From: Candidatus Latescibacterota bacterium
GTDB taxonomy: Bacteria; Latescibacterota; UBA2968; UBA8231
Direction of reading: 5' to 3'
Length of the DNA stretch: 64,000 nt
Assembly (NCBI GenBank): GCA_964291625.2
Contig: OZ220089.1
Location: 3,520,001 to 3,584,000 of the forward strand
Shown: piece after piece, positions 1 to 64,000 of the stretch
Layout: the number at the start of each line of letters is the position of its first letter
Position numbering within the stretch: the stretch's first letter is position 1
Translations under genes and position numbers: made by a program
The notes under the pieces: model-generated
Told to the model about the DNA's origin: nothing
Seen by the model: only the letters and a program-made list of their open reading frames with translations
The model's database searches: none

Positions 1-64
1 GCGCGCCCAGCCCCGATGGGGGGAGCCACAGGGCGCCGGCGGCGAGGAGAAGGACGGCGCGCAT
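1..64 (-). CDS. 5' end of a secreted protein (runs off the window)
   Basis: ATG at 64 reads MRAVLLLAAGALWLPPSGLGA, signal-peptide-like. Confidence 0.5.
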   Translation of the reverse strand, partial: MRAVLLLAAGALWLPPSGLGA

Positions 65-233
65 AAAAAAGAAAGAGCGACCAACCCACCAGAATGCCGG
101 AAGAAACGTTGTCGAAGTTCCACATTCAAGAAGAGTGGAAAACTTCCAGCGGGGCAAACTGTGATGTGAGTTCAGGTCACTCTTTGCCCGCAAGGTAGAG
201 GCGGAGGCTGTGGAAGTCAAGCGCGGGGCCTCC

Positions 234-1421
234 TCAGCCGCGGTCCTGCAGGATGGGGTCCAGGCCGCGGACCAGGCGGTCCATTCCTTCCTCGACGGTG
301 TGCGGCTCCAGGGCGCCGTAGGCGATGCGGATGCAGCAGGAGTCGGTCAGTCCGAAGCCGCTCCCGGGGATGACGGCGACACCGTGCTCGCGCACCAGCC
401 GCTCGACGACGCCCATCGACGGCAGCCGCGTCTCCAGGCGCGCCAGCAGGTAGAAGGCGCCGTTGGCCTCGGGCACCACGCACCGGGGCTCCAGCTCGCT
501 CAACCGCTCCAGGCACATGGCGCGCACGCGGTCGAGGCCGTCGACGTAACCACGGAACCAGGCCGGCCCGGCGCGCAGGGCCCCCGCCGCCGCCAGCTGC
601 GAGACCACGGGGGGGCAGATCAGGATCGTGTCCTGGCTCTTCTGCAGCCCCCGGATCAGCCGCCGCGGGGCCACGGCGTAGCCGACGCGCCAGTTGGCCA
701 GTCCGTACGACTTGGAGAAGGAGAACAGGGAGAGCGTGTGGCCGGCGCTGCCGGGGAGAGAGCCCGGCGACAGGTGGCCGGCGCCGTAGGTGAAGTGCTC
801 GTAGGCCTCGTCGCTGACGTGGTAGATGCCGCGGCGGCGGCACAGGTCGTTGACCGCGGCCAGGGCCCCCGGGTCGTAGACCACCCCGGCCGGGTTGTTC
901 GGCGAGATGGTGACGACCATGCGCGTGCGGCCGGTGACGGCGGCCTCCACGGCGTCGACGCGAAGGCCGTAGCGCTCGTCGGTGGGCACCTCCACGGCGC
1001 GGCAGTTGGCCATGGCGATGGCCATCTCGTGATTGAAGTAGAACGGCGACATGACCACCACCTCGTCGCCCGGGTCGCAGGCGCACAGCACCATGTGGTA
1101 GAAGGCCATGTTGCTGCCGGCGGTGACGAACAGCACCTGCTCGGCGTCGTCGACGTCGATGCCGTTCTCGGCGGACAGCTTGAGGCGCAGGCCCTCGTGC
1201 AGCTCGGGGATCCCGGCGGCGTCGCGGTAGTGGTGCTCCGCCGCATCGCCGCCGAAGGCGGCCACCGCCTCGAGAGCCTCGGGGGGCGGGCCGTAGTGCA
1301 CGACCCCCTGCCCGAGGGAGATCGTCCCCGGGTTCTGGCGGATGAGGGCGGCCACGTCGGGGATGACGGGCGCCTGCACCGCCTCCATGCGCGCCGACAG
1401 CGGGGCGGGGGGCTCAGCCAC
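234..1421 (-). CDS. PLP-dependent aminotransferase class I/II
   Basis: SPNNPAG, SDEAY and SFSKSYGLANWRVG (PLP lysine) motifs. Confidence 0.92.
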   Translation of the reverse strand: MAEPPAPLSARMEAVQAPVIPDVAALIRQNPGTISLGQGVVHYGPPPEALEAVAAFGGDAAEHHYRDAAGIPELHEGLRLKLSAENGIDVDDAEQVLFVTAGSNMAFYHMVLCACDPGDEVVVMSPFYFNHEMAIAMANCRAVEVPTDERYGLRVDAVEAAVTGRTRMVVTISPNNPAGVVYDPGALAAVNDLCRRRGIYHVSDEAYEHFTYGAGHLSPGSLPGSAGHTLSLFSFSKSYGLANWRVGYAVAPRRLIRGLQKSQDTILICPPVVSQLAAAGALRAGPAWFRGYVDGLDRVRAMCLERLSELEPRCVVPEANGAFYLLARLETRLPSMGVVERLVREHGVAVIPGSGFGLTDSCCIRIAYGALEPHTVEEGMDRLVRGLDPILQDRG

Positions 1422-2328
1422 GAAGGACCGCCTGCAGGCGGTCGTGGAGCCGGTCGAGCTCGCGGCGGGTCTCGTCGTCGAGGTGGAAGGCCAGCGGCCC
1501 CCGGTGCACCTGGTTCGGGAACAGGCCCTGGCGGTGCATCAGGTAGCGCTCGGTGACGATGTAGCCGTCGAGGCCGCCCTGCATCTGCAGGGTGGCGATG
1601 GCGCAGACCGGCAGGTAGACCTCGTAGGCGCGCTCCCAGTCGCCGGCCTCGCAGGCCCTCCACAGGGCGACGAGGCCGTCGAGCAGCTCGACGCCGGGAA
1701 TGGTGCCGGCCACGCCCCTGCGATAGGAATCGATGAGCAGCACGCCGCCGCTGCCCTCGAAGATCGCCGCGCGGCCTCCGGTGAGGTCGCGCAGGCCGGA
1801 GATGCGCGGCCCCAGGGGCGCGGCCTCCGGCTTGAACAGCACCCGTTCGCCGTGGCGGCGGAACAGCCCGGCCTGGAACTCCAGGCTCATGGGACGGCCC
1901 ACGTACCCCGAGGCGTCCTGGACGAGGACCGGCAGCGAGACCTCCTCCAGCAGGGACTCGAAGTACTCCGCCAGCTGCGGCTCGGCCAGCCCCTGCGACA
2001 GGGGCGGCATGGCCATCAGGGCGCCGGCGCCGCCGTCCTCCGCGGCGCGGGCGAAGCGGCGGGCCTGCACGGTGCTCTCGGCGCCGACGCTGATCACCAC
2101 CGGCCCGCGGCCCTCGGCGAACCCGGCGAGGCGGCCCGGGATCTCCTCGCGCTCGGCGGCGGTCAGGCGCAGGGTGTCGGAGACCAGCCCCAGGCACAGG
2201 CCGTCGGCGCCGGTCTCGAAGAGGTGGTCCACCTGCCGGTGCAGGGTGTCGTAGTCGATCCCGAGATCCTCGCGGTAGGGCATGTGCACGACGGGCAGCA
2301 CCCCGCGGATCTCCTGCTCACGGCTCAT
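1414..2328 (-). CDS. Dihydrodipicolinate synthase (DapA/NAL) family aldolase/lyase
   Basis: Start MSREQEIRGVLPVV; LTAAERE, PVVISVG and FKPE motifs; overlaps both neighbours. Confidence 0.85.
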   Translation of the reverse strand: MSREQEIRGVLPVVHMPYREDLGIDYDTLHRQVDHLFETGADGLCLGLVSDTLRLTAAEREEIPGRLAGFAEGRGPVVISVGAESTVQARRFARAAEDGGAGALMAMPPLSQGLAEPQLAEYFESLLEEVSLPVLVQDASGYVGRPMSLEFQAGLFRRHGERVLFKPEAAPLGPRISGLRDLTGGRAAIFEGSGGVLLIDSYRRGVAGTIPGVELLDGLVALWRACEAGDWERAYEVYLPVCAIATLQMQGGLDGYIVTERYLMHRQGLFPNQVHRGPLAFHLDDETRRELDRLHDRLQAVLRG

Positions 2329-3173
2329 TCGTCGCTCTCCCGGCCGCCGCGGCGGCGCACCCGCAGCAGCAGGTCTCGCAGGTGGGGCGCGGCGGCGGCC
2401 ATGTAGACAGGGAACTTGCGGCTGCGGTCGTAGGTCGGCTCGCGGCCGTCGCCGAGAAAGCAGCAGGCGCCGGCTTCCTCGGCGATCAGGGAGGGTGGTC
2501 CCACGTCGTAGACCTCGACCTGCCGCGTGAGGTAGGCGGCGAGGTCGCCCTCGGCGAGCCGGGTCAGCACGAGGGCGGCCCCCATGGGGTAGTCGAGGGG
2601 CTCCAGATGCTCCCGGGCGGCGGCCCGGTAGCGCCGCGCCTTGGTGGAGACGAAGGCCTTCTTCGTGCGCGGCCTCTCCGGCAGACGCAGCGGCTTCGGG
2701 GCCCCCGTCCCGACCTGGACCCAGGCGCCGCGGCCGCGCACCGCGGTGAACAGCTTGTCCTCCGTGGGGCGGGCGACGGCGGCGGCGATCATGTACCCGG
2801 CGCGGGCCAGGCCGATGCAGATGTGGTACGGGGCGTCGCCGCGCTGGAAGTGGAGGGTGCCGTCGATGGGATCGAGGATGACCACCTCGTCGCCGCCGTT
2901 GCCGGCGAAGGCGCGGCGCATGGCGGTGCGCTCCTCGGCGATGCAGCGCACCCGGGGGAAGCGGGCGTGGACGGCGCCCAGGATGAGATCCTGAAAGGCG
3001 GAGTCGAGGACGGTGAGCGCCCCCGAGGCCTGCTGCGCTCGGGACCCGGTGAGAGAGGTGTCGGCCTTCTTGCCCACGTCGGCCACGGCGCCGTGGAAAG
3101 GCCGCGACGCGGCGGCGCACTGGCGGACCACGGGCAGGACCGCGTCCAGGAACCGCTGGGGCTGGATGGCCAT
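2325..3173 (-). CDS. Inositol monophosphatase family protein
   Basis: IAEE, ILDPIDGT and YDVG metal-binding motifs. Confidence 0.9.
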   Translation of the reverse strand: MAIQPQRFLDAVLPVVRQCAAASRPFHGAVADVGKKADTSLTGSRAQQASGALTVLDSAFQDLILGAVHARFPRVRCIAEERTAMRRAFAGNGGDEVVILDPIDGTLHFQRGDAPYHICIGLARAGYMIAAAVARPTEDKLFTAVRGRGAWVQVGTGAPKPLRLPERPRTKKAFVSTKARRYRAAAREHLEPLDYPMGAALVLTRLAEGDLAAYLTRQVEVYDVGPPSLIAEEAGACCFLGDGREPTYDRSRKFPVYMAAAAPHLRDLLLRVRRRGGRESDE

Positions 3174-3207
3174 TCCGATCACATCCGGTCCGGCCGAGGG
3201 GCTCGCC

Positions 3208-5517
3208 TCAGCCGGCGGCCTCCGGCCAGCTCCGGGGCTGCAGGGCCTGCATCACCTTGTCCGGGCTCATGGGCAGCTCCGTCAGCCGTTCGCCGATGGC
3301 GTCGGCCACGGCGTTGGCGATCGCCGCCAGGGGCGGCACCAGCGGCACCTCGCCGACACCGCGGATGCCGTGGGGCGAGGCGGGGTTGGGCACCTCCACG
3401 AGGATCGTCTCCACCAGGGGCAGGTCGAGGGTGGTGGGCATCCGGTAGTCGAGGAAGGTGGGGTTGGCCATGGAGCCGTCCTCGTTGTAGAAGTAGCCCT
3501 CGGTGAGGGCCCAGCCGATCCCCTGGACGACGCCGCCCTGGATCTGGCCCTCCACGTAGCTCGGGTGGATGGCCTTGCCGACGTCCTGCACCGCGGTGTA
3601 GCGCAGGACCGCCACCTTGCCGGTCTCGGGGTCGACCTCGACATCGACGACGTGGGCGGCGAAGGCGCTGCCGGGGCCCGAGGCGTTGACGGCGCCCGCC
3701 CCCTCGATGGGACCGCCGGTCGAGCCCTGGTCGGCGGCGACCTCGGCGAAGGTGAGCTTCTTCGACGGGTCCGACTTGCAGACGAAGACGGCTCCCTCGC
3801 GCCACTCCACGTCGCCTTCGTCGACCTCCAGCTGCCGGGCGGCGCGCTCGCACATCTTCTGCTTGGTGTCCTCCGCCGCCAGGAAGCAGGCGTGGCCCGT
3901 GGCGTAGCAGACGCGGCTGCCCCCGGTGCCGTCGTGGTAGCCGATGGAGTCGGTGTCGACGACGGCGGGATTCACGTGGCCCACGTCGACCCCCAGGGCC
4001 TCGGCGACGATCATGGCCATGGCGGCCCGTGAGCCGCCGATGTCGGCGGAGCCTTCCTCCAGGCTGACCATGCCGTCGGTGTGGACGTGGATGTTGGCCG
4101 ACGACTGGCCGCCGCCGTTGAACCAGAAGCCTCCGGCCACCCCGCGTCCGGTGAAGGGGCCCTCGGGCTTGGGGCTGCGGTAGTGCTCGGACTCGAGGGC
4201 GGCGGTGACCGTCTCCTCGCAGCCGATGCGGTTGTAGACCGTGCCGTCGGCGCGGCGGGTGCCCTCGCGGGAGGAGTTCTTCAGGCGCAGCTCGAGGGGA
4301 TCCATGCCGATGAGCCCGGCCAGCTCGTCGAGGATCGACTCCGAGGCGTGGGCGGCGTTGGGGGCGCCCGGGGCCCGGTAGGCGGTGGACTTGGGTTTGT
4401 TGAGGACCACGTCGAGGGCGTCGATGCGCACGTTGGGGATGTCGTACGGCGCGAAGATGCACGAGGCGCCGGCGCCGACGGCCGAGCCGGGGAAGGCGCC
4501 GGCCTCGTAGGCCATCCACGCCTCGGCGGCGGTCAGGGTGCCGTCGCGGCGGACGCCCATCTTGCAGCGGACGACGCCGCCGGGCGCGGGCCCCGACCCC
4601 TCGAAGACCTCGGCCCGGGACATGGTCATCTTCACCGGCCGTCCGGTCTTGTGGGACATGACCGCCGCCGCCGGCTCCATGTAGATGGGGAACTTGCCGC
4701 CGAAGCCGCCGCCGATCTCGCAGGGGATGACCTTCACCTTGCCGATGGGCACGTGCAGGACCTCGGCCACCTGGGAACGGATCTGGAAGGGGCCCTGGGT
4801 GCTGACCCAGACGGTGATCGAGCCGTCCTGCTTCCACAGGACGGTGGTGTTGTGGGGCTCGATGTAGCCTTGGTGCACGGTGGCGGTGCGGAACTCGCGC
4901 TCGACGATCTCGTCGGCCTCGGCGAAGCCGGCCTCCACGTCCCCCAGCTCCTGGCGGTTGTGGGAGGCGATGTTGCTGCTGCGGTCGGTGCTCTCCCCCA
5001 AAAGGCGGGTGGTGCGGTTCTCGTCCAGCAGCGGCGCGTCTTCCTTCATCGCCTCGAGGATATCGACCACCGCCAGCAGAGGCTCGTAGTCGACCTCGAT
5101 CAGCTCGAGGGCTTCCTCGGCGATGTGGGGGCTGGTGGCGGCCACGGCGGCCACCGCATGTCCCTTGTAGAGCACCTTGCCCGAGGCCAGGGAGTTGGAG
5201 GCGACCTCGCGGATGTTGACCAGGGTCTCGCCGATGTCGGAGAGCTTGTCGACGGTCTCCACCAGGTCGTCGGCGGTGGCCACGGCGCGCACGCCTTCCA
5301 GCTGCAGGGCCCGCGAGGTGTCGATGCCGCGGATGCGGGCGTGGGCGTGGGGCGAGCGCAGCATCTTGCCGTAGAGGACGTCGGCGGGGCGCACGTCGGC
5401 GCCGTACACGGCGCGGCCGGTGACCTTGTCCTCCCCGTCGTGGCGGATCGGGCGGGTGCCGATGACCCGGAACTTGCCGCCGCTGGTGTATTCGGGGTAC
5501 GCAGGGTTGGTGGACAT
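3208..5517 (-). CDS. Xanthine dehydrogenase/CoxL family molybdopterin-binding subunit
   Basis: Start MSTNPAYP after AGGAGA; KVTGRAVY, RSPHAHA, GGGFGGK, AYRAPG, GQIQGG and RGVGEVP motifs. Confidence 0.93.
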   Translation of the reverse strand: MSTNPAYPEYTSGGKFRVIGTRPIRHDGEDKVTGRAVYGADVRPADVLYGKMLRSPHAHARIRGIDTSRALQLEGVRAVATADDLVETVDKLSDIGETLVNIREVASNSLASGKVLYKGHAVAAVAATSPHIAEEALELIEVDYEPLLAVVDILEAMKEDAPLLDENRTTRLLGESTDRSSNIASHNRQELGDVEAGFAEADEIVEREFRTATVHQGYIEPHNTTVLWKQDGSITVWVSTQGPFQIRSQVAEVLHVPIGKVKVIPCEIGGGFGGKFPIYMEPAAAVMSHKTGRPVKMTMSRAEVFEGSGPAPGGVVRCKMGVRRDGTLTAAEAWMAYEAGAFPGSAVGAGASCIFAPYDIPNVRIDALDVVLNKPKSTAYRAPGAPNAAHASESILDELAGLIGMDPLELRLKNSSREGTRRADGTVYNRIGCEETVTAALESEHYRSPKPEGPFTGRGVAGGFWFNGGGQSSANIHVHTDGMVSLEEGSADIGGSRAAMAMIVAEALGVDVGHVNPAVVDTDSIGYHDGTGGSRVCYATGHACFLAAEDTKQKMCERAARQLEVDEGDVEWREGAVFVCKSDPSKKLTFAEVAADQGSTGGPIEGAGAVNASGPGSAFAAHVVDVEVDPETGKVAVLRYTAVQDVGKAIHPSYVEGQIQGGVVQGIGWALTEGYFYNEDGSMANPTFLDYRMPTTLDLPLVETILVEVPNPASPHGIRGVGEVPLVPPLAAIANAVADAIGERLTELPMSPDKVMQALQPRSWPEAAG

Positions 5518-5566
5518 CGTTCTCTCCTGGGAAGGGGCGCGGGAGGTGCCGCGCGAAGAGCGAGCT

Positions 5567-5595
5567 ACGGTAGGCAGGCCCCGGATTCCTGTCAA
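5567..5595 (-). promoter_or_regulatory. Sigma70-like promoter for the Mo-hydroxylase gene
   Basis: TTGACA-17 nt-TACCGT on the minus strand. Confidence 0.55.
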
Positions 5596-5670
5596 CGAGA
5601 GGGAGGGGGCGTGCACCGGAACCGGGAGGCCTGCTTGTTCCCGGCGGCCGAGGCGGTTTTCCTCAGAGCC

Positions 5671-6399
5671 ATGAACTGGGAGACGGCGCCGGTCCCTCCG
5701 GCCCTCGGCGCGGGCGAGGTCCACGTGTGGCGGGTCCACCTCGGGATCGCCGGCGCCTGCGGGGATCCCCCGGACGAGGCCGCCCTCGCCGCCGAGGAGC
5801 GGGAACGTGCCTCGAGCTATCCCGCCGGCGAGCCCCGGCGCCGCTTCCTGACCTCCCGCGCGAGACTGCGGTCCCTGCTGTCCGGCTACCTGGGCGCCGC
5901 CCCCCGCGAGGTCCGGCTGGCCTACGGGGAGCAGGGCAAGCCCTCCCTTCGCGAGCCGGCCGCGGACCTCACCTTCAACCTCTCCCACTCGGGGGACCTG
6001 CTGCTGCTGGCCTTCGGCCGCGGACGGGAGCTGGGCATCGACGTGGAGCGGACGGGGCGCGACGTGGCCTGGGAGCGGGTGGCGCGGCGGTTCTTCGAGA
6101 GGCGGGAGCTGGAGGCCCTGCGGAGCCTGCCCGCGGCGGAGCGCCGGGCCGCCTTCTTCCGCTGCTGGACCCGCAAGGAAGCGTTCGTGAAGGCCACCGG
6201 CCGCGGCGTCACCCAGGGCCTGCGGAGCTTCGCCGTCTCCCTGGACCCGGCCGCCGCCGCCCTGACCTGGATCCAGGGCGGGGACCCCGCCGACTGGGGC
6301 ATGGCCGATGTCGACGCCGGGCCGGGGCACGCCGCCGCCGTGTGCGCCGCCGGACGCGGCTGGTCGCTCCGCTGCTTCGAGCCGGCGCCGGCCAGCTAG
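5671..6399 (+). CDS. Sfp/HetI-type 4'-phosphopantetheinyl transferase
   Basis: GKP, FNLSHSG, LGIDVE and WTRKEAFVKATG motifs. Confidence 0.93.
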   Translation: MNWETAPVPPALGAGEVHVWRVHLGIAGACGDPPDEAALAAEERERASSYPAGEPRRRFLTSRARLRSLLSGYLGAAPREVRLAYGEQGKPSLREPAADLTFNLSHSGDLLLLAFGRGRELGIDVERTGRDVAWERVARRFFERRELEALRSLPAAERRAAFFRCWTRKEAFVKATGRGVTQGLRSFAVSLDPAAAALTWIQGGDPADWGMADVDAGPGHAAAVCAAGRGWSLRCFEPAPAS

Positions 6400-7145
6400 A
6401 GCATCAGCACCCGGTGGACCCCGCGCAGGTCCATCTCGAACTCGATCTCCTCCACGGGGGGGCGCGTGTGGTGCCAGTGGATGCCCAGGCGCCGGGCGGG
6501 GCCGATGCGCTGGAGCAGGACCTCCTCGAGGAAGCCGTCCAGGGGATGGACGGTGTAGACGTTCACCTGGTCCACCAGGTCCCAGCCGGCGCCGAGCCCC
6601 TGCAGCCGCTGCTCCATCGCGTCCATGACGCACGCCGCCTTGTCGCGCATCCCGTCCCCGGAGGTGTCGCCGCGGCGGACGATGGCCGCTGCCTCCAGGG
6701 CGCTGCCGCGCAGCTCTCCGGCTCCCGCAACGACCAGCGACGGGGCGAGCCCGGCGGCGGCCGGAGCGGTATGGGAGAAGGCGAACATGCACGGCTCCCG
6801 GGGCGGCTCGTGGGACGGGGCCACGTTGGTGCGGGCCACCGGGTTGAGGCCGTCGATGAGCAGGTCCCACTCGGCGAGCAGGCGGCGGTACCCGTCGTTG
6901 AAGCGGATGAAGCCCTCGATGCTGTAGGGCTTCGGGCAGCGCAGCTGCACGCCGCACAGGGCCGACCGGTCGAGCCCCTCTTCGGCGAGGTGCGCCTCCA
7001 CGCGCTCGAAGCCGAGGCGCCAGGGCGGCTGGTCGCGCAGGATCACGTGGACGATCTCGAAACCCGGGTCGGCGATCACCCCCGAGGAGTAGGGATCGAT
7101 GCCTTTCAGGAAGTGGTAGTGGCCGGCCGGGTTGGGCAGCAGCAT
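6396..7145 (-). CDS. CnbZ/RidA-like deaminase family protein
   Basis: YHFLKGIDPYSSGVIADPGFEI, NPVARTNVAP and EFEMDLRG resemble 2-amino-5-chloromuconate deaminase CnbZ. Confidence 0.7.
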   Translation of the reverse strand: MLLPNPAGHYHFLKGIDPYSSGVIADPGFEIVHVILRDQPPWRLGFERVEAHLAEEGLDRSALCGVQLRCPKPYSIEGFIRFNDGYRRLLAEWDLLIDGLNPVARTNVAPSHEPPREPCMFAFSHTAPAAAGLAPSLVVAGAGELRGSALEAAAIVRRGDTSGDGMRDKAACVMDAMEQRLQGLGAGWDLVDQVNVYTVHPLDGFLEEVLLQRIGPARRLGIHWHHTRPPVEEIEFEMDLRGVHRVLML

Positions 7146-7293
7146 GGTCTGAGGACTCCGGATCGGGGTGCGAATCTCGAGGCGGTGCGAGAGAGTTGCC
7201 GAATCTATGGGAGGCCGAGGCGGCGGCTCAAGATCTCCCCCGGCCCTATATTCGCCCGCTTCGACGACCGTGACGTGAGGAGATGAGAGACCG

Positions 7294-8250
7294 ATGCCCT
7301 GGCGAATCCTGATGCAGTCGGACGTGGAACCCTACGAGACGGTCATGCGCCTGCTGGATGAGGCCGGCTGCGAGCTGGACTGGTGGCGCGAGCCCGAGCC
7401 GCCGCCCGGCGTCGATTACGGCGCCATCGAGGGCATCTACGTGTACAGTCACATGTGGGTGAGCAAGGAACTGATGGCCCGCTGCCCGAACCTGAAGATC
7501 GTCAGCAACTTCGGCGTCGGCTGCGACCACATCGACCTGGAGGGCGCCCGCTCCCTCGGCCTGCCGGTGGGCAACACCCCGGGCGTGCTCGACGCGGCCA
7601 CCGCCGACCTGACCTGGACCCTGCTGCTGGCGGCGGCGCGCAACGCCATCCGCGGCGACCACTTCGCCCGCGGCCCGGAGTTCACCCACTACGACGCCGC
7701 GATCCTCCTCGGCCAGCAGGTGACCGGGGCCGCCCTCGGCATCGTCGGCCTCGGCCGCATCGGCTACCAGGTCGCCCGGCGGGCGGCGGGCTTCGACATG
7801 GAGATCCTCTACCACAACCGCAACCGCAACGAGCGCGCCGAGCGGGAGCTGGGCGCCCGCTACCTGTCCCTCGACGAGCTGCTGGAGCAGTCCGACTTCG
7901 TCACCCTCAACTGCCCCCTCACGGAGGAGACCCGCGGCCTCATCGGCTCCCGCGAGATCGGGCTCATGAAGCCGACGGCGGTCCTCGTCAACGCCGCCCG
8001 GGGCCCGGTCTGGGACCAGGAGGCGGTCCTCGAGGCCCTGCGCGCCGGGCACCTGCACGCCGCCGCCACCGACGTGACCGACCCGGAGCCGCTGCCGCGC
8101 GACCATCCCCTGCTGGCGCAGGAGAACCTGGTGATCTTCCCGCACCTGGGGTCGGCCACCCGCCAGACCCGGGACGCCATGTCGACCATGTCCGTGGACA
8201 ACCTGGTGGCGGGGCTCGAAGGGCGGGAGGTGCCTTACCGGATCGCGTAG
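7294..8250 (+). CDS. D-2-hydroxyacid dehydrogenase (glyoxylate/hydroxypyruvate reductase-like)
   Basis: GIVGLGRIG, VNAARG, DVTDPEP and PHLGSAT motifs. Confidence 0.93.
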   Translation: MPWRILMQSDVEPYETVMRLLDEAGCELDWWREPEPPPGVDYGAIEGIYVYSHMWVSKELMARCPNLKIVSNFGVGCDHIDLEGARSLGLPVGNTPGVLDAATADLTWTLLLAAARNAIRGDHFARGPEFTHYDAAILLGQQVTGAALGIVGLGRIGYQVARRAAGFDMEILYHNRNRNERAERELGARYLSLDELLEQSDFVTLNCPLTEETRGLIGSREIGLMKPTAVLVNAARGPVWDQEAVLEALRAGHLHAAATDVTDPEPLPRDHPLLAQENLVIFPHLGSATRQTRDAMSTMSVDNLVAGLEGREVPYRIA

Positions 8251-8300
8251 CTTGGTACCGAATCATTGAGATCTTACTGAGTCGGGAGGCTAATCGGCCA

Positions 8301-8822
8301 ATGAGCCCAAGAAGAAGGAAACCGAACCCGAGCTTCATGCGGCCTCTGCAGCCTGATGCAGTCTTGGGTGCAATCGTCGGGCATGAACCCATGCCACGAA
8401 CCGAGGTTGTAGTACGGCTCTGGTCATACATTAAAGTGAATAGGCTCCAGGACAGTCGGAACAAACGGATGGTAAAGGCTGATAGAAAGCTCGGACCGCT
8501 GTTCGGTGGAAAGAGCGAAGTCAGCATGTTTGAAGTGACGCGACTCGTGTCGTTGCACCTGCGTGCCCTCTCGCATGCAGAACAGCAAGTCTACGATGCT
8601 GCTGGAGAGAAGCGAGAGCTATCTCGATCATATCGCCTATTGGGCTGTTCGCCAGACGCTTCAGATGACGACCTGAGGCAACGCTATCGTGACTTGTGCC
8701 GACAGTATCATCCCGATCGTGTAAGTTCTCTGGGACCTGAGCTAGTCGAGCTCGCAACCGAGAAATTCCAGGAGATCCAATATGCCTACGACCTTGTCTT
8801 GTCAGACCGACAGGATGGGTGA
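8301..8822 (+). CDS. SWIB/MDM2 domain + DnaJ J-domain fusion protein
   Basis: GGAGG RBS; N-terminal FMRPLQPD..PRTEVVVRLWSYIK..LQD..VSMFEVTRLVSLHL (SWIB); C-terminal YRLLG..YHPDRV..KFQEIQYAY (J domain, HPD intact). Confidence 0.88.
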   Translation: MSPRRRKPNPSFMRPLQPDAVLGAIVGHEPMPRTEVVVRLWSYIKVNRLQDSRNKRMVKADRKLGPLFGGKSEVSMFEVTRLVSLHLRALSHAEQQVYDAAGEKRELSRSYRLLGCSPDASDDDLRQRYRDLCRQYHPDRVSSLGPELVELATEKFQEIQYAYDLVLSDRQDG

Positions 8823-8920
8823 GGCTTTGGCCGGTGCCTCTATGGCTGAACAGGTCCATGGGACACAGCTATGCACAGTGTGCGCGAATGTGAATGATGC
8901 TCTGCTACGGATATCGGGGG

Positions 8921-9692
8921 ATGGTCAAGGTGGTGGCTTTGCACGATGATGCACTGAGATTGGCAGAACTTGATCGACAGGTAGTTCAAGCTATCGTCGA
9001 TGGACATATTGAAAGTTTGTTTTCTGTGCTGGAGGCGTACCTGGAACTGAAGGCAAGTCTTCAGCAGCGACTTCTGGATGAATCGGCTATATCGGTTCAA
9101 GATGCAGAAGCGCGGGAGGTTCTTCGCAAAATTGGCGGAAACGATGGTTTTCGGTCGGACGAAATTGTCGAGCGAATCAAGGCCCGTACGGGCGAGGACT
9201 TGGCGGCTGAGGGATTCGAGGACGCGGACCTTGAGAGGTTGGGCTCCGATCTATTCTACTCCTGGTATAGTCACGAAGAGTACGTGAGAGCACTTCGCGA
9301 GTTGCGACCGCTGATCTTGGGATGCAACACCTCGGAAAGCGTAATCCGACTGGTAGAGCAGATCAAGCGGTGCTATGCCTTTCAGCAATATGACGCAGCG
9401 TTCGGATTGTGCCGGACTGTACTTGAGGCAAGTATTCGAGACATATGCGTTCGGCAAGGACTATTCCCTAACCGGAAGGAAAGCGCCGTACTCTACGATA
9501 AGATCTACTGGTGGAAGTTGCGCAACGTCGTGTCCTCTGGACACCTCAATGAGACCTTAGAAGATCTGTTCGGGCGCCTCTCCAAGGTGTTGCACGCGCG
9601 GAGAACGGTAGGGGCCAACGAGGCCCGTGAAGTCTTCGAGGAGACAGTATTTGGTTATTGAGAAGCTCTACGAATTCCACAACCTCCGATGA
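8921..9692 (+). CDS. DUF4145/HEPN-like protein; apparent +1 frameshift near 9650 (as written it stops at 9661)
   Basis: YAFQQYDAAFGLCRTVLEASIRD helix and R-LSKVL-H motif; removing one T gives ..ETVLVIEKLYEFHNLR*. Confidence 0.65.
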
Positions 9693-9743
9693 GTTTGGAT
9701 CAATCCCAAATGAGCCCACCCACATCAGTGAGCAAACATTAGA

Positions 9744-10685
9744 ATGCCAGAGAACGCCCACTACGACGTCCTGATCATCGGTTCCGGCCCGGCCGGGTTC
9801 ACCGCCGCCGTGTACGCGGCGCGGGCGGACCTGGCGCCGCTGGTGCTGGAAGGCATGCAGCCCGGCGGGCAGCTGACGATCACCACCGACGTGGAGAACT
9901 ACCCCGGCTTCCCCGAGGGGATCATGGGGCCCGAGATGATGGACAAGTTCCGCGAGCAGGCCCAGCGGTTCGGCGCCACCACTCTCTTCCGGACCGCCAC
10001 CGAGGTCGACCTCTCCAAGCGCCCCTTCGCGGTGAAGGCCGAGGACCGGAGCTTCACCGCCGATGCGGTGATCATCGCCACGGGCGCCTCGGCGCGGCTC
10101 CTCGGCATCGAGTCGGAGACCCGGCTCATGGGCCACGGCGTGTCGGCATGCGCCACCTGCGACGGCTTCTTCTTCCGCGACAAGGAACTGGTCGTGGTCG
10201 GCGGCGGCGACTCGGCCATGGAGGAGGCCACCTTCCTGACCAAGTTCGCCACGCGGGTGAGCATCGTGCACCGGCGCGCCGAGTTCCGGGCCTCGAGGAT
10301 CATGCTCCACCGGGCCGAGGAGAACGAGAAGATCGACTTCGTCACGCCGGCCGTGGTGGAGGAGATCCTGTCACCCGACGGCGAGCTGGAGGTCAGCGGC
10401 GTGCGCCTGAGCAATCCGGAGACAGGCGAGACCTGGGAGCACCCGTGCCAGGGGGTGTTCATGGCCATCGGCCACATACCGAACACCCAGCTCTTCGAGG
10501 GCGTCCTCGAGATGGACGAGAACGGCTACCTGAGCACGGCCCCCGACTCGACGCGGACCAACGTCGAAGGCGTATTCGCCTGCGGCGACGCCCAGGACCA
10601 CGTCTACCGGCAGGCGGTGACCGCCGCCGGCACGGGATGCATGGCCGCCATCGAGGCCGAGCGCTGGCTGGGGGAGCGGAGCTGA
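9744..10685 (+). CDS. trxB: Thioredoxin-disulfide reductase
   Basis: GSGPAG, VENYPGF, CATCDG and [10 protein letters not shown] motifs. Confidence 0.97.
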
Positions 10686-10710
10686 GCGGCTGAAAGCCCG
10701 GCCGCAGCTC

Positions 10711-12150
10711 CTACAGCGCCGCGAACACCTCGCGCCCGCGGCGGAAGAGGTCGCGCACTTCCTCGCGCTGACCGTCCGTGTCGTAACGGCCCACCGAATC
10801 GATCCAGCGCAGAGACTCGTCGATCGAGTCGAGGAAGAAGCGGGCGTCCCCGGGGCGCGCTTCGGACGGCCTTCCGCAGGTGAAGTAGGTGGGACTGGTG
10901 TGGGCGTAGACGGCCTGGTCGAAGCTGTCCCGGGCGTCCCCCCACAGGCGGGCGGCCACCCAGCCATCGCGCTCGGCGGCGACCTCGCAGCGCACCGTGC
11001 CGGCCCTCTCGCCCTCGGGGAACCCCTGGCGGTGGACGACGGCGCCGTCCACCACGACCTCGGCGGCCACCACCGGGTAGTGGGAGGCGAAGGTGACCTC
11101 CACCTCCAGGCGGCCGCCGCTGTCGAGGAGCAGGGTGGAGCCGAGGCCGGCGCCGTTGACGGTCATGTCGAGGGCGGGGCCGTTGGTGACGTAGGTGCGC
11201 CCCTGCTTCATGCCGTCGATCCACGCGGCGTAGGAGAACTCCTCCTCCACCTGCACGTAGACGCGGTTGTTGGAGCAGACGAACCAGTCGGTCCCCGTCG
11301 ACGCCGGCAGCTTCATCCCGCAGTTGAGGAGCTTGTACCAGAGGTCGTACTCCGGGTCCATCCAGAAGGGGTCGAAGAGGTTGAAGGCGTCGAGCTTGCC
11401 GAGGGCGGCGGCCACGGGGGCCTCCATGCCGCGGCCGTTGTGGCACCAGATGACCAGGCCGCCCTGGTCGCGGGCGTCGTCGCAGCAGAAGCACAGGGGC
11501 GGGTAGTCGGGGTCGAACTGGGCGGTGAGGATGTGGCCGCGGCTCACCGGCTGCACGAGGTTGCGGATGTTGAGGAACATGACGTGGCCGTAGCCGAAAC
11601 CCCAGGGCGACTTCTCCCCGTAGTGGCGGTTCTCCTCGCCGATGTCGAGGACGTGATGGGCGGTGGTGAACTCGTTCATCACGCCGATGGGGTACTTGTT
11701 GCTCGCGTACGGAAGCTGGCGCCGGTCGAGGACGGAGACGCAGGTGACGTTGTAGCCCTCCACCGAGCAGTCGACGCCGAGGCGCTCGTCGGGGCGCGTC
11801 TCCTTCTCGTCGTAGTGGATGTGGGTGTTGCCGGGGTACCAGTTCGAGGCCTGCGGATGGTGCCAGCGCTCCAGGGAGACCTCCACCTCGGCGACGCCGG
11901 CCTCGGGCGTCTCCACGGTGACGCGGCGGGGCCGGTACTCGGTGCCGCGCTCGACGAGGACGTCGGTGCGCCCGCGGCCGACGTTCACCTCGAACTGGCC
12001 GTCGGCGAAGAAGAAGGGAGTGCCGGGGCCGCGCTTCAGCAGCGCTCCGGCGGGGTGGTGGAAGCCGCCCGTCGGTCCGAGGACGTGGACCTTGGCGTCG
12101 ATGGGCTCGTTGGTGGCGGCGTCGACGATGGTGCCGTGGAGTGTGGCCAT
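10711..12150 (-). CDS. CehA/McbA-family (PHP-like) metallohydrolase
   Basis: Start MATLHG; ERGTEY, GNTHIH, WYKLLNCG..ASTGTD, GRTYVTNGP and AHTSP motifs. Confidence 0.8.
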   Translation of the reverse strand: MATLHGTIVDAATNEPIDAKVHVLGPTGGFHHPAGALLKRGPGTPFFFADGQFEVNVGRGRTDVLVERGTEYRPRRVTVETPEAGVAEVEVSLERWHHPQASNWYPGNTHIHYDEKETRPDERLGVDCSVEGYNVTCVSVLDRRQLPYASNKYPIGVMNEFTTAHHVLDIGEENRHYGEKSPWGFGYGHVMFLNIRNLVQPVSRGHILTAQFDPDYPPLCFCCDDARDQGGLVIWCHNGRGMEAPVAAALGKLDAFNLFDPFWMDPEYDLWYKLLNCGMKLPASTGTDWFVCSNNRVYVQVEEEFSYAAWIDGMKQGRTYVTNGPALDMTVNGAGLGSTLLLDSGGRLEVEVTFASHYPVVAAEVVVDGAVVHRQGFPEGERAGTVRCEVAAERDGWVAARLWGDARDSFDQAVYAHTSPTYFTCGRPSEARPGDARFFLDSIDESLRWIDSVGRYDTDGQREEVRDLFRRGREVFAAL

Positions 12151-13262
12151 CAGTTCAGCTCGTAGCTCTCGTAAGGGCGTTCGCAGGGGTTGCCGCGGCT
12201 CAGGTGCATGCGCCCGGCGCCGGCCTCGACGACGAGGGACCAGACGCTGGTCCAGTACCCGGTGACCGGGTCGTCGTTGGCGTGGCGGCAGATCGAGCGC
12301 GGGTGGTCCTGGTGGTCGCTGAGGATCTCCTGCAGCCGCTGACGGGTCACCGGCCGGGGGCAGGCGGCCAGCAGCTCGTCGACGCGGCACAGGCGGGGGC
12401 CGGACTCGATGAGCTCGGGGAAGTCGCGGTTGATCGGCGCCAGGTCGGGATGCACGCAGTGGTTGGTGTGGGTCACGACGCCGTCGCCGTCGTCGTCGCG
12501 CAGGACGTGCACGTTGTCGACCGTGACCTCCAGGTCGGCCGGCCCTTCCGGCGTCGACAGCAGGATGTTGGCGGGGATGGCGCGCCGGGCCCGGGAGACG
12601 GCGTCCACCGCCTCTTCCAGGGAGCGGGCCTCGTAGATGCCGCGCACGGTGAAGTAGTGGGGCACCCCGTAGCGGCGGGCCGGGGCCGGCAGGGTGTTCA
12701 TGCAGACGCCGATGCCGGCCTCGCTCACGCCGAGGTAGGCGATCAGCCCCGCCTGGGTGACACTCATGAAGGCCGGGGCGTCGTCGGGCCGGCGGGTCAG
12801 CACGACGGTGAAGGGGTCGAGGGCCGGGTCGTTGTCCCAGTTCTGTCCGGCCACGCCTCCGTCGCCGGTGATCTCGGCGCTCAGGGCGAAGGCGGTGCAC
12901 CCGGAGTCGGCGGGCGCCATGCCGCGGCCCCGGCCCGAGTCCGGCTGCAGCTGGTTGCGGATCTGCAGCAGCATCAGCGCCTCCACGGAGACGCCGCAGG
13001 CCCGGCTCATGCCCTCCAGCTCGGCCAGCATGTGGGGCGCGTACCCGCGCGCGTCGTCGACGCAGCGCCTCGCCACCTCCAGGGCGCGCTCCCGGGAGAC
13101 GTCCACGCTCAGGCGCACGCGCTCCAGGGCGATGGCGTCGAAGCCGCGGATCTCCTCGCCCAGGGCCTCGCCGATCTGCTCGCCCATGGCCGCCGGCGAG
13201 CCGGCTACGGTGAGCTCGGGGTAACGGGTGGCCGCCGCGGCGGCCGGTGCGGTCGCGGTCAT
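12150..13262 (-). CDS. C45 family Ntn-hydrolase/acyltransferase
   Basis: GCTAF nucleophile site, GQNWD and HTNH; start overlaps the upstream stop. Confidence 0.88.
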   Translation of the reverse strand: MTATAPAAAAATRYPELTVAGSPAAMGEQIGEALGEEIRGFDAIALERVRLSVDVSRERALEVARRCVDDARGYAPHMLAELEGMSRACGVSVEALMLLQIRNQLQPDSGRGRGMAPADSGCTAFALSAEITGDGGVAGQNWDNDPALDPFTVVLTRRPDDAPAFMSVTQAGLIAYLGVSEAGIGVCMNTLPAPARRYGVPHYFTVRGIYEARSLEEAVDAVSRARRAIPANILLSTPEGPADLEVTVDNVHVLRDDDGDGVVTHTNHCVHPDLAPINRDFPELIESGPRLCRVDELLAACPRPVTRQRLQEILSDHQDHPRSICRHANDDPVTGYWTSVWSLVVEAGAGRMHLSRGNPCERPYESYELN

Positions 13263-14251
13263 CTCTCCTCCCTCACTTGCAGGATCACCTTGCCCAGGTT
13301 CTCGTTGCGCTCCAGCACGGCGTGGGCCGCCCCGGCCTCCTCGATCGGCATGACCCGGTCGATGACGGGCTCGAGGCGGCCGTCGACCAGGGCGCCGAGG
13401 AAGCGGGTCCGGAAGCGGCTGATGATGTGGTCCTTCTCCTCCACCGGCCGGGCCCGCAGCAGCGAGCCGACGATGCGCAGCCGCTTCCGCAGGACCAGCG
13501 ACAGGTCGATCTCCGCGCGGGAGCCGCCGAGGAGGGAGAGCACCACCAGGCGCCCCTTGAGGCCCAGGCTCTCGATGTTGTCCGCCAGGTGGCTGGCGCC
13601 GGCCACGTCGAGGATCACGTCCACGCCGCCCTCCGACGTGCCCAGGTGTTCGGCGACGGCCTCGTGGAAGCCGTTCCGGTAGTCGACGGCCAGCTCGGCG
13701 CCGAGGCGGCGGCAGAGATCCCGCTTGGCCTCGGTCCCGGCGGTGGCCAGCACCCGGCAGCCCTGGTGGCGGGCCAACTGGATGGCGGCGGTGCCGACGC
13801 CGCTGGCGCCGCCGTGGACGAGGACCGTCTCCCCGGACTGCAGGCCCGCCTCCTCGAAGAGGTTCAGCCAGGCGGTGAGGAAGACCTCGGGGACCGCCGC
13901 CCCGCGGGCGAAGTCCCAGTCGTCCGGCATGGGGATCAGCAGGCGCTCGTCGACCGCCGCGCGCTCGGCGTAGCCGCCGCCGGCCAGCAGGGCGCAGACG
14001 CGGTCTCCCGGACGGACCCGCGAGACCTCGTCGCCGGCCTCGGCCACGACGCCGGCCAGCTCCAGGCCGAGGGTCTCGGGCGCCCCCGGCGGCGGCGGGT
14101 AGCCGCCGGCCCGCTGCAGCAGGTCGGCGCGGTTGACGGCGGTGGCGTGGACCTCGACCAGGACCTCCCGCGGCCCGATCTCCGGGTCCGGCACCTCCAC
14201 CCAGCGGAGGGGGCGGCCCGGGGTTTCCGCATCGACGGCGATCGCCTTCAT
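13259..14251 (-). CDS. NAD(P)H:quinone oxidoreductase, PIG3 family
   Basis: VNRADLLQRAGGYPPPPG and HGGASGVG motifs. Confidence 0.93.
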   Translation of the reverse strand: MKAIAVDAETPGRPLRWVEVPDPEIGPREVLVEVHATAVNRADLLQRAGGYPPPPGAPETLGLELAGVVAEAGDEVSRVRPGDRVCALLAGGGYAERAAVDERLLIPMPDDWDFARGAAVPEVFLTAWLNLFEEAGLQSGETVLVHGGASGVGTAAIQLARHQGCRVLATAGTEAKRDLCRRLGAELAVDYRNGFHEAVAEHLGTSEGGVDVILDVAGASHLADNIESLGLKGRLVVLSLLGGSRAEIDLSLVLRKRLRIVGSLLRARPVEEKDHIISRFRTRFLGALVDGRLEPVIDRVMPIEEAGAAHAVLERNENLGKVILQVREER

Positions 14252-14307
14252 TGGGCCAAAGGTCGGCCTTCCGATCCCGCCGCGGCAAACCCGCGGCCTT
14301 CCCCTGC

Positions 14308-15363
14308 ATGACCGGCACCCGTCACATATCCCCGCGTTCGGCCCACGCCTTCTGCGTCGACGTCCTCGGCCGGCTCGGCGTCCCCGCCGGGGAGGCCCGG
14401 GTCTGCGCCGAGACCCTGGTGGAGGCGAGCCTGCGCGGCGTCGACAGCCACGGGATCAGCCTCCTGGGGACCTTCGCCGAGCGCATCCACTCGGGGCAGA
14501 TGCGGCCCGGCCGCAGGCCCCTGGTGCGCCGCGAGGGGGCGGCCACGGCCCTCGTCGACGGCCAGCACGGCCTCGGTCCACCCCTGGCGCGGTGGGCCGT
14601 GGCCAAGGCCCGGGAGAAAGCCGGAGAGACCGGCCTCGGGGCGGTGGCCCTGGGGGACGCCAACTACGTGGGAGCCTTGGCGACCTACGTGGAGGCCCCG
14701 GCCCGCGCCGGCCTGCTGACCGTCGCCGCGGCCAACTCGACGCCGAGGGTGGCCCCACACGGCGGCCGTGAGGGGCTGCACGGCACCAACCCCATGGCCT
14801 GGGCCTCTCCCGCCGCCGCCGGCGAGCCCCTGGTCTTCGACGCCGCCACCGGCCATTCGGCGGCCAAGGTGACCCAGGCCGCCGAGGAGGGGAGGCCGCT
14901 GGCCCCCGGCATCGGCCTGGACCCCGACGGCCGGCCGACGACCGACCCGGCGGCGGCGAGGGCCGGCACCCTGCTGCCCGTGGGCGGTGCTCTCGGCTAC
15001 GGCTTCGGACTGCTGGTGGACCTGCTGACGGGGGGGCTGGCGGGCGGCCCCTGCGGCCGCCAGGTGCCCCCGGTGACCGAGCTGGACGGGCCGTACGGCT
15101 GCAGCTTCTTCGTCCTCGTCGTCGATCCGGCGTCCTTCGGCGGGGGCCTCGCCGAGGCGGCGCGGCGACTCGCCGCCGACGCCCGCGCCACGACTCCGGC
15201 GGAGGGCGCCGGCCCGGTCCGGGTGCCCGGCGACCGGGCCCGCCAGATGCGAGAGCAACGGCTGGCCGGCGGCATTCCCATCGGCGCCGGGCGCTGGCAG
15301 GCTCTGACCCGACGCCTGCGGGCCAGCGGCGTCGACCCCGTGCCAGAGGTTCGGCGGGACTGA
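14308..15363 (+). CDS. Ldh_2 family oxidoreductase (malate/L-sulfolactate dehydrogenase-like)
   Basis: RGVDSHG, GTNPMA and VRVPG motifs. Confidence 0.88.
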   Translation: MTGTRHISPRSAHAFCVDVLGRLGVPAGEARVCAETLVEASLRGVDSHGISLLGTFAERIHSGQMRPGRRPLVRREGAATALVDGQHGLGPPLARWAVAKAREKAGETGLGAVALGDANYVGALATYVEAPARAGLLTVAAANSTPRVAPHGGREGLHGTNPMAWASPAAAGEPLVFDAATGHSAAKVTQAAEEGRPLAPGIGLDPDGRPTTDPAAARAGTLLPVGGALGYGFGLLVDLLTGGLAGGPCGRQVPPVTELDGPYGCSFFVLVVDPASFGGGLAEAARRLAADARATTPAEGAGPVRVPGDRARQMREQRLAGGIPIGAGRWQALTRRLRASGVDPVPEVRRD

Positions 15364-15368
15364 ATACC

Positions 15369-15397
15369 TTGCCGGGCCCCGCCGCAGGGGGTATATA
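15369..15397 (+). promoter_or_regulatory. Sigma70-like promoter for zapA
   Basis: TTGCCG-17 nt-TATATA. Confidence 0.45.
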
Positions 15398-15438
15398 TCA
15401 GGAACGTTGCTTCGGTCCCCCTTCGCGGACGGTCAGGC

Positions 15439-15816
15439 TTGGCGCAAGGCAGTGCTCAGGTCCAGGGAGTCCTCGTCAAGATCCTCGGCGAGGAGTACCG
15501 CATCGCGGGCGATCCCGAGCAGGTACAGGAGGTCGCCGCCTACGTCGACGCCCGGATGAAGGAGATCGCCGAGAGGCACACCGGCATGGGGCAGCGGCAG
15601 GTGGCGATCCTGGCGTCCATGCAGATCGCCGCGGAGCTCTTCAAGCTGGTGGCCGACCGCAAGGCCTTCACCGACCGGGCCCGCGACAGCGTCGAGCGCC
15701 TGATCCACCTGGTGGAGAACCGGGGCGAGATCGCCGGCGACGAGGCTGTCGCCGAGCCGCCGCGGAACCAGCGCCTCAGCGACAAGCCCGTCCGTCTCCC
15801 GACCACGCGTTCCTGA
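15439..15816 (+). CDS. zapA: Cell division protein ZapA
   Basis: VKILGEEYRI..VAAYVDARMKEI..VAILASMQIAAEL followed by a coiled coil; TTG start. Confidence 0.88.
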   Translation: MAQGSAQVQGVLVKILGEEYRIAGDPEQVQEVAAYVDARMKEIAERHTGMGQRQVAILASMQIAAELFKLVADRKAFTDRARDSVERLIHLVENRGEIAGDEAVAEPPRNQRLSDKPVRLPTTRS

Positions 15817-15817
15817 A

Positions 15818-17185
15818 TCACCCCCCGGCGAGCAGACCCTCCGCCTCGTCGCACAACCTCGCCGCCTCTTCGGGGTCGGCGCTCTCCGCCATGACCCGCA
15901 CCACGGGCTCGGTGTTCGACGCCCGCAGGTGGACCCACGGACACTCGAGCCGGCCCCCGAGGTAGAGCTTGCCGCCGTCGGCGACGGGGTGGCGGTAGGC
16001 GCCGGGGTAGCGCCTGGCGAGCGAGGACAGGGCCCCTTCCATCCCCGCGGGGTCGGCGTCGACCCTGCGCTTCTCGATGTGATAGGCGGGCAGGGCGGCG
16101 GCCAGCCCGGTGAGCGAGGGGCCGCGTCCGGCCAGCGCCTCCAGGACGAGGGCCATCCCGACGGCGGCGTCGCGGCCGGGGTCGACCTCGGTGAGGATGA
16201 CGCCGCCGTTGCCCTCGCCGCCGATGACCGCGCCTTCGGAGATCATGGCGTCGACGACGTGGACCTCGCCGACAGGGGTGAGGATCACCGGACAGCCCGC
16301 CGCCTCGGCGGCGTCGCTCACCACCTGCGAGGTGGAGAGGGTGGTCACCACGGGGCCGCGCCGTCGCCGGGTCACCACCTGCACCGCCAGCGCCAGGGTG
16401 AGGTCCTCGCCGAGGGGTCTTCCGTCCTGGCCGACGAGGGCGACGCGGTCGGCGTCGGGATCGATGGCGAAGCCGGCGTGGCATCCGTGGTCGAGGACGG
16501 CGCGGCCGAGGTCGGCCAGGTTCGCGGCCACGGGCTCCGGGTCGTGGGCGAAGCGGCCGTCGGGCTCGGCGTGGATGAAGACGGCCTCGACGCCCAGGGC
16601 CTCGAGCAGGCGCGGCGCGAAGAGGGCCCCCGTGCCGTTGCAGGGATCGACGGCGGCGCGCAGGCCGGCTCGCCGTATGAGGTCGACGTCGACGACATCC
16701 AGGACCCGCTCGAGAAAGCGGTCCTCCACCTCTTCGCGGGTGACGCGCTGCAGCCGTCCTCCGGGGGCGCGCCGGCGGTCGCCGCGATGAAAGGCCGCCT
16801 CCACCCGGCGGGCGTCCCCGGCGTCGAGGAAGATGCCGTCCCCGCGGATCAGCTTGAGGCCGTTCCACTCCGCCGGATTGTGGCTGGCCGTGAGGATGAC
16901 GGCGCCGTCGGCCGGCAGCAGGAGGACCATCATCTTGGCGGCGGGCGTGGCGCAGACGCCGAGGTCGAGGACGGCGCACCCGGCCTCCTGCAGCTCCTCG
17001 GCGGCGGCTCGGGCGAAGTCCTCCCCCGAAGGGCGCGTGTCCCGCGCCAGGACGACCCGGGACCCCGGCGGCAGACGCGCGGCGAAGGCGGCGGCGAAGC
17101 GGCGCACCGTGTCGCCGGTGAGGGAGCCGCCGACGATGCCGCGGATGCCGGAGTGGCTGACCATGAGCGGGGGGTCCCGGCTCAC
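15818..17185 (-). CDS. Phosphohexomutase (phosphoglucosamine mutase/PMM family)
   Basis: TASHNP, DPDADR, GEGNGG and RASNTEP motifs. Confidence 0.9.
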   Translation of the reverse strand: MSRDPPLMVSHSGIRGIVGGSLTGDTVRRFAAAFAARLPPGSRVVLARDTRPSGEDFARAAAEELQEAGCAVLDLGVCATPAAKMMVLLLPADGAVILTASHNPAEWNGLKLIRGDGIFLDAGDARRVEAAFHRGDRRRAPGGRLQRVTREEVEDRFLERVLDVVDVDLIRRAGLRAAVDPCNGTGALFAPRLLEALGVEAVFIHAEPDGRFAHDPEPVAANLADLGRAVLDHGCHAGFAIDPDADRVALVGQDGRPLGEDLTLALAVQVVTRRRRGPVVTTLSTSQVVSDAAEAAGCPVILTPVGEVHVVDAMISEGAVIGGEGNGGVILTEVDPGRDAAVGMALVLEALAGRGPSLTGLAAALPAYHIEKRRVDADPAGMEGALSSLARRYPGAYRHPVADGGKLYLGGRLECPWVHLRASNTEPVVRVMAESADPEEAARLCDEAEGLLAGG

Positions 17186-17281
17186 GGGGTCCTCTCCGGG
17201 GGCGATGGTCGTGGGGCAGGGGGCATGGCGCCGAATAGTATGGGCCGCCCGCGGGCGGTTCCAAAGGGCGGGGAAAGCCGC

Positions 17282-17309
17282 TTGACACCCCTGCGGGCAC
17301 TCCTATCGT
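17282..17309 (+). promoter_or_regulatory. Sigma70-like promoter
   Basis: TTGACA-16 nt-TATCGT. Confidence 0.45.
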
Positions 17310-17322
17310 AGCGGCCCCTGCC

Positions 17323-18627
17323 ATGGGAACCACCGCGATGCGCCGCCTCCCTCTCCTCTGCCTGCTGGCCGCCCTGGGCGCATGCAGCCTGCCCTTCGGC
17401 CGGCCGGCCCGCCCCGCTCCCCCGGCGGCCCTGCGCGTCGACTTCGACAGTCTCAGCGCCAGCGCGCGGCTGGCCTGGGGCCGGCCTCCGGAGAAGGGAT
17501 TCCTGCGCTACGACGTGGAGCGCGCCGGCCGCCGCGGCTTCGAGGTGGTCGCCTCGGTCAGCGGCCACCGGGACACGGCCTGGGTCGACGAGGGGCTGCT
17601 GGCCGACCGCGGCTACCGCTACCGCGTGGCCGCCGTCTTCCGCGCCCGCGGGGACGAGGAGGAGCTGCGCCTCGAGAGCCCGGCGGTGCCGGGCGGCATC
17701 CACCGCCGCGTCGGCGGCTGGTCCCTGTCCGACGGCTTCCTGCCGACCCGGATCGTCCTCTCCGAGGAGGGGGTCCTCCATGTCCTCGGCGCCGGCCGGG
17801 GCTGGGTCGAGCGCTTCGACCGGGACGGCAAGCCCATGGGGCGCTGGCGCTACACCGATTCGCCCAACGCCTGCCTCGAGACGGCCACCCTCGATGCCGC
17901 GTCCGCGGCCTTCGACGCGGGCGGACACCTGTACGTCGTCTTCAACACTCACGTGGAGGGGGGGCCGCCGCAGCCGCGCTGGGCCAAGCTCGGCGCCGAC
18001 GGGGCGCGGCTGTGGACGCGGCCCCTGAGCACCGTCTTCGCGCGCCACATCACCGCCGACGGCGACCGCCTCTTCGTCGAGAGCGTCAGCCACCTGCAGG
18101 AGCTCGGTCCCGACGGCGAGCTCGTGGAGCACTACAGCGTCCCGCCGCTGATGGTGTCGAGCGTGCGCTTCCACGACGGCGCCTTCGCCGCCCTGGTGGA
18201 GCCCCTGGGCTACGACACCTCCGGCTGGCTGGCGCCGCGCCTCGTGGTCTACGGCTCGGTGGAGCGCAGCGAGGTGGGTCGCGTCACCGGCCGCGACCCG
18301 CTGTCGCCGGAGGACCGGGGCGCCGGCCTCCTCAACCGGCCCACGGACTTCACCCACGACACCGCCACCGACCGCGTCTTCGTGGTCAACGGCGGCCACG
18401 ACCGCATCGAGGTCTTCCGCGGCGGCGAGTACCTCACGAGGTGGGGCCGGGAGGGCGCCGACCCCTCCGCCTTCCGCTTCCGCGGCGAGGCCACGGTGCT
18501 CGCCGACGTGACCACGGGGGAGCGGGTGACCCGGGAGGTCGTGGCCGGCGGCATCGCCCGCGACCGCGACGGGTACATCTACGTGGCCGACACCTTCAAC
18601 AACCGGATCCAGAAGTTCGCTCCATGA
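17323..18627 (+). CDS. Lipoprotein with an FN3-like domain and NHL-repeat beta-propeller
   Basis: LGAC lipobox; YRYRVAAV; GIARDRDGYIYVADTFNNRIQKF. Confidence 0.75.
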   Translation: MGTTAMRRLPLLCLLAALGACSLPFGRPARPAPPAALRVDFDSLSASARLAWGRPPEKGFLRYDVERAGRRGFEVVASVSGHRDTAWVDEGLLADRGYRYRVAAVFRARGDEEELRLESPAVPGGIHRRVGGWSLSDGFLPTRIVLSEEGVLHVLGAGRGWVERFDRDGKPMGRWRYTDSPNACLETATLDAASAAFDAGGHLYVVFNTHVEGGPPQPRWAKLGADGARLWTRPLSTVFARHITADGDRLFVESVSHLQELGPDGELVEHYSVPPLMVSSVRFHDGAFAALVEPLGYDTSGWLAPRLVVYGSVERSEVGRVTGRDPLSPEDRGAGLLNRPTDFTHDTATDRVFVVNGGHDRIEVFRGGEYLTRWGREGADPSAFRFRGEATVLADVTTGERVTREVVAGGIARDRDGYIYVADTFNNRIQKFAP

Positions 18628-19544
18628 GCCGGGCGATGGCCGCCGCCGTCGTCCTCTGCCTGGCGGCGTCGGCGGCGGCCAAGGAGGGCTACAACGTCTG
18701 GGCGAAGGAGCGCATCCGCTACCAGAAGGAGCGGGTGCAGAAGGACCCGTACAACCCCGAGCTGCGGGTGCTGCTGGCCAACGCCTACTTCGAGGACCAG
18801 AGCTACAACATGGCCGCCGGCCAACTGGAGGAGGCCCTGGAGCTGGAGCCGGGTTACGCCGAGGCGCACTGCAACCTCGGCGTCGTGCGCCACGCCCAGT
18901 CGCGCATCGCCGAGGCGGAGGAGCACTACCGGCGGGCCCTGGAGCAGGACTCGACCATGGTCGAGGCCCTGGCCGGGCTCGGCACCCTTCTGTGCGCCAC
19001 CGGCGAGCAGGGCGAGGGGATCGGCTACCTGGAGCGCACCCTGCGCCTCGACCCCGAGCGCGACGACGCCCGCTACAACCTCGGCGTCGCCTACCACCGG
19101 GTGCAGGACTACCGGCGCTCCATCTCCCATCTCGAGAGCCTCGTGGAGAGGCGGGCCGACCACCCCGGCGCCCGCCGGGCCCTGTCGCAGTCGTACTTCG
19201 CCCGCGGCCTGACCCTGCTGGAGGCCGGCCACCCGAGGCAGGCCATCGCCTTCTTCCACCGCTCCTTCGCCCTGCGGGAGCACGCCGACGTGATCTACGC
19301 CGAGGGCGTCGCCTACCTGCGCCTGGAGGACCTGGCCGCCGCCCGCAAGGCCTTCGCCGCCGCCGTGGGCCTCGACTCCCTGCACGTGCCGGCGATCCAC
19401 AACTTGGCGTACGTCCTCGATCGCAGCGGCCGGCCCGAGGAGGCGGAGCGCTGGTACCAGCTCGAGGCCCGGCTCACCCCCCAGCTCCACCGGATCGAGG
19501 CGGCGCGCAACGCCGAGTACGACGACAGCTATCTCTTCGAGTAG
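18624..19544 (+). CDS. Secreted tetratricopeptide-repeat protein
   Basis: Signal peptide; AEAHCNLG and ARYNLGVAY TPR units; ATGA overlap. Confidence 0.85.
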   Translation: MSRAMAAAVVLCLAASAAAKEGYNVWAKERIRYQKERVQKDPYNPELRVLLANAYFEDQSYNMAAGQLEEALELEPGYAEAHCNLGVVRHAQSRIAEAEEHYRRALEQDSTMVEALAGLGTLLCATGEQGEGIGYLERTLRLDPERDDARYNLGVAYHRVQDYRRSISHLESLVERRADHPGARRALSQSYFARGLTLLEAGHPRQAIAFFHRSFALREHADVIYAEGVAYLRLEDLAAARKAFAAAVGLDSLHVPAIHNLAYVLDRSGRPEEAERWYQLEARLTPQLHRIEAARNAEYDDSYLFE

Positions 19545-19549
19545 CCGCG

Positions 19550-19578
19550 TTGACTTCGAAGGCCCCCCTTCATAGCTT
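19550..19578 (+). promoter_or_regulatory. Sigma70-like promoter for infA-lysS
   Basis: TTGACT-17 nt-TAGCTT. Confidence 0.6.
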
Positions 19579-19724
19579 GTGTTGCTGCCTGACAAACCCA
19601 TGGCCGGGGACGCGCATGGATCTCTGACTGGCAATCGAAGTTGGCGGTTTCGGCGAGTGCTGCTCCGGTGACCGGAGATCCTGTTGGCGCTCGCCGTTTT
19701 TCGTTCTGACGCGAAAGAGAGCGT

Positions 19725-19943
19725 ATGCCCAAGGAAGAGGCGATCGAGGTCCAGGCGGTGGTCAAGGAGGCCCTGCCCAACGGCTTCTTCAAGGTGGAGA
19801 TGGAGAACGGTCACGAGGTCCTGGCCCACATCTCGGGCAAGATGCGGAAGTACTACATCCGCGTGCTGCCCGGGGACCAGGTCACCGTGGCCCTGTCGCC
19901 ATACGACCTGAGCCGGGGCCGCATCACCTTCCGCAACCGCTAA
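19725..19943 (+). CDS. infA: Translation initiation factor IF-1
   Basis: 72 aa; [21 protein letters not shown]. Confidence 0.98.
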
Positions 19944-19956
19944 GCGGCGCCGGGTC

Positions 19957-21519
19957 ATGGCGCCGAGAGCCTGGCCCTTCGCCGAGGCCGAGCGCATCCT
20001 CGAGCGCCGGCCGCCGGACGGCGGGCGCCCCATCCTGTTCCAGACCGGGTACGGCCCCAGCGGCCTGCCCCACATCGGCACCTTCGCCGAGGTGGCGCGC
20101 ACCAGCTTCGTGCGCCGCGCCTTCGAGCACCTCACCGGCCGGCCCACGCGCCTGCAGGCGTTCTCCGACGACATGGACGGCCTGCGCAAGGTGCCGCAGA
20201 ACGTCCCCAACGGCGAGATCCTGGCCGCCCACCTGGGCCAGCCCCTGAGCGCCGTTCCCGACCCCTTCGGCTGCTGCGCCAGCTTCGCCGATCACAACAA
20301 CGGCCGGCTGCGGCGGTTCCTCGACGAGTACGGCTTCGACTACGAGTTCAAGAGCGCCGCCCGGGCCTACGGCGACGGCGAGTTCGACGAGGGCCTGGCC
20401 ATCCTGCTGGAGAGGGTGGACGAGGTCCTTCAGGTCATCCTGCCGACCCTGGGGCCGGAGCGCCGCAAGGGCTGGTCCCCCTTCCTGCCGATCTGCACCG
20501 GCTGCGGCTCGGTCAACGCCACGCGGGTCACGGGCTACCACCCGGAGCGGCGCGCCGTCTCCTTCGTATGCGACGGCGACGAACCGGCCGCCCGCGGCTG
20601 CGGGGAGCAGGGCGAGACGTCGGTCCTGGGGGGCCAGGCCAAGGTGGGGTGGAAGGTCGACTGGGCCCTGCGCTGGTTCACCTACGAGGTCGACTACGAG
20701 ATGTACGGCAAGGACCTCATCGATTCGGTGAAGGTCTCCAGCCGCATCGTGCGCATCATGGGCCGGCGGCCTCCGGCGGGGATGACCTTCGAGCTGTGGC
20801 TCGACGAGGAGGGGCGGCGCATCTCGAAGTCGGCGGGGCGTCCGGGGATGACGGTGGAGCACTGGCTCGACTTCGCCCCCATCGAGTCGCTGCTCTACCA
20901 CATCTACCAGAACCCCGGGCGGGCCAAGCGCCTGGTCTGGGAGATCGTGCCCCGGTGCGTGGACGACTACCTCGAGGGGCTGCGCCGGTGGCCGGGGCTG
21001 GACGAGGAGGGGCGCCTCGCCCACGCCCTGTGGCACATCTTCGACCGCGGCCGGGGCGTGCCCGCGTACTCCGGCAACGTCAGCTACAGCGTCGTCCTCA
21101 ACCTGATCTCCGCCCTCGGCAGCGACGACGAGGACCTGCTCAAGGAGTTCCTGCAGCGCTACGATCCGCAGGTCTCGGCCAGTCCCGGCGTCCTCGACGC
21201 TCTCGTGCACAAGGGCCTGGCCTACTACCGGGAGCAGGTCCTGCCCGGCAAGCGCTACCGCAGCCCCGACGACGACGAGCGCGCCCTGCTGTCGCGGGTC
21301 CGCGACCGCCTGGCCGCCTTCGGCAACGGCGACGAGCAGGCGCTGCAGGCGATCCCCTTCGACGTCGCCCGCGAGGCCGGCCGCGAGCCGAAGGAGCTGT
21401 TCCGCTGCTTCTACGAGGTCGTCCTCGGGCAGGAGCGGGGCCCGAGGTTCGGCACCCTGGTGGCGCTCCTCGGCAAGGAGCGGGTCCTGCAGATGCTCAG
21501 GGAGAAGACGGCCGCCTGA
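19957..21519 (+). CDS. lysS: Lysine--tRNA ligase, class I
   Basis: TGYGPSGLPHIGT, SDDMDGLRKVP, YEMYGKDL, ISKS and GPRFG motifs. Confidence 0.95.
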   Translation: MAPRAWPFAEAERILERRPPDGGRPILFQTGYGPSGLPHIGTFAEVARTSFVRRAFEHLTGRPTRLQAFSDDMDGLRKVPQNVPNGEILAAHLGQPLSAVPDPFGCCASFADHNNGRLRRFLDEYGFDYEFKSAARAYGDGEFDEGLAILLERVDEVLQVILPTLGPERRKGWSPFLPICTGCGSVNATRVTGYHPERRAVSFVCDGDEPAARGCGEQGETSVLGGQAKVGWKVDWALRWFTYEVDYEMYGKDLIDSVKVSSRIVRIMGRRPPAGMTFELWLDEEGRRISKSAGRPGMTVEHWLDFAPIESLLYHIYQNPGRAKRLVWEIVPRCVDDYLEGLRRWPGLDEEGRLAHALWHIFDRGRGVPAYSGNVSYSVVLNLISALGSDDEDLLKEFLQRYDPQVSASPGVLDALVHKGLAYYREQVLPGKRYRSPDDDERALLSRVRDRLAAFGNGDEQALQAIPFDVAREAGREPKELFRCFYEVVLGQERGPRFGTLVALLGKERVLQMLREKTAA

Positions 21520-21525
21520 GGCGGC

Positions 21526-21825
21526 TCAGGGAAGCTCGATCTTCGGGCTCTCGCCGTCGGGCCGGTAGAGCAGCACGGTGCGCCCCAGGACCTGCACCAG
21601 GTGAGCCTCCGCGGCTTCGGCCAGCAGGCGCCCCCCCTCCTCGCGGCCGAGCTCGCACGATCTCTCCAGACGCGCCTTCACCAGCTCCGAGGTGTGGAAG
21701 GCCTCCTCCAGCGAGCGCCGCACCGGCTCGCTGAGGCCGGCGCGACCCACCGACACCTTGGGCCGCAGCCCGTGCCCGAGGGAGCGCAGGCGGCGCACCT
21801 GGGCGGGGGTCGGTTCCGCCGTCAT
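21526..21825 (-). CDS. yhbY: YhbY/CRM-domain RNA-binding protein
   Basis: LRSLGHGLRP..VGRAG..ELVK..QVLGRTVLLYR. Confidence 0.9.
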   Translation of the reverse strand: MTAEPTPAQVRRLRSLGHGLRPKVSVGRAGLSEPVRRSLEEAFHTSELVKARLERSCELGREEGGRLLAEAAEAHLVQVLGRTVLLYRPDGESPKIELP

Positions 21826-22220
21826 TCCACCGTGAAGGAGCCGCGGACCTCGCCGGGGCGGAGACGGCGGCCCACCATCCTCTTGAGGAACCCCTTCAGC
21901 AGCCGGCGCGTGCCCGGGACGAGGGCGGCGAAGCCGACGACGTCGGTGAGAAACCCGGGCGTCAGCAGCAGCAGTCCGCCCCCGAGGATCAGGGCCCCGT
22001 CGAAGATCTCGTCGCCGGGGAAGGAGCCGGCCCGCAGGGCCTCCTGAAGGCGCCAAAGGGCGCGCGTCCCCTGGGCCCGGGCAAGAAAGGCGCCGGCGGC
22101 CCCCGTGGCCAGGACCAGCGCCACCGTGGGCGTGACGCCGATGTGGGAGCCGATCTGTACGAGCAGGGCCAGCTCGATCACCGGCAGGAGGGCGAAGAGG
22201 AGGAACAAGCGGAAGAGCAT
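21822..22220 (-). CDS. fxsA: FxsA family membrane protein
   Basis: LPVIEL..QG..GGLLLLTPGFLTD. Confidence 0.93.
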   Translation of the reverse strand: MLFRLFLLFALLPVIELALLVQIGSHIGVTPTVALVLATGAAGAFLARAQGTRALWRLQEALRAGSFPGDEIFDGALILGGGLLLLTPGFLTDVVGFAALVPGTRRLLKGFLKRMVGRRLRPGEVRGSFTVE

Positions 22221-22260
22221 GGTCCGCCAATATACCCGGGGGGGGAACGGGGTCGAGGCG
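22209..22260. repeat. 52-bp direct repeat, copy 1 (fxsA promoter and start codon)
   Basis: gcggaagagcatggtccgccaatatacccgggggggg aacggggtcgaggcg. Confidence 0.95.
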
Positions 22261-22288
22261 GCGGCGCGGGCAAGCCCACCGCAGCGAG

Positions 22289-22786
22289 TCAGGGAGCGGA
22301 AGGGCCCAGGAGCACGTCGCGCAACTCCACCGCCAGAACCTTCCTCACCTCGTTCAGAGTGGTGCCTCGGTCGTAGGCGGTCTCTCTCATCTTCTGGAGA
22401 GTCTCCTCCGGGAACCGAGCGTCATCCTGGACGGACTCGAAGCATTGTTCCTGGATCTCGTACGGCGGCCGGTCCTGAATCTGCGGGGCCATCCCGGGCG
22501 CCGCTTCCCGGGCCCAGGCGCGGGCCCCGATGTCCTCGGAGATGGCCCGGCCCAGATCTGTCAATCGGAGTGGGCTTCCCCCGGATATGGTCGAGGAAGG
22601 CAGCTGGCGCAGCATCTCCTTGATGTCCCGGCGCATCTTCTGGATGTCCAGGCGAATCCCCTCGATGGCGTCGCCCACCGTGGCTCGGAAGGTGTTCATA
22701 CCGCCGATCCACAGACACAACTTGCAGAGCCCGCCGGTCGCGGCCACTCCTCCCACTACGTAGATCAAGGGATTGCCCCAGTCCAT
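22289..22786 (-). CDS. Hypothetical membrane-anchored protein (TM + coiled coil + SPLRLTDLG)
   Basis: AAGGAG RBS; lies between the two direct repeats. Confidence 0.75.
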   Translation of the reverse strand: MDWGNPLIYVVGGVAATGGLCKLCLWIGGMNTFRATVGDAIEGIRLDIQKMRRDIKEMLRQLPSSTISGGSPLRLTDLGRAISEDIGARAWAREAAPGMAPQIQDRPPYEIQEQCFESVQDDARFPEETLQKMRETAYDRGTTLNEVRKVLAVELRDVLLGPSAP

Positions 22787-22898
22787 CGGACTCCTTCCTT
22801 CGCCGGTTACATCACCTTCGCGCCGCCAGGTGGCCCTCGTGAGGGGACGCCAGTCCCTTGGGCCCCCGGCCAACCAAGGCAATTGCCGTACCCGTCAG

Positions 22899-22950
22899 GC
22901 GGAAGAGCATGGTCCGCCAATATACCCGGGGGGTGAACGGGGTCGAGGCG
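22899..22950. repeat. 52-bp direct repeat, copy 2
   Basis: Matches 22209-22260 except one G>T in the G run; 690 bp apart. Confidence 0.95.
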
Positions 22951-22981
22951 AGCGGGCACGGCGATTGCGGTCCGCCTCCCC

Positions 22982-25421
22982 GTGCCCGCCCCGCCCGCCA
23001 GGAGACGCCCGGCCCTGTGGGTGGCCGCCGCCCTCGGCGCCGGGATCCTGACGGCCGACCAGCTCGCCCACGCGCCCTCCCTGTGGCTGGGCGCCGCCGC
23101 GGTCACGGGGGCGGCGGGCCTGGCGGGGTGCCTGACGGCGCGGGCCCCCCGCCTGACCTCGATCTGCCTGCTGGCGCTGGCCGCCTGCGCGGGAGGGTTC
23201 CGCTACCACCAGCACACACGGCTGTGGCCGCCGCACCACGTGTCCGGCTGCGAGAGCCTCGGCGAGCGCGGGGTCCTCGTGGGCCGGCTGGCAGGCGAGG
23301 CGGAGGAGAGCGCCGTCGAGGGGGAACGCCGGACGCGGCTCGTCCTGGAGGCCGAGGGCTGGGCACCCCGAGGAGGGCGACCCCCTCCATCTGACGGGAC
23401 GCGTGTGGGTGACCCTGCGCGGCTTCCGGCTTCCGGCCGGCGCCGGTGACCGCATCTGGCTGAAGACGCGCCTGAGGCGCCCCCAGCCGGCGCGCAACCC
23501 CGGGGCCTTCGACTTCCGCCGGTACCTCCACCTGCAGGGGGTGCACGCCTCGGCCTCCGCGTACCGGCGGGATCAACTGCAGCGCGTGGAGCCCCTGCCC
23601 GCCGCCTGGTGGCGCGAGAACGGCTGGTGCTGTCCCTTGCGGCGGCAGATGCGCGGCGCCCTCGAGGCCAACCTCTCCGGCCCTCCGGCGGGCCTGCTGC
23701 GGGGCATGCTGCTGGGGGAGAAGCACCGCATCCCCGCCGAGGTGGTGGACCGCTTCCGCCACACGGGGCTGGCCCACGCCCTGGTGATCAGCGGCCTCCA
23801 CGTCGGTCTCGTGGCCCTGTTCTTCTACACCGCCTTCCGGTTGGCCCGGGCCCCGCCGGGGGCCGCCTGCCTGGCCACAACCCTCGTCCTACTTCTCTAC
23901 GCGCTGGTCACCGACCTGCAGGCACCGGTGGTGCGCGCCTCGATCATGGCCGGGGTGGTGCTGGTGGGCCGCGCCATCGGACGCCGGGGCGAGGTCTACA
24001 ACTCCCTCGGCCTGGCGGCGGTCGTCATCCTCTGCCTGTGGCCGGCGAGCCTCCTCACCCTCTCCTTCCAGCTCTCCTTCGGCGCCACCCTCGCCATCGT
24101 CGCCCTCCACGGCCCTCTCATGTCGCTGTGGCCGCGGGCCTGGCGCGACGAGGACCACGCCCTGGGCAAGTGGGTGCTGGCGCCCCTGTGCGTCACCGTG
24201 GCGGCGCAACTGGGCACGGGACCCCTCATCGCCTGGCACTTCCAGCAGTTCGCGCCGGTCTCCCTGGCGGCCAACCTGGTCGTGGTGCCGCTCCTCGGGA
24301 TCGCCGTCTCCCTGGGGCTGCTGGCGGCTCTCACCGGGCCCTGGTGGCCCCTTGCAGGGGCCGTCTTCAACGGCGCCAACTACCTCGCCCTGAACGGTCT
24401 GATGGGCGCCGTGGACGCCTTCGCCGCTCTCCCCTTCGCCTCCCTGACGACACCGAAACCCTCGGCCCTCACCCTGGTCCTGGCGGCGTGGACCGCCGCT
24501 CTCCTCGCCTGGGGACCGGGGCGCCCCCGGGTGCGGGCGCTGCTGCTGATCACCCTGCTGGCGTGGGGCAATCTCCAGGTCTGGCCCCTGGTCCTGCGGG
24601 ACCGGGGGCTGGAGATCGTCTTCCTCGACGTGGGCCAGGGGGACGCCGCCTTCCTGCGCTTCCCCAACGGGCGCACGATGGTCATCGACGGCGGCCTCCG
24701 CAGCCGGCGTTCCGACTTCGGGGAGCGCGTCGTCGTCCCCTTCCTCAAGCATCGGGGAGTCACCCGGGTCGACGCGGTGGTCGCCTCCCATCCGCACTCC
24801 GACCACATCGGTGGGCTGGTGCACCTGCTGGAGCGGGTCGAGGTGGGCCACTTCCTCGACAGCGGCCAGGCCTACGACTCGTGGACGGCCCGCCGGCTGC
24901 GCCGGCTGATCGAGACGAGAGGGGTCGCCTACCACCGGGTCGCCGCCGGAGACAGCCTCGCCGGCCTCGGCGGCGTGGGCGCGGTGGTCCTGCACCCGAG
25001 GGCGGGATTCGTCGACGCCGTGGGCGGCTCTCCCCAAGGCCTGAACGACGGCTCGGTGGTGGTCCGCTTCGACTACGGGGAGACGCGGGTGCTGTTCACC
25101 GGCGACATCGAGGAGCCGTCGGAGCCGGCCCTGTTGGGGTGGGGGGAGGGCCTGCGTAGCGGCGTGCTGAAGGCGGCCCACCACGGGTCGCGCACCTCGT
25201 CGGGCCCGGCCTTCGTCGAGGCCGTGAGCCCGTCGGTCTGCGTCGTCTCCGTGGGCGCCTTCAACCGGTTCGGCCACCCGGCGCCGGGGGTGATGGCGCG
25301 GTTCCGGGAGGCCGGGGCCCGGGTCTACCGCACCGACGAGTGCGGGGCCGTGGTGGTGCGGGTGAGGAAGGAGGGTGGGGTCCTGGCGAGGGCGATGGTG
25401 GGAGAGGACTGTGCGCCGTGA
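22982..25421 (+). CDS. comEC: ComEC/Rec2 DNA-uptake competence protein, frameshifted near 23366-23369
   Basis: RNPGAFDF, GLAHALVISGLHVG, SFQLSF, LDVGQGD, SHPHSDHIGG and HHGS; removing one C joins ORFs 22982 and 23403 (..WAPEEGDPLHLTGRVWV..). Confidence 0.9.
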
Positions 25422-25435
25422 GTCCGGCCGGCCGG

Positions 25436-26350
25436 CTACCTGAAGCTGGCCTTGATGCGCGCCCAGGAGGACGGCTCCACGGCGGAAACGTCGTCGTAGC
25501 GGGAAGGGTCTTCCCCGGCGCCGACGAGCAGGCCGTCGGAGAAGAGATCCGCGTTGATCATCTCTTGCCATTTGCCGGAGAGGGAAATCCTCACGTCGAC
25601 CGCTCCACTGCGATCATGGTCTCGCATGGACATCGAGAACCCGATGACCTTGCCGGGGTAGAGGTCGGAGGCCGTGGACGCCTCCTCGTCGTTGTAGATG
25701 AGGTCGTCGAAGGGAGTCAGCATGAACTCGGTGACCGAGGTCGCGGGACTCTCGCCGATGACCCCGCCCCCCGCCGCGGCATACGGCTCCCGGATCACCC
25801 AGTCGCTGGCGCCGTCGTAGTCCAGGATGTCGCCGTCGCCGGGCGCCTCGGCGATCGCCATCCACCGCTGCGCCTGACGGTGGTTCCACAGGACTTGGTC
25901 CGCTGTACACTCCTCGCAGTTGATCCCCAGCAGTTCGCCGTAGATCCCGCCGGTGTGGTCGCCGTCGACCATGAAGGCGATGCTGGAGTCCCAGCGGTGC
26001 ATCTCGTGGAGGCCGGCCCCGTCGTAGCGGTTGAGGTAGAGATCATCGAAGCGCTCCATAGCGACCCAGAGGGTACCGCTGCTCTCGTTCCAGGCGAGCC
26101 AGATGCGGAAGTCCAGGTTCGAGGGATCGTAGGCACCGAACAGCCAGAAGAAGTCGCTGGCCGTCAGGGAGGGGTCGCCGAGGACGTCGTACCAGTCCTC
26201 GACGCTGCCGTCGGTCAGGTCGATGCGGTCGAGATCTTCGTCGCGCAACTCGAAGAAGGGATAAATCTCGTCGCCCACGTGGGCGTAAGCGGCGGGGGGC
26301 GGGCCCAGGAGTGCGGCGAGGCCCAGCAGGGAGATGAGTCGAGTGTGCAT
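25436..26350 (-). CDS. Secreted CBM9/DOMON-like protein, paralogue 1, with SWxRIK tail
   Basis: Signal peptide (AYA-H); DGSVEDW, LAWN..LWVAMERFDD, WDSSIAFMVDGD; ends VEPSSWARIKASFR. Confidence 0.75.
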   Translation of the reverse strand: MHTRLISLLGLAALLGPPPAAYAHVGDEIYPFFELRDEDLDRIDLTDGSVEDWYDVLGDPSLTASDFFWLFGAYDPSNLDFRIWLAWNESSGTLWVAMERFDDLYLNRYDGAGLHEMHRWDSSIAFMVDGDHTGGIYGELLGINCEECTADQVLWNHRQAQRWMAIAEAPGDGDILDYDGASDWVIREPYAAAGGGVIGESPATSVTEFMLTPFDDLIYNDEEASTASDLYPGKVIGFSMSMRDHDRSGAVDVRISLSGKWQEMINADLFSDGLLVGAGEDPSRYDDVSAVEPSSWARIKASFR

Positions 26351-26368
26351 GGGGTGTTCCTGCTCAGG

Positions 26369-27283
26369 CTATTCCAGCGCGGCCTTGATCCGCCCCCAGG
26401 AGGACGGCTCGACGGCGGAAACGTCGTCGTAGCTGGATGGCTCCTCTCCGGCGCCGACGAGCAGGCCGTCGGAAAAGAGATCCGCGTTGATCATCACGCC
26501 CGACCAGCGGGTGAGCGCCACAATCACATCGAAGGCCTCACCGCCGTCATAGTCCCACATGGACATCGAGAATCCGATGACCTTGCCAGGGAACAGTTGA
26601 GAGGCCTCGGACCTTTCCTCGTCGTTGTAGATGAGATCGTCGAAGGGCGTCAACATGAACTCGGTGACCGAGGTCGCGGGGCTCTCGCCGATGACGCCGC
26701 CCCCCGCCGCGGCATAGGGCTCCCGGATCACCCAGTCGCTGGCGCCGTCGTAGTCGAGAATGTCGCCGCCGCCGGGGGCCTCGGCGATCGCCATCCACCG
26801 TTGCGCCTGGCGGTGGTTCCCCAGAACCTGCTCCGGTGTGCATTGCTCGCAGCCGATGCCGAGCAACTCCCCGTATTTCCCGGCGGTGTGGTCACCGTCG
26901 ACCATGAAAGCGATGCTGGAGTCCCAGGTCACCATCTCGTGGAGTCCGGCCCCGTCGTAGCGGTTGAGGTAGAGATCGTCGAAGCGCTCCATGGCGACCC
27001 AGAGGGTACCGCTACCCTGGTGCCAGGCGAGCCAGATGCGGAAGTCCAGGTCCGAGAGATCGTACGAATCGAAGAGCCAGAAGAAGTCGCTGGCCGTCAG
27101 GGAGGGCTCGCCGATGACCTCGAGCCAATCCTCGACGCTACCGTCGGTCAGGTCGATCTGGTCCAGATCTTCGTCGAGGAGCTCGTAGAAGGGGTAGATC
27201 TGGTGGCCGACGTGGGCGTGGGCGGAGCCGGCGAGACCCAGGAACTGGACCAAGGTCAGGAGAGCAACGAGCATCGTCGGCAT
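26369..27283 (-). CDS. Secreted CBM9/DOMON-like protein, paralogue 2
   Basis: AAGGAG RBS; signal peptide; highly similar to paralogue 1; ends VEPSSWGRIKAALE. Confidence 0.78.
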   Translation of the reverse strand: MPTMLVALLTLVQFLGLAGSAHAHVGHQIYPFYELLDEDLDQIDLTDGSVEDWLEVIGEPSLTASDFFWLFDSYDLSDLDFRIWLAWHQGSGTLWVAMERFDDLYLNRYDGAGLHEMVTWDSSIAFMVDGDHTAGKYGELLGIGCEQCTPEQVLGNHRQAQRWMAIAEAPGGGDILDYDGASDWVIREPYAAAGGGVIGESPATSVTEFMLTPFDDLIYNDEERSEASQLFPGKVIGFSMSMWDYDGGEAFDVIVALTRWSGVMINADLFSDGLLVGAGEEPSSYDDVSAVEPSSWGRIKAALE

Positions 27284-27338
27284 GGTGTATCTCCTTGGTG
27301 AAGCGGAGTCCCGCGAGTGGGTCTGCGCTCTCGACCGG

Positions 27339-28254
27339 CTACTTGAAACTGGCCTTGATCCGCCCCCAGGAGGACGGCACGACGGCGGAGACATCGTCGT
27401 AGCGGGAGGGGTCTTCTCCGGCGCCGAGGAGCAGGCCGTCGACGAAGAGATCGGCGAAGCGGACGGCCGCCCCCCTGTCGCCGAGCCACTGAAGGTCTGC
27501 CGGCCCCAATCCGTCGGCATACTCGGTGGCGTCGTTATCGATCGTGCTGATGGTGAAGCCGATGACCTTCCCCGGATACAGTACGGAGGCTTTCGAGGCG
27601 GCCTCGTCGTCGTAGACGAGGTCGTCGAAGGGGGTCACCTTCAGCTCGGTGACCGTGGTCACGGGGGTGGCGCCGAGCACGCCGCCCCCGGCCGCGGCGT
27701 ACGGCTCCCTCACGGCCCACTCGCTGGCGCCGTCATAGGCCACTTGTCCGCCCTCCGCCGTCTCGGCGATCGCCATCCAGTGCTGGGCCTGGCGGTTGTT
27801 CTGGAGCTTGGCCTCCTCACCGAACAGGTACCGGCCGCCAGAGTGATCGCCGTCGACCACGAAGCTGAAGTAGGAGTCCCAGCGGTTCATCGTGGAGAAT
27901 CCCGACTGGTCAATCTCCCCTGCATAGTTGTTGTGATAGATGTCATCGAAGCGTTCCATGGCGACCCAGAGGGTCCCGCTTCGTCGGTGCCAGCCAAGCC
28001 AGAAACGGTTGTCGCAGTTCGTTGGATCGTAGCTGGAGTACGGGTAGTAGAAGTCGGCGGCCGTCAGTGAGGGCTCACCGAGGACGTCGTGCCAGTCCTC
28101 GACGCTGCCGTCGGTCAGGTCAATGCGGTCGAGATCTTCGTCGAGAAGCTCGTAGAAGGGGTAGATCTCGTCGCCGATGTGGGCGTGGGCGCCGGGTGCG
28201 ATCGCCAGGACCGGCGCCATGGCCAGGGTCAGCAGGCCGATGGCAGGTCCGCAT
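27339..28254 (-). CDS. Secreted CBM9/DOMON-like protein, paralogue 3 (extra base near 28245 in the signal peptide)
   Basis: GGAGG RBS and ATG at 28254; removing one base gives MRTAIGLLTLAMAPVLAIAPGAHA; ends VVPSSWGRIKASFK. Confidence 0.72.
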
Positions 28255-28342
28255 GGTACTTCCCTCCCTCATGAGTCGGGACTTCTCGAATGGATCCCAG
28301 TTGGGGGATGCCAGACACCCTCAGTGTGCGGGGAATACCCAC

Positions 28343-29521
28343 TCACCACCCACCCGCCTCCCCGCCGGCCGCATCCCGCCGCCGCTCCATCACGTAGATC
28401 CGCGGGTAGATGCCGCCGGTCTCGACGACGCGCACGTGGAGGCGGCGGAAGCGGCGGGCCGGGCGGTTGGCCTTGTCGATGAGGCCGCGCTTCCAGGCGA
28501 GGAAGACGAGGCGGCCTCCGGGGCGCAGCAGGTGGGCGGCCGCGTCGAGGAAGCGGGCGTAGAAGGCGGAGAAATTCATGCCGCGGCCGAGGCGCACGCC
28601 GAAGGGGGGGTTGGTGACGATGGCGTCGAAGCGGCCGGCGGGGTGGGCCTCGGGCAGGTCGGCCAGGTCGCGGCAGGCGAGGGCGACCCGTCCGGCCAGC
28701 CCCTCGGCCTCGAGGTTGATCCCGGCGCCCTCGACGGCGCGGGGGGAGTAGTCGCTGGCCTCGATCTCCAGCCCCGGGTGGAGGCGCGCCGCCTCGATGG
28801 GGATCGTGGCCGAGCCGCAGAAGGGGTCCAGGAGGCGCCCCCGCTCGACGCCGGCCAGGCGCAGCAGGGCGCAGGCGACGTTGGCCTTCAGGGCCGCCCC
28901 CGGGTTGTAGAGCCGCTGCTGCCGGCGGCTGAGGGGGTCCCTGGTGAGCTGCACGCTCACCAGGCAGCGCTGGCCGCGCACGTCGACGCGGACCTCGCGG
29001 TCGAAGCCGGTCAGGTCCACGGCCCGCCGGTAGCGCTCGAACAGGGCGGCGCCGGCGCGGCGCTGCACGTCGATGCTGGAGAAGGGGTGGTCGCCGCTGC
29101 GCCGGGTGGTGACGCGGAAGGAGGCGACGCCGTCCTCGCCGAGGGCGGGGACGCCGCGCTCGCTCAGCTGCGCGTGGATGTGGTCGAGGCCGGCCCCGGG
29201 GTCGGCGGGCAGGTCGAACCCGTACAGGGGATGCAGGACGTGGTGCACGGTGCCCAGGGCGAGGGCGGCCTCGGTGACCGCGTCGTCGACCCGCGGCAGC
29301 AGCACGAGGAGGTGTCCGCCGAAGCCCCAGGGCTTGAGCTGCAGGCGGACCTGCGGCGCCGCCAGGCCGAGGGGGGACAGGCGCTCGCACAGCTCCGCGG
29401 CGGCGAGGTCCTCGAGGCCGGGGTTGGTGGTGAACAGCAGGGCGTCGCCCTCCAGGCCCCGCTGAAGGGCCTCGTCGAGGCCGGCCTCGGGGGGCGGCAG
29501 GGGCGGGGGCTGGCGGGGCAT
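28343..29521 (-). CDS. THUMP-domain SAM-dependent RNA methyltransferase (Trm14/RlmL-like)
   Basis: TTNPGLED, LDPFCGSATI and IVTNPPFG motifs. Confidence 0.88.
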   Translation of the reverse strand: MPRQPPPLPPPEAGLDEALQRGLEGDALLFTTNPGLEDLAAAELCERLSPLGLAAPQVRLQLKPWGFGGHLLVLLPRVDDAVTEAALALGTVHHVLHPLYGFDLPADPGAGLDHIHAQLSERGVPALGEDGVASFRVTTRRSGDHPFSSIDVQRRAGAALFERYRRAVDLTGFDREVRVDVRGQRCLVSVQLTRDPLSRRQQRLYNPGAALKANVACALLRLAGVERGRLLDPFCGSATIPIEAARLHPGLEIEASDYSPRAVEGAGINLEAEGLAGRVALACRDLADLPEAHPAGRFDAIVTNPPFGVRLGRGMNFSAFYARFLDAAAHLLRPGGRLVFLAWKRGLIDKANRPARRFRRLHVRVVETGGIYPRIYVMERRRDAAGGEAGGW

Positions 29522-29543
29522 GGCGGGCGGTCGGAGACCCGTC

Positions 29544-30725
29544 TCAGGGGACGGCGGCGATGAGGGGCACGTACATCTCCTCCGCCGTCATCCCCGCGTG
29601 GCTGCCGCGGTGGACCGTCTTGCCGCGGCCGTAGTCGTAGAGCAGCTGCCGTCCCGGCCCGGCCAGGGCCAGCACGTCGCCGAGGCGGGAGCGGATGCCG
29701 TCGCAGGGGCCGCCGAACCAGCCCGCGGCGACGGCCTCGTCGGCCGGCAGCAGCGGTTCCGTCGCCTGGCGCAACCCCTCGTCCGAGAGGAGCCGCTCCG
29801 GGTCGGCGGCCTCGAGATAGAGGGCTCTCCGGCCGCCTCCCGGGGGGCGGCCCAGGGCTTCCAGCAGCGCTCCCTCCACCGGGAAGGCGAGGTCGGGATC
29901 GACGCGGGTCTGCCCGTGGTCGGCGGTGACGAGCAGGGTGCAGCCGTGCTCGCGGCAGAGGGCGTGCACCTTTCCCACCATCAGGTCGATGAACTCCATC
30001 TCCAGGCGGCAGGCTTCCGAGGGCTCGGCGCCGTCGGGCCCGTGGAGGTGGGAGAGGGTGTCGATGACGGGCCAGTAGAGGGAGTGGAAGGCGCGCCCCC
30101 CGGCCTCGTCGAGGGCCTGTCCCAGCAGGTGGCACAGGTGGGACAGGCTGCGGTGGCCCAGGAACCGCGCCCCCTCCTGGATCAGGTTGGTGAAGGGGGC
30201 GCCCTCGTAGGCGGCGTCGGTGATCAGCGTCGACGGCACGCCGGCCCGGGCGAGGCGCTCGTAGACCGTGGGCACGCGGCGCACGGCTTCCTCGGATAGA
30301 GGCTCGTCGTGCCCGAGGGGGCGGAGGGTGAGCATGTTGACCATCGACCCCTGCTCCTCCAGCCAGAGGGTGTGGCCGAGGACGCCGTGGACCGACGGCG
30401 GCTCCGCGGTGGCCAGGCTGTTGAGGGCGGCGCTGGTGGTGGAAGGGAAGATCGAGGTCAGCCGCCGCAGGCCGCCCGGGGTCTCCTCGGCGAGGCGGGT
30501 CAGGTGCGGGGCGCGGTCGCCGAGGACCGAGAGGAGGGAGGCGTGGCCGAGGGCGTCGATCACCAGCAGGACCACGCCGCCGCGGCCGCCGAGGGCCTCC
30601 GGGGGCAGCAGCTCCGGGCGCAGGGGCGGGGTGGGCGGCTCGGCGCCGAAGGCGTCCAGCACCGAGGCGGCGAGGTTGACGATGGAGCCGCCGCCGTAGT
30701 CGGGCGGGTGGAGCTTCCCGGTCAC
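29544..30725 (-). CDS. Alkaline phosphatase superfamily nucleotide pyrophosphatase/phosphodiesterase
   Basis: IDALG, FPSTT, DTLSH, TADHG and GSHAG motifs. Confidence 0.88.
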   Translation of the reverse strand: MTGKLHPPDYGGGSIVNLAASVLDAFGAEPPTPPLRPELLPPEALGGRGGVVLLVIDALGHASLLSVLGDRAPHLTRLAEETPGGLRRLTSIFPSTTSAALNSLATAEPPSVHGVLGHTLWLEEQGSMVNMLTLRPLGHDEPLSEEAVRRVPTVYERLARAGVPSTLITDAAYEGAPFTNLIQEGARFLGHRSLSHLCHLLGQALDEAGGRAFHSLYWPVIDTLSHLHGPDGAEPSEACRLEMEFIDLMVGKVHALCREHGCTLLVTADHGQTRVDPDLAFPVEGALLEALGRPPGGGRRALYLEAADPERLLSDEGLRQATEPLLPADEAVAAGWFGGPCDGIRSRLGDVLALAGPGRQLLYDYGRGKTVHRGSHAGMTAEEMYVPLIAAVP

Positions 30726-31342
30726 GAGGGGGTCCCGGCCAGCTCGATCCAGTAGCGCCGCTTGCGGATCTGGCCGCCGCCGCGGCCCTCGGCGCGGACG
30801 GTCCGGCGGTCCATGACCATGTCGGACTCGAAGAGGCCGCCGTTGGCCTCGATGATCCGCCGGCTGGCGACGTTGTCCTCGTCGCAGGTCACCAGCACCC
30901 GCTCGAGCCCCAGCTCCCGGCAGCGCTGAAGGGCCAGCCCCAGGATGCGGCGGCCGTACCCGCGCCGCCGATGCCCGGGCCGGATGCTGTAGCCCACGTG
31001 TCCCCCGTAGGTGATCAGGTATTCCGTCTTGAGGTCGGGCCGGATCGACGACTGTCCGAGGTAGAGGCCGCGGTCGACGAGCCAGTAGACCCGGTCCTGG
31101 TAGCCGCCGCGGTACAGGCCGGGAGGCTCTCCCAGGCGCCGCAGGTCGCGCAGGAAGGCCGGCAGGTCGCGGTCCAGCCGCCCCAGGTCGTAGCCCAGGC
31201 CGGCGGCGTAGGTGGAGTCGAGCCGGCCCTCGCCGGCGAACTCGGCGGCGCCTTCGAGGAAGCTGTCGCGAAAGCGTTCGGAGGGCTCGACGAGGCGGCA
31301 GGTGCCGGCGGCCTCGGCCGGGGCGGGGGGGATGGACGCCAT
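30722..31342 (-). CDS. GNAT family N-acetyltransferase
   Basis: GGHVGYSIRPGHRRRGYG and TCDEDNVASRRIIEANGG. Confidence 0.9.
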   Translation of the reverse strand: MASIPPAPAEAAGTCRLVEPSERFRDSFLEGAAEFAGEGRLDSTYAAGLGYDLGRLDRDLPAFLRDLRRLGEPPGLYRGGYQDRVYWLVDRGLYLGQSSIRPDLKTEYLITYGGHVGYSIRPGHRRRGYGRRILGLALQRCRELGLERVLVTCDEDNVASRRIIEANGGLFESDMVMDRRTVRAEGRGGGQIRKRRYWIELAGTPS

Positions 31343-31457
31343 GAGAGGACCCACGCCGGGCAATCTAGACCGCGCAACGGAGGGCGTGTCAACGCCGGCG
31401 GGGTGCGGTCCAGGCGGCCGATTTCCCCCGGGGCGGGGCGATCCCTATATAGTGGTC

Positions 31458-32909
31458 ATGGCGGAACGGGCACAGATCCCCCCGGCGACCGGGCTCTTCG
31501 CGGAACCGTGGTCGGCTGGCAAGGTCCGGCGGCTGCTGGCCATGTTCGGCCCCGCGGCGATCGTGGCCTCGGTCAGCATCGGCGCCGGCGAGACGATCGT
31601 CGTGGTGCGGGCCGGCGCCTGGGCCGGGTACGGGCTGCTGTGGCTGGTGCTGCTGTCGGCCGTGGTCAAGGGGGTCTTCGTCACCTACCTGATCGGCCGC
31701 TACACCGCCGTCAGCGGCGAGCTGATCGGCCACCGCCTGGTGCAGCTGCCCGGCCCCCGCGGCTGGTTCCTGCTGCTGCTGGTCGTCCTCGAGATGTCGT
31801 GCGCGCCCATGGCCTGGGTGGCGATCGCCAAGCCCTGCGGCAACCTCGTCCACTATCTCGCCGGACCGCCCGGTTCCTCCCCCGTCCTCTGGCAGAACGC
31901 GGGCACCTCCCTGTTCATCCTCCTGGCCCTCGCCCTGGGCCTGCGCCTCTCCTTCTCCCGCCTCGAGAAGCAGCAGCTCCTCATCTGCCTGATCCTGGTG
32001 GTCGGCACCGCCCTGGGCACGGCGATCGTGCGCCCCGACCTCGGCGCTGCCCTCGCCGGCAGCCTGAGCTTCGGAGACATTCCGGACCTGCCTCCGTGGG
32101 CGCCGGAGGCGGCGCGCGCCAATCCGCTGTTGATGATGGCCACCACCTTCGGCTACGTCGGCGGCGGCGTCTTCATCTACCTCGCCTACTCCAACTGGGT
32201 CGGCCTCCACCGCTGGGGCCTCACGGACCATCCGCGCATCGAGGCGATCCGCGAGCGGTCCCTGGACAGCGGCCGCGTGGAACACCTGCCCGAGGACGCC
32301 GAGTCGGTCCACCGCCTTCGGGTGCTGGCCTCGCCGGTGCGCTGGGACGTGGGCGCCGGCGCGGTGGTCCTCTTCGTGGTGACGGCGGCCTTCATGCTCT
32401 CGGGGGCGGCGGTGCTCTTCCCGCTGCAGACGCAGTTCGAGGGCTGGAGTCTGCTCACCGAGCAGGCCCACGTGTGGCGGGCGATCCACCCGTCGCTGGT
32501 GTGGATCTACTACGTCTGCATCCTCGCGGCCCTGTGGGGGACCCTGCAGGCGCTCCCGGAGGTCTATGCCCGCGTGGTGCAGGAGTTCCTCGCCGCCATC
32601 TGGCCGCACCGCGAGTGGAGCTACGAGGGGATCAAGAGGATCAGCTGCCTGTGGGTGGCGGCGGCGGCCCTGGCCCTGATCTGGACGGGGGTGCCCTTCG
32701 ACACCCTGATCCAGATCGCCAGCTTCCTGCTGGCCAACCTGGCGATCTTCCTCATCAGCCTCGGCGCCCTCTACCTCAACCGGCTCCTGCCCCGGGCCCA
32801 CCGGACCCACTGGCTGATCGCCGCCGGCGGCTGGGTGTCGGCCGCCGTCCTGGGGGCCTTCGCCGCCATCAGCGCCTGGGGCCTGGCGGCCAAGTTCGGG
32901 CTGCTGTAA
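31458..32909 (+). CDS. Nramp/YcsG-like membrane transporter
   Basis: GPAAIVASVSIGAGE..GAWAGYGLLW; many TM helices. Confidence 0.8.
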   Translation: MAERAQIPPATGLFAEPWSAGKVRRLLAMFGPAAIVASVSIGAGETIVVVRAGAWAGYGLLWLVLLSAVVKGVFVTYLIGRYTAVSGELIGHRLVQLPGPRGWFLLLLVVLEMSCAPMAWVAIAKPCGNLVHYLAGPPGSSPVLWQNAGTSLFILLALALGLRLSFSRLEKQQLLICLILVVGTALGTAIVRPDLGAALAGSLSFGDIPDLPPWAPEAARANPLLMMATTFGYVGGGVFIYLAYSNWVGLHRWGLTDHPRIEAIRERSLDSGRVEHLPEDAESVHRLRVLASPVRWDVGAGAVVLFVVTAAFMLSGAAVLFPLQTQFEGWSLLTEQAHVWRAIHPSLVWIYYVCILAALWGTLQALPEVYARVVQEFLAAIWPHREWSYEGIKRISCLWVAAAALALIWTGVPFDTLIQIASFLLANLAIFLISLGALYLNRLLPRAHRTHWLIAAGGWVSAAVLGAFAAISAWGLAAKFGLL

Positions 32910-32929
32910 GGGCCCTCGCCCTCTTGGCG

Positions 32930-34012
32930 ATGACGGCGCTTCGCCCGCTCCTGGCGGGCCTGCTGCTGCTGCTTGCCACGGGCTGCGCCCCCCCGGCCGC
33001 ACGGCCGCCGGGCGGCCCCGTCTTCGCCGGCGAGGCCGAGGCCGAGGCGGTCTGCGTCGTCGAGGCGATCCCCAACTACCTGCTCCACCTGACGGCCGTG
33101 GCCGGCCTCCCCTGGCCGAACCCGTACGCCGAGGCCTGGGGCCACACGGTGGACGTCGAGTCCGCCCATGTCCTGCAGTTGCACGCCCCGGCCCTGCAGT
33201 GGGGTCAGGGCGTCACCGGCGACCTGGCCCCGTTCTTCGTGTTCCTGCCCGCCTACCTGCCCCTCGAGACCGAGCACGAGCTGTACGAGTACCTCCACGC
33301 CCTCGACCAGGCCATGCGCAATCGGGACTACCGGGAACTGCGCGACCCCTACCACGGCGCCCACGAGCGCCTGAAGAGCTGGCTCTTCGACTTCGAGGGG
33401 TTCTTCTACAGCCGCGCCGAGGTCTACGAGGGCTACCTGCGGGCGATCCGCCAGCTCGTGTCGGTGTACGAGCGCAACTACCCGGCCTGGCACGACCGGG
33501 TGTGGCCCGAGGTGGAGGACGACCTGGAGCCGATCGCCGACCACCTCAACGGCGAGCTGTGGTCTCTCGACCTCATCGGCACCTGGGAGCGCAAGACGGG
33601 CGTGCGCTTCCGAGGCGACCGCTACGAGATCGTCCTCACCTCCGCCCCCGGTGGCGGCGGGGTGACGGGACTCGGATACGCCCGCAGTCTGTTGACCCCC
33701 ATCGGCGACCGCGATCACATGCTGGGCCTCATCGTCCACGAGGTGGGCATGCACCTGCTCCTGGACCTGTTCCGGGAGGCGGAGGCGCGCGACCTGGCCA
33801 GCGGCGAGCTGGACTGGACGACGTACGCCGCCTACGCCGGGCTGGCCCAGCACTATGCGCGCCAGATCGTCCCCGGCTTCGAGACCGAGATCGAGAACGA
33901 CGTCGAGATCTTCGCCGGCATCTACCGCCAGCTCGAGGACGATGAGCCCCGGGCGGGGGCCCGCCGGCTGATGGACCGCGCCCTCACCGAGTACCGCGCC
34001 GGCAAGTGGTGA
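32930..34012 (+). CDS. Hypothetical lipoprotein with HExxxH motif
   Basis: LLATGC lipobox; IVHEVGMH. Confidence 0.7.
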   Translation: MTALRPLLAGLLLLLATGCAPPAARPPGGPVFAGEAEAEAVCVVEAIPNYLLHLTAVAGLPWPNPYAEAWGHTVDVESAHVLQLHAPALQWGQGVTGDLAPFFVFLPAYLPLETEHELYEYLHALDQAMRNRDYRELRDPYHGAHERLKSWLFDFEGFFYSRAEVYEGYLRAIRQLVSVYERNYPAWHDRVWPEVEDDLEPIADHLNGELWSLDLIGTWERKTGVRFRGDRYEIVLTSAPGGGGVTGLGYARSLLTPIGDRDHMLGLIVHEVGMHLLLDLFREAEARDLASGELDWTTYAAYAGLAQHYARQIVPGFETEIENDVEIFAGIYRQLEDDEPRAGARRLMDRALTEYRAGKW

Positions 34013-34292
34013 TCCCCCCGTCGCGGGGGCGAGGCCGGCACCGCTCCGCCCGGGGCTCCGGTCCGCCGCCGGCCGCCCCCCCGGCCCCGGGTACGGCTCC
34101 AGCGACCTGATCGACGCGCCTGAGTCGGCCGGCAGCTTTTTCCCGTCGGCCCGCCGTCGGACCACCGGTACTTCCCCCTCGAACCGCCTCCACCGATGCC
34201 GGGGCCCGCTTTCCTCGGCATCTCCTTAACCAACTGTAAAACCGAGAGATAGGACCTTCTCCAGGGGACGGTTCAGGCCGTCGCCGGGGGGG

Positions 34293-34308
34293 AGGCATGG
34301 GCTTTGCT
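34293..34308 (+). promoter_or_regulatory. Sigma54 (-24/-12) promoter
   Basis: AGGCATGGGCTTTGCT, GG-N10-GC spacing. Confidence 0.6.
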
Positions 34309-34363
34309 CATGCAGCCGGGCCAAGCGAACGCCACCTGGGAGGGAAAGGCAACGCCAGGAGAG

Positions 34364-34531
34364 ATGAATGGGCGGAGAGGGAAGCCAGATCCAGGGACGC
34401 GACAACGGATCGACCGCCAGCTCGAGGAACTCGACCGTGAGATCCGGGCCTGTCTCGAGAGCATCCGTCACACCCTCCGCGAGCTGGAGGGGTCCGTGGA
34501 GGAGGCGCCCGGGGACCCGCCGCAGCCTTGA
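34364..34531 (+). CDS. Small coiled-coil hypothetical protein (55 aa)
   Basis: AGGAGA RBS; RIDRQLEELDREIRACLESIRHTLRELE. Confidence 0.55.
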   Translation: MNGRRGKPDPGTRQRIDRQLEELDREIRACLESIRHTLRELEGSVEEAPGDPPQP

Positions 34532-34540
34532 ACGGGGAGC

Positions 34541-35818
34541 ATGACCATGCGAAGGCCACCCAGAAAGAGAAAGCAGGAGTTGGGACCCGTGACCGGGATC
34601 GCTCTGACCGGGGTGTTCCTCGCAGGGGCGCTGCTGATCGAGGCCCGCGTGGCCCTGCGGCCGCCGGATGAGGCCGCGGAGAAGGGTCCCGCGGTGCAGG
34701 AACCGGCGGACGCCGGGGGCGGGGGTTTCTCCCCGGAGCGGCAGGGGACCCGCACCGACTCGCTCGACCTCCCTCCGGCGGTGCCCGGTCCCGGGGAGCG
34801 CGATGAGCAGCCCGCCGATCCCGACAGCCTCTACGAGATGGGCGGGATCCAGGTACGCCACCACCGCGACGAGGAGGCCGTCGTCACCTTCGCGCGGCTG
34901 GCGGCCGAGCACCCCGGGCACGAACTCGCCGACGAGGCCCTGTGGCAGGCGGCCAAGGCGGCCGAGCGCGGCGGCGACTACACCCGCGCCCGCGACCTCT
35001 TCGGGCAACTGGTGGACGAGCACCCCCGCAGCCCGATGCGCGACCAGGCCAACTGGAGCGCCGCCTTCATGCTGTACTGCGCCGGGCGCTACCGGGAGGC
35101 GCTCTACATGTTCCAGAGGGTTGGAGTCGACGCCTCGGAGCCGCACCTCGTCGACCAGAGCTTCTTCTGGGCTGGCAAGAGCGCCCGGCGCCTGGGGCTG
35201 GAGCAGGAGGCGGAAGTGCTCTTCCAGGCGGCTGCCGACCACTTCCCGCGCTCCTACTACTCGGCGCGGGCCGTCAGCATGGGATACCGGTCGAGCAAGG
35301 GGCGGCGGCCCCGCAACCACGCGGCCCTGGACGATGTCGGCCACACGTGGGAGCATGTGAGGACGGCGGCCGGCGAGGCCGGGCTGGATCCCTACCTCGT
35401 GCTGGCCGTCATCCGGCAGGAGTCCCGCTTCGAGGAGCGGGCCGAGTCCCATGCCGGGGCGCTGGGGGTCATGCAGATCATGCCGCGCACGGGCCGCTCC
35501 CTGGCGTCCAAGGCGGGGATGGGAGACTTCGAGAAGGGCCTGCTGGCCGACCCGGAGGTCTCCATCCGCATGGGCTCGCGCTACCTCGGCGAGCAGATGC
35601 GCTCCTTCGCGTCGGGCCGGACCCGGGAGGTCGGCTTCGAGCTCGGCCTGGCCGCCTACAACGCCGGGCCCTCCGCCGCCAGGCAGTGGGTCCGACACCT
35701 TCCGCTGGACGACGCCGACACCTTCGTGGAGCGCATCCCCTACAAGGAGACGCGGATCTACGTGAAGAAGGTGTTGAAGAACTACACCGTGTACAAGACC
35801 GCCGTGTCGAGCGCCTGA
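34541..35818 (+). CDS. Lytic transglycosylase (Slt) with TPR-like repeats and N-terminal TM anchor
   Basis: IRQES, GALGVMQIMP, AAYNAG and ETRIYVKKV motifs. Confidence 0.92.
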   Translation: MTMRRPPRKRKQELGPVTGIALTGVFLAGALLIEARVALRPPDEAAEKGPAVQEPADAGGGGFSPERQGTRTDSLDLPPAVPGPGERDEQPADPDSLYEMGGIQVRHHRDEEAVVTFARLAAEHPGHELADEALWQAAKAAERGGDYTRARDLFGQLVDEHPRSPMRDQANWSAAFMLYCAGRYREALYMFQRVGVDASEPHLVDQSFFWAGKSARRLGLEQEAEVLFQAAADHFPRSYYSARAVSMGYRSSKGRRPRNHAALDDVGHTWEHVRTAAGEAGLDPYLVLAVIRQESRFEERAESHAGALGVMQIMPRTGRSLASKAGMGDFEKGLLADPEVSIRMGSRYLGEQMRSFASGRTREVGFELGLAAYNAGPSAARQWVRHLPLDDADTFVERIPYKETRIYVKKVLKNYTVYKTAVSSA

Positions 35819-35827
35819 CCGGCGCCG

Positions 35828-37414
35828 TCAGCCCCGGCTCAAAGGACTGAACCAGGTGAGGTCGGCGCCGAAGTCGTCCATGGCAGCCACCTCGTCCCCG
35901 CGCAGGCGAGCGCGGATCGGCCGGCGGTGCAGCCGCGGGGACAGCACGATCTCCCGGTCCGGGAACTCGACCTCGGCCTCGATTACGGACCCCGCGGACA
36001 GGTTTCGCCAGAACAGGTGATCCGCGGCGCGGCGCGGCTCGGGAGCATCGCCGGCCAGCACCGGACCGCCTTCCAGCCAGGGAGGCAGCCGCAGCCACAG
36101 CGGCCCCGCCTGCCCGACCCGCACCGTGAGCCGCCCGTCGTGCGTGTAGGGCGAGGAGACGGAGGCCGCCTCGCTCTCCCAGTCGAACCACAGGTCGACG
36201 TGGACGCCGGTGCCGTCGGCGCGGACCACCTCGCGGCAGGCGGCGGCGAGGGAGGCACAGGCGCCGCCGACGATATCCATGTTGAAGGAGAGGTTGGCCC
36301 GCCCCTGGCCGGCGGACTCGTGGCCGTAGGGCGCCGGGAAGCCGAAGGCGCCGAGGTGGCGGCCGGCGAGGTCGCGCAGGCCGTCGAGTCCCTCGGGGTT
36401 GGGGGGCTCCTCGATGAAGGAGGGGTCCCGCAGCTGGCTGGGCAGGAGGTGGCAGCGCAGGATGCGCTCGGCGTCGGCATAGGCCGCCGCGCAGCCGTGG
36501 CGGCCGAGGATCAGGGCCGTCTCGAGGATGTCGCCGGTGTTGTTGGCCTCGCCGTGGTCCGAGTCGGTCTGGGCCATCGACTCCGGGGTCCAGCCGATCT
36601 CGTCGCGCAGCTGCCAGAGGCCGCCATCGTAGAACGCGCGCACCCGCTCCATGAGCACCGCGTCCCCGAGGTGGGCGGCCAGCTGCGCCAGGGAGGAGAG
36701 GCAGCAGGTGATGGAGTGCACGTGGGAGGTGCCGGCGCCCTCCGGGTCCCAGGACCCGTCCTCGGGGAAGCTCTCGGCCAGGAGCTTGTCGCGCAGCACC
36801 AGGGCCAGCTCGAGGGCGGCGGCCGAGCCGGTGGCGCGGTGGATCTTGACGAGGGGGCCGAGCATGCGCGCCTCGCCGTGGACGAAGCCCTGGCAGGCCA
36901 TGTGCTCCAGGCCCAGCGACTCGAGGCGGGCCTCGTCCCAGCCCATTTCAGGGGACCACAGATCGAAGATGCACCGTATGCTGCGCTCGGCGATCTCCAC
37001 CGCCTCGCCATCGTCGCGGAAGGCGGCCAGGGCGTAGAGGGCGTGGAAGCCCTCGCGCAGGTTGTGGGGACAGAAGGAGACCAGGGGGCCGCCGATCTCC
37101 TTGCGGTTGAGCGGCAGCGGCGCCGCCCCCGAGTAGGAGAACAGCGCCGCGTGACGGTGCCGGCGCACCACGTCCTCGTCGACTTCGATCCCGGCGGCGT
37201 CCTCGGACTCGAGGAGGGCGTTCAGATGGCGGCCGGGCACGTGCGACTCGGAGTGGGCCGCGCTGAAGGAGAGGCGGGCGTCGGGCCGCAGGCGCGAGCT
37301 GAAGAAGGGGACGCCCTCCGGGTCGTCGGCGTCGAAGAGCCCGCTCATGCACCGGACCCCCAGCTCGAGGGCGGCCTTCAGGTCTGTGGTATTCACGTTG
37401 CGCACGCGGGGCAT
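35828..37414 (-). CDS. Hypothetical protein, possibly GH127-like (alpha/alpha)6 barrel with a beta-sandwich tail
   Basis: Strong coding bias; YADAERILRCHL and LWLRLPPW resemble GH127 family segments. Confidence 0.55.
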   Translation of the reverse strand: MPRVRNVNTTDLKAALELGVRCMSGLFDADDPEGVPFFSSRLRPDARLSFSAAHSESHVPGRHLNALLESEDAAGIEVDEDVVRRHRHAALFSYSGAAPLPLNRKEIGGPLVSFCPHNLREGFHALYALAAFRDDGEAVEIAERSIRCIFDLWSPEMGWDEARLESLGLEHMACQGFVHGEARMLGPLVKIHRATGSAAALELALVLRDKLLAESFPEDGSWDPEGAGTSHVHSITCCLSSLAQLAAHLGDAVLMERVRAFYDGGLWQLRDEIGWTPESMAQTDSDHGEANNTGDILETALILGRHGCAAAYADAERILRCHLLPSQLRDPSFIEEPPNPEGLDGLRDLAGRHLGAFGFPAPYGHESAGQGRANLSFNMDIVGGACASLAAACREVVRADGTGVHVDLWFDWESEAASVSSPYTHDGRLTVRVGQAGPLWLRLPPWLEGGPVLAGDAPEPRRAADHLFWRNLSAGSVIEAEVEFPDREIVLSPRLHRRPIRARLRGDEVAAMDDFGADLTWFSPLSRG

Positions 37415-37485
37415 GAGGGAAGAACTTGAGGGGCCGTCCGGGCCACGGCAAACGGTTGTGAGGGCGGATACCCGGAGGATCTGAC

Positions 37486-38211
37486 ATGAGCGAATCGGCG
37501 CTGACGGCGGAGCAGGTGCGGCTGTTCCGGCACAACGGCTTTCTCAAGCTCGACGGCCGCCTGCCGGAAGAGCTGGCGGCGCGGTTGCGCCAGGCCATCG
37601 ACGCCGACGTGCGCGCCGGGGCCGAGCCCGTGGTGCGCGACGCCGAGGACCGCGTGGTGCGCCTGTCGCAGGTGTGGGACCGCGCCCCCGTCTTCCGCGA
37701 GGCGGCGACCCATGCCGCCGTCCTCGACCCGCTGGAAGCGCTCCTCGGCCCCAACATCGAGGTCGTCCTCAACCGCCACAACCACGCCACCCTGAACGTC
37801 GCCTTGGCGCGGTCCGACTACTTCCACCGCGACATCCTGCAGTGGAGCCGGGGTCTGCTGACGGTGATCCACTACCTCGAGGAGACCAGCCTCGACAACG
37901 GCTGCACGCAGGTGATCCCCGGCACCCACCTGCTGCCCGGCGAAACGCGGATGCACCGGCTGGAGGAGCAGGACTGGATCCGGGAGTCGCGCGTGACCGG
38001 CCAGGCGGTGCCGGTGCCCATGCCGGCGGGAGGGCTGCTGGCCATAGACAGCCTGGTCTTCCACCGCATCGGTCCCAACCGCACCGAGGGCACGCGCACG
38101 AGCATGACCATCGGCTACCGCAGCGCCGACGAGCTCGCCGGGCCGCCGGACGGCAAGGCCGTGCTGGTGCGCGGCGAGAGGATCTACACGGGCAACGACG
38201 GCGGCCGCTGA
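37486..38211 (+). CDS. Phytanoyl-CoA dioxygenase (PhyH) family Fe/2OG oxygenase
   Basis: FHRD, NGCTQVIPGTH and HRIGPN..R motifs. Confidence 0.9.
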   Translation: MSESALTAEQVRLFRHNGFLKLDGRLPEELAARLRQAIDADVRAGAEPVVRDAEDRVVRLSQVWDRAPVFREAATHAAVLDPLEALLGPNIEVVLNRHNHATLNVALARSDYFHRDILQWSRGLLTVIHYLEETSLDNGCTQVIPGTHLLPGETRMHRLEEQDWIRESRVTGQAVPVPMPAGGLLAIDSLVFHRIGPNRTEGTRTSMTIGYRSADELAGPPDGKAVLVRGERIYTGNDGGR

Positions 38212-38227
38212 GGTCGCCCGGCGCGGT

Positions 38228-39325
38228 TCAGTCCGCCTCGAGCCGCGCCCAGCGCGTGTGGGTGACCCCGCCCGAGGTGCACCAGAACCAGGTCAGCAGG
38301 GCGCCGTCGTCCAGGCGCCGGCCGCCGGGCTTGCCGAAGGCGATGAGCATGTGCTCGGCGAGGAAGTTCTCGTGGTCGGGGTCGCCGAGGGTGGCCTCGG
38401 CGCCGGCGTCGAAGAGGACGACCTCGCCGGCGGTGTCGAAGGTGGAGAGGTCCTCGGTGAGGGCGGCGCGCACCCCCTGGGGCTCGTGGCGGTAGTTGTA
38501 GACGGCGAGGACTCGCCCGTCGGCCAGGGGGACCGGCGTGCACACCTGGCCCCGCAGGTTCGTCGGCCGCGGCTCCGACCAGGTGCGGCCGCCGTCCTCG
38601 GAGATCACCCAGTGGTTCTCGATGTCGTCGCTGGTGCCGTAGAGGTGGGTCCAGATGAGGGAGTAGATGCGGCCGTCCGGCAGGCGGCAGTTCATCAGGT
38701 CCCAGTAGAGGATCCGGCCCGAGGGGTCGTTGGCGACCTCGGTCAGCTCGCCCCAGGTGGCGCCGCCGTCGGTGGAGAAGACCGCCCAGGTCCGCTGGTC
38801 GGGAGGGCCCTCGTACCCCTTCGGCTTCCAGGTCTCCAGGGGCCACATCCAGCGGTCCGGCGCCAGCTGCAGCAGCTGGCCGGCGCTGTTCCAGGTGTAG
38901 CGCTCCGGGGGCAGGTCGACGGGCACGACCTGCGGCTCCGACCAGGAGTCGCCGCCGTCGTCGGACCACAGCAGGCACATCTCCGGCCGCTGCAGCTCCT
39001 CGGTGTCGGGATCGAAGAGCGTCCCGTCGCCCTCATTCTCGAAGCGGCAGCAGGTCATGACCAGCCGGGGTCCGTCGCCGGCGACGCTGATCTGCGGGGC
39101 CCGGTAGGCGTAGCCGTCGCCGGCGGGGCTGGCGACGCCGACCTCCGTGAAGCGGCGGCCGTCCTCCGAGCGCAGCACGAGGACGTGGTTGTCGGGGGTG
39201 CCGAGCCCCGAGCCGACGTGCTGGCTGGCGACGAAGGTTCCGTCCGCCAGGGGCGTGATCCACGGCATGTAGGCGCCGCGGCCCTCGGCGTGGGAGATGG
39301 TGCCCTGATCGGCGATGCGGAACAT
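38228..39325 (-). CDS. BNR/Asp-box sialidase-family protein
   Basis: Asp-boxes SEDGRRF, SDDGGDSW, STDGGATW and SEDGGRTW; GGAGGA RBS. Confidence 0.85.
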   Translation of the reverse strand: MFRIADQGTISHAEGRGAYMPWITPLADGTFVASQHVGSGLGTPDNHVLVLRSEDGRRFTEVGVASPAGDGYAYRAPQISVAGDGPRLVMTCCRFENEGDGTLFDPDTEELQRPEMCLLWSDDGGDSWSEPQVVPVDLPPERYTWNSAGQLLQLAPDRWMWPLETWKPKGYEGPPDQRTWAVFSTDGGATWGELTEVANDPSGRILYWDLMNCRLPDGRIYSLIWTHLYGTSDDIENHWVISEDGGRTWSEPRPTNLRGQVCTPVPLADGRVLAVYNYRHEPQGVRAALTEDLSTFDTAGEVVLFDAGAEATLGDPDHENFLAEHMLIAFGKPGGRRLDDGALLTWFWCTSGGVTHTRWARLEAD

Positions 39326-39367
39326 GGTCTCCTCCAAACCGCGGTGAGGGTGAGGGAGCCGGGCCGG

Positions 39368-40648
39368 CTACCAGTAGGCCAGGGCGTCCTCGAAGAGCGC
39401 CGCCAGCTCTTCGGCCCCGGCCTCGCGCGGCGACAGCTTGGTGACCCGGTGCTGGGGCAGGGTGCCCTCCACCAGGGCGGGGATGTCCCCGCGCCCGTAG
39501 CCGAGGGCGGACAGGCCGTTGGGGATCTCCAGCCGCCGCATCAGCGAGATGATGGCGTCGGCCAGCACCCGCCCGGCGTCGGCATCGCTCACGCCGCTGA
39601 CGTCGGCCCCGAGGATGCGGGCGGCGGTCAGGTGGCGCCCGGGATCGGCCGCCGCCGTGAAGCGGAAGACGGCCGGGGCGTTGACGATGACGGCGATGCC
39701 GTGGGGGACGACGGGGTAGTCGAGACCGTAGCCGGCCGGCAGGTAGTCGCGGACCATGCCGGCCACCGGGTACGACATGCCGTGGGGCAGGTGCACGCCG
39801 GCGTTGCCGAAGCCGATGCCGGCGAAGGCGGCGGCCAGCAGCATCTGCCCCCGCGCCTCGTCGTCGCCGGGGTCGCCCACGGCCCGCGGCAGGAAGGCGG
39901 CCATCATCTCCAGGGCCCGCAGGGCCCACAGGTCGCTGATCGGGTTGGCGCCCTGGTAGGCCGGCCGCAGCACCGGCCTCTCGGGGCGCGGCCTGCGGTC
40001 GTAGGGGATGGCGGTGTACGACTCCAGGGCGTGGCTGAGCACGTCCAGCCCGGTGGAGGCGGCCACGGCCGGCGGCAGGCTCCGGGTGTTGTCGGGATCG
40101 ATGAGGCCCAGGACCGGCCGCAGCCGCCGGTGGGCGATGCCGGTCTTGGCCTTCATCTCCACCAGGTCGAAGATGGCCACCCCCGTCGTCTCCGAGCCGG
40201 TGCCCGCGGTGGTCGGCACGGCGATGAGCGGCTTCAGCGGTCCCGGCGCCGGCAGCCCGCGGCCGATGGGGGCGTTCACGTAGTCGAGGAAGTCATCGGG
40301 CGGATGGGTGGCGTAGAGGTTGGCGGCCTTGGCGGTGTCGATGCTGGAGCCGCCGCCCACGGCGACGTAGGCGTCGAAGCCCCCCTCGGCGGCGACGCCG
40401 ATCGCCTCGCGGAAGGAGGCGTCCGTGGGCTCCACGTGGACGCCGTCGTAGAGCTGGTGCTCGACGCCGGCGTCGTCCAGCGACTGGCGGGCCACGGCCA
40501 CCGGCTCCAGGCGCGACACCTTCGGGTCGGTGACCAGCATCGCGCGCCGGGCGCCCATGTCGGCCAGGTCCATGCCGACCTCGGCCGTGACCCCGGATCC
40601 GTAGCGGATGCTCGAGGTGGCCATCTCGAAGGCGGTATCGCGTTCCAT
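39368..40648 (-). CDS. Hydroxyacid-oxoacid transhydrogenase (iron-containing ADH family)
   Basis: GGGSSIDTAK, PTTAGTGSE, YQGANP and GVHLPHGMSYP motifs. Confidence 0.9.
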   Translation of the reverse strand: MERDTAFEMATSSIRYGSGVTAEVGMDLADMGARRAMLVTDPKVSRLEPVAVARQSLDDAGVEHQLYDGVHVEPTDASFREAIGVAAEGGFDAYVAVGGGSSIDTAKAANLYATHPPDDFLDYVNAPIGRGLPAPGPLKPLIAVPTTAGTGSETTGVAIFDLVEMKAKTGIAHRRLRPVLGLIDPDNTRSLPPAVAASTGLDVLSHALESYTAIPYDRRPRPERPVLRPAYQGANPISDLWALRALEMMAAFLPRAVGDPGDDEARGQMLLAAAFAGIGFGNAGVHLPHGMSYPVAGMVRDYLPAGYGLDYPVVPHGIAVIVNAPAVFRFTAAADPGRHLTAARILGADVSGVSDADAGRVLADAIISLMRRLEIPNGLSALGYGRGDIPALVEGTLPQHRVTKLSPREAGAEELAALFEDALAYW

Positions 40649-40658
40649 GGAGTCCTCC

Positions 40659-41648
40659 TCAGGATCCGCCGGCGTCTTCCCCGCTCACCGCCGCCTCGAA
40701 CTCCTCCACGTCCAGGCGGCTGCCGATCGCCAGGGGCACGCGCTCGTGCAGGGTCCGGGGCGCCAGGTCGAGGATCGGACCGGTGCCGTTGGAGGCGGCG
40801 CCGCCGGCCTGCTCGGCCACGAAGGCCAGGGGACTGGCCTCGTAGAGCAGGCGCAGCTTGCCCCCGGGGGACTTGCGGTCGCCCGGGTAGAGGAAGACGC
40901 CGCCCTTGAGCAGGTTGCGGTGGAAGTCGGAGACCAGCGACCCGATGTAGCGCGCCGAGCAGCCCCCCTCCTTGCGGCTGTCCACGTAGGCGCGCACGGC
41001 GCCGCTCCAGCCGCCGGCGTTGCCCTCGTTGACGCTGTAGATGGCGCCCCGCTCGGGGATGCGGATGCTCTCGTGGGAGAGCAGGAACTCGCCGATCGTC
41101 GGGTCCAGGGTGAAGCCGTGGACGCCGCGGCCGGTGGTGTAGACGAGCATCGTGCTCGACCCGTAGACGAAGTACCCGGCGCACAGCTGCTCGCGGCCGG
41201 GCCGCAGGAAGCTCTCGGCGGTGGCGGCGGCCGGGCCGGGCGGACGGTAGATCGAGAAGATCGTGCCGATGCTGACGTTCACGTCGATGTTCGAGGAGCC
41301 GTCCACCGGATCGAAGACGAGGATGTAGGGGCCCCGGGCGTGGGGATCGGGGATCGGGTAGAAGTCCTCCATCTCCTCCGAGGCCATGGCCGCCAGCAGC
41401 CCCGTGTGGTCGAGGGCCTGGATGATGGTGGTGTTGGCGAACTCGTCGAGCTTCTGCACCTGCTCGCCGTGGACGTTGATCCGGCCTGTGAGGCCCATGG
41501 TCTCGGCCAGACCCGCCTTGTTCACCTCGCGGCCGATGATCTTGGCGGCCGTGGTGATCCCCTCCAGCAGGGCGGTGAAGCGCCCCGAGACGCCGGGGAA
41601 CTGGCGCTGCTGCTCGATGATGAACCGGGTCAGGGTCATGCCCAGCAT
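40659..41648 (-). CDS. fbp: Class 1 fructose-1,6-bisphosphatase
   Basis: SEE, FDPVDGSSN, YSVNEG, RYIGSLV and GKLRLLYEA motifs. Confidence 0.96.
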   Translation of the reverse strand: MLGMTLTRFIIEQQRQFPGVSGRFTALLEGITTAAKIIGREVNKAGLAETMGLTGRINVHGEQVQKLDEFANTTIIQALDHTGLLAAMASEEMEDFYPIPDPHARGPYILVFDPVDGSSNIDVNVSIGTIFSIYRPPGPAAATAESFLRPGREQLCAGYFVYGSSTMLVYTTGRGVHGFTLDPTIGEFLLSHESIRIPERGAIYSVNEGNAGGWSGAVRAYVDSRKEGGCSARYIGSLVSDFHRNLLKGGVFLYPGDRKSPGGKLRLLYEASPLAFVAEQAGGAASNGTGPILDLAPRTLHERVPLAIGSRLDVEEFEAAVSGEDAGGS

Positions 41649-41885
41649 CTCGGTGCTCTCCCTTTGGGGCGGGCCGGATTCGAGGGCGGAGCGCGCCGCC
41701 CGTCCGCGGGCCTGAATCAACGCCGTGGCCCGGGCGGCGGCCAGCTTGCGTCTCTCCCGGCCCCCCGGTACACTGCTGCGCCGTGGTCCACCTTCGCCGC
41801 GGCATCCCCCCTCTGAACGACTTCCGCGCCTCCGTGGCCTGCGTCCGCCTCGAGGCGCGGCCAGCCCGGCCCGCGGCATCCGCCA

Positions 41886-42216
41886 CGTCCCCTCGCAGCG
41901 TGACGGGCACCCCCACCTGCAGCGGCGCCCGGCCCCCGAAGCCGCCGACGGGTTGCTCCCAGGGGCGGGCCCGTGGGCCGGCATGCCAACGGGCCGCGGA
42001 GCCCCGGGGCTTCCGCAGGCCCGTGGAGTGTGGGTTCCCGGGAGGCCCTGGCCGTAGCAGCGGCGGGGCCCCGGCCCCGCCTCGGCCTTTGCGCCGTCTC
42101 CTCGCAGCATGACGGGCCCCCTACCTGCAGCAGCGCCTGCCGTGGAGCCGCCGATGGTCTGCTCCCAAGGGCGGGTGCGTGCGTCGGCAGACCAACGGGC
42201 CGCGGAGCCCCGGGCC
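41886..42216. repeat. Imperfect tandem duplication of ~125 bp (41886-42010 and 42095-42216)
   Basis: Shared blocks ctcgcagc..tgacgggc, acctgcagc, gccgccga, tgctccca and ccaacgggccgcggagccccggg. Confidence 0.8.
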
Positions 42217-42325
42217 CCGGCCGCCGCAGCGGCGGCGCGGCAGCTCCCGGCGGGGGCGCCCTGCCGGGCCACCCGCACCACCGCCGCGGCCGCCGCGGGC
42301 AGGGCGAGGACAGGGGGAGCCTGAC

Positions 42326-43123
42326 GTGCCCGGCCGGCTGAGCGGCAAGGTGGCCCTGATCACGGGGGCCGGAAGCGGTATCGGACGCCAGACGGCCGTG
42401 CGCTTCGCCGCCGAGGGGGCGTGCGTCGCCGCCGTGGACGTGAATTCCGAGGCGGGACAGGCGGTGGCCGAGGAGGTCGCCGCCGCCGGGGGGCGGGCCG
42501 TCTTCGTGGAGGCCGACGTGTCCCGGGGGAGGGACTGCGCCGCCATGGTCGCCCGCGCGGAGGAGGAGTTCGGCGCCCTCCACGTGCTGTTCAACAACGC
42601 CGGCATCTCCCACGCCGACGACGCCGACGCCGTCGACACGGAGGAGGCGGTCTGGGACCTGACGATGGCCGTCAACCTCAAAGGGGTGTTCCTGGGCTGC
42701 AAGCACGGGGTGCCGGCCCTGCGGCGGGCCGGCGGCGGCTCGATCATCAACACCGCCTCCTTCGTCGCCCTCCTCGGGGCGGCGGTGCCGCAGCTGGCCT
42801 ACACGGCCAGCAAGGGAGGGGTGCTGGCCCTGACGCGGGAGCTGGCCGTGGTCCACGCCCGCGAGGGCATCCGCGTCAACGCCCTGTGCCCGGGGCCGCT
42901 GCGCACCGAGCTGCTGATGAAGTACCTCGACACCGACAGCAAGCGGCAGCGGCGGCTCGTCCACATCCCCATGGGCCGCTTCGGCGAGGCCGGGGAGATC
43001 GCCGACGCGGCCCTCTTCCTGGCGTCGGACGAGTCGTCCTTCGTCACCGGCACCGCCTTCACCGTGGACGGCGGCATCACCGCGGCGTACGTGACCCCCG
43101 AACCGGAGGAGAGGAGTCGATGA
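42326..43123 (+). CDS. Short-chain dehydrogenase/reductase
   Basis: TGAGSGIG, NNAG and YTASKGG motifs; GTG start. Confidence 0.93.
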   Translation: MPGRLSGKVALITGAGSGIGRQTAVRFAAEGACVAAVDVNSEAGQAVAEEVAAAGGRAVFVEADVSRGRDCAAMVARAEEEFGALHVLFNNAGISHADDADAVDTEEAVWDLTMAVNLKGVFLGCKHGVPALRRAGGGSIINTASFVALLGAAVPQLAYTASKGGVLALTRELAVVHAREGIRVNALCPGPLRTELLMKYLDTDSKRQRRLVHIPMGRFGEAGEIADAALFLASDESSFVTGTAFTVDGGITAAYVTPEPEERSR

Positions 43124-44433
43124 AGGAGTACTTCGAAGGCATCGGAAAGGTGGAGTACGAGGGGCCGGAGACGGACAACCCCTTCGCCTTCCGCCACTAC
43201 GACCCGGCGGAGAAGGTCGGCCGCCGGACGATGGAGCAGCACCTGCGGTTCTCGGTGGTCTACTGGCACACGATGAAGGGCGGCGGCATCGACCCCTTCG
43301 GGCCCTCCCCGGTCTACGACCGGCCCTGGGAGACCTCCAGCGACCCCATGGAGGCGGCCGAGGACACGATGCGCGCCGCCTTCGAGTTCTTCACCAAGCT
43401 GGGGGTGCCGTTCTGGGCCTTCCACGACCGCGACATCTCCCCCGAGGGCGAGAGCCTGAAGGAGACGAACGAACGCCTCGACCGCATGGTGAAGCTGGCC
43501 GCGTCGCTGCAGCGCGAGACGGGGGTGAAGCTGCTGTGGGGGACCTCCAACTGCTTCTCCAACGCGCGCTTCACCCACGGCGCCGGCACCAACCCCGACC
43601 CCCACGTCTTCGCCTGGGCGGGGGCGCAGATCAAGAAGTGCATGGAGTGCACCCAGGCCCTGGGCGGCGCCAACTACGTGTTCTGGGGTGGCCGCGAGGG
43701 CTACTCCAGCCTCCTCAACACCGATCTGAAGCAGGAGCAGGAGCAGATGGCGCGGCTCCTGCGTATGGCCGCCGACTACAAGAAGGAGATCGGCTTCCGG
43801 GGCACCCTCCTCGTCGAGCCGAAGCCGAAGGAGCCGACCAAGCACCAGTACGACTACGACGCCGCCACGGTCCTCGGCTTCCTCCGCGCCCACGACCTGC
43901 TCGACGACTTCAAGCTCAACCTCGAGGCCAACCACGCCACCCTGGCGGGCCACACCTTCGAGCACGACCTGACCGTGGCCGCCGCCGAGGGCCGCCTCGG
44001 CAGCATCGACGCCAACCGCGGCGACCTCCTCCTCGGCTGGGACACGGACCAGTTCCCCACCGACCTCTACGGCACGACCTACGCGATGATGGTCATCCTG
44101 AAGCAGGGCGGGCTGCGGACCGGCGGCGTCAACTTCGACGCCAAGGTGCGGCGCGGCTCCTTCGACGTGGAGGACCTCTTCCACGCCCACATCGGCGGCA
44201 TGGACGCCTTCGCCCGGGGGCTGAAGACGGCGGCGCGGATCCTCGAGGACGGCGTGGTGGGCGACTTCGTGAAGCGGCGCTACGCCGGCTGGCGGCGCGG
44301 GATCGGACGCAAGATCCTGAGGGGCGAGGCGACCCTGGCCGACATGGAGGCGTACGTCCACGACCACGGCGAGGCGCCCAGGGTGAGCGGCCGCGAGGAG
44401 TGGCTGGAGAACGTGATCAACGGCTATCTCTGA
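43120..44433 (+). CDS. xylA: Xylose isomerase (class II)
   Basis: YWHT, FHDRD, FWGGREGY, EPKPKEP, EANHA and WDTDQF motifs. Confidence 0.97.
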   Translation: MKEYFEGIGKVEYEGPETDNPFAFRHYDPAEKVGRRTMEQHLRFSVVYWHTMKGGGIDPFGPSPVYDRPWETSSDPMEAAEDTMRAAFEFFTKLGVPFWAFHDRDISPEGESLKETNERLDRMVKLAASLQRETGVKLLWGTSNCFSNARFTHGAGTNPDPHVFAWAGAQIKKCMECTQALGGANYVFWGGREGYSSLLNTDLKQEQEQMARLLRMAADYKKEIGFRGTLLVEPKPKEPTKHQYDYDAATVLGFLRAHDLLDDFKLNLEANHATLAGHTFEHDLTVAAAEGRLGSIDANRGDLLLGWDTDQFPTDLYGTTYAMMVILKQGGLRTGGVNFDAKVRRGSFDVEDLFHAHIGGMDAFARGLKTAARILEDGVVGDFVKRRYAGWRRGIGRKILRGEATLADMEAYVHDHGEAPRVSGREEWLENVINGYL

Positions 44434-44439
44434 GGCCGG

Positions 44440-44997
44440 TCACGCGCCGACCCGCTCGGCGAGGTCCCGGACGAGGGGCCCGGCTTCCGTCTCCACCTGG
44501 AGAATGGCCCGGTCCTTCTCGCGCAGGAACCCCCGTTCCACCGCCTGGTCGAGGAAGCGCACCAGGGGATCGAAGTAGCCGGCCGTGTTGAGCAGCCCCA
44601 CCGGCTTGGCATGGAAGCCGAGTTGGGCCCAGGCCAGGGCCTCGAAGAGCTCCTCCAGGGTGCCGTACCCGCCCGGCAGGGCCAGGAAGGCGTCGGACCG
44701 GCGCGCCATGATCGCCTTGCGCTCGTGCATGTCGTCGGTCACGATCAACTCGTGCAGCCCGCCGCTGGCCAGCTCCCGCTCCTCGAGGGTGCGGGGGATG
44801 ACCCCCACGACGCGGCCCCCGGCGGCCAGGGCGGACTCGGCGACGGCCCCCATGAGCCCCACGTTGCCGCCCCCGTAGACCACCCCCATCCCGCGGCGGG
44901 CGATGGCCCGGCCCAGCACTCCGGCCTCGCGGAGGTAGGTCTCGCCGAGGCCGGCCTTCGAGCCGCAGTACACGCAGATGCTCCTGGTTGCCACCAT
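44440..44997 (-). CDS. LOG family (TIGR00730) nucleotide phosphoribohydrolase
   Basis: VYGGG..GLMG, MHERK and PGGYGTLEE motifs. Confidence 0.93.
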   Translation of the reverse strand: MVATRSICVYCGSKAGLGETYLREAGVLGRAIARRGMGVVYGGGNVGLMGAVAESALAAGGRVVGVIPRTLEERELASGGLHELIVTDDMHERKAIMARRSDAFLALPGGYGTLEELFEALAWAQLGFHAKPVGLLNTAGYFDPLVRFLDQAVERGFLREKDRAILQVETEAGPLVRDLAERVGA

Positions 44998-45024
44998 CTC
45001 TCCCTTCGGCCGTACACTACAGGA

Positions 45025-45279
45025 ATGCCAACCAAGATAGGTGTTCCCGGCCATCTCCTCCGCAGGGCGGAGGCCGCCGCTGCGCTCCAGGGCAAGAGCC
45101 TCAGGGCCTTCGTCACGGAGGTTCTCGAGGAGAAGTTGGGACGCGCCGTGGGGAGGGGATCCCGCCGCCGGCTCCGGTTCCCCCTCGTTCCGTCCAGCCG
45201 TCCGGGGTCGGTCGACCTGGGCTCCGACGACAGCGGCATCCTGGAGGCGGAGGATACGGGTGCGCCTGGCAGTCGATAG
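45025..45279 (+). CDS. Small RHH/VapB-like antitoxin (orphan)
   Basis: LLRRAEAAAALQGKSLRAFVTEVLEEKL; TACACT 6 nt upstream of the ATG. Confidence 0.55.
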   Translation: MPTKIGVPGHLLRRAEAAAALQGKSLRAFVTEVLEEKLGRAVGRGSRRRLRFPLVPSSRPGSVDLGSDDSGILEAEDTGAPGSR

Positions 45280-45322
45280 CCTGTGGGTGTGACGAGCAAT
45301 GACGAGGCGGCCACACAGACAG

Positions 45323-45358
45323 CGACTGACCCTTGCAGGTAGTGCCAAGGGTCAGTCG
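45323..45358. terminator. Perfect 13-bp stem-loop between convergent genes
   Basis: CGACTGACCCTTG-N10-CAAGGGTCAGTCG; no U tract. Confidence 0.5.
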
Positions 45359-45405
45359 GGGCTGGAGGCGAATTCTCTGCTGCGGGTGTGGCTGAACGGC
45401 TCGGA

Positions 45406-46245
45406 TCAGGGGGAGGCCTCGACCTCGGGATCGACAGCCTCCTTGGCCTCGCCCCAGCTCCGAGCGGGTTCGCCCGGCAACGCGGCGTCCATCTTTGCGG
45501 CGGGGAACGGCCCCGACCCGGAGCGGACGCGGATCATCTCCCCCCCTTCGAGACTGTCGGGGTCACCGATCTCGATCTCCAGGGCACCGTCCGGGAGACC
45601 CAGCGGCGCCCGGTCCTGGTTCACGTCGACGGTGACGACCCGATCCCCGCTCCCATCCAGCGTTTCCGTGACCTGGACCAACTCCAACTTGCGCACGCCG
45701 TCATCGGCCCCATCGTCCTCGACCACCAGGATGACCCCGTCCTCGGTCTCCACCGCTTCCCTGATCTCGACGGGCTCGCCGTCGATGGTCATGCTGATCC
45801 GCTGCAGGAGGCTGCCGGCGACCTCGGCGATCGCCGCCCTCTGGCTGGCGGCCCCGGCCAGCAGGACCGCTGCGGCGGCGAGCGCGGCGGCGAGGGCGCG
45901 CGGACGCCAGCGCTGCCGGCGGTGCGGCCCGGAGGTCGAACCCGGAACCCGCGGTGAGCCGTTGCCGGAGAGGACCGGGGCCGCCTCGCGCACAGAACCC
46001 ACGTCATCGCTCCGGCCCCCGAGGCGGGCGGCCAGGGCCCGGTTGGCGTCCAGGAGCAGGTCCGCGGGATAGCTGGACTCGCGGATCGACCGCCCGGCCG
46101 CACTCAACAGGGCCAGGTCTCCTCTGAGCCCGGCGGTCTCCGGGTGGGCACGCAAGTACTCCTCGACCTCCCTGCGCTCGGCCTCGGGCAGCTCGCCGTC
46201 GAGGTACTCGATCAGTCTGTCTTGGAACTGGCTGGTGGTGATCAT
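45406..46245 (-). CDS. Putative anti-sigma factor (ASD-like N-terminus, TM, extracytoplasmic domain)
   Basis: LIEYLDGEL..ERREVEEYL; Ala-rich TM; coupled to the ECF sigma gene. Confidence 0.75.
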   Translation of the reverse strand: MITTSQFQDRLIEYLDGELPEAERREVEEYLRAHPETAGLRGDLALLSAAGRSIRESSYPADLLLDANRALAARLGGRSDDVGSVREAAPVLSGNGSPRVPGSTSGPHRRQRWRPRALAAALAAAAVLLAGAASQRAAIAEVAGSLLQRISMTIDGEPVEIREAVETEDGVILVVEDDGADDGVRKLELVQVTETLDGSGDRVVTVDVNQDRAPLGLPDGALEIEIGDPDSLEGGEMIRVRSGSGPFPAAKMDAALPGEPARSWGEAKEAVDPEVEASP

Positions 46246-46763
46246 CTGCAGGCCTCCTTCTCGGCGTTTGTCGCTTCGGGGAAGTCGTCGGCTGAGAGCT
46301 GCTGGCGGATCTGTCTCGCGGCCTGAAAGGCGGCGGCCCGAGCCGCGCCCTCGGAGCAGTCGAGGATCCGGGCGATCTGCTCGAAGGAGCAGCCTTGGAA
46401 GTACCTCAGAACGAAGACCTCTCTGCGGCGCCCGGGCAGGTCCAGGGCGAGGCGCCGGATGGCGTCGACCATCAGCCCTCTCTCGACCGCATCCTCGGAC
46501 TCCCGGCAGTGAGGTTCCTCCGCCACTTCCGTCCACGGCCGCAGGCGGGCCCGCTGGCGGCTGAAGTCGATGGCGGCATTGATCGCCGTGCGGCACAGCC
46601 ACGCCTTGGGCTGTTGCAGAGGGCCGGCCTCGCCGGTGGTGACATGGAACTTGACGAACACCTCCTGGTAGAGATCGGCGGTCTCCTCCCGGTTCTGGTT
46701 GATCCGCCAGATCAGGCTCATGACCAGGGGACCGTACCTCTCGAGTGCCTGTTCTACGTGCAT
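46242..46763 (-). CDS. ECF RNA polymerase sigma factor
   Basis: ADLYQEVFVK, AWLCRTAINAAID and LPGRRREVFVLRY..SFEQIA motifs. Confidence 0.9.
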   Translation of the reverse strand: MHVEQALERYGPLVMSLIWRINQNREETADLYQEVFVKFHVTTGEAGPLQQPKAWLCRTAINAAIDFSRQRARLRPWTEVAEEPHCRESEDAVERGLMVDAIRRLALDLPGRRREVFVLRYFQGCSFEQIARILDCSEGAARAAAFQAARQIRQQLSADDFPEATNAEKEACR

Positions 46764-46919
46764 CCCATCTCCCTGGTGAGGGGGAACGAAGGAATCCCGT
46801 TCGGCCACACCCATAGAACGACGCAGGGCACGGTTTGTTACTTCGGCGAAGGGACGATTTCCGCCGGATCCACCCTCGGGAGGTCTCCACGACTCATGAG
46901 CTTTCTCTCGTGGGGAACC

Positions 46920-46948
46920 TGCTATCATTGGAGCATCAGTTGATAGCA
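46920..46948. promoter_or_regulatory. Inverted repeat, probable TA autorepression operator
   Basis: TGCTATCA-N13-TGATAGCA directly upstream of the antitoxin gene. Confidence 0.6.
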
Positions 46949-47214
46949 TGGAGCTACACGAGGTGGTCCGAACACAGATCCAGCTGACCGAAGATCAGGC
47001 GCGGCAGGTCAAGCGGATCGCCGCCGAGCAGGGGGTCTCGATGGCGGCGGTGATTCGCCAAGGGGTGGACCTCCTGCTGCACTCGGCGGAGACGGCCGTC
47101 AGCGATGACGATCGCGCAACCCGGGCGATCGCGGCGGCCGGCCGGTTCCGTTCCGGGGGCGGCGACGGAGCCGTGGCGCACGACCGCCACCTGCGGGACG
47201 CCTACCGCGGGTGA
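46948..47214 (+). CDS. CopG/RHH antitoxin (alternative GTG start at 46963)
   Basis: VRTQIQLT..GVSMAAVIR..GRFRSG..HDRHL. Confidence 0.85.
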   Translation: MELHEVVRTQIQLTEDQARQVKRIAAEQGVSMAAVIRQGVDLLLHSAETAVSDDDRATRAIAAAGRFRSGGGDGAVAHDRHLRDAYRG

Positions 47215-47649
47215 TGGTCTTCGTCGACACCTCCGCCCTGTTACGCGGTGCTGGACGCCGATGACGACCAGCATTCGCGGGCCGAGGCCGAGTGGCGCCG
47301 CCTGGTGGGAGGCGGCTCCGGCCTTCTGACGACCAGCTATGTCCTGGTGGAGACCACGGCCCTGGTACAGCACCGGCTCGGCATGGTGGCCGTGGGGGTG
47401 CTTGAGCAGGAGATCCGGCCCGTCCTTCGGGTCGAGTGGGTCGACGAGGCCCTTCACGCCAGCGGCATGGCCTCGGTGCTCGCCGCCGGCCGCCGGGGGC
47501 TCAGCCTCGTGGACTGCGTCAGCTTTGCGGTGATGGCCCGCGCGGGGCTACGCGAGGCCTTCGCTTTCGACGACCACTTCGCCGGGCGGGGCTTCTCGTG
47601 CCTCCCGGCGGACCTCCCTCAGGCAGGCTCGACGGCTTCACCCGTGTAG
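47214..47649 (+). CDS. vapC: PIN-domain (VapC) toxin with apparent +1 frameshift near 47241
   Basis: MVFVDTSAL|YAVLDADDDQH after removing one T; VLVET, SLVDCVSF and FAFDDHF motifs. Confidence 0.85.
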
Positions 47650-47695
47650 AACGCCGTCGTTCGCCTCGCGGCGGCGCTGGCCTTGCTGCGGCCCC

Positions 47696-48676
47696 TCAGT
47701 TGTCGCGCGGCACCGCCATCATGCGTTCGAGGGAGAGGCGCGCGCCTTCGATGACATCGTCGTCGAGGTCGATCTCGAAGCGCTCCTCGGCCAGCGAGAA
47801 GTAGACGTCCTGCAGGCCCGTGACCTTCATGTACGGGCAGTGCAGGCGGCAGCCGATGCAGCCGTCGGCGGGGACGAACTCCTTGCCGGGGTAGCGCTTC
47901 CTGAGCTGGTGGATCATCCCCTCTTCGGTGGCGATGATGAAGGTCCGGGCCTCGGGGTACTTGCCGACGGCGTTGAGCATGCCCGTCGTCGAGCAGACCT
48001 CGTGGGCGGCCTCGACCACGTCCTGCCGGCACTCGGGGTGGGCGATGATCACCGCCTCGGGGAACTCCTTGCGGGTGCGGTCGACGGTGGCGTGGCGCAG
48101 CACGTCGTGGGTCGGGCAGACGCCGTCGTAGGCGACGACCTCCTTCTCGGGCACCTGGTCGGCCACCCAGCGGGCCAGGTTCTTGTCGGGGGTGAACAGG
48201 ACGCGGTCGGTGTCGAGGCTGCGCACCACGGAGACGGCGTTGGCCGAGGTGCAGCAGATGTCGGACTCGGCCTTCACCTCGGCCGAGGAGTTGACGTAGG
48301 TGACCACGGCGTGGTCGGGATAGCGCTCCTTCCACTCGTAGAGGCTCTCGACGGTGATCGAGTCGGAGAGGGCGCAGCCGGCCCCCAGGTGGGGCAGGAA
48401 GACGCGCTTGTCCGGGCTGAGGATCTTGGCCGACTCGGCCATGAAGTGGACGCCGCAGAACACGATGATGTCGGCGTCGGTCCGCGACGCCTCCACCGAC
48501 AGCCCGAGGGAGTCGCCGGTGACGTCGGCCAGGTCCTGGATCGGCGGGATCTGGTAGTTGTGGGCCAGGATCACCGCGTTCTTCTCCACCCGGAGGCGGT
48601 CGATCTGCTCGATCAGCTCCTGGTCCGGGATGTGCTCGAAGCGGGTCTGGCCGGCGGGGGGGGCAACCTGGGTCAT
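47696..48676 (-). CDS. nadA: Quinolinate synthase
   Basis: ILAHNYQ, GDS, FCGVHFMAE, YVNS, AHPEC and CPYM motifs. Confidence 0.97.
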   Translation of the reverse strand: MTQVAPPAGQTRFEHIPDQELIEQIDRLRVEKNAVILAHNYQIPPIQDLADVTGDSLGLSVEASRTDADIIVFCGVHFMAESAKILSPDKRVFLPHLGAGCALSDSITVESLYEWKERYPDHAVVTYVNSSAEVKAESDICCTSANAVSVVRSLDTDRVLFTPDKNLARWVADQVPEKEVVAYDGVCPTHDVLRHATVDRTRKEFPEAVIIAHPECRQDVVEAAHEVCSTTGMLNAVGKYPEARTFIIATEEGMIHQLRKRYPGKEFVPADGCIGCRLHCPYMKVTGLQDVYFSLAEERFEIDLDDDVIEGARLSLERMMAVPRDN

Positions 48677-48891
48677 GGCTCGCTCACCTTCGCCCCCGCG
48701 TCGGGGGGGACGGTCTCGGTTCCGTTGGGGAAGACGCGCCAGAACTCCTTGCGGATGAGGCCGGTGATCATGGCGCTCTTGCTGCTTCCGTGGTAGCGGG
48801 CGACCGCCTCCAGCATCTGGAAGTCGCGGTCGTGGGCCGAGAAGGTCCGCGGCCGGGAACGGTCGCTCTTGGGCTTTGATGCGGCGGGCAT
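48673..48891 (-). CDS. Small RHH-like protein coupled to nadA
   Basis: RTFS..DFQMLEAVARYHGSSKSAMITGLIRKE; GAGG RBS; ATGA overlap with nadA. Confidence 0.75.
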   Translation of the reverse strand: MPAASKPKSDRSRPRTFSAHDRDFQMLEAVARYHGSSKSAMITGLIRKEFWRVFPNGTETVPPDAGAKVSEP

Positions 48892-48952
48892 GGATCCTCT
48901 GCGGAGGAGGGAGAGGGGCGTAAGATTTATTTAATTCTTCCTTAACTGATGT

Positions 48953-48981
48953 ACACTAAATAGGCCTGGGGCGTCTGTCAA
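48953..48981 (-). promoter_or_regulatory. Sigma70-like promoter for RHH-nadA
   Basis: TTGACA-17 nt-TAGTGT followed by an AT-rich tract. Confidence 0.7.
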
Positions 48982-49070
48982 GCCCGTGTGACGGGGATGT
49001 GACGCCGCGGAGACGGCCGATGGCGGGGGAGAGGAGCCGCCGCGGAGATCGAGCCGAGGCCGGTTAGAGG

Positions 49071-50297
49071 CTACAGGGCGCGGATCCGGCGCAGGGCTTC
49101 CTCCACGAGGGGACGCTGCTGGAAAGCGGAGAGGCGCACGTAGCCCTCGCCGGCGGCGCCGAACCCGGCCCCCGGGGTGCAGACCACGTGGGCCTCCTGC
49201 AGCAGGCGGTCGAAGAAGTCCCAGCTGCCGGCGCCCCCGGGGCAGGCGATCCACAGGTAGGGGGCGTTGTCAGCGCCGAAGACGGTGTAGCCGGCCGCGG
49301 TCAGGTCCCGCTTCATGAGCCGGGCGTTCTCCTGGTAGAAGCCGACGAGCTCGCCCACGGCCGCCCTTCCCTCCGGGGTGTAGCAGGCCGCGGCTCCCTT
49401 CTGCACCGGGTAGGAGACGCCGTTGTACTTGGTCGACTGGCGCCGGTCCCAGAGCCCGTGGAGGGGCACGGCCTCGCCCGCGGCCGTGTATCCCATCAGC
49501 TCGTGGGGCACGACGGTGAAGGCGCAGCGCACGCCGGTGAAGCCCGCCGTCTTGGAGAAGGAGCGCATCTCGACGGCGACCTCCCGGGCGCCGTCGATCT
49601 CGTAGATCGAGCGCGGGATCTCCGGGTCGGTGACGTAGGCCTCGTAGGCGGCGTCGAAGAGCAGGACGGCGCCTTCGCGGCGGGCGTACTCGACCCAGGC
49701 GGCCAGATCCTGGCGCGTCATCACGGCGCCGGTGGGGTTGTTCGGAGAGCACAGGTAGACGAGGTCCACGTGGCCGTCCGGCAGGGGCGGGCGGAAGCCG
49801 TTCTCCGCCGTGCAGGGCAGGTAGACGAGCCCCTCGTACCGCCCCTGGCCGTCGGCGGCGCCGGTGCGGCCGGCCATGACGTTGGAGTCGCAGTAGACGG
49901 GGTAGACCGGGTCGGTGAGGGCCACCCGCTGATCCAGGCCGAAGATCTCCTGGATATTGGCCGAGTCGCACTTGGAGCCGTCGGAGAGGAAGATCTCGTC
50001 GGCGCCGACGGAGACGCCGCGGGCGTTGTACTCGTGCTCGGCGATCGCCTCGAGGAGGAAGTCGTAGCCGCGGGCCGGGGGGTAGCCGTGGAAGCTCTCG
50101 TCGTGGGCCAGCTCCTCGCAGGCCGTCTTCATCGCCTCGGCCACCGGCCGGGGCAGGCCGCGCACGACGTCGCCGATGCCCATGCGGATGATGTCGGCGT
50201 CGGGGTTGGCCTCGGCGAAGGCCGTTGTGCGGCGGCCGATCTCGGGGAACAGGTAGCCGGCGGCGAGCTTCAGGTAGTGCTCGTTGAGCAGGGCCAT
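49071..50297 (-). CDS. dapL: LL-diaminopimelate aminotransferase
   Basis: YLFPEI, GIGDV, SDGSKCD, DPVYPVY and [13 protein letters not shown] motifs. Confidence 0.96.
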
Positions 50298-50422
50298 GGT
50301 TCTCTTTTCTTCATAGATTTCACGGCTTGTCCGGGTGGGAAGCCCCGGAATTTACGGCAGCGGCACCCCTCTGCAACACGAAGGCCGCGCCCGCCTCCCG
50401 GCGCGCCCGGCCCTGACGGAAG

Positions 50423-52123
50423 ATGGAGAATCCGATGGAGAGCGAGGACGGCGGGCGCCCCCGCGACTTCCTGCGCGAGGCGGTGGCGGCGGACACCGCC
50501 TCCGGCCGCTACGACGGCCGTGTGGTGACCCGCTTCCCCCCCGAGCCCAATGGCTATCTGCACATTGGCAACGCCAAGGCGATCTGCGTGAACTTCGGCG
50601 TCGCCGCCGACTTCGGGGGGCGCTGCAACCTGCGCTTCGACGACACCAACCCGGCGCGCGAGGAGCAGGAGTTCGTCGACGCCCAGATGGAAGACATCCG
50701 CTGGCTCGGCTTCGACTGGGGCGAGCGCGAGCTCTACGCCTCCGACTACTTCGAGCAGCTCTACGAGTGGGCCCGCGAGCTGATCCGCAAGGGCCTGGCC
50801 TACGTGGACGACCAGTCCGCCGAGGAGATCCGCCTGACCCGCGGCACCCTCACCGAGCCGGGGCGGGACAGCCCGCACCGGGACCGTTCTGTGGAGGAGA
50901 ACCTCGACCTCTTCGAGCGCATGCGGGCCGGCGAGTTCGCCGATGGCGAGAAGGTCCTGAGGGCCCGCATCGACATGGCCTCCCCGAATCCCGTGCTGCG
51001 CGACCCCGTGATGTACCGCATCCTCCGCGACCCCCACCACCGCACCGGCGACCGCTGGTGCATCTATCCCATGTACGACTGGGCCCACGGCCAGAGCGAC
51101 TCCATCGAGGGCGTCACCCACTCCCTGTGCACCCTGGAGTTCGAGGACAACCGCCCGCTGTACGACTGGTTCATCGAGAAGCTCGGCATCTTCCCGTCGC
51201 GGCAGATCGAGTACGCCCGGGGCAACGTCACCTACACGATCACCCACAAGCGCCATTTGAGAGAGCTCATCGAGTCGGGGCGGCTCTCGGGGTGGGACGA
51301 CCCGCGACTGCCCACCCTCTGCGGCCTGCGCCGCCGCGGCGTGCCGCCCGAGGCGATCCGCCGGTTCTGGAGCGAGGTGGGGGTGGCCAAGCGCGACAAC
51401 AACATCGACGTGTCGCTGCTGGAGTTCTGCATCCGCGACCACCTCAACAAGGTGGCGCCCCGGGTGATGGGCGTTCTGCGGCCCCTCAAGGTGGTGATCA
51501 CCAACTATCCGGAGGGGGAGAGCGAACAGCTCGAGGCGGTGAACAACCCGGAGGACGAGTCCGCGGGCACCCGGCCCATCCCCTTCGGGCGGGAGCTGTG
51601 GATCGAGGCCGACGACTTCATGGAGGACCCGCCGCGAAGGTTCTTCCGCCTCGCCCCCGGGCGCGAGGTGCGTCTGCGCTACGCCTACTTCATCACCTGC
51701 GAGGAGGTCGTCAAGGACGCCGACGGCCACGTCGTCGAGCTGCGCTGCACCTACGACCCGGCCACCCGCGGCGGCGACGCTCCCGACGGCCGCAAGGTGA
51801 AGGCCACCCTGCACTGGGTCTCGGCGGCCCACGCCGTCGAGGCCGAGGTGCGGCTCTACGACCGGCTCTTCCGGGTGGAGGACCCCCTCGACGTGGCCGA
51901 GGGCGAGGACTGGATGGACAACCTGAACCCCGACTCGCTGGAGGTGCGGCGCAACTGCTGGCTGGAGCCCGGCCTGGGCGCCGCCGCCCCGGGGACGACG
52001 GTGCAGTTCGAGCGCCTCGGCTACTTCTGCGCCGACCCGGACTCCACCCCGGCCAGGCCGGTCTTCAACCGCACCGTGACCCTGCGCGACGCCTGGGCCA
52101 ACATCAGGAAGCGGGGCGGCTGA
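50423..52123 (+). CDS. glnS: Glutamine--tRNA ligase
   Basis: [40 protein letters not shown] and QFERLGYF motifs. Confidence 0.96.
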
Positions 52124-53624
52124 CCCAGTCCCGGGCCCCGGTCCACTCCTTCTCGAGCCGGCGGGTCTTCTTCTTGGAGAGCCCGCCCAGGACCTCGATC
52201 GCCTCGAGGATCCGGGCCCGCGTCAGGTCGGCGTCGAGGAGCACCATCGACTCGTAGAGGGGCGGCCCCACGGGCTGTCCCATGAGGGCCGCGTAGAGGG
52301 GCCGGGTCAGGTCGCGGATCGGCCAATCGCGGGCGGCGGCGACCTCCTTCAGGGCCGCTTCCACGCCCTCCCGGCCCCAGGGCGCCACCTCCTCCAGGGC
52401 CCAGACGACGCACTGCAGCGCCTCGGCCACCTCGACGGGGGTGCGCTTCTTCGGCACCAGGTCCTCCGGGCGCGGCTCCACCCGCCGGGCGAAGAGGAAG
52501 GCGCACCGCGGCAGGAAGTCGCCCAGGGTCTCCATGCGCGGCTGCATGAGCGGCACGAGGCTGCCGAAGGCGTCGTCGTTGAGGGCCCACTCCCGCAGGG
52601 CGGCGAGCAGCTCCCCCTCGGTCAGGTCCTCGCGGATGTAGCGGCCGTTCAGCCAGCTCAGCTTTTCCAGGTCGAAGACGGACCCGCCCAGGTTGACGCG
52701 CTCCAGCTCGAAACGGGAGGCCAGCTGGTCGAGGCCGAACTTCTCCTCGTCGCTGCCGTCGGCGTGTCGGGCCGGGGGATACGCCATGAGGGCGAGGTAG
52801 TTGAGGACCGCCGCCGGCAGGTACCCGGCGCGGCGGTAGTAGTCGATCGACGTCGGGTTGCGCCGCTTCGACATCTTGGAGCGGTCGGGGTTGAGCAGCA
52901 GCGGCAGGTGGGCGTGGACCGGCGGCTCCCAGCCGAGCCACTCGTAGAGGAGCAGGTGCTTCGGCGTCGAGTTGATCCACTCCTCGCCGCGGATGACGTG
53001 GCTGATCCCCATGAGGTGGTCGTCGACGACGACCGCCAGGTGGTAGGTGGGGAAGCCGTCCGACTTGAGCAGGACCTGGTCGTCGAGGCCGGCGAGGTCG
53101 AAGCGGATCTCCCCCCGCAGCAGGTCCGGCACCACGAGGGCGCCCTCGCGGGGGACCTTCATGCGGACGACACAGGACTCCCCGGCCGCCCGGCGCCGGC
53201 GGCCGTCCCCGGGGTCGGCGTCGCGCTCGGCCTCGTGGGGGGGCGGCTCTCCCGCCTTCTGTCCCTCGGCCCTCCAGGCGGCCAGCTCGGCGGGGGTCGC
53301 GAAGGAGTAGTAGGCGTGTCCTGCTTCGACGAGGCCATCGGCGGCCTCCCGGTAGCGGTCGAGGCGCTCGCTCTGCCGGTAGGGGCCCGCGGCGCCGCCC
53401 ACGATGGGGCCCTCGTCCCAGTCGAGCCCCAGCCAGCGCAGGGCGTCGATGAGGCGGCGCTCGTGGTCGGGGTGGGACCGCGAGCGGTCGGTGTCCTCGA
53501 TGCGCAGGATCAGCCGGCCGCCGTGGCGGCGGGCGTAGAGGCGGTTGAAGAGGGCGATGTAGGCCGTGCCCAGGTGCGGGGCGCCGGTGGGAGAAGGGGC
53601 GACTCGGACGCGAACGTCGGCCAT
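52104..53624 (-). CDS. gltX: Glutamate--tRNA ligase
   Basis: APSPTG.PHLG, RIEDTD, IRGEEW and KMSKR motifs. Confidence 0.97.
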
Positions 53625-53900
53625 GGCGGGACTCGCGGGAATCGATGTAAGAGGTTATTCCGAAGGGGATGCCAAGATACGGCGACCTCGGGGCGGGGCA
53701 ACGCCCCGGGCCTCCGCTGAACCTCTGGAGGTTGCGTAATTTCAGATATTTCATAGTTTTACAGACCGTTCCTCCCTCCCAGCCGGCCCTCCTGTTCCGC
53801 CGGCGCCCCATCCTCTGACGGACTTCCGTCTACGCTCCGTCCCGCCCCTTGCCAAGGGACGCTCAGAGCGAGAGCACGACCGAGAAGGAATCACATCGCC

Positions 53901-55169
53901 TTGAAATTCACGGACCTGGACCTCAAGCCCGAGATCCTGTCGGCCCTCGACGAGATGGGCTACCAGGAGATGACCCCCATCCAGGAGAAGGCCATCCCCA
54001 AAGTCCTCGGGGGCCGCGACGTGGTCGGCCTCGCCGAGACCGGATCGGGCAAGACCTCGGCCTGCGCCATCCCCCTGGTCCACATGACCGACCCGGATCT
54101 CCGGGTCGTGCAGCACCTCGTCCTGGTGCCGACCCGCGAGCTGGCCATGCAGTACGTGCAGGAGATCGACGACGTGGCGCGCCACACCGACGTGGTGCCC
54201 TTCGCCGTCTTCGGCGGTTTCGACATCGGCGTGCAGAAGAGCAAGCTCAACCACGGCGTCCACATCCTCGTGGCCACGCCGGGCCGCCTCATCGACCTGA
54301 TCTGGAACACCCGCATCGACCTGCAGCAGGTGCGCACCGTCGTCCTCGACGAGGCCGACGAGATGCTCGACATGGGCTTCATCGAGGATGTGGACTTCAT
54401 CCTCGCCTGCCTGCTGCAGGAGCACACGGTGCTGTTGTGGTCGGCGACCATGCCGCCGGCGATCGAGAACCTCACCGCCAAGTACCTCAAGGAGCCGGTC
54501 CGGATCGAGCTCAACCGCGACCAGCAGGCCCCCAGCTCGCTGCAGCACCACTTCCTGCACGTGCGCGGCGACCGGGTCGACATGCTCACCGACTTCCTCG
54601 CCGGCGAGGAGGGGATCGACCAGGTGATCGTGTTCTGCAACTCGCGCGACAAAGGGGGAGAGCTGTACCGCAAGGTGCGCCGCTCCCTGCGCTCGGTGGA
54701 GTACATCCACGGCGGCCTCGACCAGGACCGCCGCATCTCGATCTTCGACCGCTTCAAGGGCCGGGAGATCAAGTACATGATCGCCACCGACGTGGCCGGC
54801 CGCGGGCTCGACTTCACCAACGTCAGCCACGTGGTCAACTTCGACTTCCCCTTCAACCCCGAGATCTACGCCCACCGCACCGGCCGCACGGGGCGCATGG
54901 GCCGCACCGGCATCGCCCTCACCCTGGTCACCGACCGCGATCTGGGCAACCTCAAGCGCATCGTCCAGTCCCGGGGCATCGAGCCCCAGTGGCGCGGCCA
55001 CGCGCCCGACCTCAACGCGGTCCGGTCCCGCGGCGGGGGCGGGCGCCGGCGGGGTCGTGGACGCGGCCAGCCCCGGGGTCCATCGGGCCGCCGCCAGGAG
55101 CACCACGGGCCGCCGCACCACCGCGAGCACCACCACGGAGGCCGCGGCGCCGGCCGCCCCTCGCGCTAG
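53901..55169 (+). CDS. DEAD-box RNA helicase
   Basis: Q motif, AETGSGKT, PTRELA, DEAD, SAT and HRTGRTGR; basic tail; TTG start with AAGGA RBS. Confidence 0.95.
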   Translation: MKFTDLDLKPEILSALDEMGYQEMTPIQEKAIPKVLGGRDVVGLAETGSGKTSACAIPLVHMTDPDLRVVQHLVLVPTRELAMQYVQEIDDVARHTDVVPFAVFGGFDIGVQKSKLNHGVHILVATPGRLIDLIWNTRIDLQQVRTVVLDEADEMLDMGFIEDVDFILACLLQEHTVLLWSATMPPAIENLTAKYLKEPVRIELNRDQQAPSSLQHHFLHVRGDRVDMLTDFLAGEEGIDQVIVFCNSRDKGGELYRKVRRSLRSVEYIHGGLDQDRRISIFDRFKGREIKYMIATDVAGRGLDFTNVSHVVNFDFPFNPEIYAHRTGRTGRMGRTGIALTLVTDRDLGNLKRIVQSRGIEPQWRGHAPDLNAVRSRGGGGRRRGRGRGQPRGPSGRRQEHHGPPHHREHHHGGRGAGRPSR

Positions 55170-55340
55170 TCCAACCGCCGCCCTATCTTCGCAAGCGCGG
55201 CACTCTCTCCCCGCAAGACAGCTCTCTCCCTCCCCCGGAGGATCGGGTCCCCCCAACGGCGGGCTCGACCCCGCCCGGCCCATTGCCACGCCCGGCGAAG
55301 GCCCGCCCCGGCCGCTTCCCCGGGCCGCCTGCGGAACGCC

Positions 55341-57197
55341 ATGACGACGACGCAACCCGACCTGTTCACCCCTGCCAAACGCAAGGCCGCCGCCAACGGC
55401 GCCAACGGCTACGACGAGAGCAAGATCAAGACGCTCTCGTCCCTCGAGCACATCCGCCTGCGCACGGGGATGTACATCGGCCGCCTCGGCGACGGCTCCG
55501 ATCCCGACGACGGCATCTACGTGCTGCTCAAGGAGGTGATCGACAACGCCGTCGACGAGTTCTTGATGGGCCACGGACGCAAGGTGGAGGTCGAGATCGA
55601 GGGCGGCGGGGTCCGCGTTCGCGACTACGGCTCCGGCATTCCCCTGGGCAAGCTGGTGGAGTGCGTCTCGGTGATCAACACGGGAGCCAAGTACAACGAC
55701 GACGTCTACCAGTTCTCGGTGGGCCTCAACGGCGTCGGCACCAAGGCGGTGAACGCCCTCTCGCGGCGCTTCCGGGTGGTCTCCTACCGGGCCGGGAGGT
55801 ACGCCGAGGCGGTCTTCGAGTCGGGGGAGCTGAAGAAGGAGACGAAGAGGGGATCGGCCGCCGGCGAGCCCGACGGCACCCTGGTGGAGTTCCGGCCCGA
55901 CCCCGGGATCTTCGACAGCTACGAGTACGACAGCGAGTTCGTCGAGCGGCGGCTGTGGAACTACGCCTGCCTCAACCGCGGGCTCACCCTGGTCCTCAAC
56001 GGCCGCTCCTTCACCTCGAAGAGGGGGCTCCTCGACCTGCTGCGGCGCGAGGTCGGCGACGCCGAGGAGGGGGTGGCCTACGAGCCCGCCCACTACGCCG
56101 GCAAGCATCTCGAGTTCGCCTTCACCCACGTCGACGGCTACGGCGAGACCTACTGGTCCTTCGTCAACGGCCAGTACACATCCGACGGCGGCACCCACCA
56201 GTCGGCCTTCCGCGAGGGTCTGCTGAAGGGGGTGAACGAGTTCTACCGCAGGAGCTTCAACGGCGTCGACGTGCGCGAGGGCATCGCCGGCGTCGTGTCG
56301 GTGCGCCTGAAGGAGCCGGTCTTCGAGTCGCAGACCAAGAACAAGCTGGGCAACACCGACGTTCGCGGCTGGATGGTGAGCGAGGTGAAGGGGGCGGTGG
56401 CCGACTTCCTGCACCGGAACCAGGAGGCGGCCGGGGCCCTCGAGGCGCGCATTCTCAACAACGAGAAGCTGCGCAAGGACCTGAACGCGGTGAAGAAGGA
56501 GGCCCGGGAGAACGCGCGCAAGATCTCCATCAAGAACCCGAACCTGCGCGACTGCAAGTACCACCTCGGCCACCGCAAGCACGGCGACGAGTCGACCCTG
56601 TTCATCACCGAGGGGCAGTCGGCGGCGGGCTCGATCGTCTCCTCCCGCGACCCCAACACGCAGGCGATCTTCGTCATGACGGGCAAGCCGCAGAACGCCT
56701 TCGGCCGCAGCAAGGCCACCGTCTACAAGAACGAGCTGCTCTACAACCTGATGATGGCCCTCGGGGTGGAGGACGGCCTCGACGGCCTGCGCTACAACCG
56801 CGTCGTCCTGGCCACCGACGCCGACGTGGACGGCTTCCACATCCGCAACCTCCTCCTCACCTTCTTCCTCACCTGGTTCGAGGAACTGGTGGTGGCCGGC
56901 CACGTCTACATCCTCGAGACGCCCCTCTTCCGGGTGCGCAACAAGAAGCAGACCCGCTACTGCTACTCCGAGAACGAGCGGGACCGGGCGCTGCGAGAGG
57001 TGAAGGGCGCCGAGGTGACCCGCTTCAAGGGGCTGGGCGAGATCTCGCCGAAGGAGTTCGGGCGGTTCATCGGCGAGGAGATGAAGCTGGTGAAGACGAG
57101 CATCGACAAGATGTCGACGGTGCACCAGACGCTGGAGTTCTACATGGGCAAGAACACGCCCGAGCGCCGCGAGTACATCATGGAGCACATGGTCTGA
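55341..57197 (+). CDS. parE: DNA topoisomerase IV subunit B (short Bacteroidota/spirochaete-like type)
   Basis: EVIDNAVDE, GLNGVG, ITEGQSA, TDADVDG and RFKGLGE motifs. Confidence 0.9.
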   Translation: MTTTQPDLFTPAKRKAAANGANGYDESKIKTLSSLEHIRLRTGMYIGRLGDGSDPDDGIYVLLKEVIDNAVDEFLMGHGRKVEVEIEGGGVRVRDYGSGIPLGKLVECVSVINTGAKYNDDVYQFSVGLNGVGTKAVNALSRRFRVVSYRAGRYAEAVFESGELKKETKRGSAAGEPDGTLVEFRPDPGIFDSYEYDSEFVERRLWNYACLNRGLTLVLNGRSFTSKRGLLDLLRREVGDAEEGVAYEPAHYAGKHLEFAFTHVDGYGETYWSFVNGQYTSDGGTHQSAFREGLLKGVNEFYRRSFNGVDVREGIAGVVSVRLKEPVFESQTKNKLGNTDVRGWMVSEVKGAVADFLHRNQEAAGALEARILNNEKLRKDLNAVKKEARENARKISIKNPNLRDCKYHLGHRKHGDESTLFITEGQSAAGSIVSSRDPNTQAIFVMTGKPQNAFGRSKATVYKNELLYNLMMALGVEDGLDGLRYNRVVLATDADVDGFHIRNLLLTFFLTWFEELVVAGHVYILETPLFRVRNKKQTRYCYSENERDRALREVKGAEVTRFKGLGEISPKEFGRFIGEEMKLVKTSIDKMSTVHQTLEFYMGKNTPERREYIMEHMV

Positions 57198-57209
57198 GGG
57201 AATAGCGCC

Positions 57210-59096
57210 GTGGCCCGGATCCGGCAGATCTACGAGAAGAACTTCATCGAGTACTCCTCCTACGCCATCAAGGAGCGGGCCATCCCGCACCTGGAGGACG
57301 GGCTCAAGCCGGTGCAGCGGCGCATCCTCCACACCCTCCACGAGATCGACGACGGGCGCTTCCACAAGGTGGCCAACGTGGTGGGCCAGTGCATGCGCTA
57401 CCACCCCCACGGCGAGGCGTCGATCTTCTCCGCCCTCATCGTGCTGGCCAACAAGGACCTGGCCATCGACAAGCAGGGCAACTTCGGCAACATCCACACC
57501 GGCGACATGGCCTCGGCGGCGCGCTACATCGAGTGCCGCCTCACCGACATGGCGCGGCAGGTGATCTTCGATCCCAAGGTGACGGAGTACGTCGACTCGT
57601 ACGACGGCCGCAACCGCGAGCCGGTGGTGCTGCCGGTGCGCATCCCCCTGCTGCTGGCCCAGGGGGCCGAGGGCATCGCCCCGACGATGGCGACGAAGGT
57701 CCTGCCCCACAACCTGATCGAGCTCCTCGAGGCGCAGGTGGCGTTCATGAAGGACGAGCCCTTCCAGGTCCTTCCCGACTTCCCCACCGGCGGCCTGGTG
57801 GACGCCTCCGGCTACGACGACGGCAACGGCCGGGTCCTGGTGCGGGCCCGCCTCGACGCCTCCGACGACAAGCGCATCGTCGTCCGCGAGATCCCCTACG
57901 GCTGCACCACCGAGACCCTGATCGCCTCGATCGAGGACGCGGCCCGCAAGAACAAGGTCAAGGTCGCCTCCATCCACGACTTCACCGCCGAGAAGGTGGA
58001 GATCGAGATCAAGCTGCCCCGCGGGGTCTACGCCGCCGACGTGGTCGACTCCCTCTACGCCTTCACCGACTGCGAGACGTCGATCTCCGTGAGCCTCCTC
58101 GTCATCGACGGCGAGCTGCCGCGGATCATGTCGGTCTCCGAGGTCCTGCGCCACAACGTCGACCGCCTCGTGGACGTCCTGCGGGCGCAGCTGCGTGTCG
58201 AGGAGGGGGAGGTGGCCGACCGCCTCCACGCCCGCACCCTGGAGCGGATCTTCATCGAGCACCGGATCTACCAGGCCATCGAGGAGGAGCGCACCCAGGA
58301 AGGGGTGGAGCGGGCCGTCCTCGAGGGGCTGGCGCCGCACCGGGAGAGCATCGGTCGGGAGGTCACCCCCGAGGACGTGGAGGCCCTGCTGCGCATCCCC
58401 ATCCGGCGGATCTCCCTCTACGACATGGAGCGCACCGGCCGCGAGATGCGCGAGCTGGCGGCGCGCCTGAAGCAGATCCGCCGCCACCTGAAGGAGATCG
58501 TGGCCTACGCCATCGGCTACCTGGAGGACCTGATCGAGCGCTACCGGGAGGACTTCCCCCGGCGCACGGAGATCACCTCCTTCGAGCGGGTCGAGGCCCG
58601 CGAGGCCGCCAAGCGCGACCTGCGGCTGTGCTACGACCGGTCCGCCGGCTACCTGGGGCACCAGGTGACGGGCGCCCACGTGGCCGACGTATCCGTCTAC
58701 GACCGCGTCCTCGTGATCCGCGCCGACGGCACCTGGTCGGTGATCGACGCGCCGGACAAGCTCTTCGTCGGCAAGGGCATGGCCTACGCCGGTCTCCCCG
58801 ACAAGGAGCAGGTCTTCACCGCCGTCTTCCGCGACGCCAGGGGCGGCACCTGCATCAAGCGCTGCCGCATCGACTCGTACATCCGCAACCGCAGCTATTC
58901 CCTGGTGCCCGACGGGGCCAGGCTGCTCAAGCTCACCACCGCCGAGGAGGCCACGGTGCAGCTGGTCTACAAGCCGAAGCCGCGGCTGCGCGTGCTGGAG
59001 GAGAGCTTCGCCGTCTCCGACTACCCGGTGCGCGGCCAGCGGGCCGGCGGCATCCGCCTGAGTCCGAAGGAGCTCAAGTCGGTGCGTCTCGGATGA
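57210..59096 (+). CDS. parC: DNA topoisomerase IV subunit A
   Basis: DGLKPVQRR, YHPHG and AARYIE (catalytic Tyr); short CTD. Confidence 0.9.
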   Translation: MARIRQIYEKNFIEYSSYAIKERAIPHLEDGLKPVQRRILHTLHEIDDGRFHKVANVVGQCMRYHPHGEASIFSALIVLANKDLAIDKQGNFGNIHTGDMASAARYIECRLTDMARQVIFDPKVTEYVDSYDGRNREPVVLPVRIPLLLAQGAEGIAPTMATKVLPHNLIELLEAQVAFMKDEPFQVLPDFPTGGLVDASGYDDGNGRVLVRARLDASDDKRIVVREIPYGCTTETLIASIEDAARKNKVKVASIHDFTAEKVEIEIKLPRGVYAADVVDSLYAFTDCETSISVSLLVIDGELPRIMSVSEVLRHNVDRLVDVLRAQLRVEEGEVADRLHARTLERIFIEHRIYQAIEEERTQEGVERAVLEGLAPHRESIGREVTPEDVEALLRIPIRRISLYDMERTGREMRELAARLKQIRRHLKEIVAYAIGYLEDLIERYREDFPRRTEITSFERVEAREAAKRDLRLCYDRSAGYLGHQVTGAHVADVSVYDRVLVIRADGTWSVIDAPDKLFVGKGMAYAGLPDKEQVFTAVFRDARGGTCIKRCRIDSYIRNRSYSLVPDGARLLKLTTAEEATVQLVYKPKPRLRVLEESFAVSDYPVRGQRAGGIRLSPKELKSVRLG

Positions 59097-60907
59097 ACTG
59101 GGACCTCGCCAGCTACTTCCCGAGCTTCGACAGCTCCGAGAGGGACGCCTTCGAGCGCGCCCTGGCCGACGAGCTGCAGGCCCTGCTGCAGCGCGCCTCG
59201 GAGCTGCCCACCCTCGGCGCCGACAACGCCGGCGACTGGGAGTCGGTTCTCGTCGACGTGGAGGAGCTGTCCCGCCGTCTGAGCCACCTGGGCTCCTATC
59301 TCGGGTGCCTGACCGCCGCCGACGCCGCCGACGAGTCCTACAAGAAGGCGGAGGCCGCCTTCGCCCGCACCGCGGCCGAGGCCGAGAAGCTCGAGGTCGA
59401 GCTGCAGCGCGGCCTGAAGCAGGCTTCCGCCGCCGCCGTCGACGGGCTCGCCCGCCGCCCCGCCCTCGACGGCTGCGCCTACCACCTGCGGCGGATGCGC
59501 CAGGAGGCCCGGCGGACCATGAGTCCGGCGGAGGAGCGCCTCTCCGCCGATCTCGGCGTCGACGGCATCCACGCCTGGGGGCGCCTCTACGACACGCTCT
59601 CGGGCAAGCTCGAGTTCGACATGCCCTGGCCCGACGGCCGCCGCGAGCGCCTGCCCATGGCGCAGAGACGCTCCCTCATGTCGCATCCCGACCGCGCCGT
59701 GCGCCGCGCCGCCTTCGAAGGCGGCAACGCCGCCTGGGAGGGGGTTCAGGACGTCGCCGCGGCGGCGATCAACGCCATCTCCGGGACCCGTCTCACCCTC
59801 AACCGCCACCGCGGCGTCGACCACTTCCTCGACACCGCCCTGTTCCAGGCGCGCATCACCCGGCGTTCCCTCGAGGCCCTCTTCGAGGCGATCTACGACC
59901 GCGCCGAGCTCGCGCGCCGCGTCTTCCGCTTCAAGGCGGAGGCCATGGGCGCCCCCGGCGTCGCCTGGTACGACCTGGAGGCGCCGCTTCCCGCCGCCGG
60001 CGAGGAGAAGCACCTCTCGTGGGAGGAGGCGCGCTCGTGGGTGGAGGAGGCCTTCGCCGCCGCCTACCCCGCCCTCGGCGAGTTCACGGCGCAGATGAGC
60101 GAGCGCCGCTGGATCGAGTGGGAGCCCCGGCCCGGCAAGCGGCCGGGGGCGTTCTGCACCGGTTCGCTGCTGACCATGGAGCCGCGGGTGTACATGACCT
60201 TCAACGGCCGCCTCGGCGATGTGCGCACCCTCGCCCACGAGGCCGGTCACGCCTTCCACCACCACCTCCTGCGTCGGACTCGCCCCTTCCTCCACCACTA
60301 CCCCATGACCCTGGCCGAGTCGGCCTCCACCTTCGGGGAGATGATCCTCACCGAGGGCGTCCTCTCCGACCCCGCGGTGAGCGACGAGGACAAGCTCCGC
60401 GTCCTCGACATGGAGGCCGCCCACGGCGCCGTCTATCTCATGGACATTCCGGTGCGCTTCGAGTTCGAGAAGGCCTTCCACGAGGAGCGCCTGGAGGAGG
60501 AGGTCGAGGTCAGCCGCCTGTGCGGGCTCATGGCGCGGACCCAGCGCCGCCTCTTCGGCGACGCCCTGGAGGAGGGCGGCGAGGACCCCCTGTTCTGGGC
60601 CTCCAAGCTGCACTTCTACATCACCAGCCTGACCTTCTACAACTTCCCCTACACCTTCGGCTTCCTCCTCAGCCGCGGGCTCTTCGCCCGCTTCCGCGAG
60701 GAGGGCGCCGCTTTCCTGCCCCGCTACGAGGAGTTCCTGCGGCGCGCGGGCTCCGACTCGGCCGAGAACGTGGCCCGCGAGTCGATCGGCGCCGACCTGG
60801 AGTCGCCCCGGTTCTGGCTGGAGGCGATCGACACCCTCCGGGAGCCGATCGAGCGCATGGAGGAGTTGTGGTCGCGGCAGGCGCCGCGGCCGGGCGGCCG
60901 CAGCTGA
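59093..60907 (+). CDS. pepF: M3B oligoendopeptidase F
   Basis: MNWDL, GKRPGAFC, HEAGHAFH, AESAS and FYNFPY motifs. Confidence 0.92.
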   Translation: MNWDLASYFPSFDSSERDAFERALADELQALLQRASELPTLGADNAGDWESVLVDVEELSRRLSHLGSYLGCLTAADAADESYKKAEAAFARTAAEAEKLEVELQRGLKQASAAAVDGLARRPALDGCAYHLRRMRQEARRTMSPAEERLSADLGVDGIHAWGRLYDTLSGKLEFDMPWPDGRRERLPMAQRRSLMSHPDRAVRRAAFEGGNAAWEGVQDVAAAAINAISGTRLTLNRHRGVDHFLDTALFQARITRRSLEALFEAIYDRAELARRVFRFKAEAMGAPGVAWYDLEAPLPAAGEEKHLSWEEARSWVEEAFAAAYPALGEFTAQMSERRWIEWEPRPGKRPGAFCTGSLLTMEPRVYMTFNGRLGDVRTLAHEAGHAFHHHLLRRTRPFLHHYPMTLAESASTFGEMILTEGVLSDPAVSDEDKLRVLDMEAAHGAVYLMDIPVRFEFEKAFHEERLEEEVEVSRLCGLMARTQRRLFGDALEEGGEDPLFWASKLHFYITSLTFYNFPYTFGFLLSRGLFARFREEGAAFLPRYEEFLRRAGSDSAENVARESIGADLESPRFWLEAIDTLREPIERMEELWSRQAPRPGGRS

Positions 60908-60941
60908 GGCGGGCCCCCCGCCGGGCCAGGCACGGGGCCGC

Positions 60942-61787
60942 TCAGTTGGGGGAGAACTCCCCGAGCATCTCGCCGCAGTTGTCGCGCAGCTTCGTCAGGG
61001 CGCGGTTGCGCAGCTGGCGCACGCGCTCGCGGGTGACGCCCAGGCAGTCGCCGATCTCCTCGAGGGTCATGGGCTCGGAGCCGCCGAGGCCGAAGTAGGC
61101 GCGCACGATCTCGCCCTCGCGCTCGTCGAGCTGACTCAGGCACGAGGACAGGCGGTCGCGCATCTCGGCCTCCTCGAAGCGGGCGTCGGCGCCGGTCTCG
61201 GGGGCCGCGTAGACCGACAGCAGGGGCGCCGCCTCGCCGGGGTAGGCGGGGGCGTCGAGGGACAGGTCGTGCTGGCCCACGTCCAGGGCGTTGCGGGTGC
61301 GCTCGGCGCTGATGTCGACGCGCTCGGCGATCTCGGCGCTCGTGGGCAAGCGGCCCAGGCTCTGGGCCAGCTGCCCGGCCTCGCGCTCGATCTTCTGGAG
61401 GTCGTTGATCTGGCTCATGGGGGGCCGCGCCACGCGGCCCTGGAGGGCCAGGGCCTTGAGGATCGCCTGCCGGATCCACCACACCGCGTAGGTGATGAAC
61501 TTGAACCCCCGGGTCTCGTCGAAGCGCTTCACCGCCTCCAGGAGGCCCACGTTGCCCTCGGAGATCAGCTCGCCGAGGGAGAGGCCGTAGTCCTTGTAGT
61601 CGCGGGCGACGCTGACCACGAAGCGCAGGTTGGCCTCGATGATCCGCTGCCGAGCACCTTCGTCCCCCCCGCGCAAGCGGGTGAACAGCTCGACCTCGCG
61701 CTCCCGGCTGAGGGGCTCGTTGTCCTTGATCTCGCGCCAGTAGAGCTCGGCGGCGTCGGTGGTGCTCGTGGGCCTGCTGGCGGCCAT
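60942..61787 (-). CDS. RpoD/SigA-family sigma factor lacking region 1.1 (alternative sigma70)
   Basis: [24 protein letters not shown] and TLEEIG..TRERVRQ motifs. Confidence 0.93.
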
Positions 61788-61815
61788 TCCGCCCTCCGAA
61801 TCCTCCAGGATCCAA

Positions 61816-61853
61816 ACCTTAACGTGAACGTACCTTAACGTGAACGTAAAGGT
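61816..61853. promoter_or_regulatory. Tandem MerR/LiuR-like operator
   Basis: ACCTTAACGTGAACGT x2; the second copy extends into the palindrome ACCTTAACGT-GA-ACGTAAAGGT. Confidence 0.7.
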
Positions 61854-61920
61854 AACAATAGAGAGGGCAGCCGCACATTGGCAAGCCCTTCCTGTGGGAC
61901 GCCTCAACGGGTGTATCGGT

Positions 61921-62367
61921 TCACTCGGAATCGGGACGCCGCCGCAGGCTCTTCTTCCGGGACTGGTGCATCTTGGCTTCGCGGCGGCGGGCGATCGCCG
62001 CCCGTCCCGGCCTCGTGCGCCGCCGCGGGGGGCCGGGAGGACGCAGGGCTTCGGCCATGAGGGCCTGGAAGCGCTCGATGCAGTGGAGGCGGTTGCGGGT
62101 CTGGGACCGGTGCCGGGAGGAGGCGACCACCAGCTCGCCGGCGCGGTTGAGGCGGTCTGCCAGCCGGGCCAGGGCGCGTTGGCGCAGCTCGACGGGGAGA
62201 CGGGGACAGGCCGCCACGTCGAAGCGCAGCTCGACGCGGGTGTTGACCTTGTTCACGTGCTGCCCCCCGGGGCCGGGGCTGCGGCTGAAGGAGAACCGCA
62301 GCTCGGAGAGGGGCAGGCGGACGCCCCCCGGAAGGTCGATCCCGTCGCGGCTCTGGAGAGGTTCCAT
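61921..62367 (-). CDS. arfB: Alternative ribosome-rescue peptidyl-tRNA hydrolase ArfB
   Basis: [19 protein letters not shown] and a basic tail. Confidence 0.93.
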
Positions 62368-62391
62368 GGGCGGTATCTATACTATCCCGTC

Positions 62392-63567
62392 ATGCCAGCG
62401 AAATACAGAGCCGCCATCGTCGGCTGCGGCGGCATTGGACAGGCCCACATGGAGGGCTATGCCCTCGTCGACGGAGTCGAGGTGGTGGCCGTGGCCGATC
62501 CCGTGGCCGAGGCCCGGACCCGCTACATCGAGGAGGTCTATCCCCACCTGAACCTGCGGGGCTTCGAGAGCGTGGAGGAGATGCTCGCCGAGGCGAAACC
62601 CGACATCGTCAGCGTCTGCACCTGGCACCTGCTGCACCCGGCGCCGACGATCGCCGCCGCCGAGGCCGGCGTCGGAGCGGTGATCTGCGAGAAGCCGATG
62701 GCCATCGGCCTCGGCGCCGCCGACCGCATGGTGGAGGCCTGCGAGGCCAGCGGCACGAAGCTCGTGGTCAGCCACCAGCGGCGCTTCACCAAGGGCTGGG
62801 AGAAGGCCCGCGACCTGATTCGGCAGGGCGCCGTGGGCGAGCCCCTGATGGTGACCAACAAGGTCGCCGACGGGCTGTCGAACTGGGGGACCCACTCCAT
62901 CGACGGCTCGCGCTTCGTCCTCGGCGATCCCGACCCCCGGTGGGTGGTGGGCGCCGTCGAGCGCCTCACCGACCGCTACGAGCGCGGCACGGCGATCGAG
63001 GACTCGTGCCTGGGGCTGGTCCACTTCGAGGGGGACGTGCAGCTCTTCATCCAGTCCGACCTGATGCGCGAGGGGGCCACGGCCGGCGGCTTTCAGATCC
63101 GCGGCACCGAGGGGCTGATGGACGTCAACGAGGGCCGGGTGCGCCTGATGAACGCCGGCGCCGCCGGCTGGCAGGAGATCGATCTCGGCCTCGGGAAGGG
63201 TGGCCAGGCGATCGGCGGCGACACCAACGCCGCCCAGGTGCGCGAACTCGTGCAGTGGCTCGAGGGCGAGGTCGACGAGCACCGCGGCTCCGGCGCGCAG
63301 GCGCGGGTCACGGTGGAGATCATGATGGGTCTCTACGAGTCGGCCCGGCGCCGGCGGGTGATCCACTTCCCGCTGCAGGAGAAGGAGTACCCCCTGGGTC
63401 TCATGATCGAAGCGGGGGAGTTGCCGGTGGAGGCCGAGGGTGGCCGCGACATCCGCGGCTACAAGAGCTGGGAGGGCATCGACCGGGACCGCTACAGGGC
63501 CCTGCGCCGCGAGGGAGTGGCCCACGGCGAGGCCATGAGGCGGCTGCACGAGGAGATGGAGGAATAG
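62392..63567 (+). CDS. Gfo/Idh/MocA family oxidoreductase
   Basis: IVGCGGIG, CEKPMA, HQRRF and WGTHSID motifs. Confidence 0.9.
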   Translation: MPAKYRAAIVGCGGIGQAHMEGYALVDGVEVVAVADPVAEARTRYIEEVYPHLNLRGFESVEEMLAEAKPDIVSVCTWHLLHPAPTIAAAEAGVGAVICEKPMAIGLGAADRMVEACEASGTKLVVSHQRRFTKGWEKARDLIRQGAVGEPLMVTNKVADGLSNWGTHSIDGSRFVLGDPDPRWVVGAVERLTDRYERGTAIEDSCLGLVHFEGDVQLFIQSDLMREGATAGGFQIRGTEGLMDVNEGRVRLMNAGAAGWQEIDLGLGKGGQAIGGDTNAAQVRELVQWLEGEVDEHRGSGAQARVTVEIMMGLYESARRRRVIHFPLQEKEYPLGLMIEAGELPVEAEGGRDIRGYKSWEGIDRDRYRALRREGVAHGEAMRRLHEEMEE

Positions 63568-63568
63568 C

Positions 63569-64000
63569 ATGTACTCGGTTTCCTACGACGGCTCCAACCG
63601 CAAGGTCATGTGGCAGGAGATGCTCCGCCACGAGTTCGAGGAGGCGGTGGAGCAGGCGCCGGTGGTGATCGTGCCCGTGGGCTCGGTGGAGCAGCACGGC
63701 CCCCACTGCCCCATGGACGTCGACATCTCGGCCCCCTTCCACATGGCCGCCGAGGTGGCGCGGAGGGTGGAGGACTTCCCCGTCATCGTGGCGCCGCCGA
63801 TCTGGTCGGGGTTCACCCACTACAACATGGGCTTCGCCGGCACCATCTCCCTGGGCCTCGAGACCTTCCAGGCCCTGGTGGCCGACGTCTGCCGCAGCAT
63901 CCACGCCAACGGCTTCGAGCGCATCGTCACCCTCAACGGCCACGGCGGCAACGCCGCGCCCTGCCGCGCCGTCAGCTGGCAGTTGGCCGAGGAGGACGTC
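63569..64000 (+). CDS. Creatininase family amidohydrolase (runs off the window)
   Basis: PVGSVEQHGPHCPMDVD and LNGHGGN motifs. Confidence 0.9.
   Translation, partial: MYSVSYDGSNRKVMWQEMLRHEFEEAVEQAPVVIVPVGSVEQHGPHCPMDVDISAPFHMAAEVARRVEDFPVIVAPPIWSGFTHYNMGFAGTISLGLETFQALVADVCRSIHANGFERIVTLNGHGGNAAPCRAVSWQLAEEDV

Follow-up and report, generated by a model that had tools for sequence, protein, structure and literature searches.

Between the gene for a hydroxyacid dehydrogenase and a trxB-like gene, a chromosome of Latescibacterota type carries two short genes of unusual composition, and the question they raise is whether they act together as a defence or toxin-antitoxin (TA) system or are simply neighbors. 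We studied them within a window of 64,000 nucleotides, the whole stretch of DNA that was analyzed. Gene 1 encodes a SWIB-J protein and gene 2 a HEPN-related protein, and a preliminary description had proposed that the first guards or senses while the second is the effector. We arrive at a different reading, to which we assign a probability of about 0.6: the islet would form a small slot of variable content ahead of the trxB-like gene, its two genes being unrelated, foreign in composition, and separately inherited rather than a conserved two-gene system, and gene 2 would encode a stand-alone sensor-plus-HEPN-like protein.

Composition and Setting of the Islet

The two co-oriented genes lie where they were first placed, with Pfam support for both flanking host genes (Table 1), and the pyridine-nucleotide disulphide oxidoreductase at 9744-10685 has the size of a thioredoxin reductase. 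Their atypical composition also held: GC is about 0.51-0.56 over 8251-9740 vs. about 0.70 in the flanks (0.513-0.557 in 300-nt windows at 8200-9699, against 0.723-0.737 at 7450-8199 and 0.683-0.703 at 9850-10449), and in 1-kb windows across the whole 64 kb it falls below 0.60 only at 8001-10000. The same is seen in GC3, which is 0.555 in gene 1 and 0.584 in gene 2 vs. 0.972 and 0.955 in the flanking genes. The surroundings of the islet within the window are metabolic genes. No tRNA was found in the window, no direct repeats beyond chance 13-14-mers flank the islet, Rfam gave no match at 8000-10000, and neither a sigma-70-like promoter nor an intrinsic terminator was found at 8100-9850. Genes 1 and 2 are spaced 98-110 nt apart, and their synonymous codon usage correlates at 0.25, compared with 0.88 for the two host genes.

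Table 1. Features of the islet and its flanks (window positions).
Feature	Position	Strand	Basis
D-2-hydroxyacid dehydrogenase, flanking host gene	7294..8250	+	Pfam 2-Hacid_dh_C, E 7.8e-59; 95% aa identity to L001
Low-GC islet	8251..9743		Dehydrogenase stop to trxB-like start
Variable slot	8253..8932		No L001 counterpart (blastn); replaced in L001 by 1150 bp that include a Sel1-repeat gene
Gene 1, SWIB-J protein, 173 aa	8301..8822	+	Pfam SWIB + DnaJ
SWIB domain, gene 1 residues 15-87	8343-8561	+	PF02201, E 3.5e-22
J domain, gene 1 residues 111-171	8631-8813	+	PF00226, E 1.5e-13
HPD tripeptide (H137-P138-D139) of the J domain	8709..8717	+	Read from sequence
Gene 2, database call of 246 aa (P0004)	8921..9661	+	ATG at 8921; ORF 8894-9661 opens at ATG 8894
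All-helical N-terminal domain of gene 2, about residues 14-147	8933..9334	+	Model helices
Gene 2 C-terminal DUF4145/HEPN-related domain, about residues 148-255, frameshift-truncated	9335..9658	+	Profile, relatives, model
R174-x3-E178, first long helix of the C-terminal domain	9413..9427	+	R in 238/241, E in 236/241 relatives
Remnant of DUF4145 R-x3-N-x3-H, F226...S230...H234	9569..9595	+	Column counts over 241 relatives; hhalign columns
RLSKVLH (R228-H234), inside the motif remnant	9575-9595	+	Read from sequence
One-base insertion (frameshift)	9647..9652	+	DNA alignment vs. L001 and L002
Displaced native gene 2 C-terminus LVIEKLYEFHNLR, then stop	9651..9692	+	+1-frame translation vs. family consensus LxVIExLYxxHxL
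Thioredoxin-reductase-like flavoprotein, flanking host gene	9744..10685	+	Pfam Pyr_redox_2, E 1e-50; 97% aa identity to L001

A Rare SWIB-J Protein

The SWIB-J architecture ascribed to gene 1 is sound. Both domains exceed the curated Pfam cut-offs (SWIB, 78.4 bits vs. 25, over profile positions 2-74 of 74; J domain, 51.1 bits vs. 27.8), the HPD tripeptide is intact, and 'YHPDR' is present in 9/9 aligned SWIB-J sequences. Such fusions are very rare: only eight relatives with both domains came from a database search covering 5.8 billion proteins, and phage and plasmid collections returned separate SWIB or J matches only and no full-length fusion. A full-text literature search found no publication describing SWIB-J fusions in bacteria, and SWIB is absent from the main text of a J-domain survey (PMC10410713).

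The SWIB domain shares 66-67% identity with bacterial SWIB/MDM2 proteins that have lysine/alanine-rich tails and are labeled Latescibacterota or Gemmatimonadaceae (P0176 among them); these proteins end in a basic tail, whereas gene 1 has a C-terminal J domain. The latter fits the J part of the model for DjlA, a class III J-domain protein (E 3.9e-15), HPD included. Gene 1 may be described as a putative co-chaperone, its SWIB domain about 67% identical to the probable lysine-rich-tail SWIB protein of the host itself, whose DjlA-like, HPD-bearing J domain presumably brings DnaK to a SWIB-bound target. An architecture of this kind could reveal the binding targets of bacterial SWIB domains.

Do the Two Genes Belong Together?

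The co-occurrence check spoke against the proposed SWIB-J/HEPN pair, with a SWIB or J homologue found within 6 kb in 0/19 gene 2 loci. At these loci genes 1 and 2 do not travel together, so a two-gene defence system is not supported, and this bears directly on how the islet should be annotated. All-against-all blastp of 586 neighboring ORFs gave no recurrent neighbor family of gene 2, the shared families being genes common only to close genomes plus generic TPR similarity. Likewise, no SecB-like or antitoxin family was present among 63 Pfam-scanned neighbors of gene 2 relatives. As an indirect check, the lengths of the longest contigs of the eight SWIB-J relatives were compared with those of the 120 gene 2 relatives listed, and none coincided.

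A further comparison is with a syntenic sister genome (locus L001), in which the order is dehydrogenase, Sel1-repeat gene, gene 2, and trxB, so that gene 2 is kept without SWIB-J. The Sel1-repeat gene (L001 positions 4977-5984, GC 0.647) encodes a signal peptide, marking a secreted product, and occupies the place of SWIB-J. By blastn, window positions 3393-8252 match L001 positions 1-4865 (91.7%) and 8934-10811 match 6017-7885 (87.2%), with nothing aligned between. The break in homology falls exactly at the gene 2 start codon, so the expression signals of gene 2 lie within the swapped segment. Independent acquisition of both genes, which the preliminary description had offered as its fallback, fits these data best, given the unpaired loci and the Sel1 gene in L001. 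It is still conceivable that the genes were co-acquired and that SWIB-J was later replaced in L001, as their similar GC and GC3, co-orientation, close spacing, and the precise position of the homology break would allow.

These same features are what speak for a chaperone-coupled defence or TA module, in which the J domain would, via DnaK and by analogy with SecB in toxin-antitoxin-chaperone systems, hold or release the HEPN-like effector: the genes adjoin in one orientation with matching composition, the swapped segment stops precisely at the gene 2 start, and gene 2 is HEPN-related. We consider this very improbable, as SWIB or J homologues are missing from all 19 gene 2 loci, L001 has gene 2 alone, no protein fusing both domains with HEPN occurs among three matches from 1068 candidates, codon usage of the two genes is uncorrelated, and gene 2 lacks both the catalytic Arg and a PADLOC match (see below). 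The likeness to toxin-antitoxin-chaperone (TAC) modules is limited to the idea of a chaperone gene adjoining a putative toxin; TAC modules combine a SecB-like protein with an antitoxin, whereas the islet has neither, carries a J-domain co-chaperone instead, and shows no conserved pairing. In a more elaborate TAC-like version, SWIB-J, anchored through SWIB to the nucleoid or to the SWIB protein of the host, would deliver a rewired HEPN-like protein to DnaK as part of an immune or addiction module. The effector would then be kept silent as long as the chaperone is not titrated by infection or stress, and the L001 Sel1 gene would be a later replacement of the regulator. We regard this version as a long shot.

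Gene 2 and the DUF4145/HEPN Lineage

Gene 2 had been assigned to DUF4145, a family placed within the HEPN superfamily by Anantharaman 2013 (PMC3710099). The descent can be upheld, the direct membership cannot. The window protein (P0001) matches no Pfam model at E <= 1, PF13643 and PF05168 included; direct scans gave nothing in Pfam, NCBIfam or PADLOC, and the best sequence-profile match in the PDB has an E of 0.11. Relatives provide the connection: PF13643 matches 12/37 family members at E <= 0.5 and, at the stricter E <= 0.01, 17/115 representatives and 13/21 sequences of the canonical-motif subgroup, the best E in these two sets being 3.1e-8. The three samples overlap; P0324 reaches 28.8 bits, where the cut-off is 23.1. 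The window clade (A1) and the canonical-motif subgroup (A6) align in hhalign with a probability of 100% (E 3.8e-63, 248 columns). Additionally, PF13643 is a common family in 25 of the 30 neighbor clusters in the ESM Atlas; the three clusters with listed shares have it on 27-42% of their members. Judged by these profile comparisons, gene 2 is a descendant of DUF4145/HEPN stock, linked to it only through relatives.

What gene 2 shares with DUF4145 is a homologous C-terminal domain. Its model (pLDDT 82.3, pTM 0.75) is a helical bundle that superposes best, by TM-score, on the HEPN proteins 2hsb (0.55/0.54) and 7bxo_F (0.48/0.46), although the best Foldseek E against the PDB is 0.72 and none reaches 0.001. 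The whole-protein model is uninformative and has no significant fold match in the PDB, nor has the domain model among BFVD viral structures. The N-terminal domain matches nothing in Pfam or the PDB; for residues 10-146, the nearest named ESM Atlas clusters are AbiJ_NTD4, AbiJ_NTD3, and Abi_C at 0.75-0.78, which serve as leads only.

As to the start of the protein, GTG 8933 corresponds in position to the ATG that opens gene 2 in L001. An upstream ORF at 8815-8946, with one CxxC, might have been a zinc-ribbon N-terminus that gene 2 had lost, but we rejected this because the family start, M-x-L-x-D-D, corresponds to 8933 in the window.

The Active-Site Motif

The R-x5-H motif RLSKVLH, on which the RNase proposal had been built, is present at residues 228-234, but it is not the catalytic motif, as Arg228 is R in only 75/241 relatives. 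The catalytic Arg of DUF4145 lies eight residues ahead of the His, and at this position the window protein has Phe226. A catalytic Arg...His pair (Rx4-6H, or spaced as R146/H154 in RAZR) was not found in window gene 2. Over 241 relatives the position is Y in 197, R in 23, F in 8, H in 3, and another residue or a gap in 10. The three motif residues read Y-S-H in 135, Y-C-H in 60, R-N-H in 21, F-S-H in 5 (the window included), and F-C-H in 3, the other 17 being different or gapped. In the hhalign columns, Y/F is aligned to R and S to N of the DUF4145 R-x3-N-x3-H, and both canonical residues are lost in 203/241 relatives, while His234 is invariant and Arg174 and Glu178 are near-universal.

In the clade of the window, Phe/Tyr and Ser/Cys have been swapped in for Arg and Asn, with His234, Arg174, and Glu178 kept. 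As the canonical Arg and Asn are replaced, any activity would come from a rewired site, or consist of binding instead of canonical cleavage. The R...H motif is reported to be mostly conserved (80%) in DUF4145 (Anantharaman 2013, PMC3710099), and its loss in the gene 2 clade resembles the c2405 family of that paper, described there as having a 'conserved H but lacks R.'

Comparison With Known Single-Protein Systems

Among the closest known systems is RAZR, described as a single DUF4145 protein that acts by itself as an RNase in abortive infection, R146 and H154 being its catalytic residues (PMC13017515). Like gene 2, the RAZR / PD-T7-4 proteins (zinc finger plus DUF4145) are stand-alone, 200-250 aa long, and without a partner gene, with an N-terminal non-catalytic part ahead of a C-terminal DUF4145-type domain. 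The RAZR spacing, R-x3-N-x3-H with Arg at His-8, is kept by 21/241 gene 2 relatives, and the N-terminal Cys4 ribbon, recognized by two CxxC within residues 1-70, occurs in 3/240. Window gene 2 differs in having no CxxC pair, its zinc ribbon being replaced by a helical domain (about 135 aa), in having Phe in place of the catalytic Arg, and in not matching the PADLOC PD-T7-4 model (E <= 1). AbiJ-type proteins are built in a similar way, with HEPN placed after a helical N-terminal domain; AbiJ_NTD5 (E 0.0011) and AbiJ_NTD4 (E 0.0017) each match one gene 2 relative, all such signals being below reliable thresholds, and window gene 2 has no Pfam AbiJ match.

By analogy with RAZR and the AbiJ-type proteins, gene 2 most likely works alone, its N-terminal domain having a sensor or regulatory role and its C-terminal HEPN-like domain acting on RNA as a dimer. 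The role of the rewired site in this large and unannotated family, found across many phyla, could widen both the chemistry of HEPN proteins and the range of RAZR-type single-protein sensors.

A Frameshift in the Window Copy

The frameshift noted at the outset was confirmed: relative to both L001 and L002, gene 2 has one extra base at about 9647-9652, about 12 codons ahead of the native stop. After the extra base, the +1 frame reads LVIEKLYEFHNLR* and thereby restores the family C-terminus. The window copy is probably damaged and, lacking its last ~13 residues, may be inactive. The whole islet could in that case be decaying cargo, a gene 2 pseudogene beside a SWIB-J orphan with neither functional in the source genome. 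The frameshift costs the last helix its near-invariant E and Y, Phe at the Tyr/Arg position is seen in only 8/241 relatives (5 F-S-H and 3 F-C-H), and the window SWIB-J is missing from the predicted proteins of the database. However, the ORF of gene 2 is otherwise intact, with a dN/dS of 0.36, SWIB-J is itself intact, its HPD present and its two domains scoring over the Pfam cut-offs, and a single extra base in a T run might reflect a sequencing error in so large an assembly. We consider general decay unlikely.

Spread, Neighborhoods, and Evolution of the Gene 2 Family

The gene 2 family consists of stand-alone proteins of about 250 aa, with 248 word-indexed database matches and 521 representatives at 50% identity. 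Neither the gene 1 nor the gene 2 protein matches any PADLOC defence model, and PADLOC matches among gene 2 relatives are marginal (1/23 reaches PD-T7-4, at E 0.0091). Defence-type neighbors occur in 3/19 loci as a raw count, or 4/19 with a lone DEDDh exonuclease (L010). They include GmrSD_N/NsnA (L007), a type III restriction enzyme (L012), and two methyltransferases with a methyl-directed restriction enzyme (L016), and occasional restriction-modification neighbors are noted for DUF4145 as well (PMC3710099). The neighbors are mostly housekeeping genes (Pfam scan of 63, a heterogeneous set), and the defence association of gene 2 is weak.

The family might have nothing to do with conflict, being a non-catalytic HEPN-like regulator or a binder of RNA or ligand that is kept for a host function and is merely AT-rich. 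The absence of the catalytic Arg and Asn from most relatives, the housekeeping neighbors, and the same position of gene 2 in two genomes are in keeping with this, as is the lack of gene 2 relatives in phage or plasmid collections. Purifying selection points the same way: between the window and L001, gene 2 has a dN/dS of 0.36 (dN 0.167, dS 0.47). Yet its dN is 6- to 10-fold the flanking values (0.016-0.029); gene 2 is fast-evolving yet under purifying selection. Its spread is also patchy, covering at least six phyla, with Pseudomonadota accounting for three changes on the tree, and in 11/18 loci its GC is lower than that of each available flank by 0.05 or more, a comparison that omits L016, where the match span includes an IS. 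Moreover, IS or transposase genes lie beside or within gene 2 relatives in three loci, restriction genes adjoin in three, and copies are degraded in L014, L016, and the window. A host function is thus a possibility that we take seriously but hold to be the less probable one, and we prefer to see gene 2 as a separately inherited stand-alone protein in a variable slot.

Two smaller points concern individual relatives. A weak DnaJ match (E 0.0022) in 1/115 gene 2 relatives was judged to be due to chance after members were checked for the HPD tripeptide. Finally, the gene 2 relatives P0005 and P0007 are closer to the window copy than is that of L001.

Two Foreign Genes Between a Dehydrogenase and a trxB-Like Gene

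The islet and both of its genes, the SWIB-J gene (gene 1) and the DUF4145/HEPN-related gene 2, are real and compositionally foreign. GC content is ~0.70 across the window and its sole drop below 0.60 in 1-kb windows falls at 8001-10000; at 300-nt resolution the islet has a GC of 0.513-0.557 across 8200-9699, against 0.72-0.74 directly upstream and 0.68-0.70 directly downstream. GC3 is 0.555 and 0.584 in the islet genes vs 0.972 and 0.955 in the flanking genes. The preliminary description of an atypical islet with two co-oriented genes in this setting is thus confirmed by GC, GC3, ORFs, and Pfam.

Features of the islet, its flanks and comparison proteins
Feature	Position	Orientation or place	Description
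D-2-hydroxyacid dehydrogenase	7294-8250	islet flank	
Gene 1 (SWIB-J)	8301-8822	co-oriented with gene 2	173 aa; SWIB/MDM2 + DnaJ
Gene 2	ORF 8894-9661	co-oriented with gene 1	public-database start ATG 8921, 246 aa (P0004)
trxB-like gene	9744-10685	islet flank	thioredoxin-reductase-like flavoprotein
Sel1-repeat protein of L001	4977-5984 (L001)	directly upstream of gene-2 orthologue, in SWIB-J's place (window 8253-8932)	335 aa; GC 0.647
P0176		outside window	163 aa; apparent host SWIB protein, Lys/Ala-rich tail ~85 aa

The stretch separating gene 2 from the trxB-like gene (window 9662-9743; 6772-6821 in L001, the syntenic sister genome) has low GC and has been conserved in both genomes, so the upstream signals of the trxB-like gene probably lie inside the islet. 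Milder GC dips (0.65-0.665 vs the usual ~0.70) occur at 26001-28000, 46001-47000, and 56001-58000. Two minus-strand ORFs of 249 aa (6396-7145) and 729 aa (10711-12900) are conserved in L001 and have no Pfam family match at E <= 1e-5.

Probable Independent Acquisitions Rather Than a Pair

The proposal that the islet encodes a chaperone-controlled two-gene defence or TA system was not borne out by co-occurrence, synteny, fusions, or defence models. One scan of genome contigs with gene 2 yielded 19 loci, spread over Latescibacterota, Pseudomonadota, Acidobacteriota, Verrucomicrobiota, Thermodesulfobacteriota, Bacteroidota, Nitrospiria, and others, and in none of them was a SWIB-J homologue detected within 6 kb of the gene-2 relative (tblastn, E <= 0.01). 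The 63 neighbors scanned with Pfam are unrelated genes (housekeeping enzymes, TPR/Sel1 proteins, transposases, restriction-modification genes), and an all-against-all comparison of 586 neighbor ORFs found genes shared just between close genomes (window/L001, L005/L006), plus generic TPR similarity. Among longer proteins (three matches from 1068 candidates) there was no fusion of SWIB-J to a HEPN domain, and matches to PADLOC models among 23 gene-2 relatives were marginal only. Codon usage correlates at 0.25 between the two islet genes vs 0.88 between the two host genes.

L001, also from Latescibacterota, has DNA 91.7-92.3% identical to the window on both sides of the islet; there, the dehydrogenase is followed by a Sel1-repeat protein, then gene 2, then trxB. 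Homology stops at the dehydrogenase stop (8252) and restarts at the gene 2 start codon (8934), which places SWIB-J in a swappable 680-bp slot. A less likely history is an ancestral SWIB-J/gene 2 pair later altered in L001, with which it would agree that the two islet genes are alike in GC and GC3 and that the upstream signals of gene 2 fall within the swapped piece. The islet is best explained by two acquisitions, independent of each other, at a variable slot, the fallback of the preliminary description, and we would put the probability of this at about three in five. On this reading of the sequences gene 2 would act alone, as a sensor-plus-HEPN-like protein, and SWIB-J would be a rare, specialized co-chaperone; the former would represent a large and unstudied family of DUF4145-derived stand-alone proteins.

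The N-terminus of the L001 Sel1-repeat protein reads as signal-peptide-like. Sel1 is reported among the domains fused to DUF4145 (Anantharaman 2013, PMC3710099). Four further loci, L009, L011, L017, and L019, likewise have TPR/Sel1 proteins close to the gene-2 relative (5/19 loci with L001), which is no more than a lead since TPR genes are common.

Descent of Gene 2 From DUF4145/HEPN Proteins

Gene 2 has no direct match in Pfam, NCBIfam, or PADLOC, nor to any PDB sequence. Its relatives comprise 248 word-indexed matches, typically of 251 aa; of the 120 listed, none carries a precomputed Pfam domain. An exhaustive profile search (E <= 0.001) gave 521 representatives at 50% identity. The one recurrent Pfam answer among them is DUF4145 (PF13643), in the C-terminal ~100 residues. 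In overlapping samples, it was matched by 12/37 relatives at E <= 0.5 (the canonical-motif relative P0324 being above cut-off), by 17/115 at E <= 0.01 (best 3.1e-8, with HEPN PF05168 matched twice besides), and by 13/21 relatives with a canonical R-x3-N-x3-H motif; differing motif states therefore account for the patchy matching. The window clade aligns with the canonical subgroup over its full length (hhalign probability 100%, E 3.8e-63), and 25/30 ESM Atlas neighbors of gene 2 are clusters in which PF13643 is a common family (scores 0.95-0.96 for the three listed). HEPN/DUF4145 ancestry is supported by these comparisons, and the original assignment was right as to descent. A model of the C-terminal domain alone (pLDDT 82.3, pTM 0.75) gave no significant Foldseek match; its best TM-scores were to HEPN proteins (2hsb, 0.55; HepT 7bxo_F, 0.48). 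The N-terminal helical domain (~135 aa) belongs to no known family, its nearest Atlas neighbors being AbiJ-NTD-type clusters at only 0.75-0.78. An added N-terminal Cys4 ribbon in 3/240 relatives recalls the zinc finger of RAZR, a single-protein abortive-infection RNase.

The string RLSKVLH (residues 228-234), previously put forward as an Rx5H HEPN motif, is present, but its Arg228 is Arg in just 75/241 relatives and the true Arg position is Phe226. Sorting these relatives by three motif columns gave R-x3-N-x3-H in 21, Y-S-H in 135, Y-C-H in 60, F-S-H in 5 (window included), F-C-H in 3, and other or gapped states in 17; in the hhalign columns, Tyr/Phe stands opposite Arg and Ser opposite Asn. 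The R-x3-N-x3-H motif shares the spacing of the catalytic R146/H154 reported for RAZR, itself a DUF4145 RNase (PMC13017515). As judged from the alignment, the Rx5H motif of gene 2 is coincidental and the canonical catalytic Arg is absent. The invariant polar residues are His234 (235/241, the others being gaps), Arg174 (238/241), and Glu178 (236/241).

The suspected frameshift is real in this sequence: in a DNA alignment with the two closest loci, the window has one extra base at ~9647-9652. The family C-terminus is ETLxVIExLYxxHxL and the window ORF instead ends in EETVFGY; from 9651, the +1 frame translates as LVIEKLYEFHNLR followed by a stop. The shift costs gene 2 a Glu and a Tyr of its last helix, both near-invariant in the family, and may be a biological event or a sequence error in a T run.

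Evolution and Surroundings of Gene 2

Gene 2 is constrained yet fast-evolving. Between the window and L001 its protein identity is 73% (flanks 95-97%), dN is 0.167 (flanks 0.016-0.029), and dS is 0.47 (flanks 0.10-0.21), with a dN/dS of 0.36. In a tree of the 14 intact copies (L004, L010, L011, L014, L015, and L016 were omitted as partial or broken), the window clusters with two Latescibacterota loci (support 100/98). The L002 copy has a different context and adjoins an IS66 transposase. In 11/18 loci, gene 2 is lower in GC than each of its available flanks by 0.05 or more, excluding L016, where the match span includes an IS. In L014 (6001-6403) a degraded copy aligns at residues 4-43 and 157-252 alone and has therefore likely suffered an internal deletion, and in L016 (5050-7395) the relative is split by a ~1.6 kb insertion with a DDE_Tnp_1_4 transposase (E 1.8e-160). 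Defence-type neighbors occur in 3/19 loci, or 4 if a lone DEDDh exonuclease is counted, and no copies were detected in phage or plasmid collections. The overall profile suggests a mobile, conflict-type gene.

Gene-2 relatives are lower in GC than their surroundings in most genomes, whatever the host GC (L017 0.27/0.40; L018 0.33/0.52; L001 0.54/0.70), and the window and L001 have both kept this difference since their genomes, ~8% apart in DNA, separated. Around the split L016 copy lie a methyl-directed restriction enzyme and two methyltransferases of the Eco57I type. In L012, the relative (5980-6729) is preceded on the same strand, ~500 nt upstream, by a type III restriction enzyme of full length (2472-5462; PADLOC REase_III, E 0).

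SWIB-J as a Rare Putative Co-chaperone

In gene 1, both SWIB/MDM2 (E 3.5e-22) and DnaJ (E 1.5e-13) score above curated cut-offs, and the HPD is at residues 137-139. Its J part is similar to the J domain of DjlA (E 3.9e-15, under the whole-protein cut-off of that model). A search of 5.8 billion proteins recovered eight SWIB-J proteins (P0124-P0130 and the fragment P0183), all of which keep a CRQYHPDR-like motif. Full-text literature searches returned no paper on bacterial fusions of SWIB to a J domain, and a survey covering ~280,000 J-domain proteins (PMC10410713) leaves SWIB unmentioned in its main text. We infer that gene 1 encodes a class III J-domain protein that would target DnaK to a SWIB partner. 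Ordinary SWIB proteins of this lineage, such as P0176, carry a long Lys/Ala-rich N-terminal tail, which in P0176 looks histone-H1-like. Gene 1 and P0176 share 67% identity in the SWIB domain, so the foreign SWIB-J could compete with or act on this protein. P0345 (631 aa) joins a SWIB domain to domains of the ParB type (PF02195 and PF17762, both precomputed), a hint that bacterial SWIB domains may work at the chromosome.
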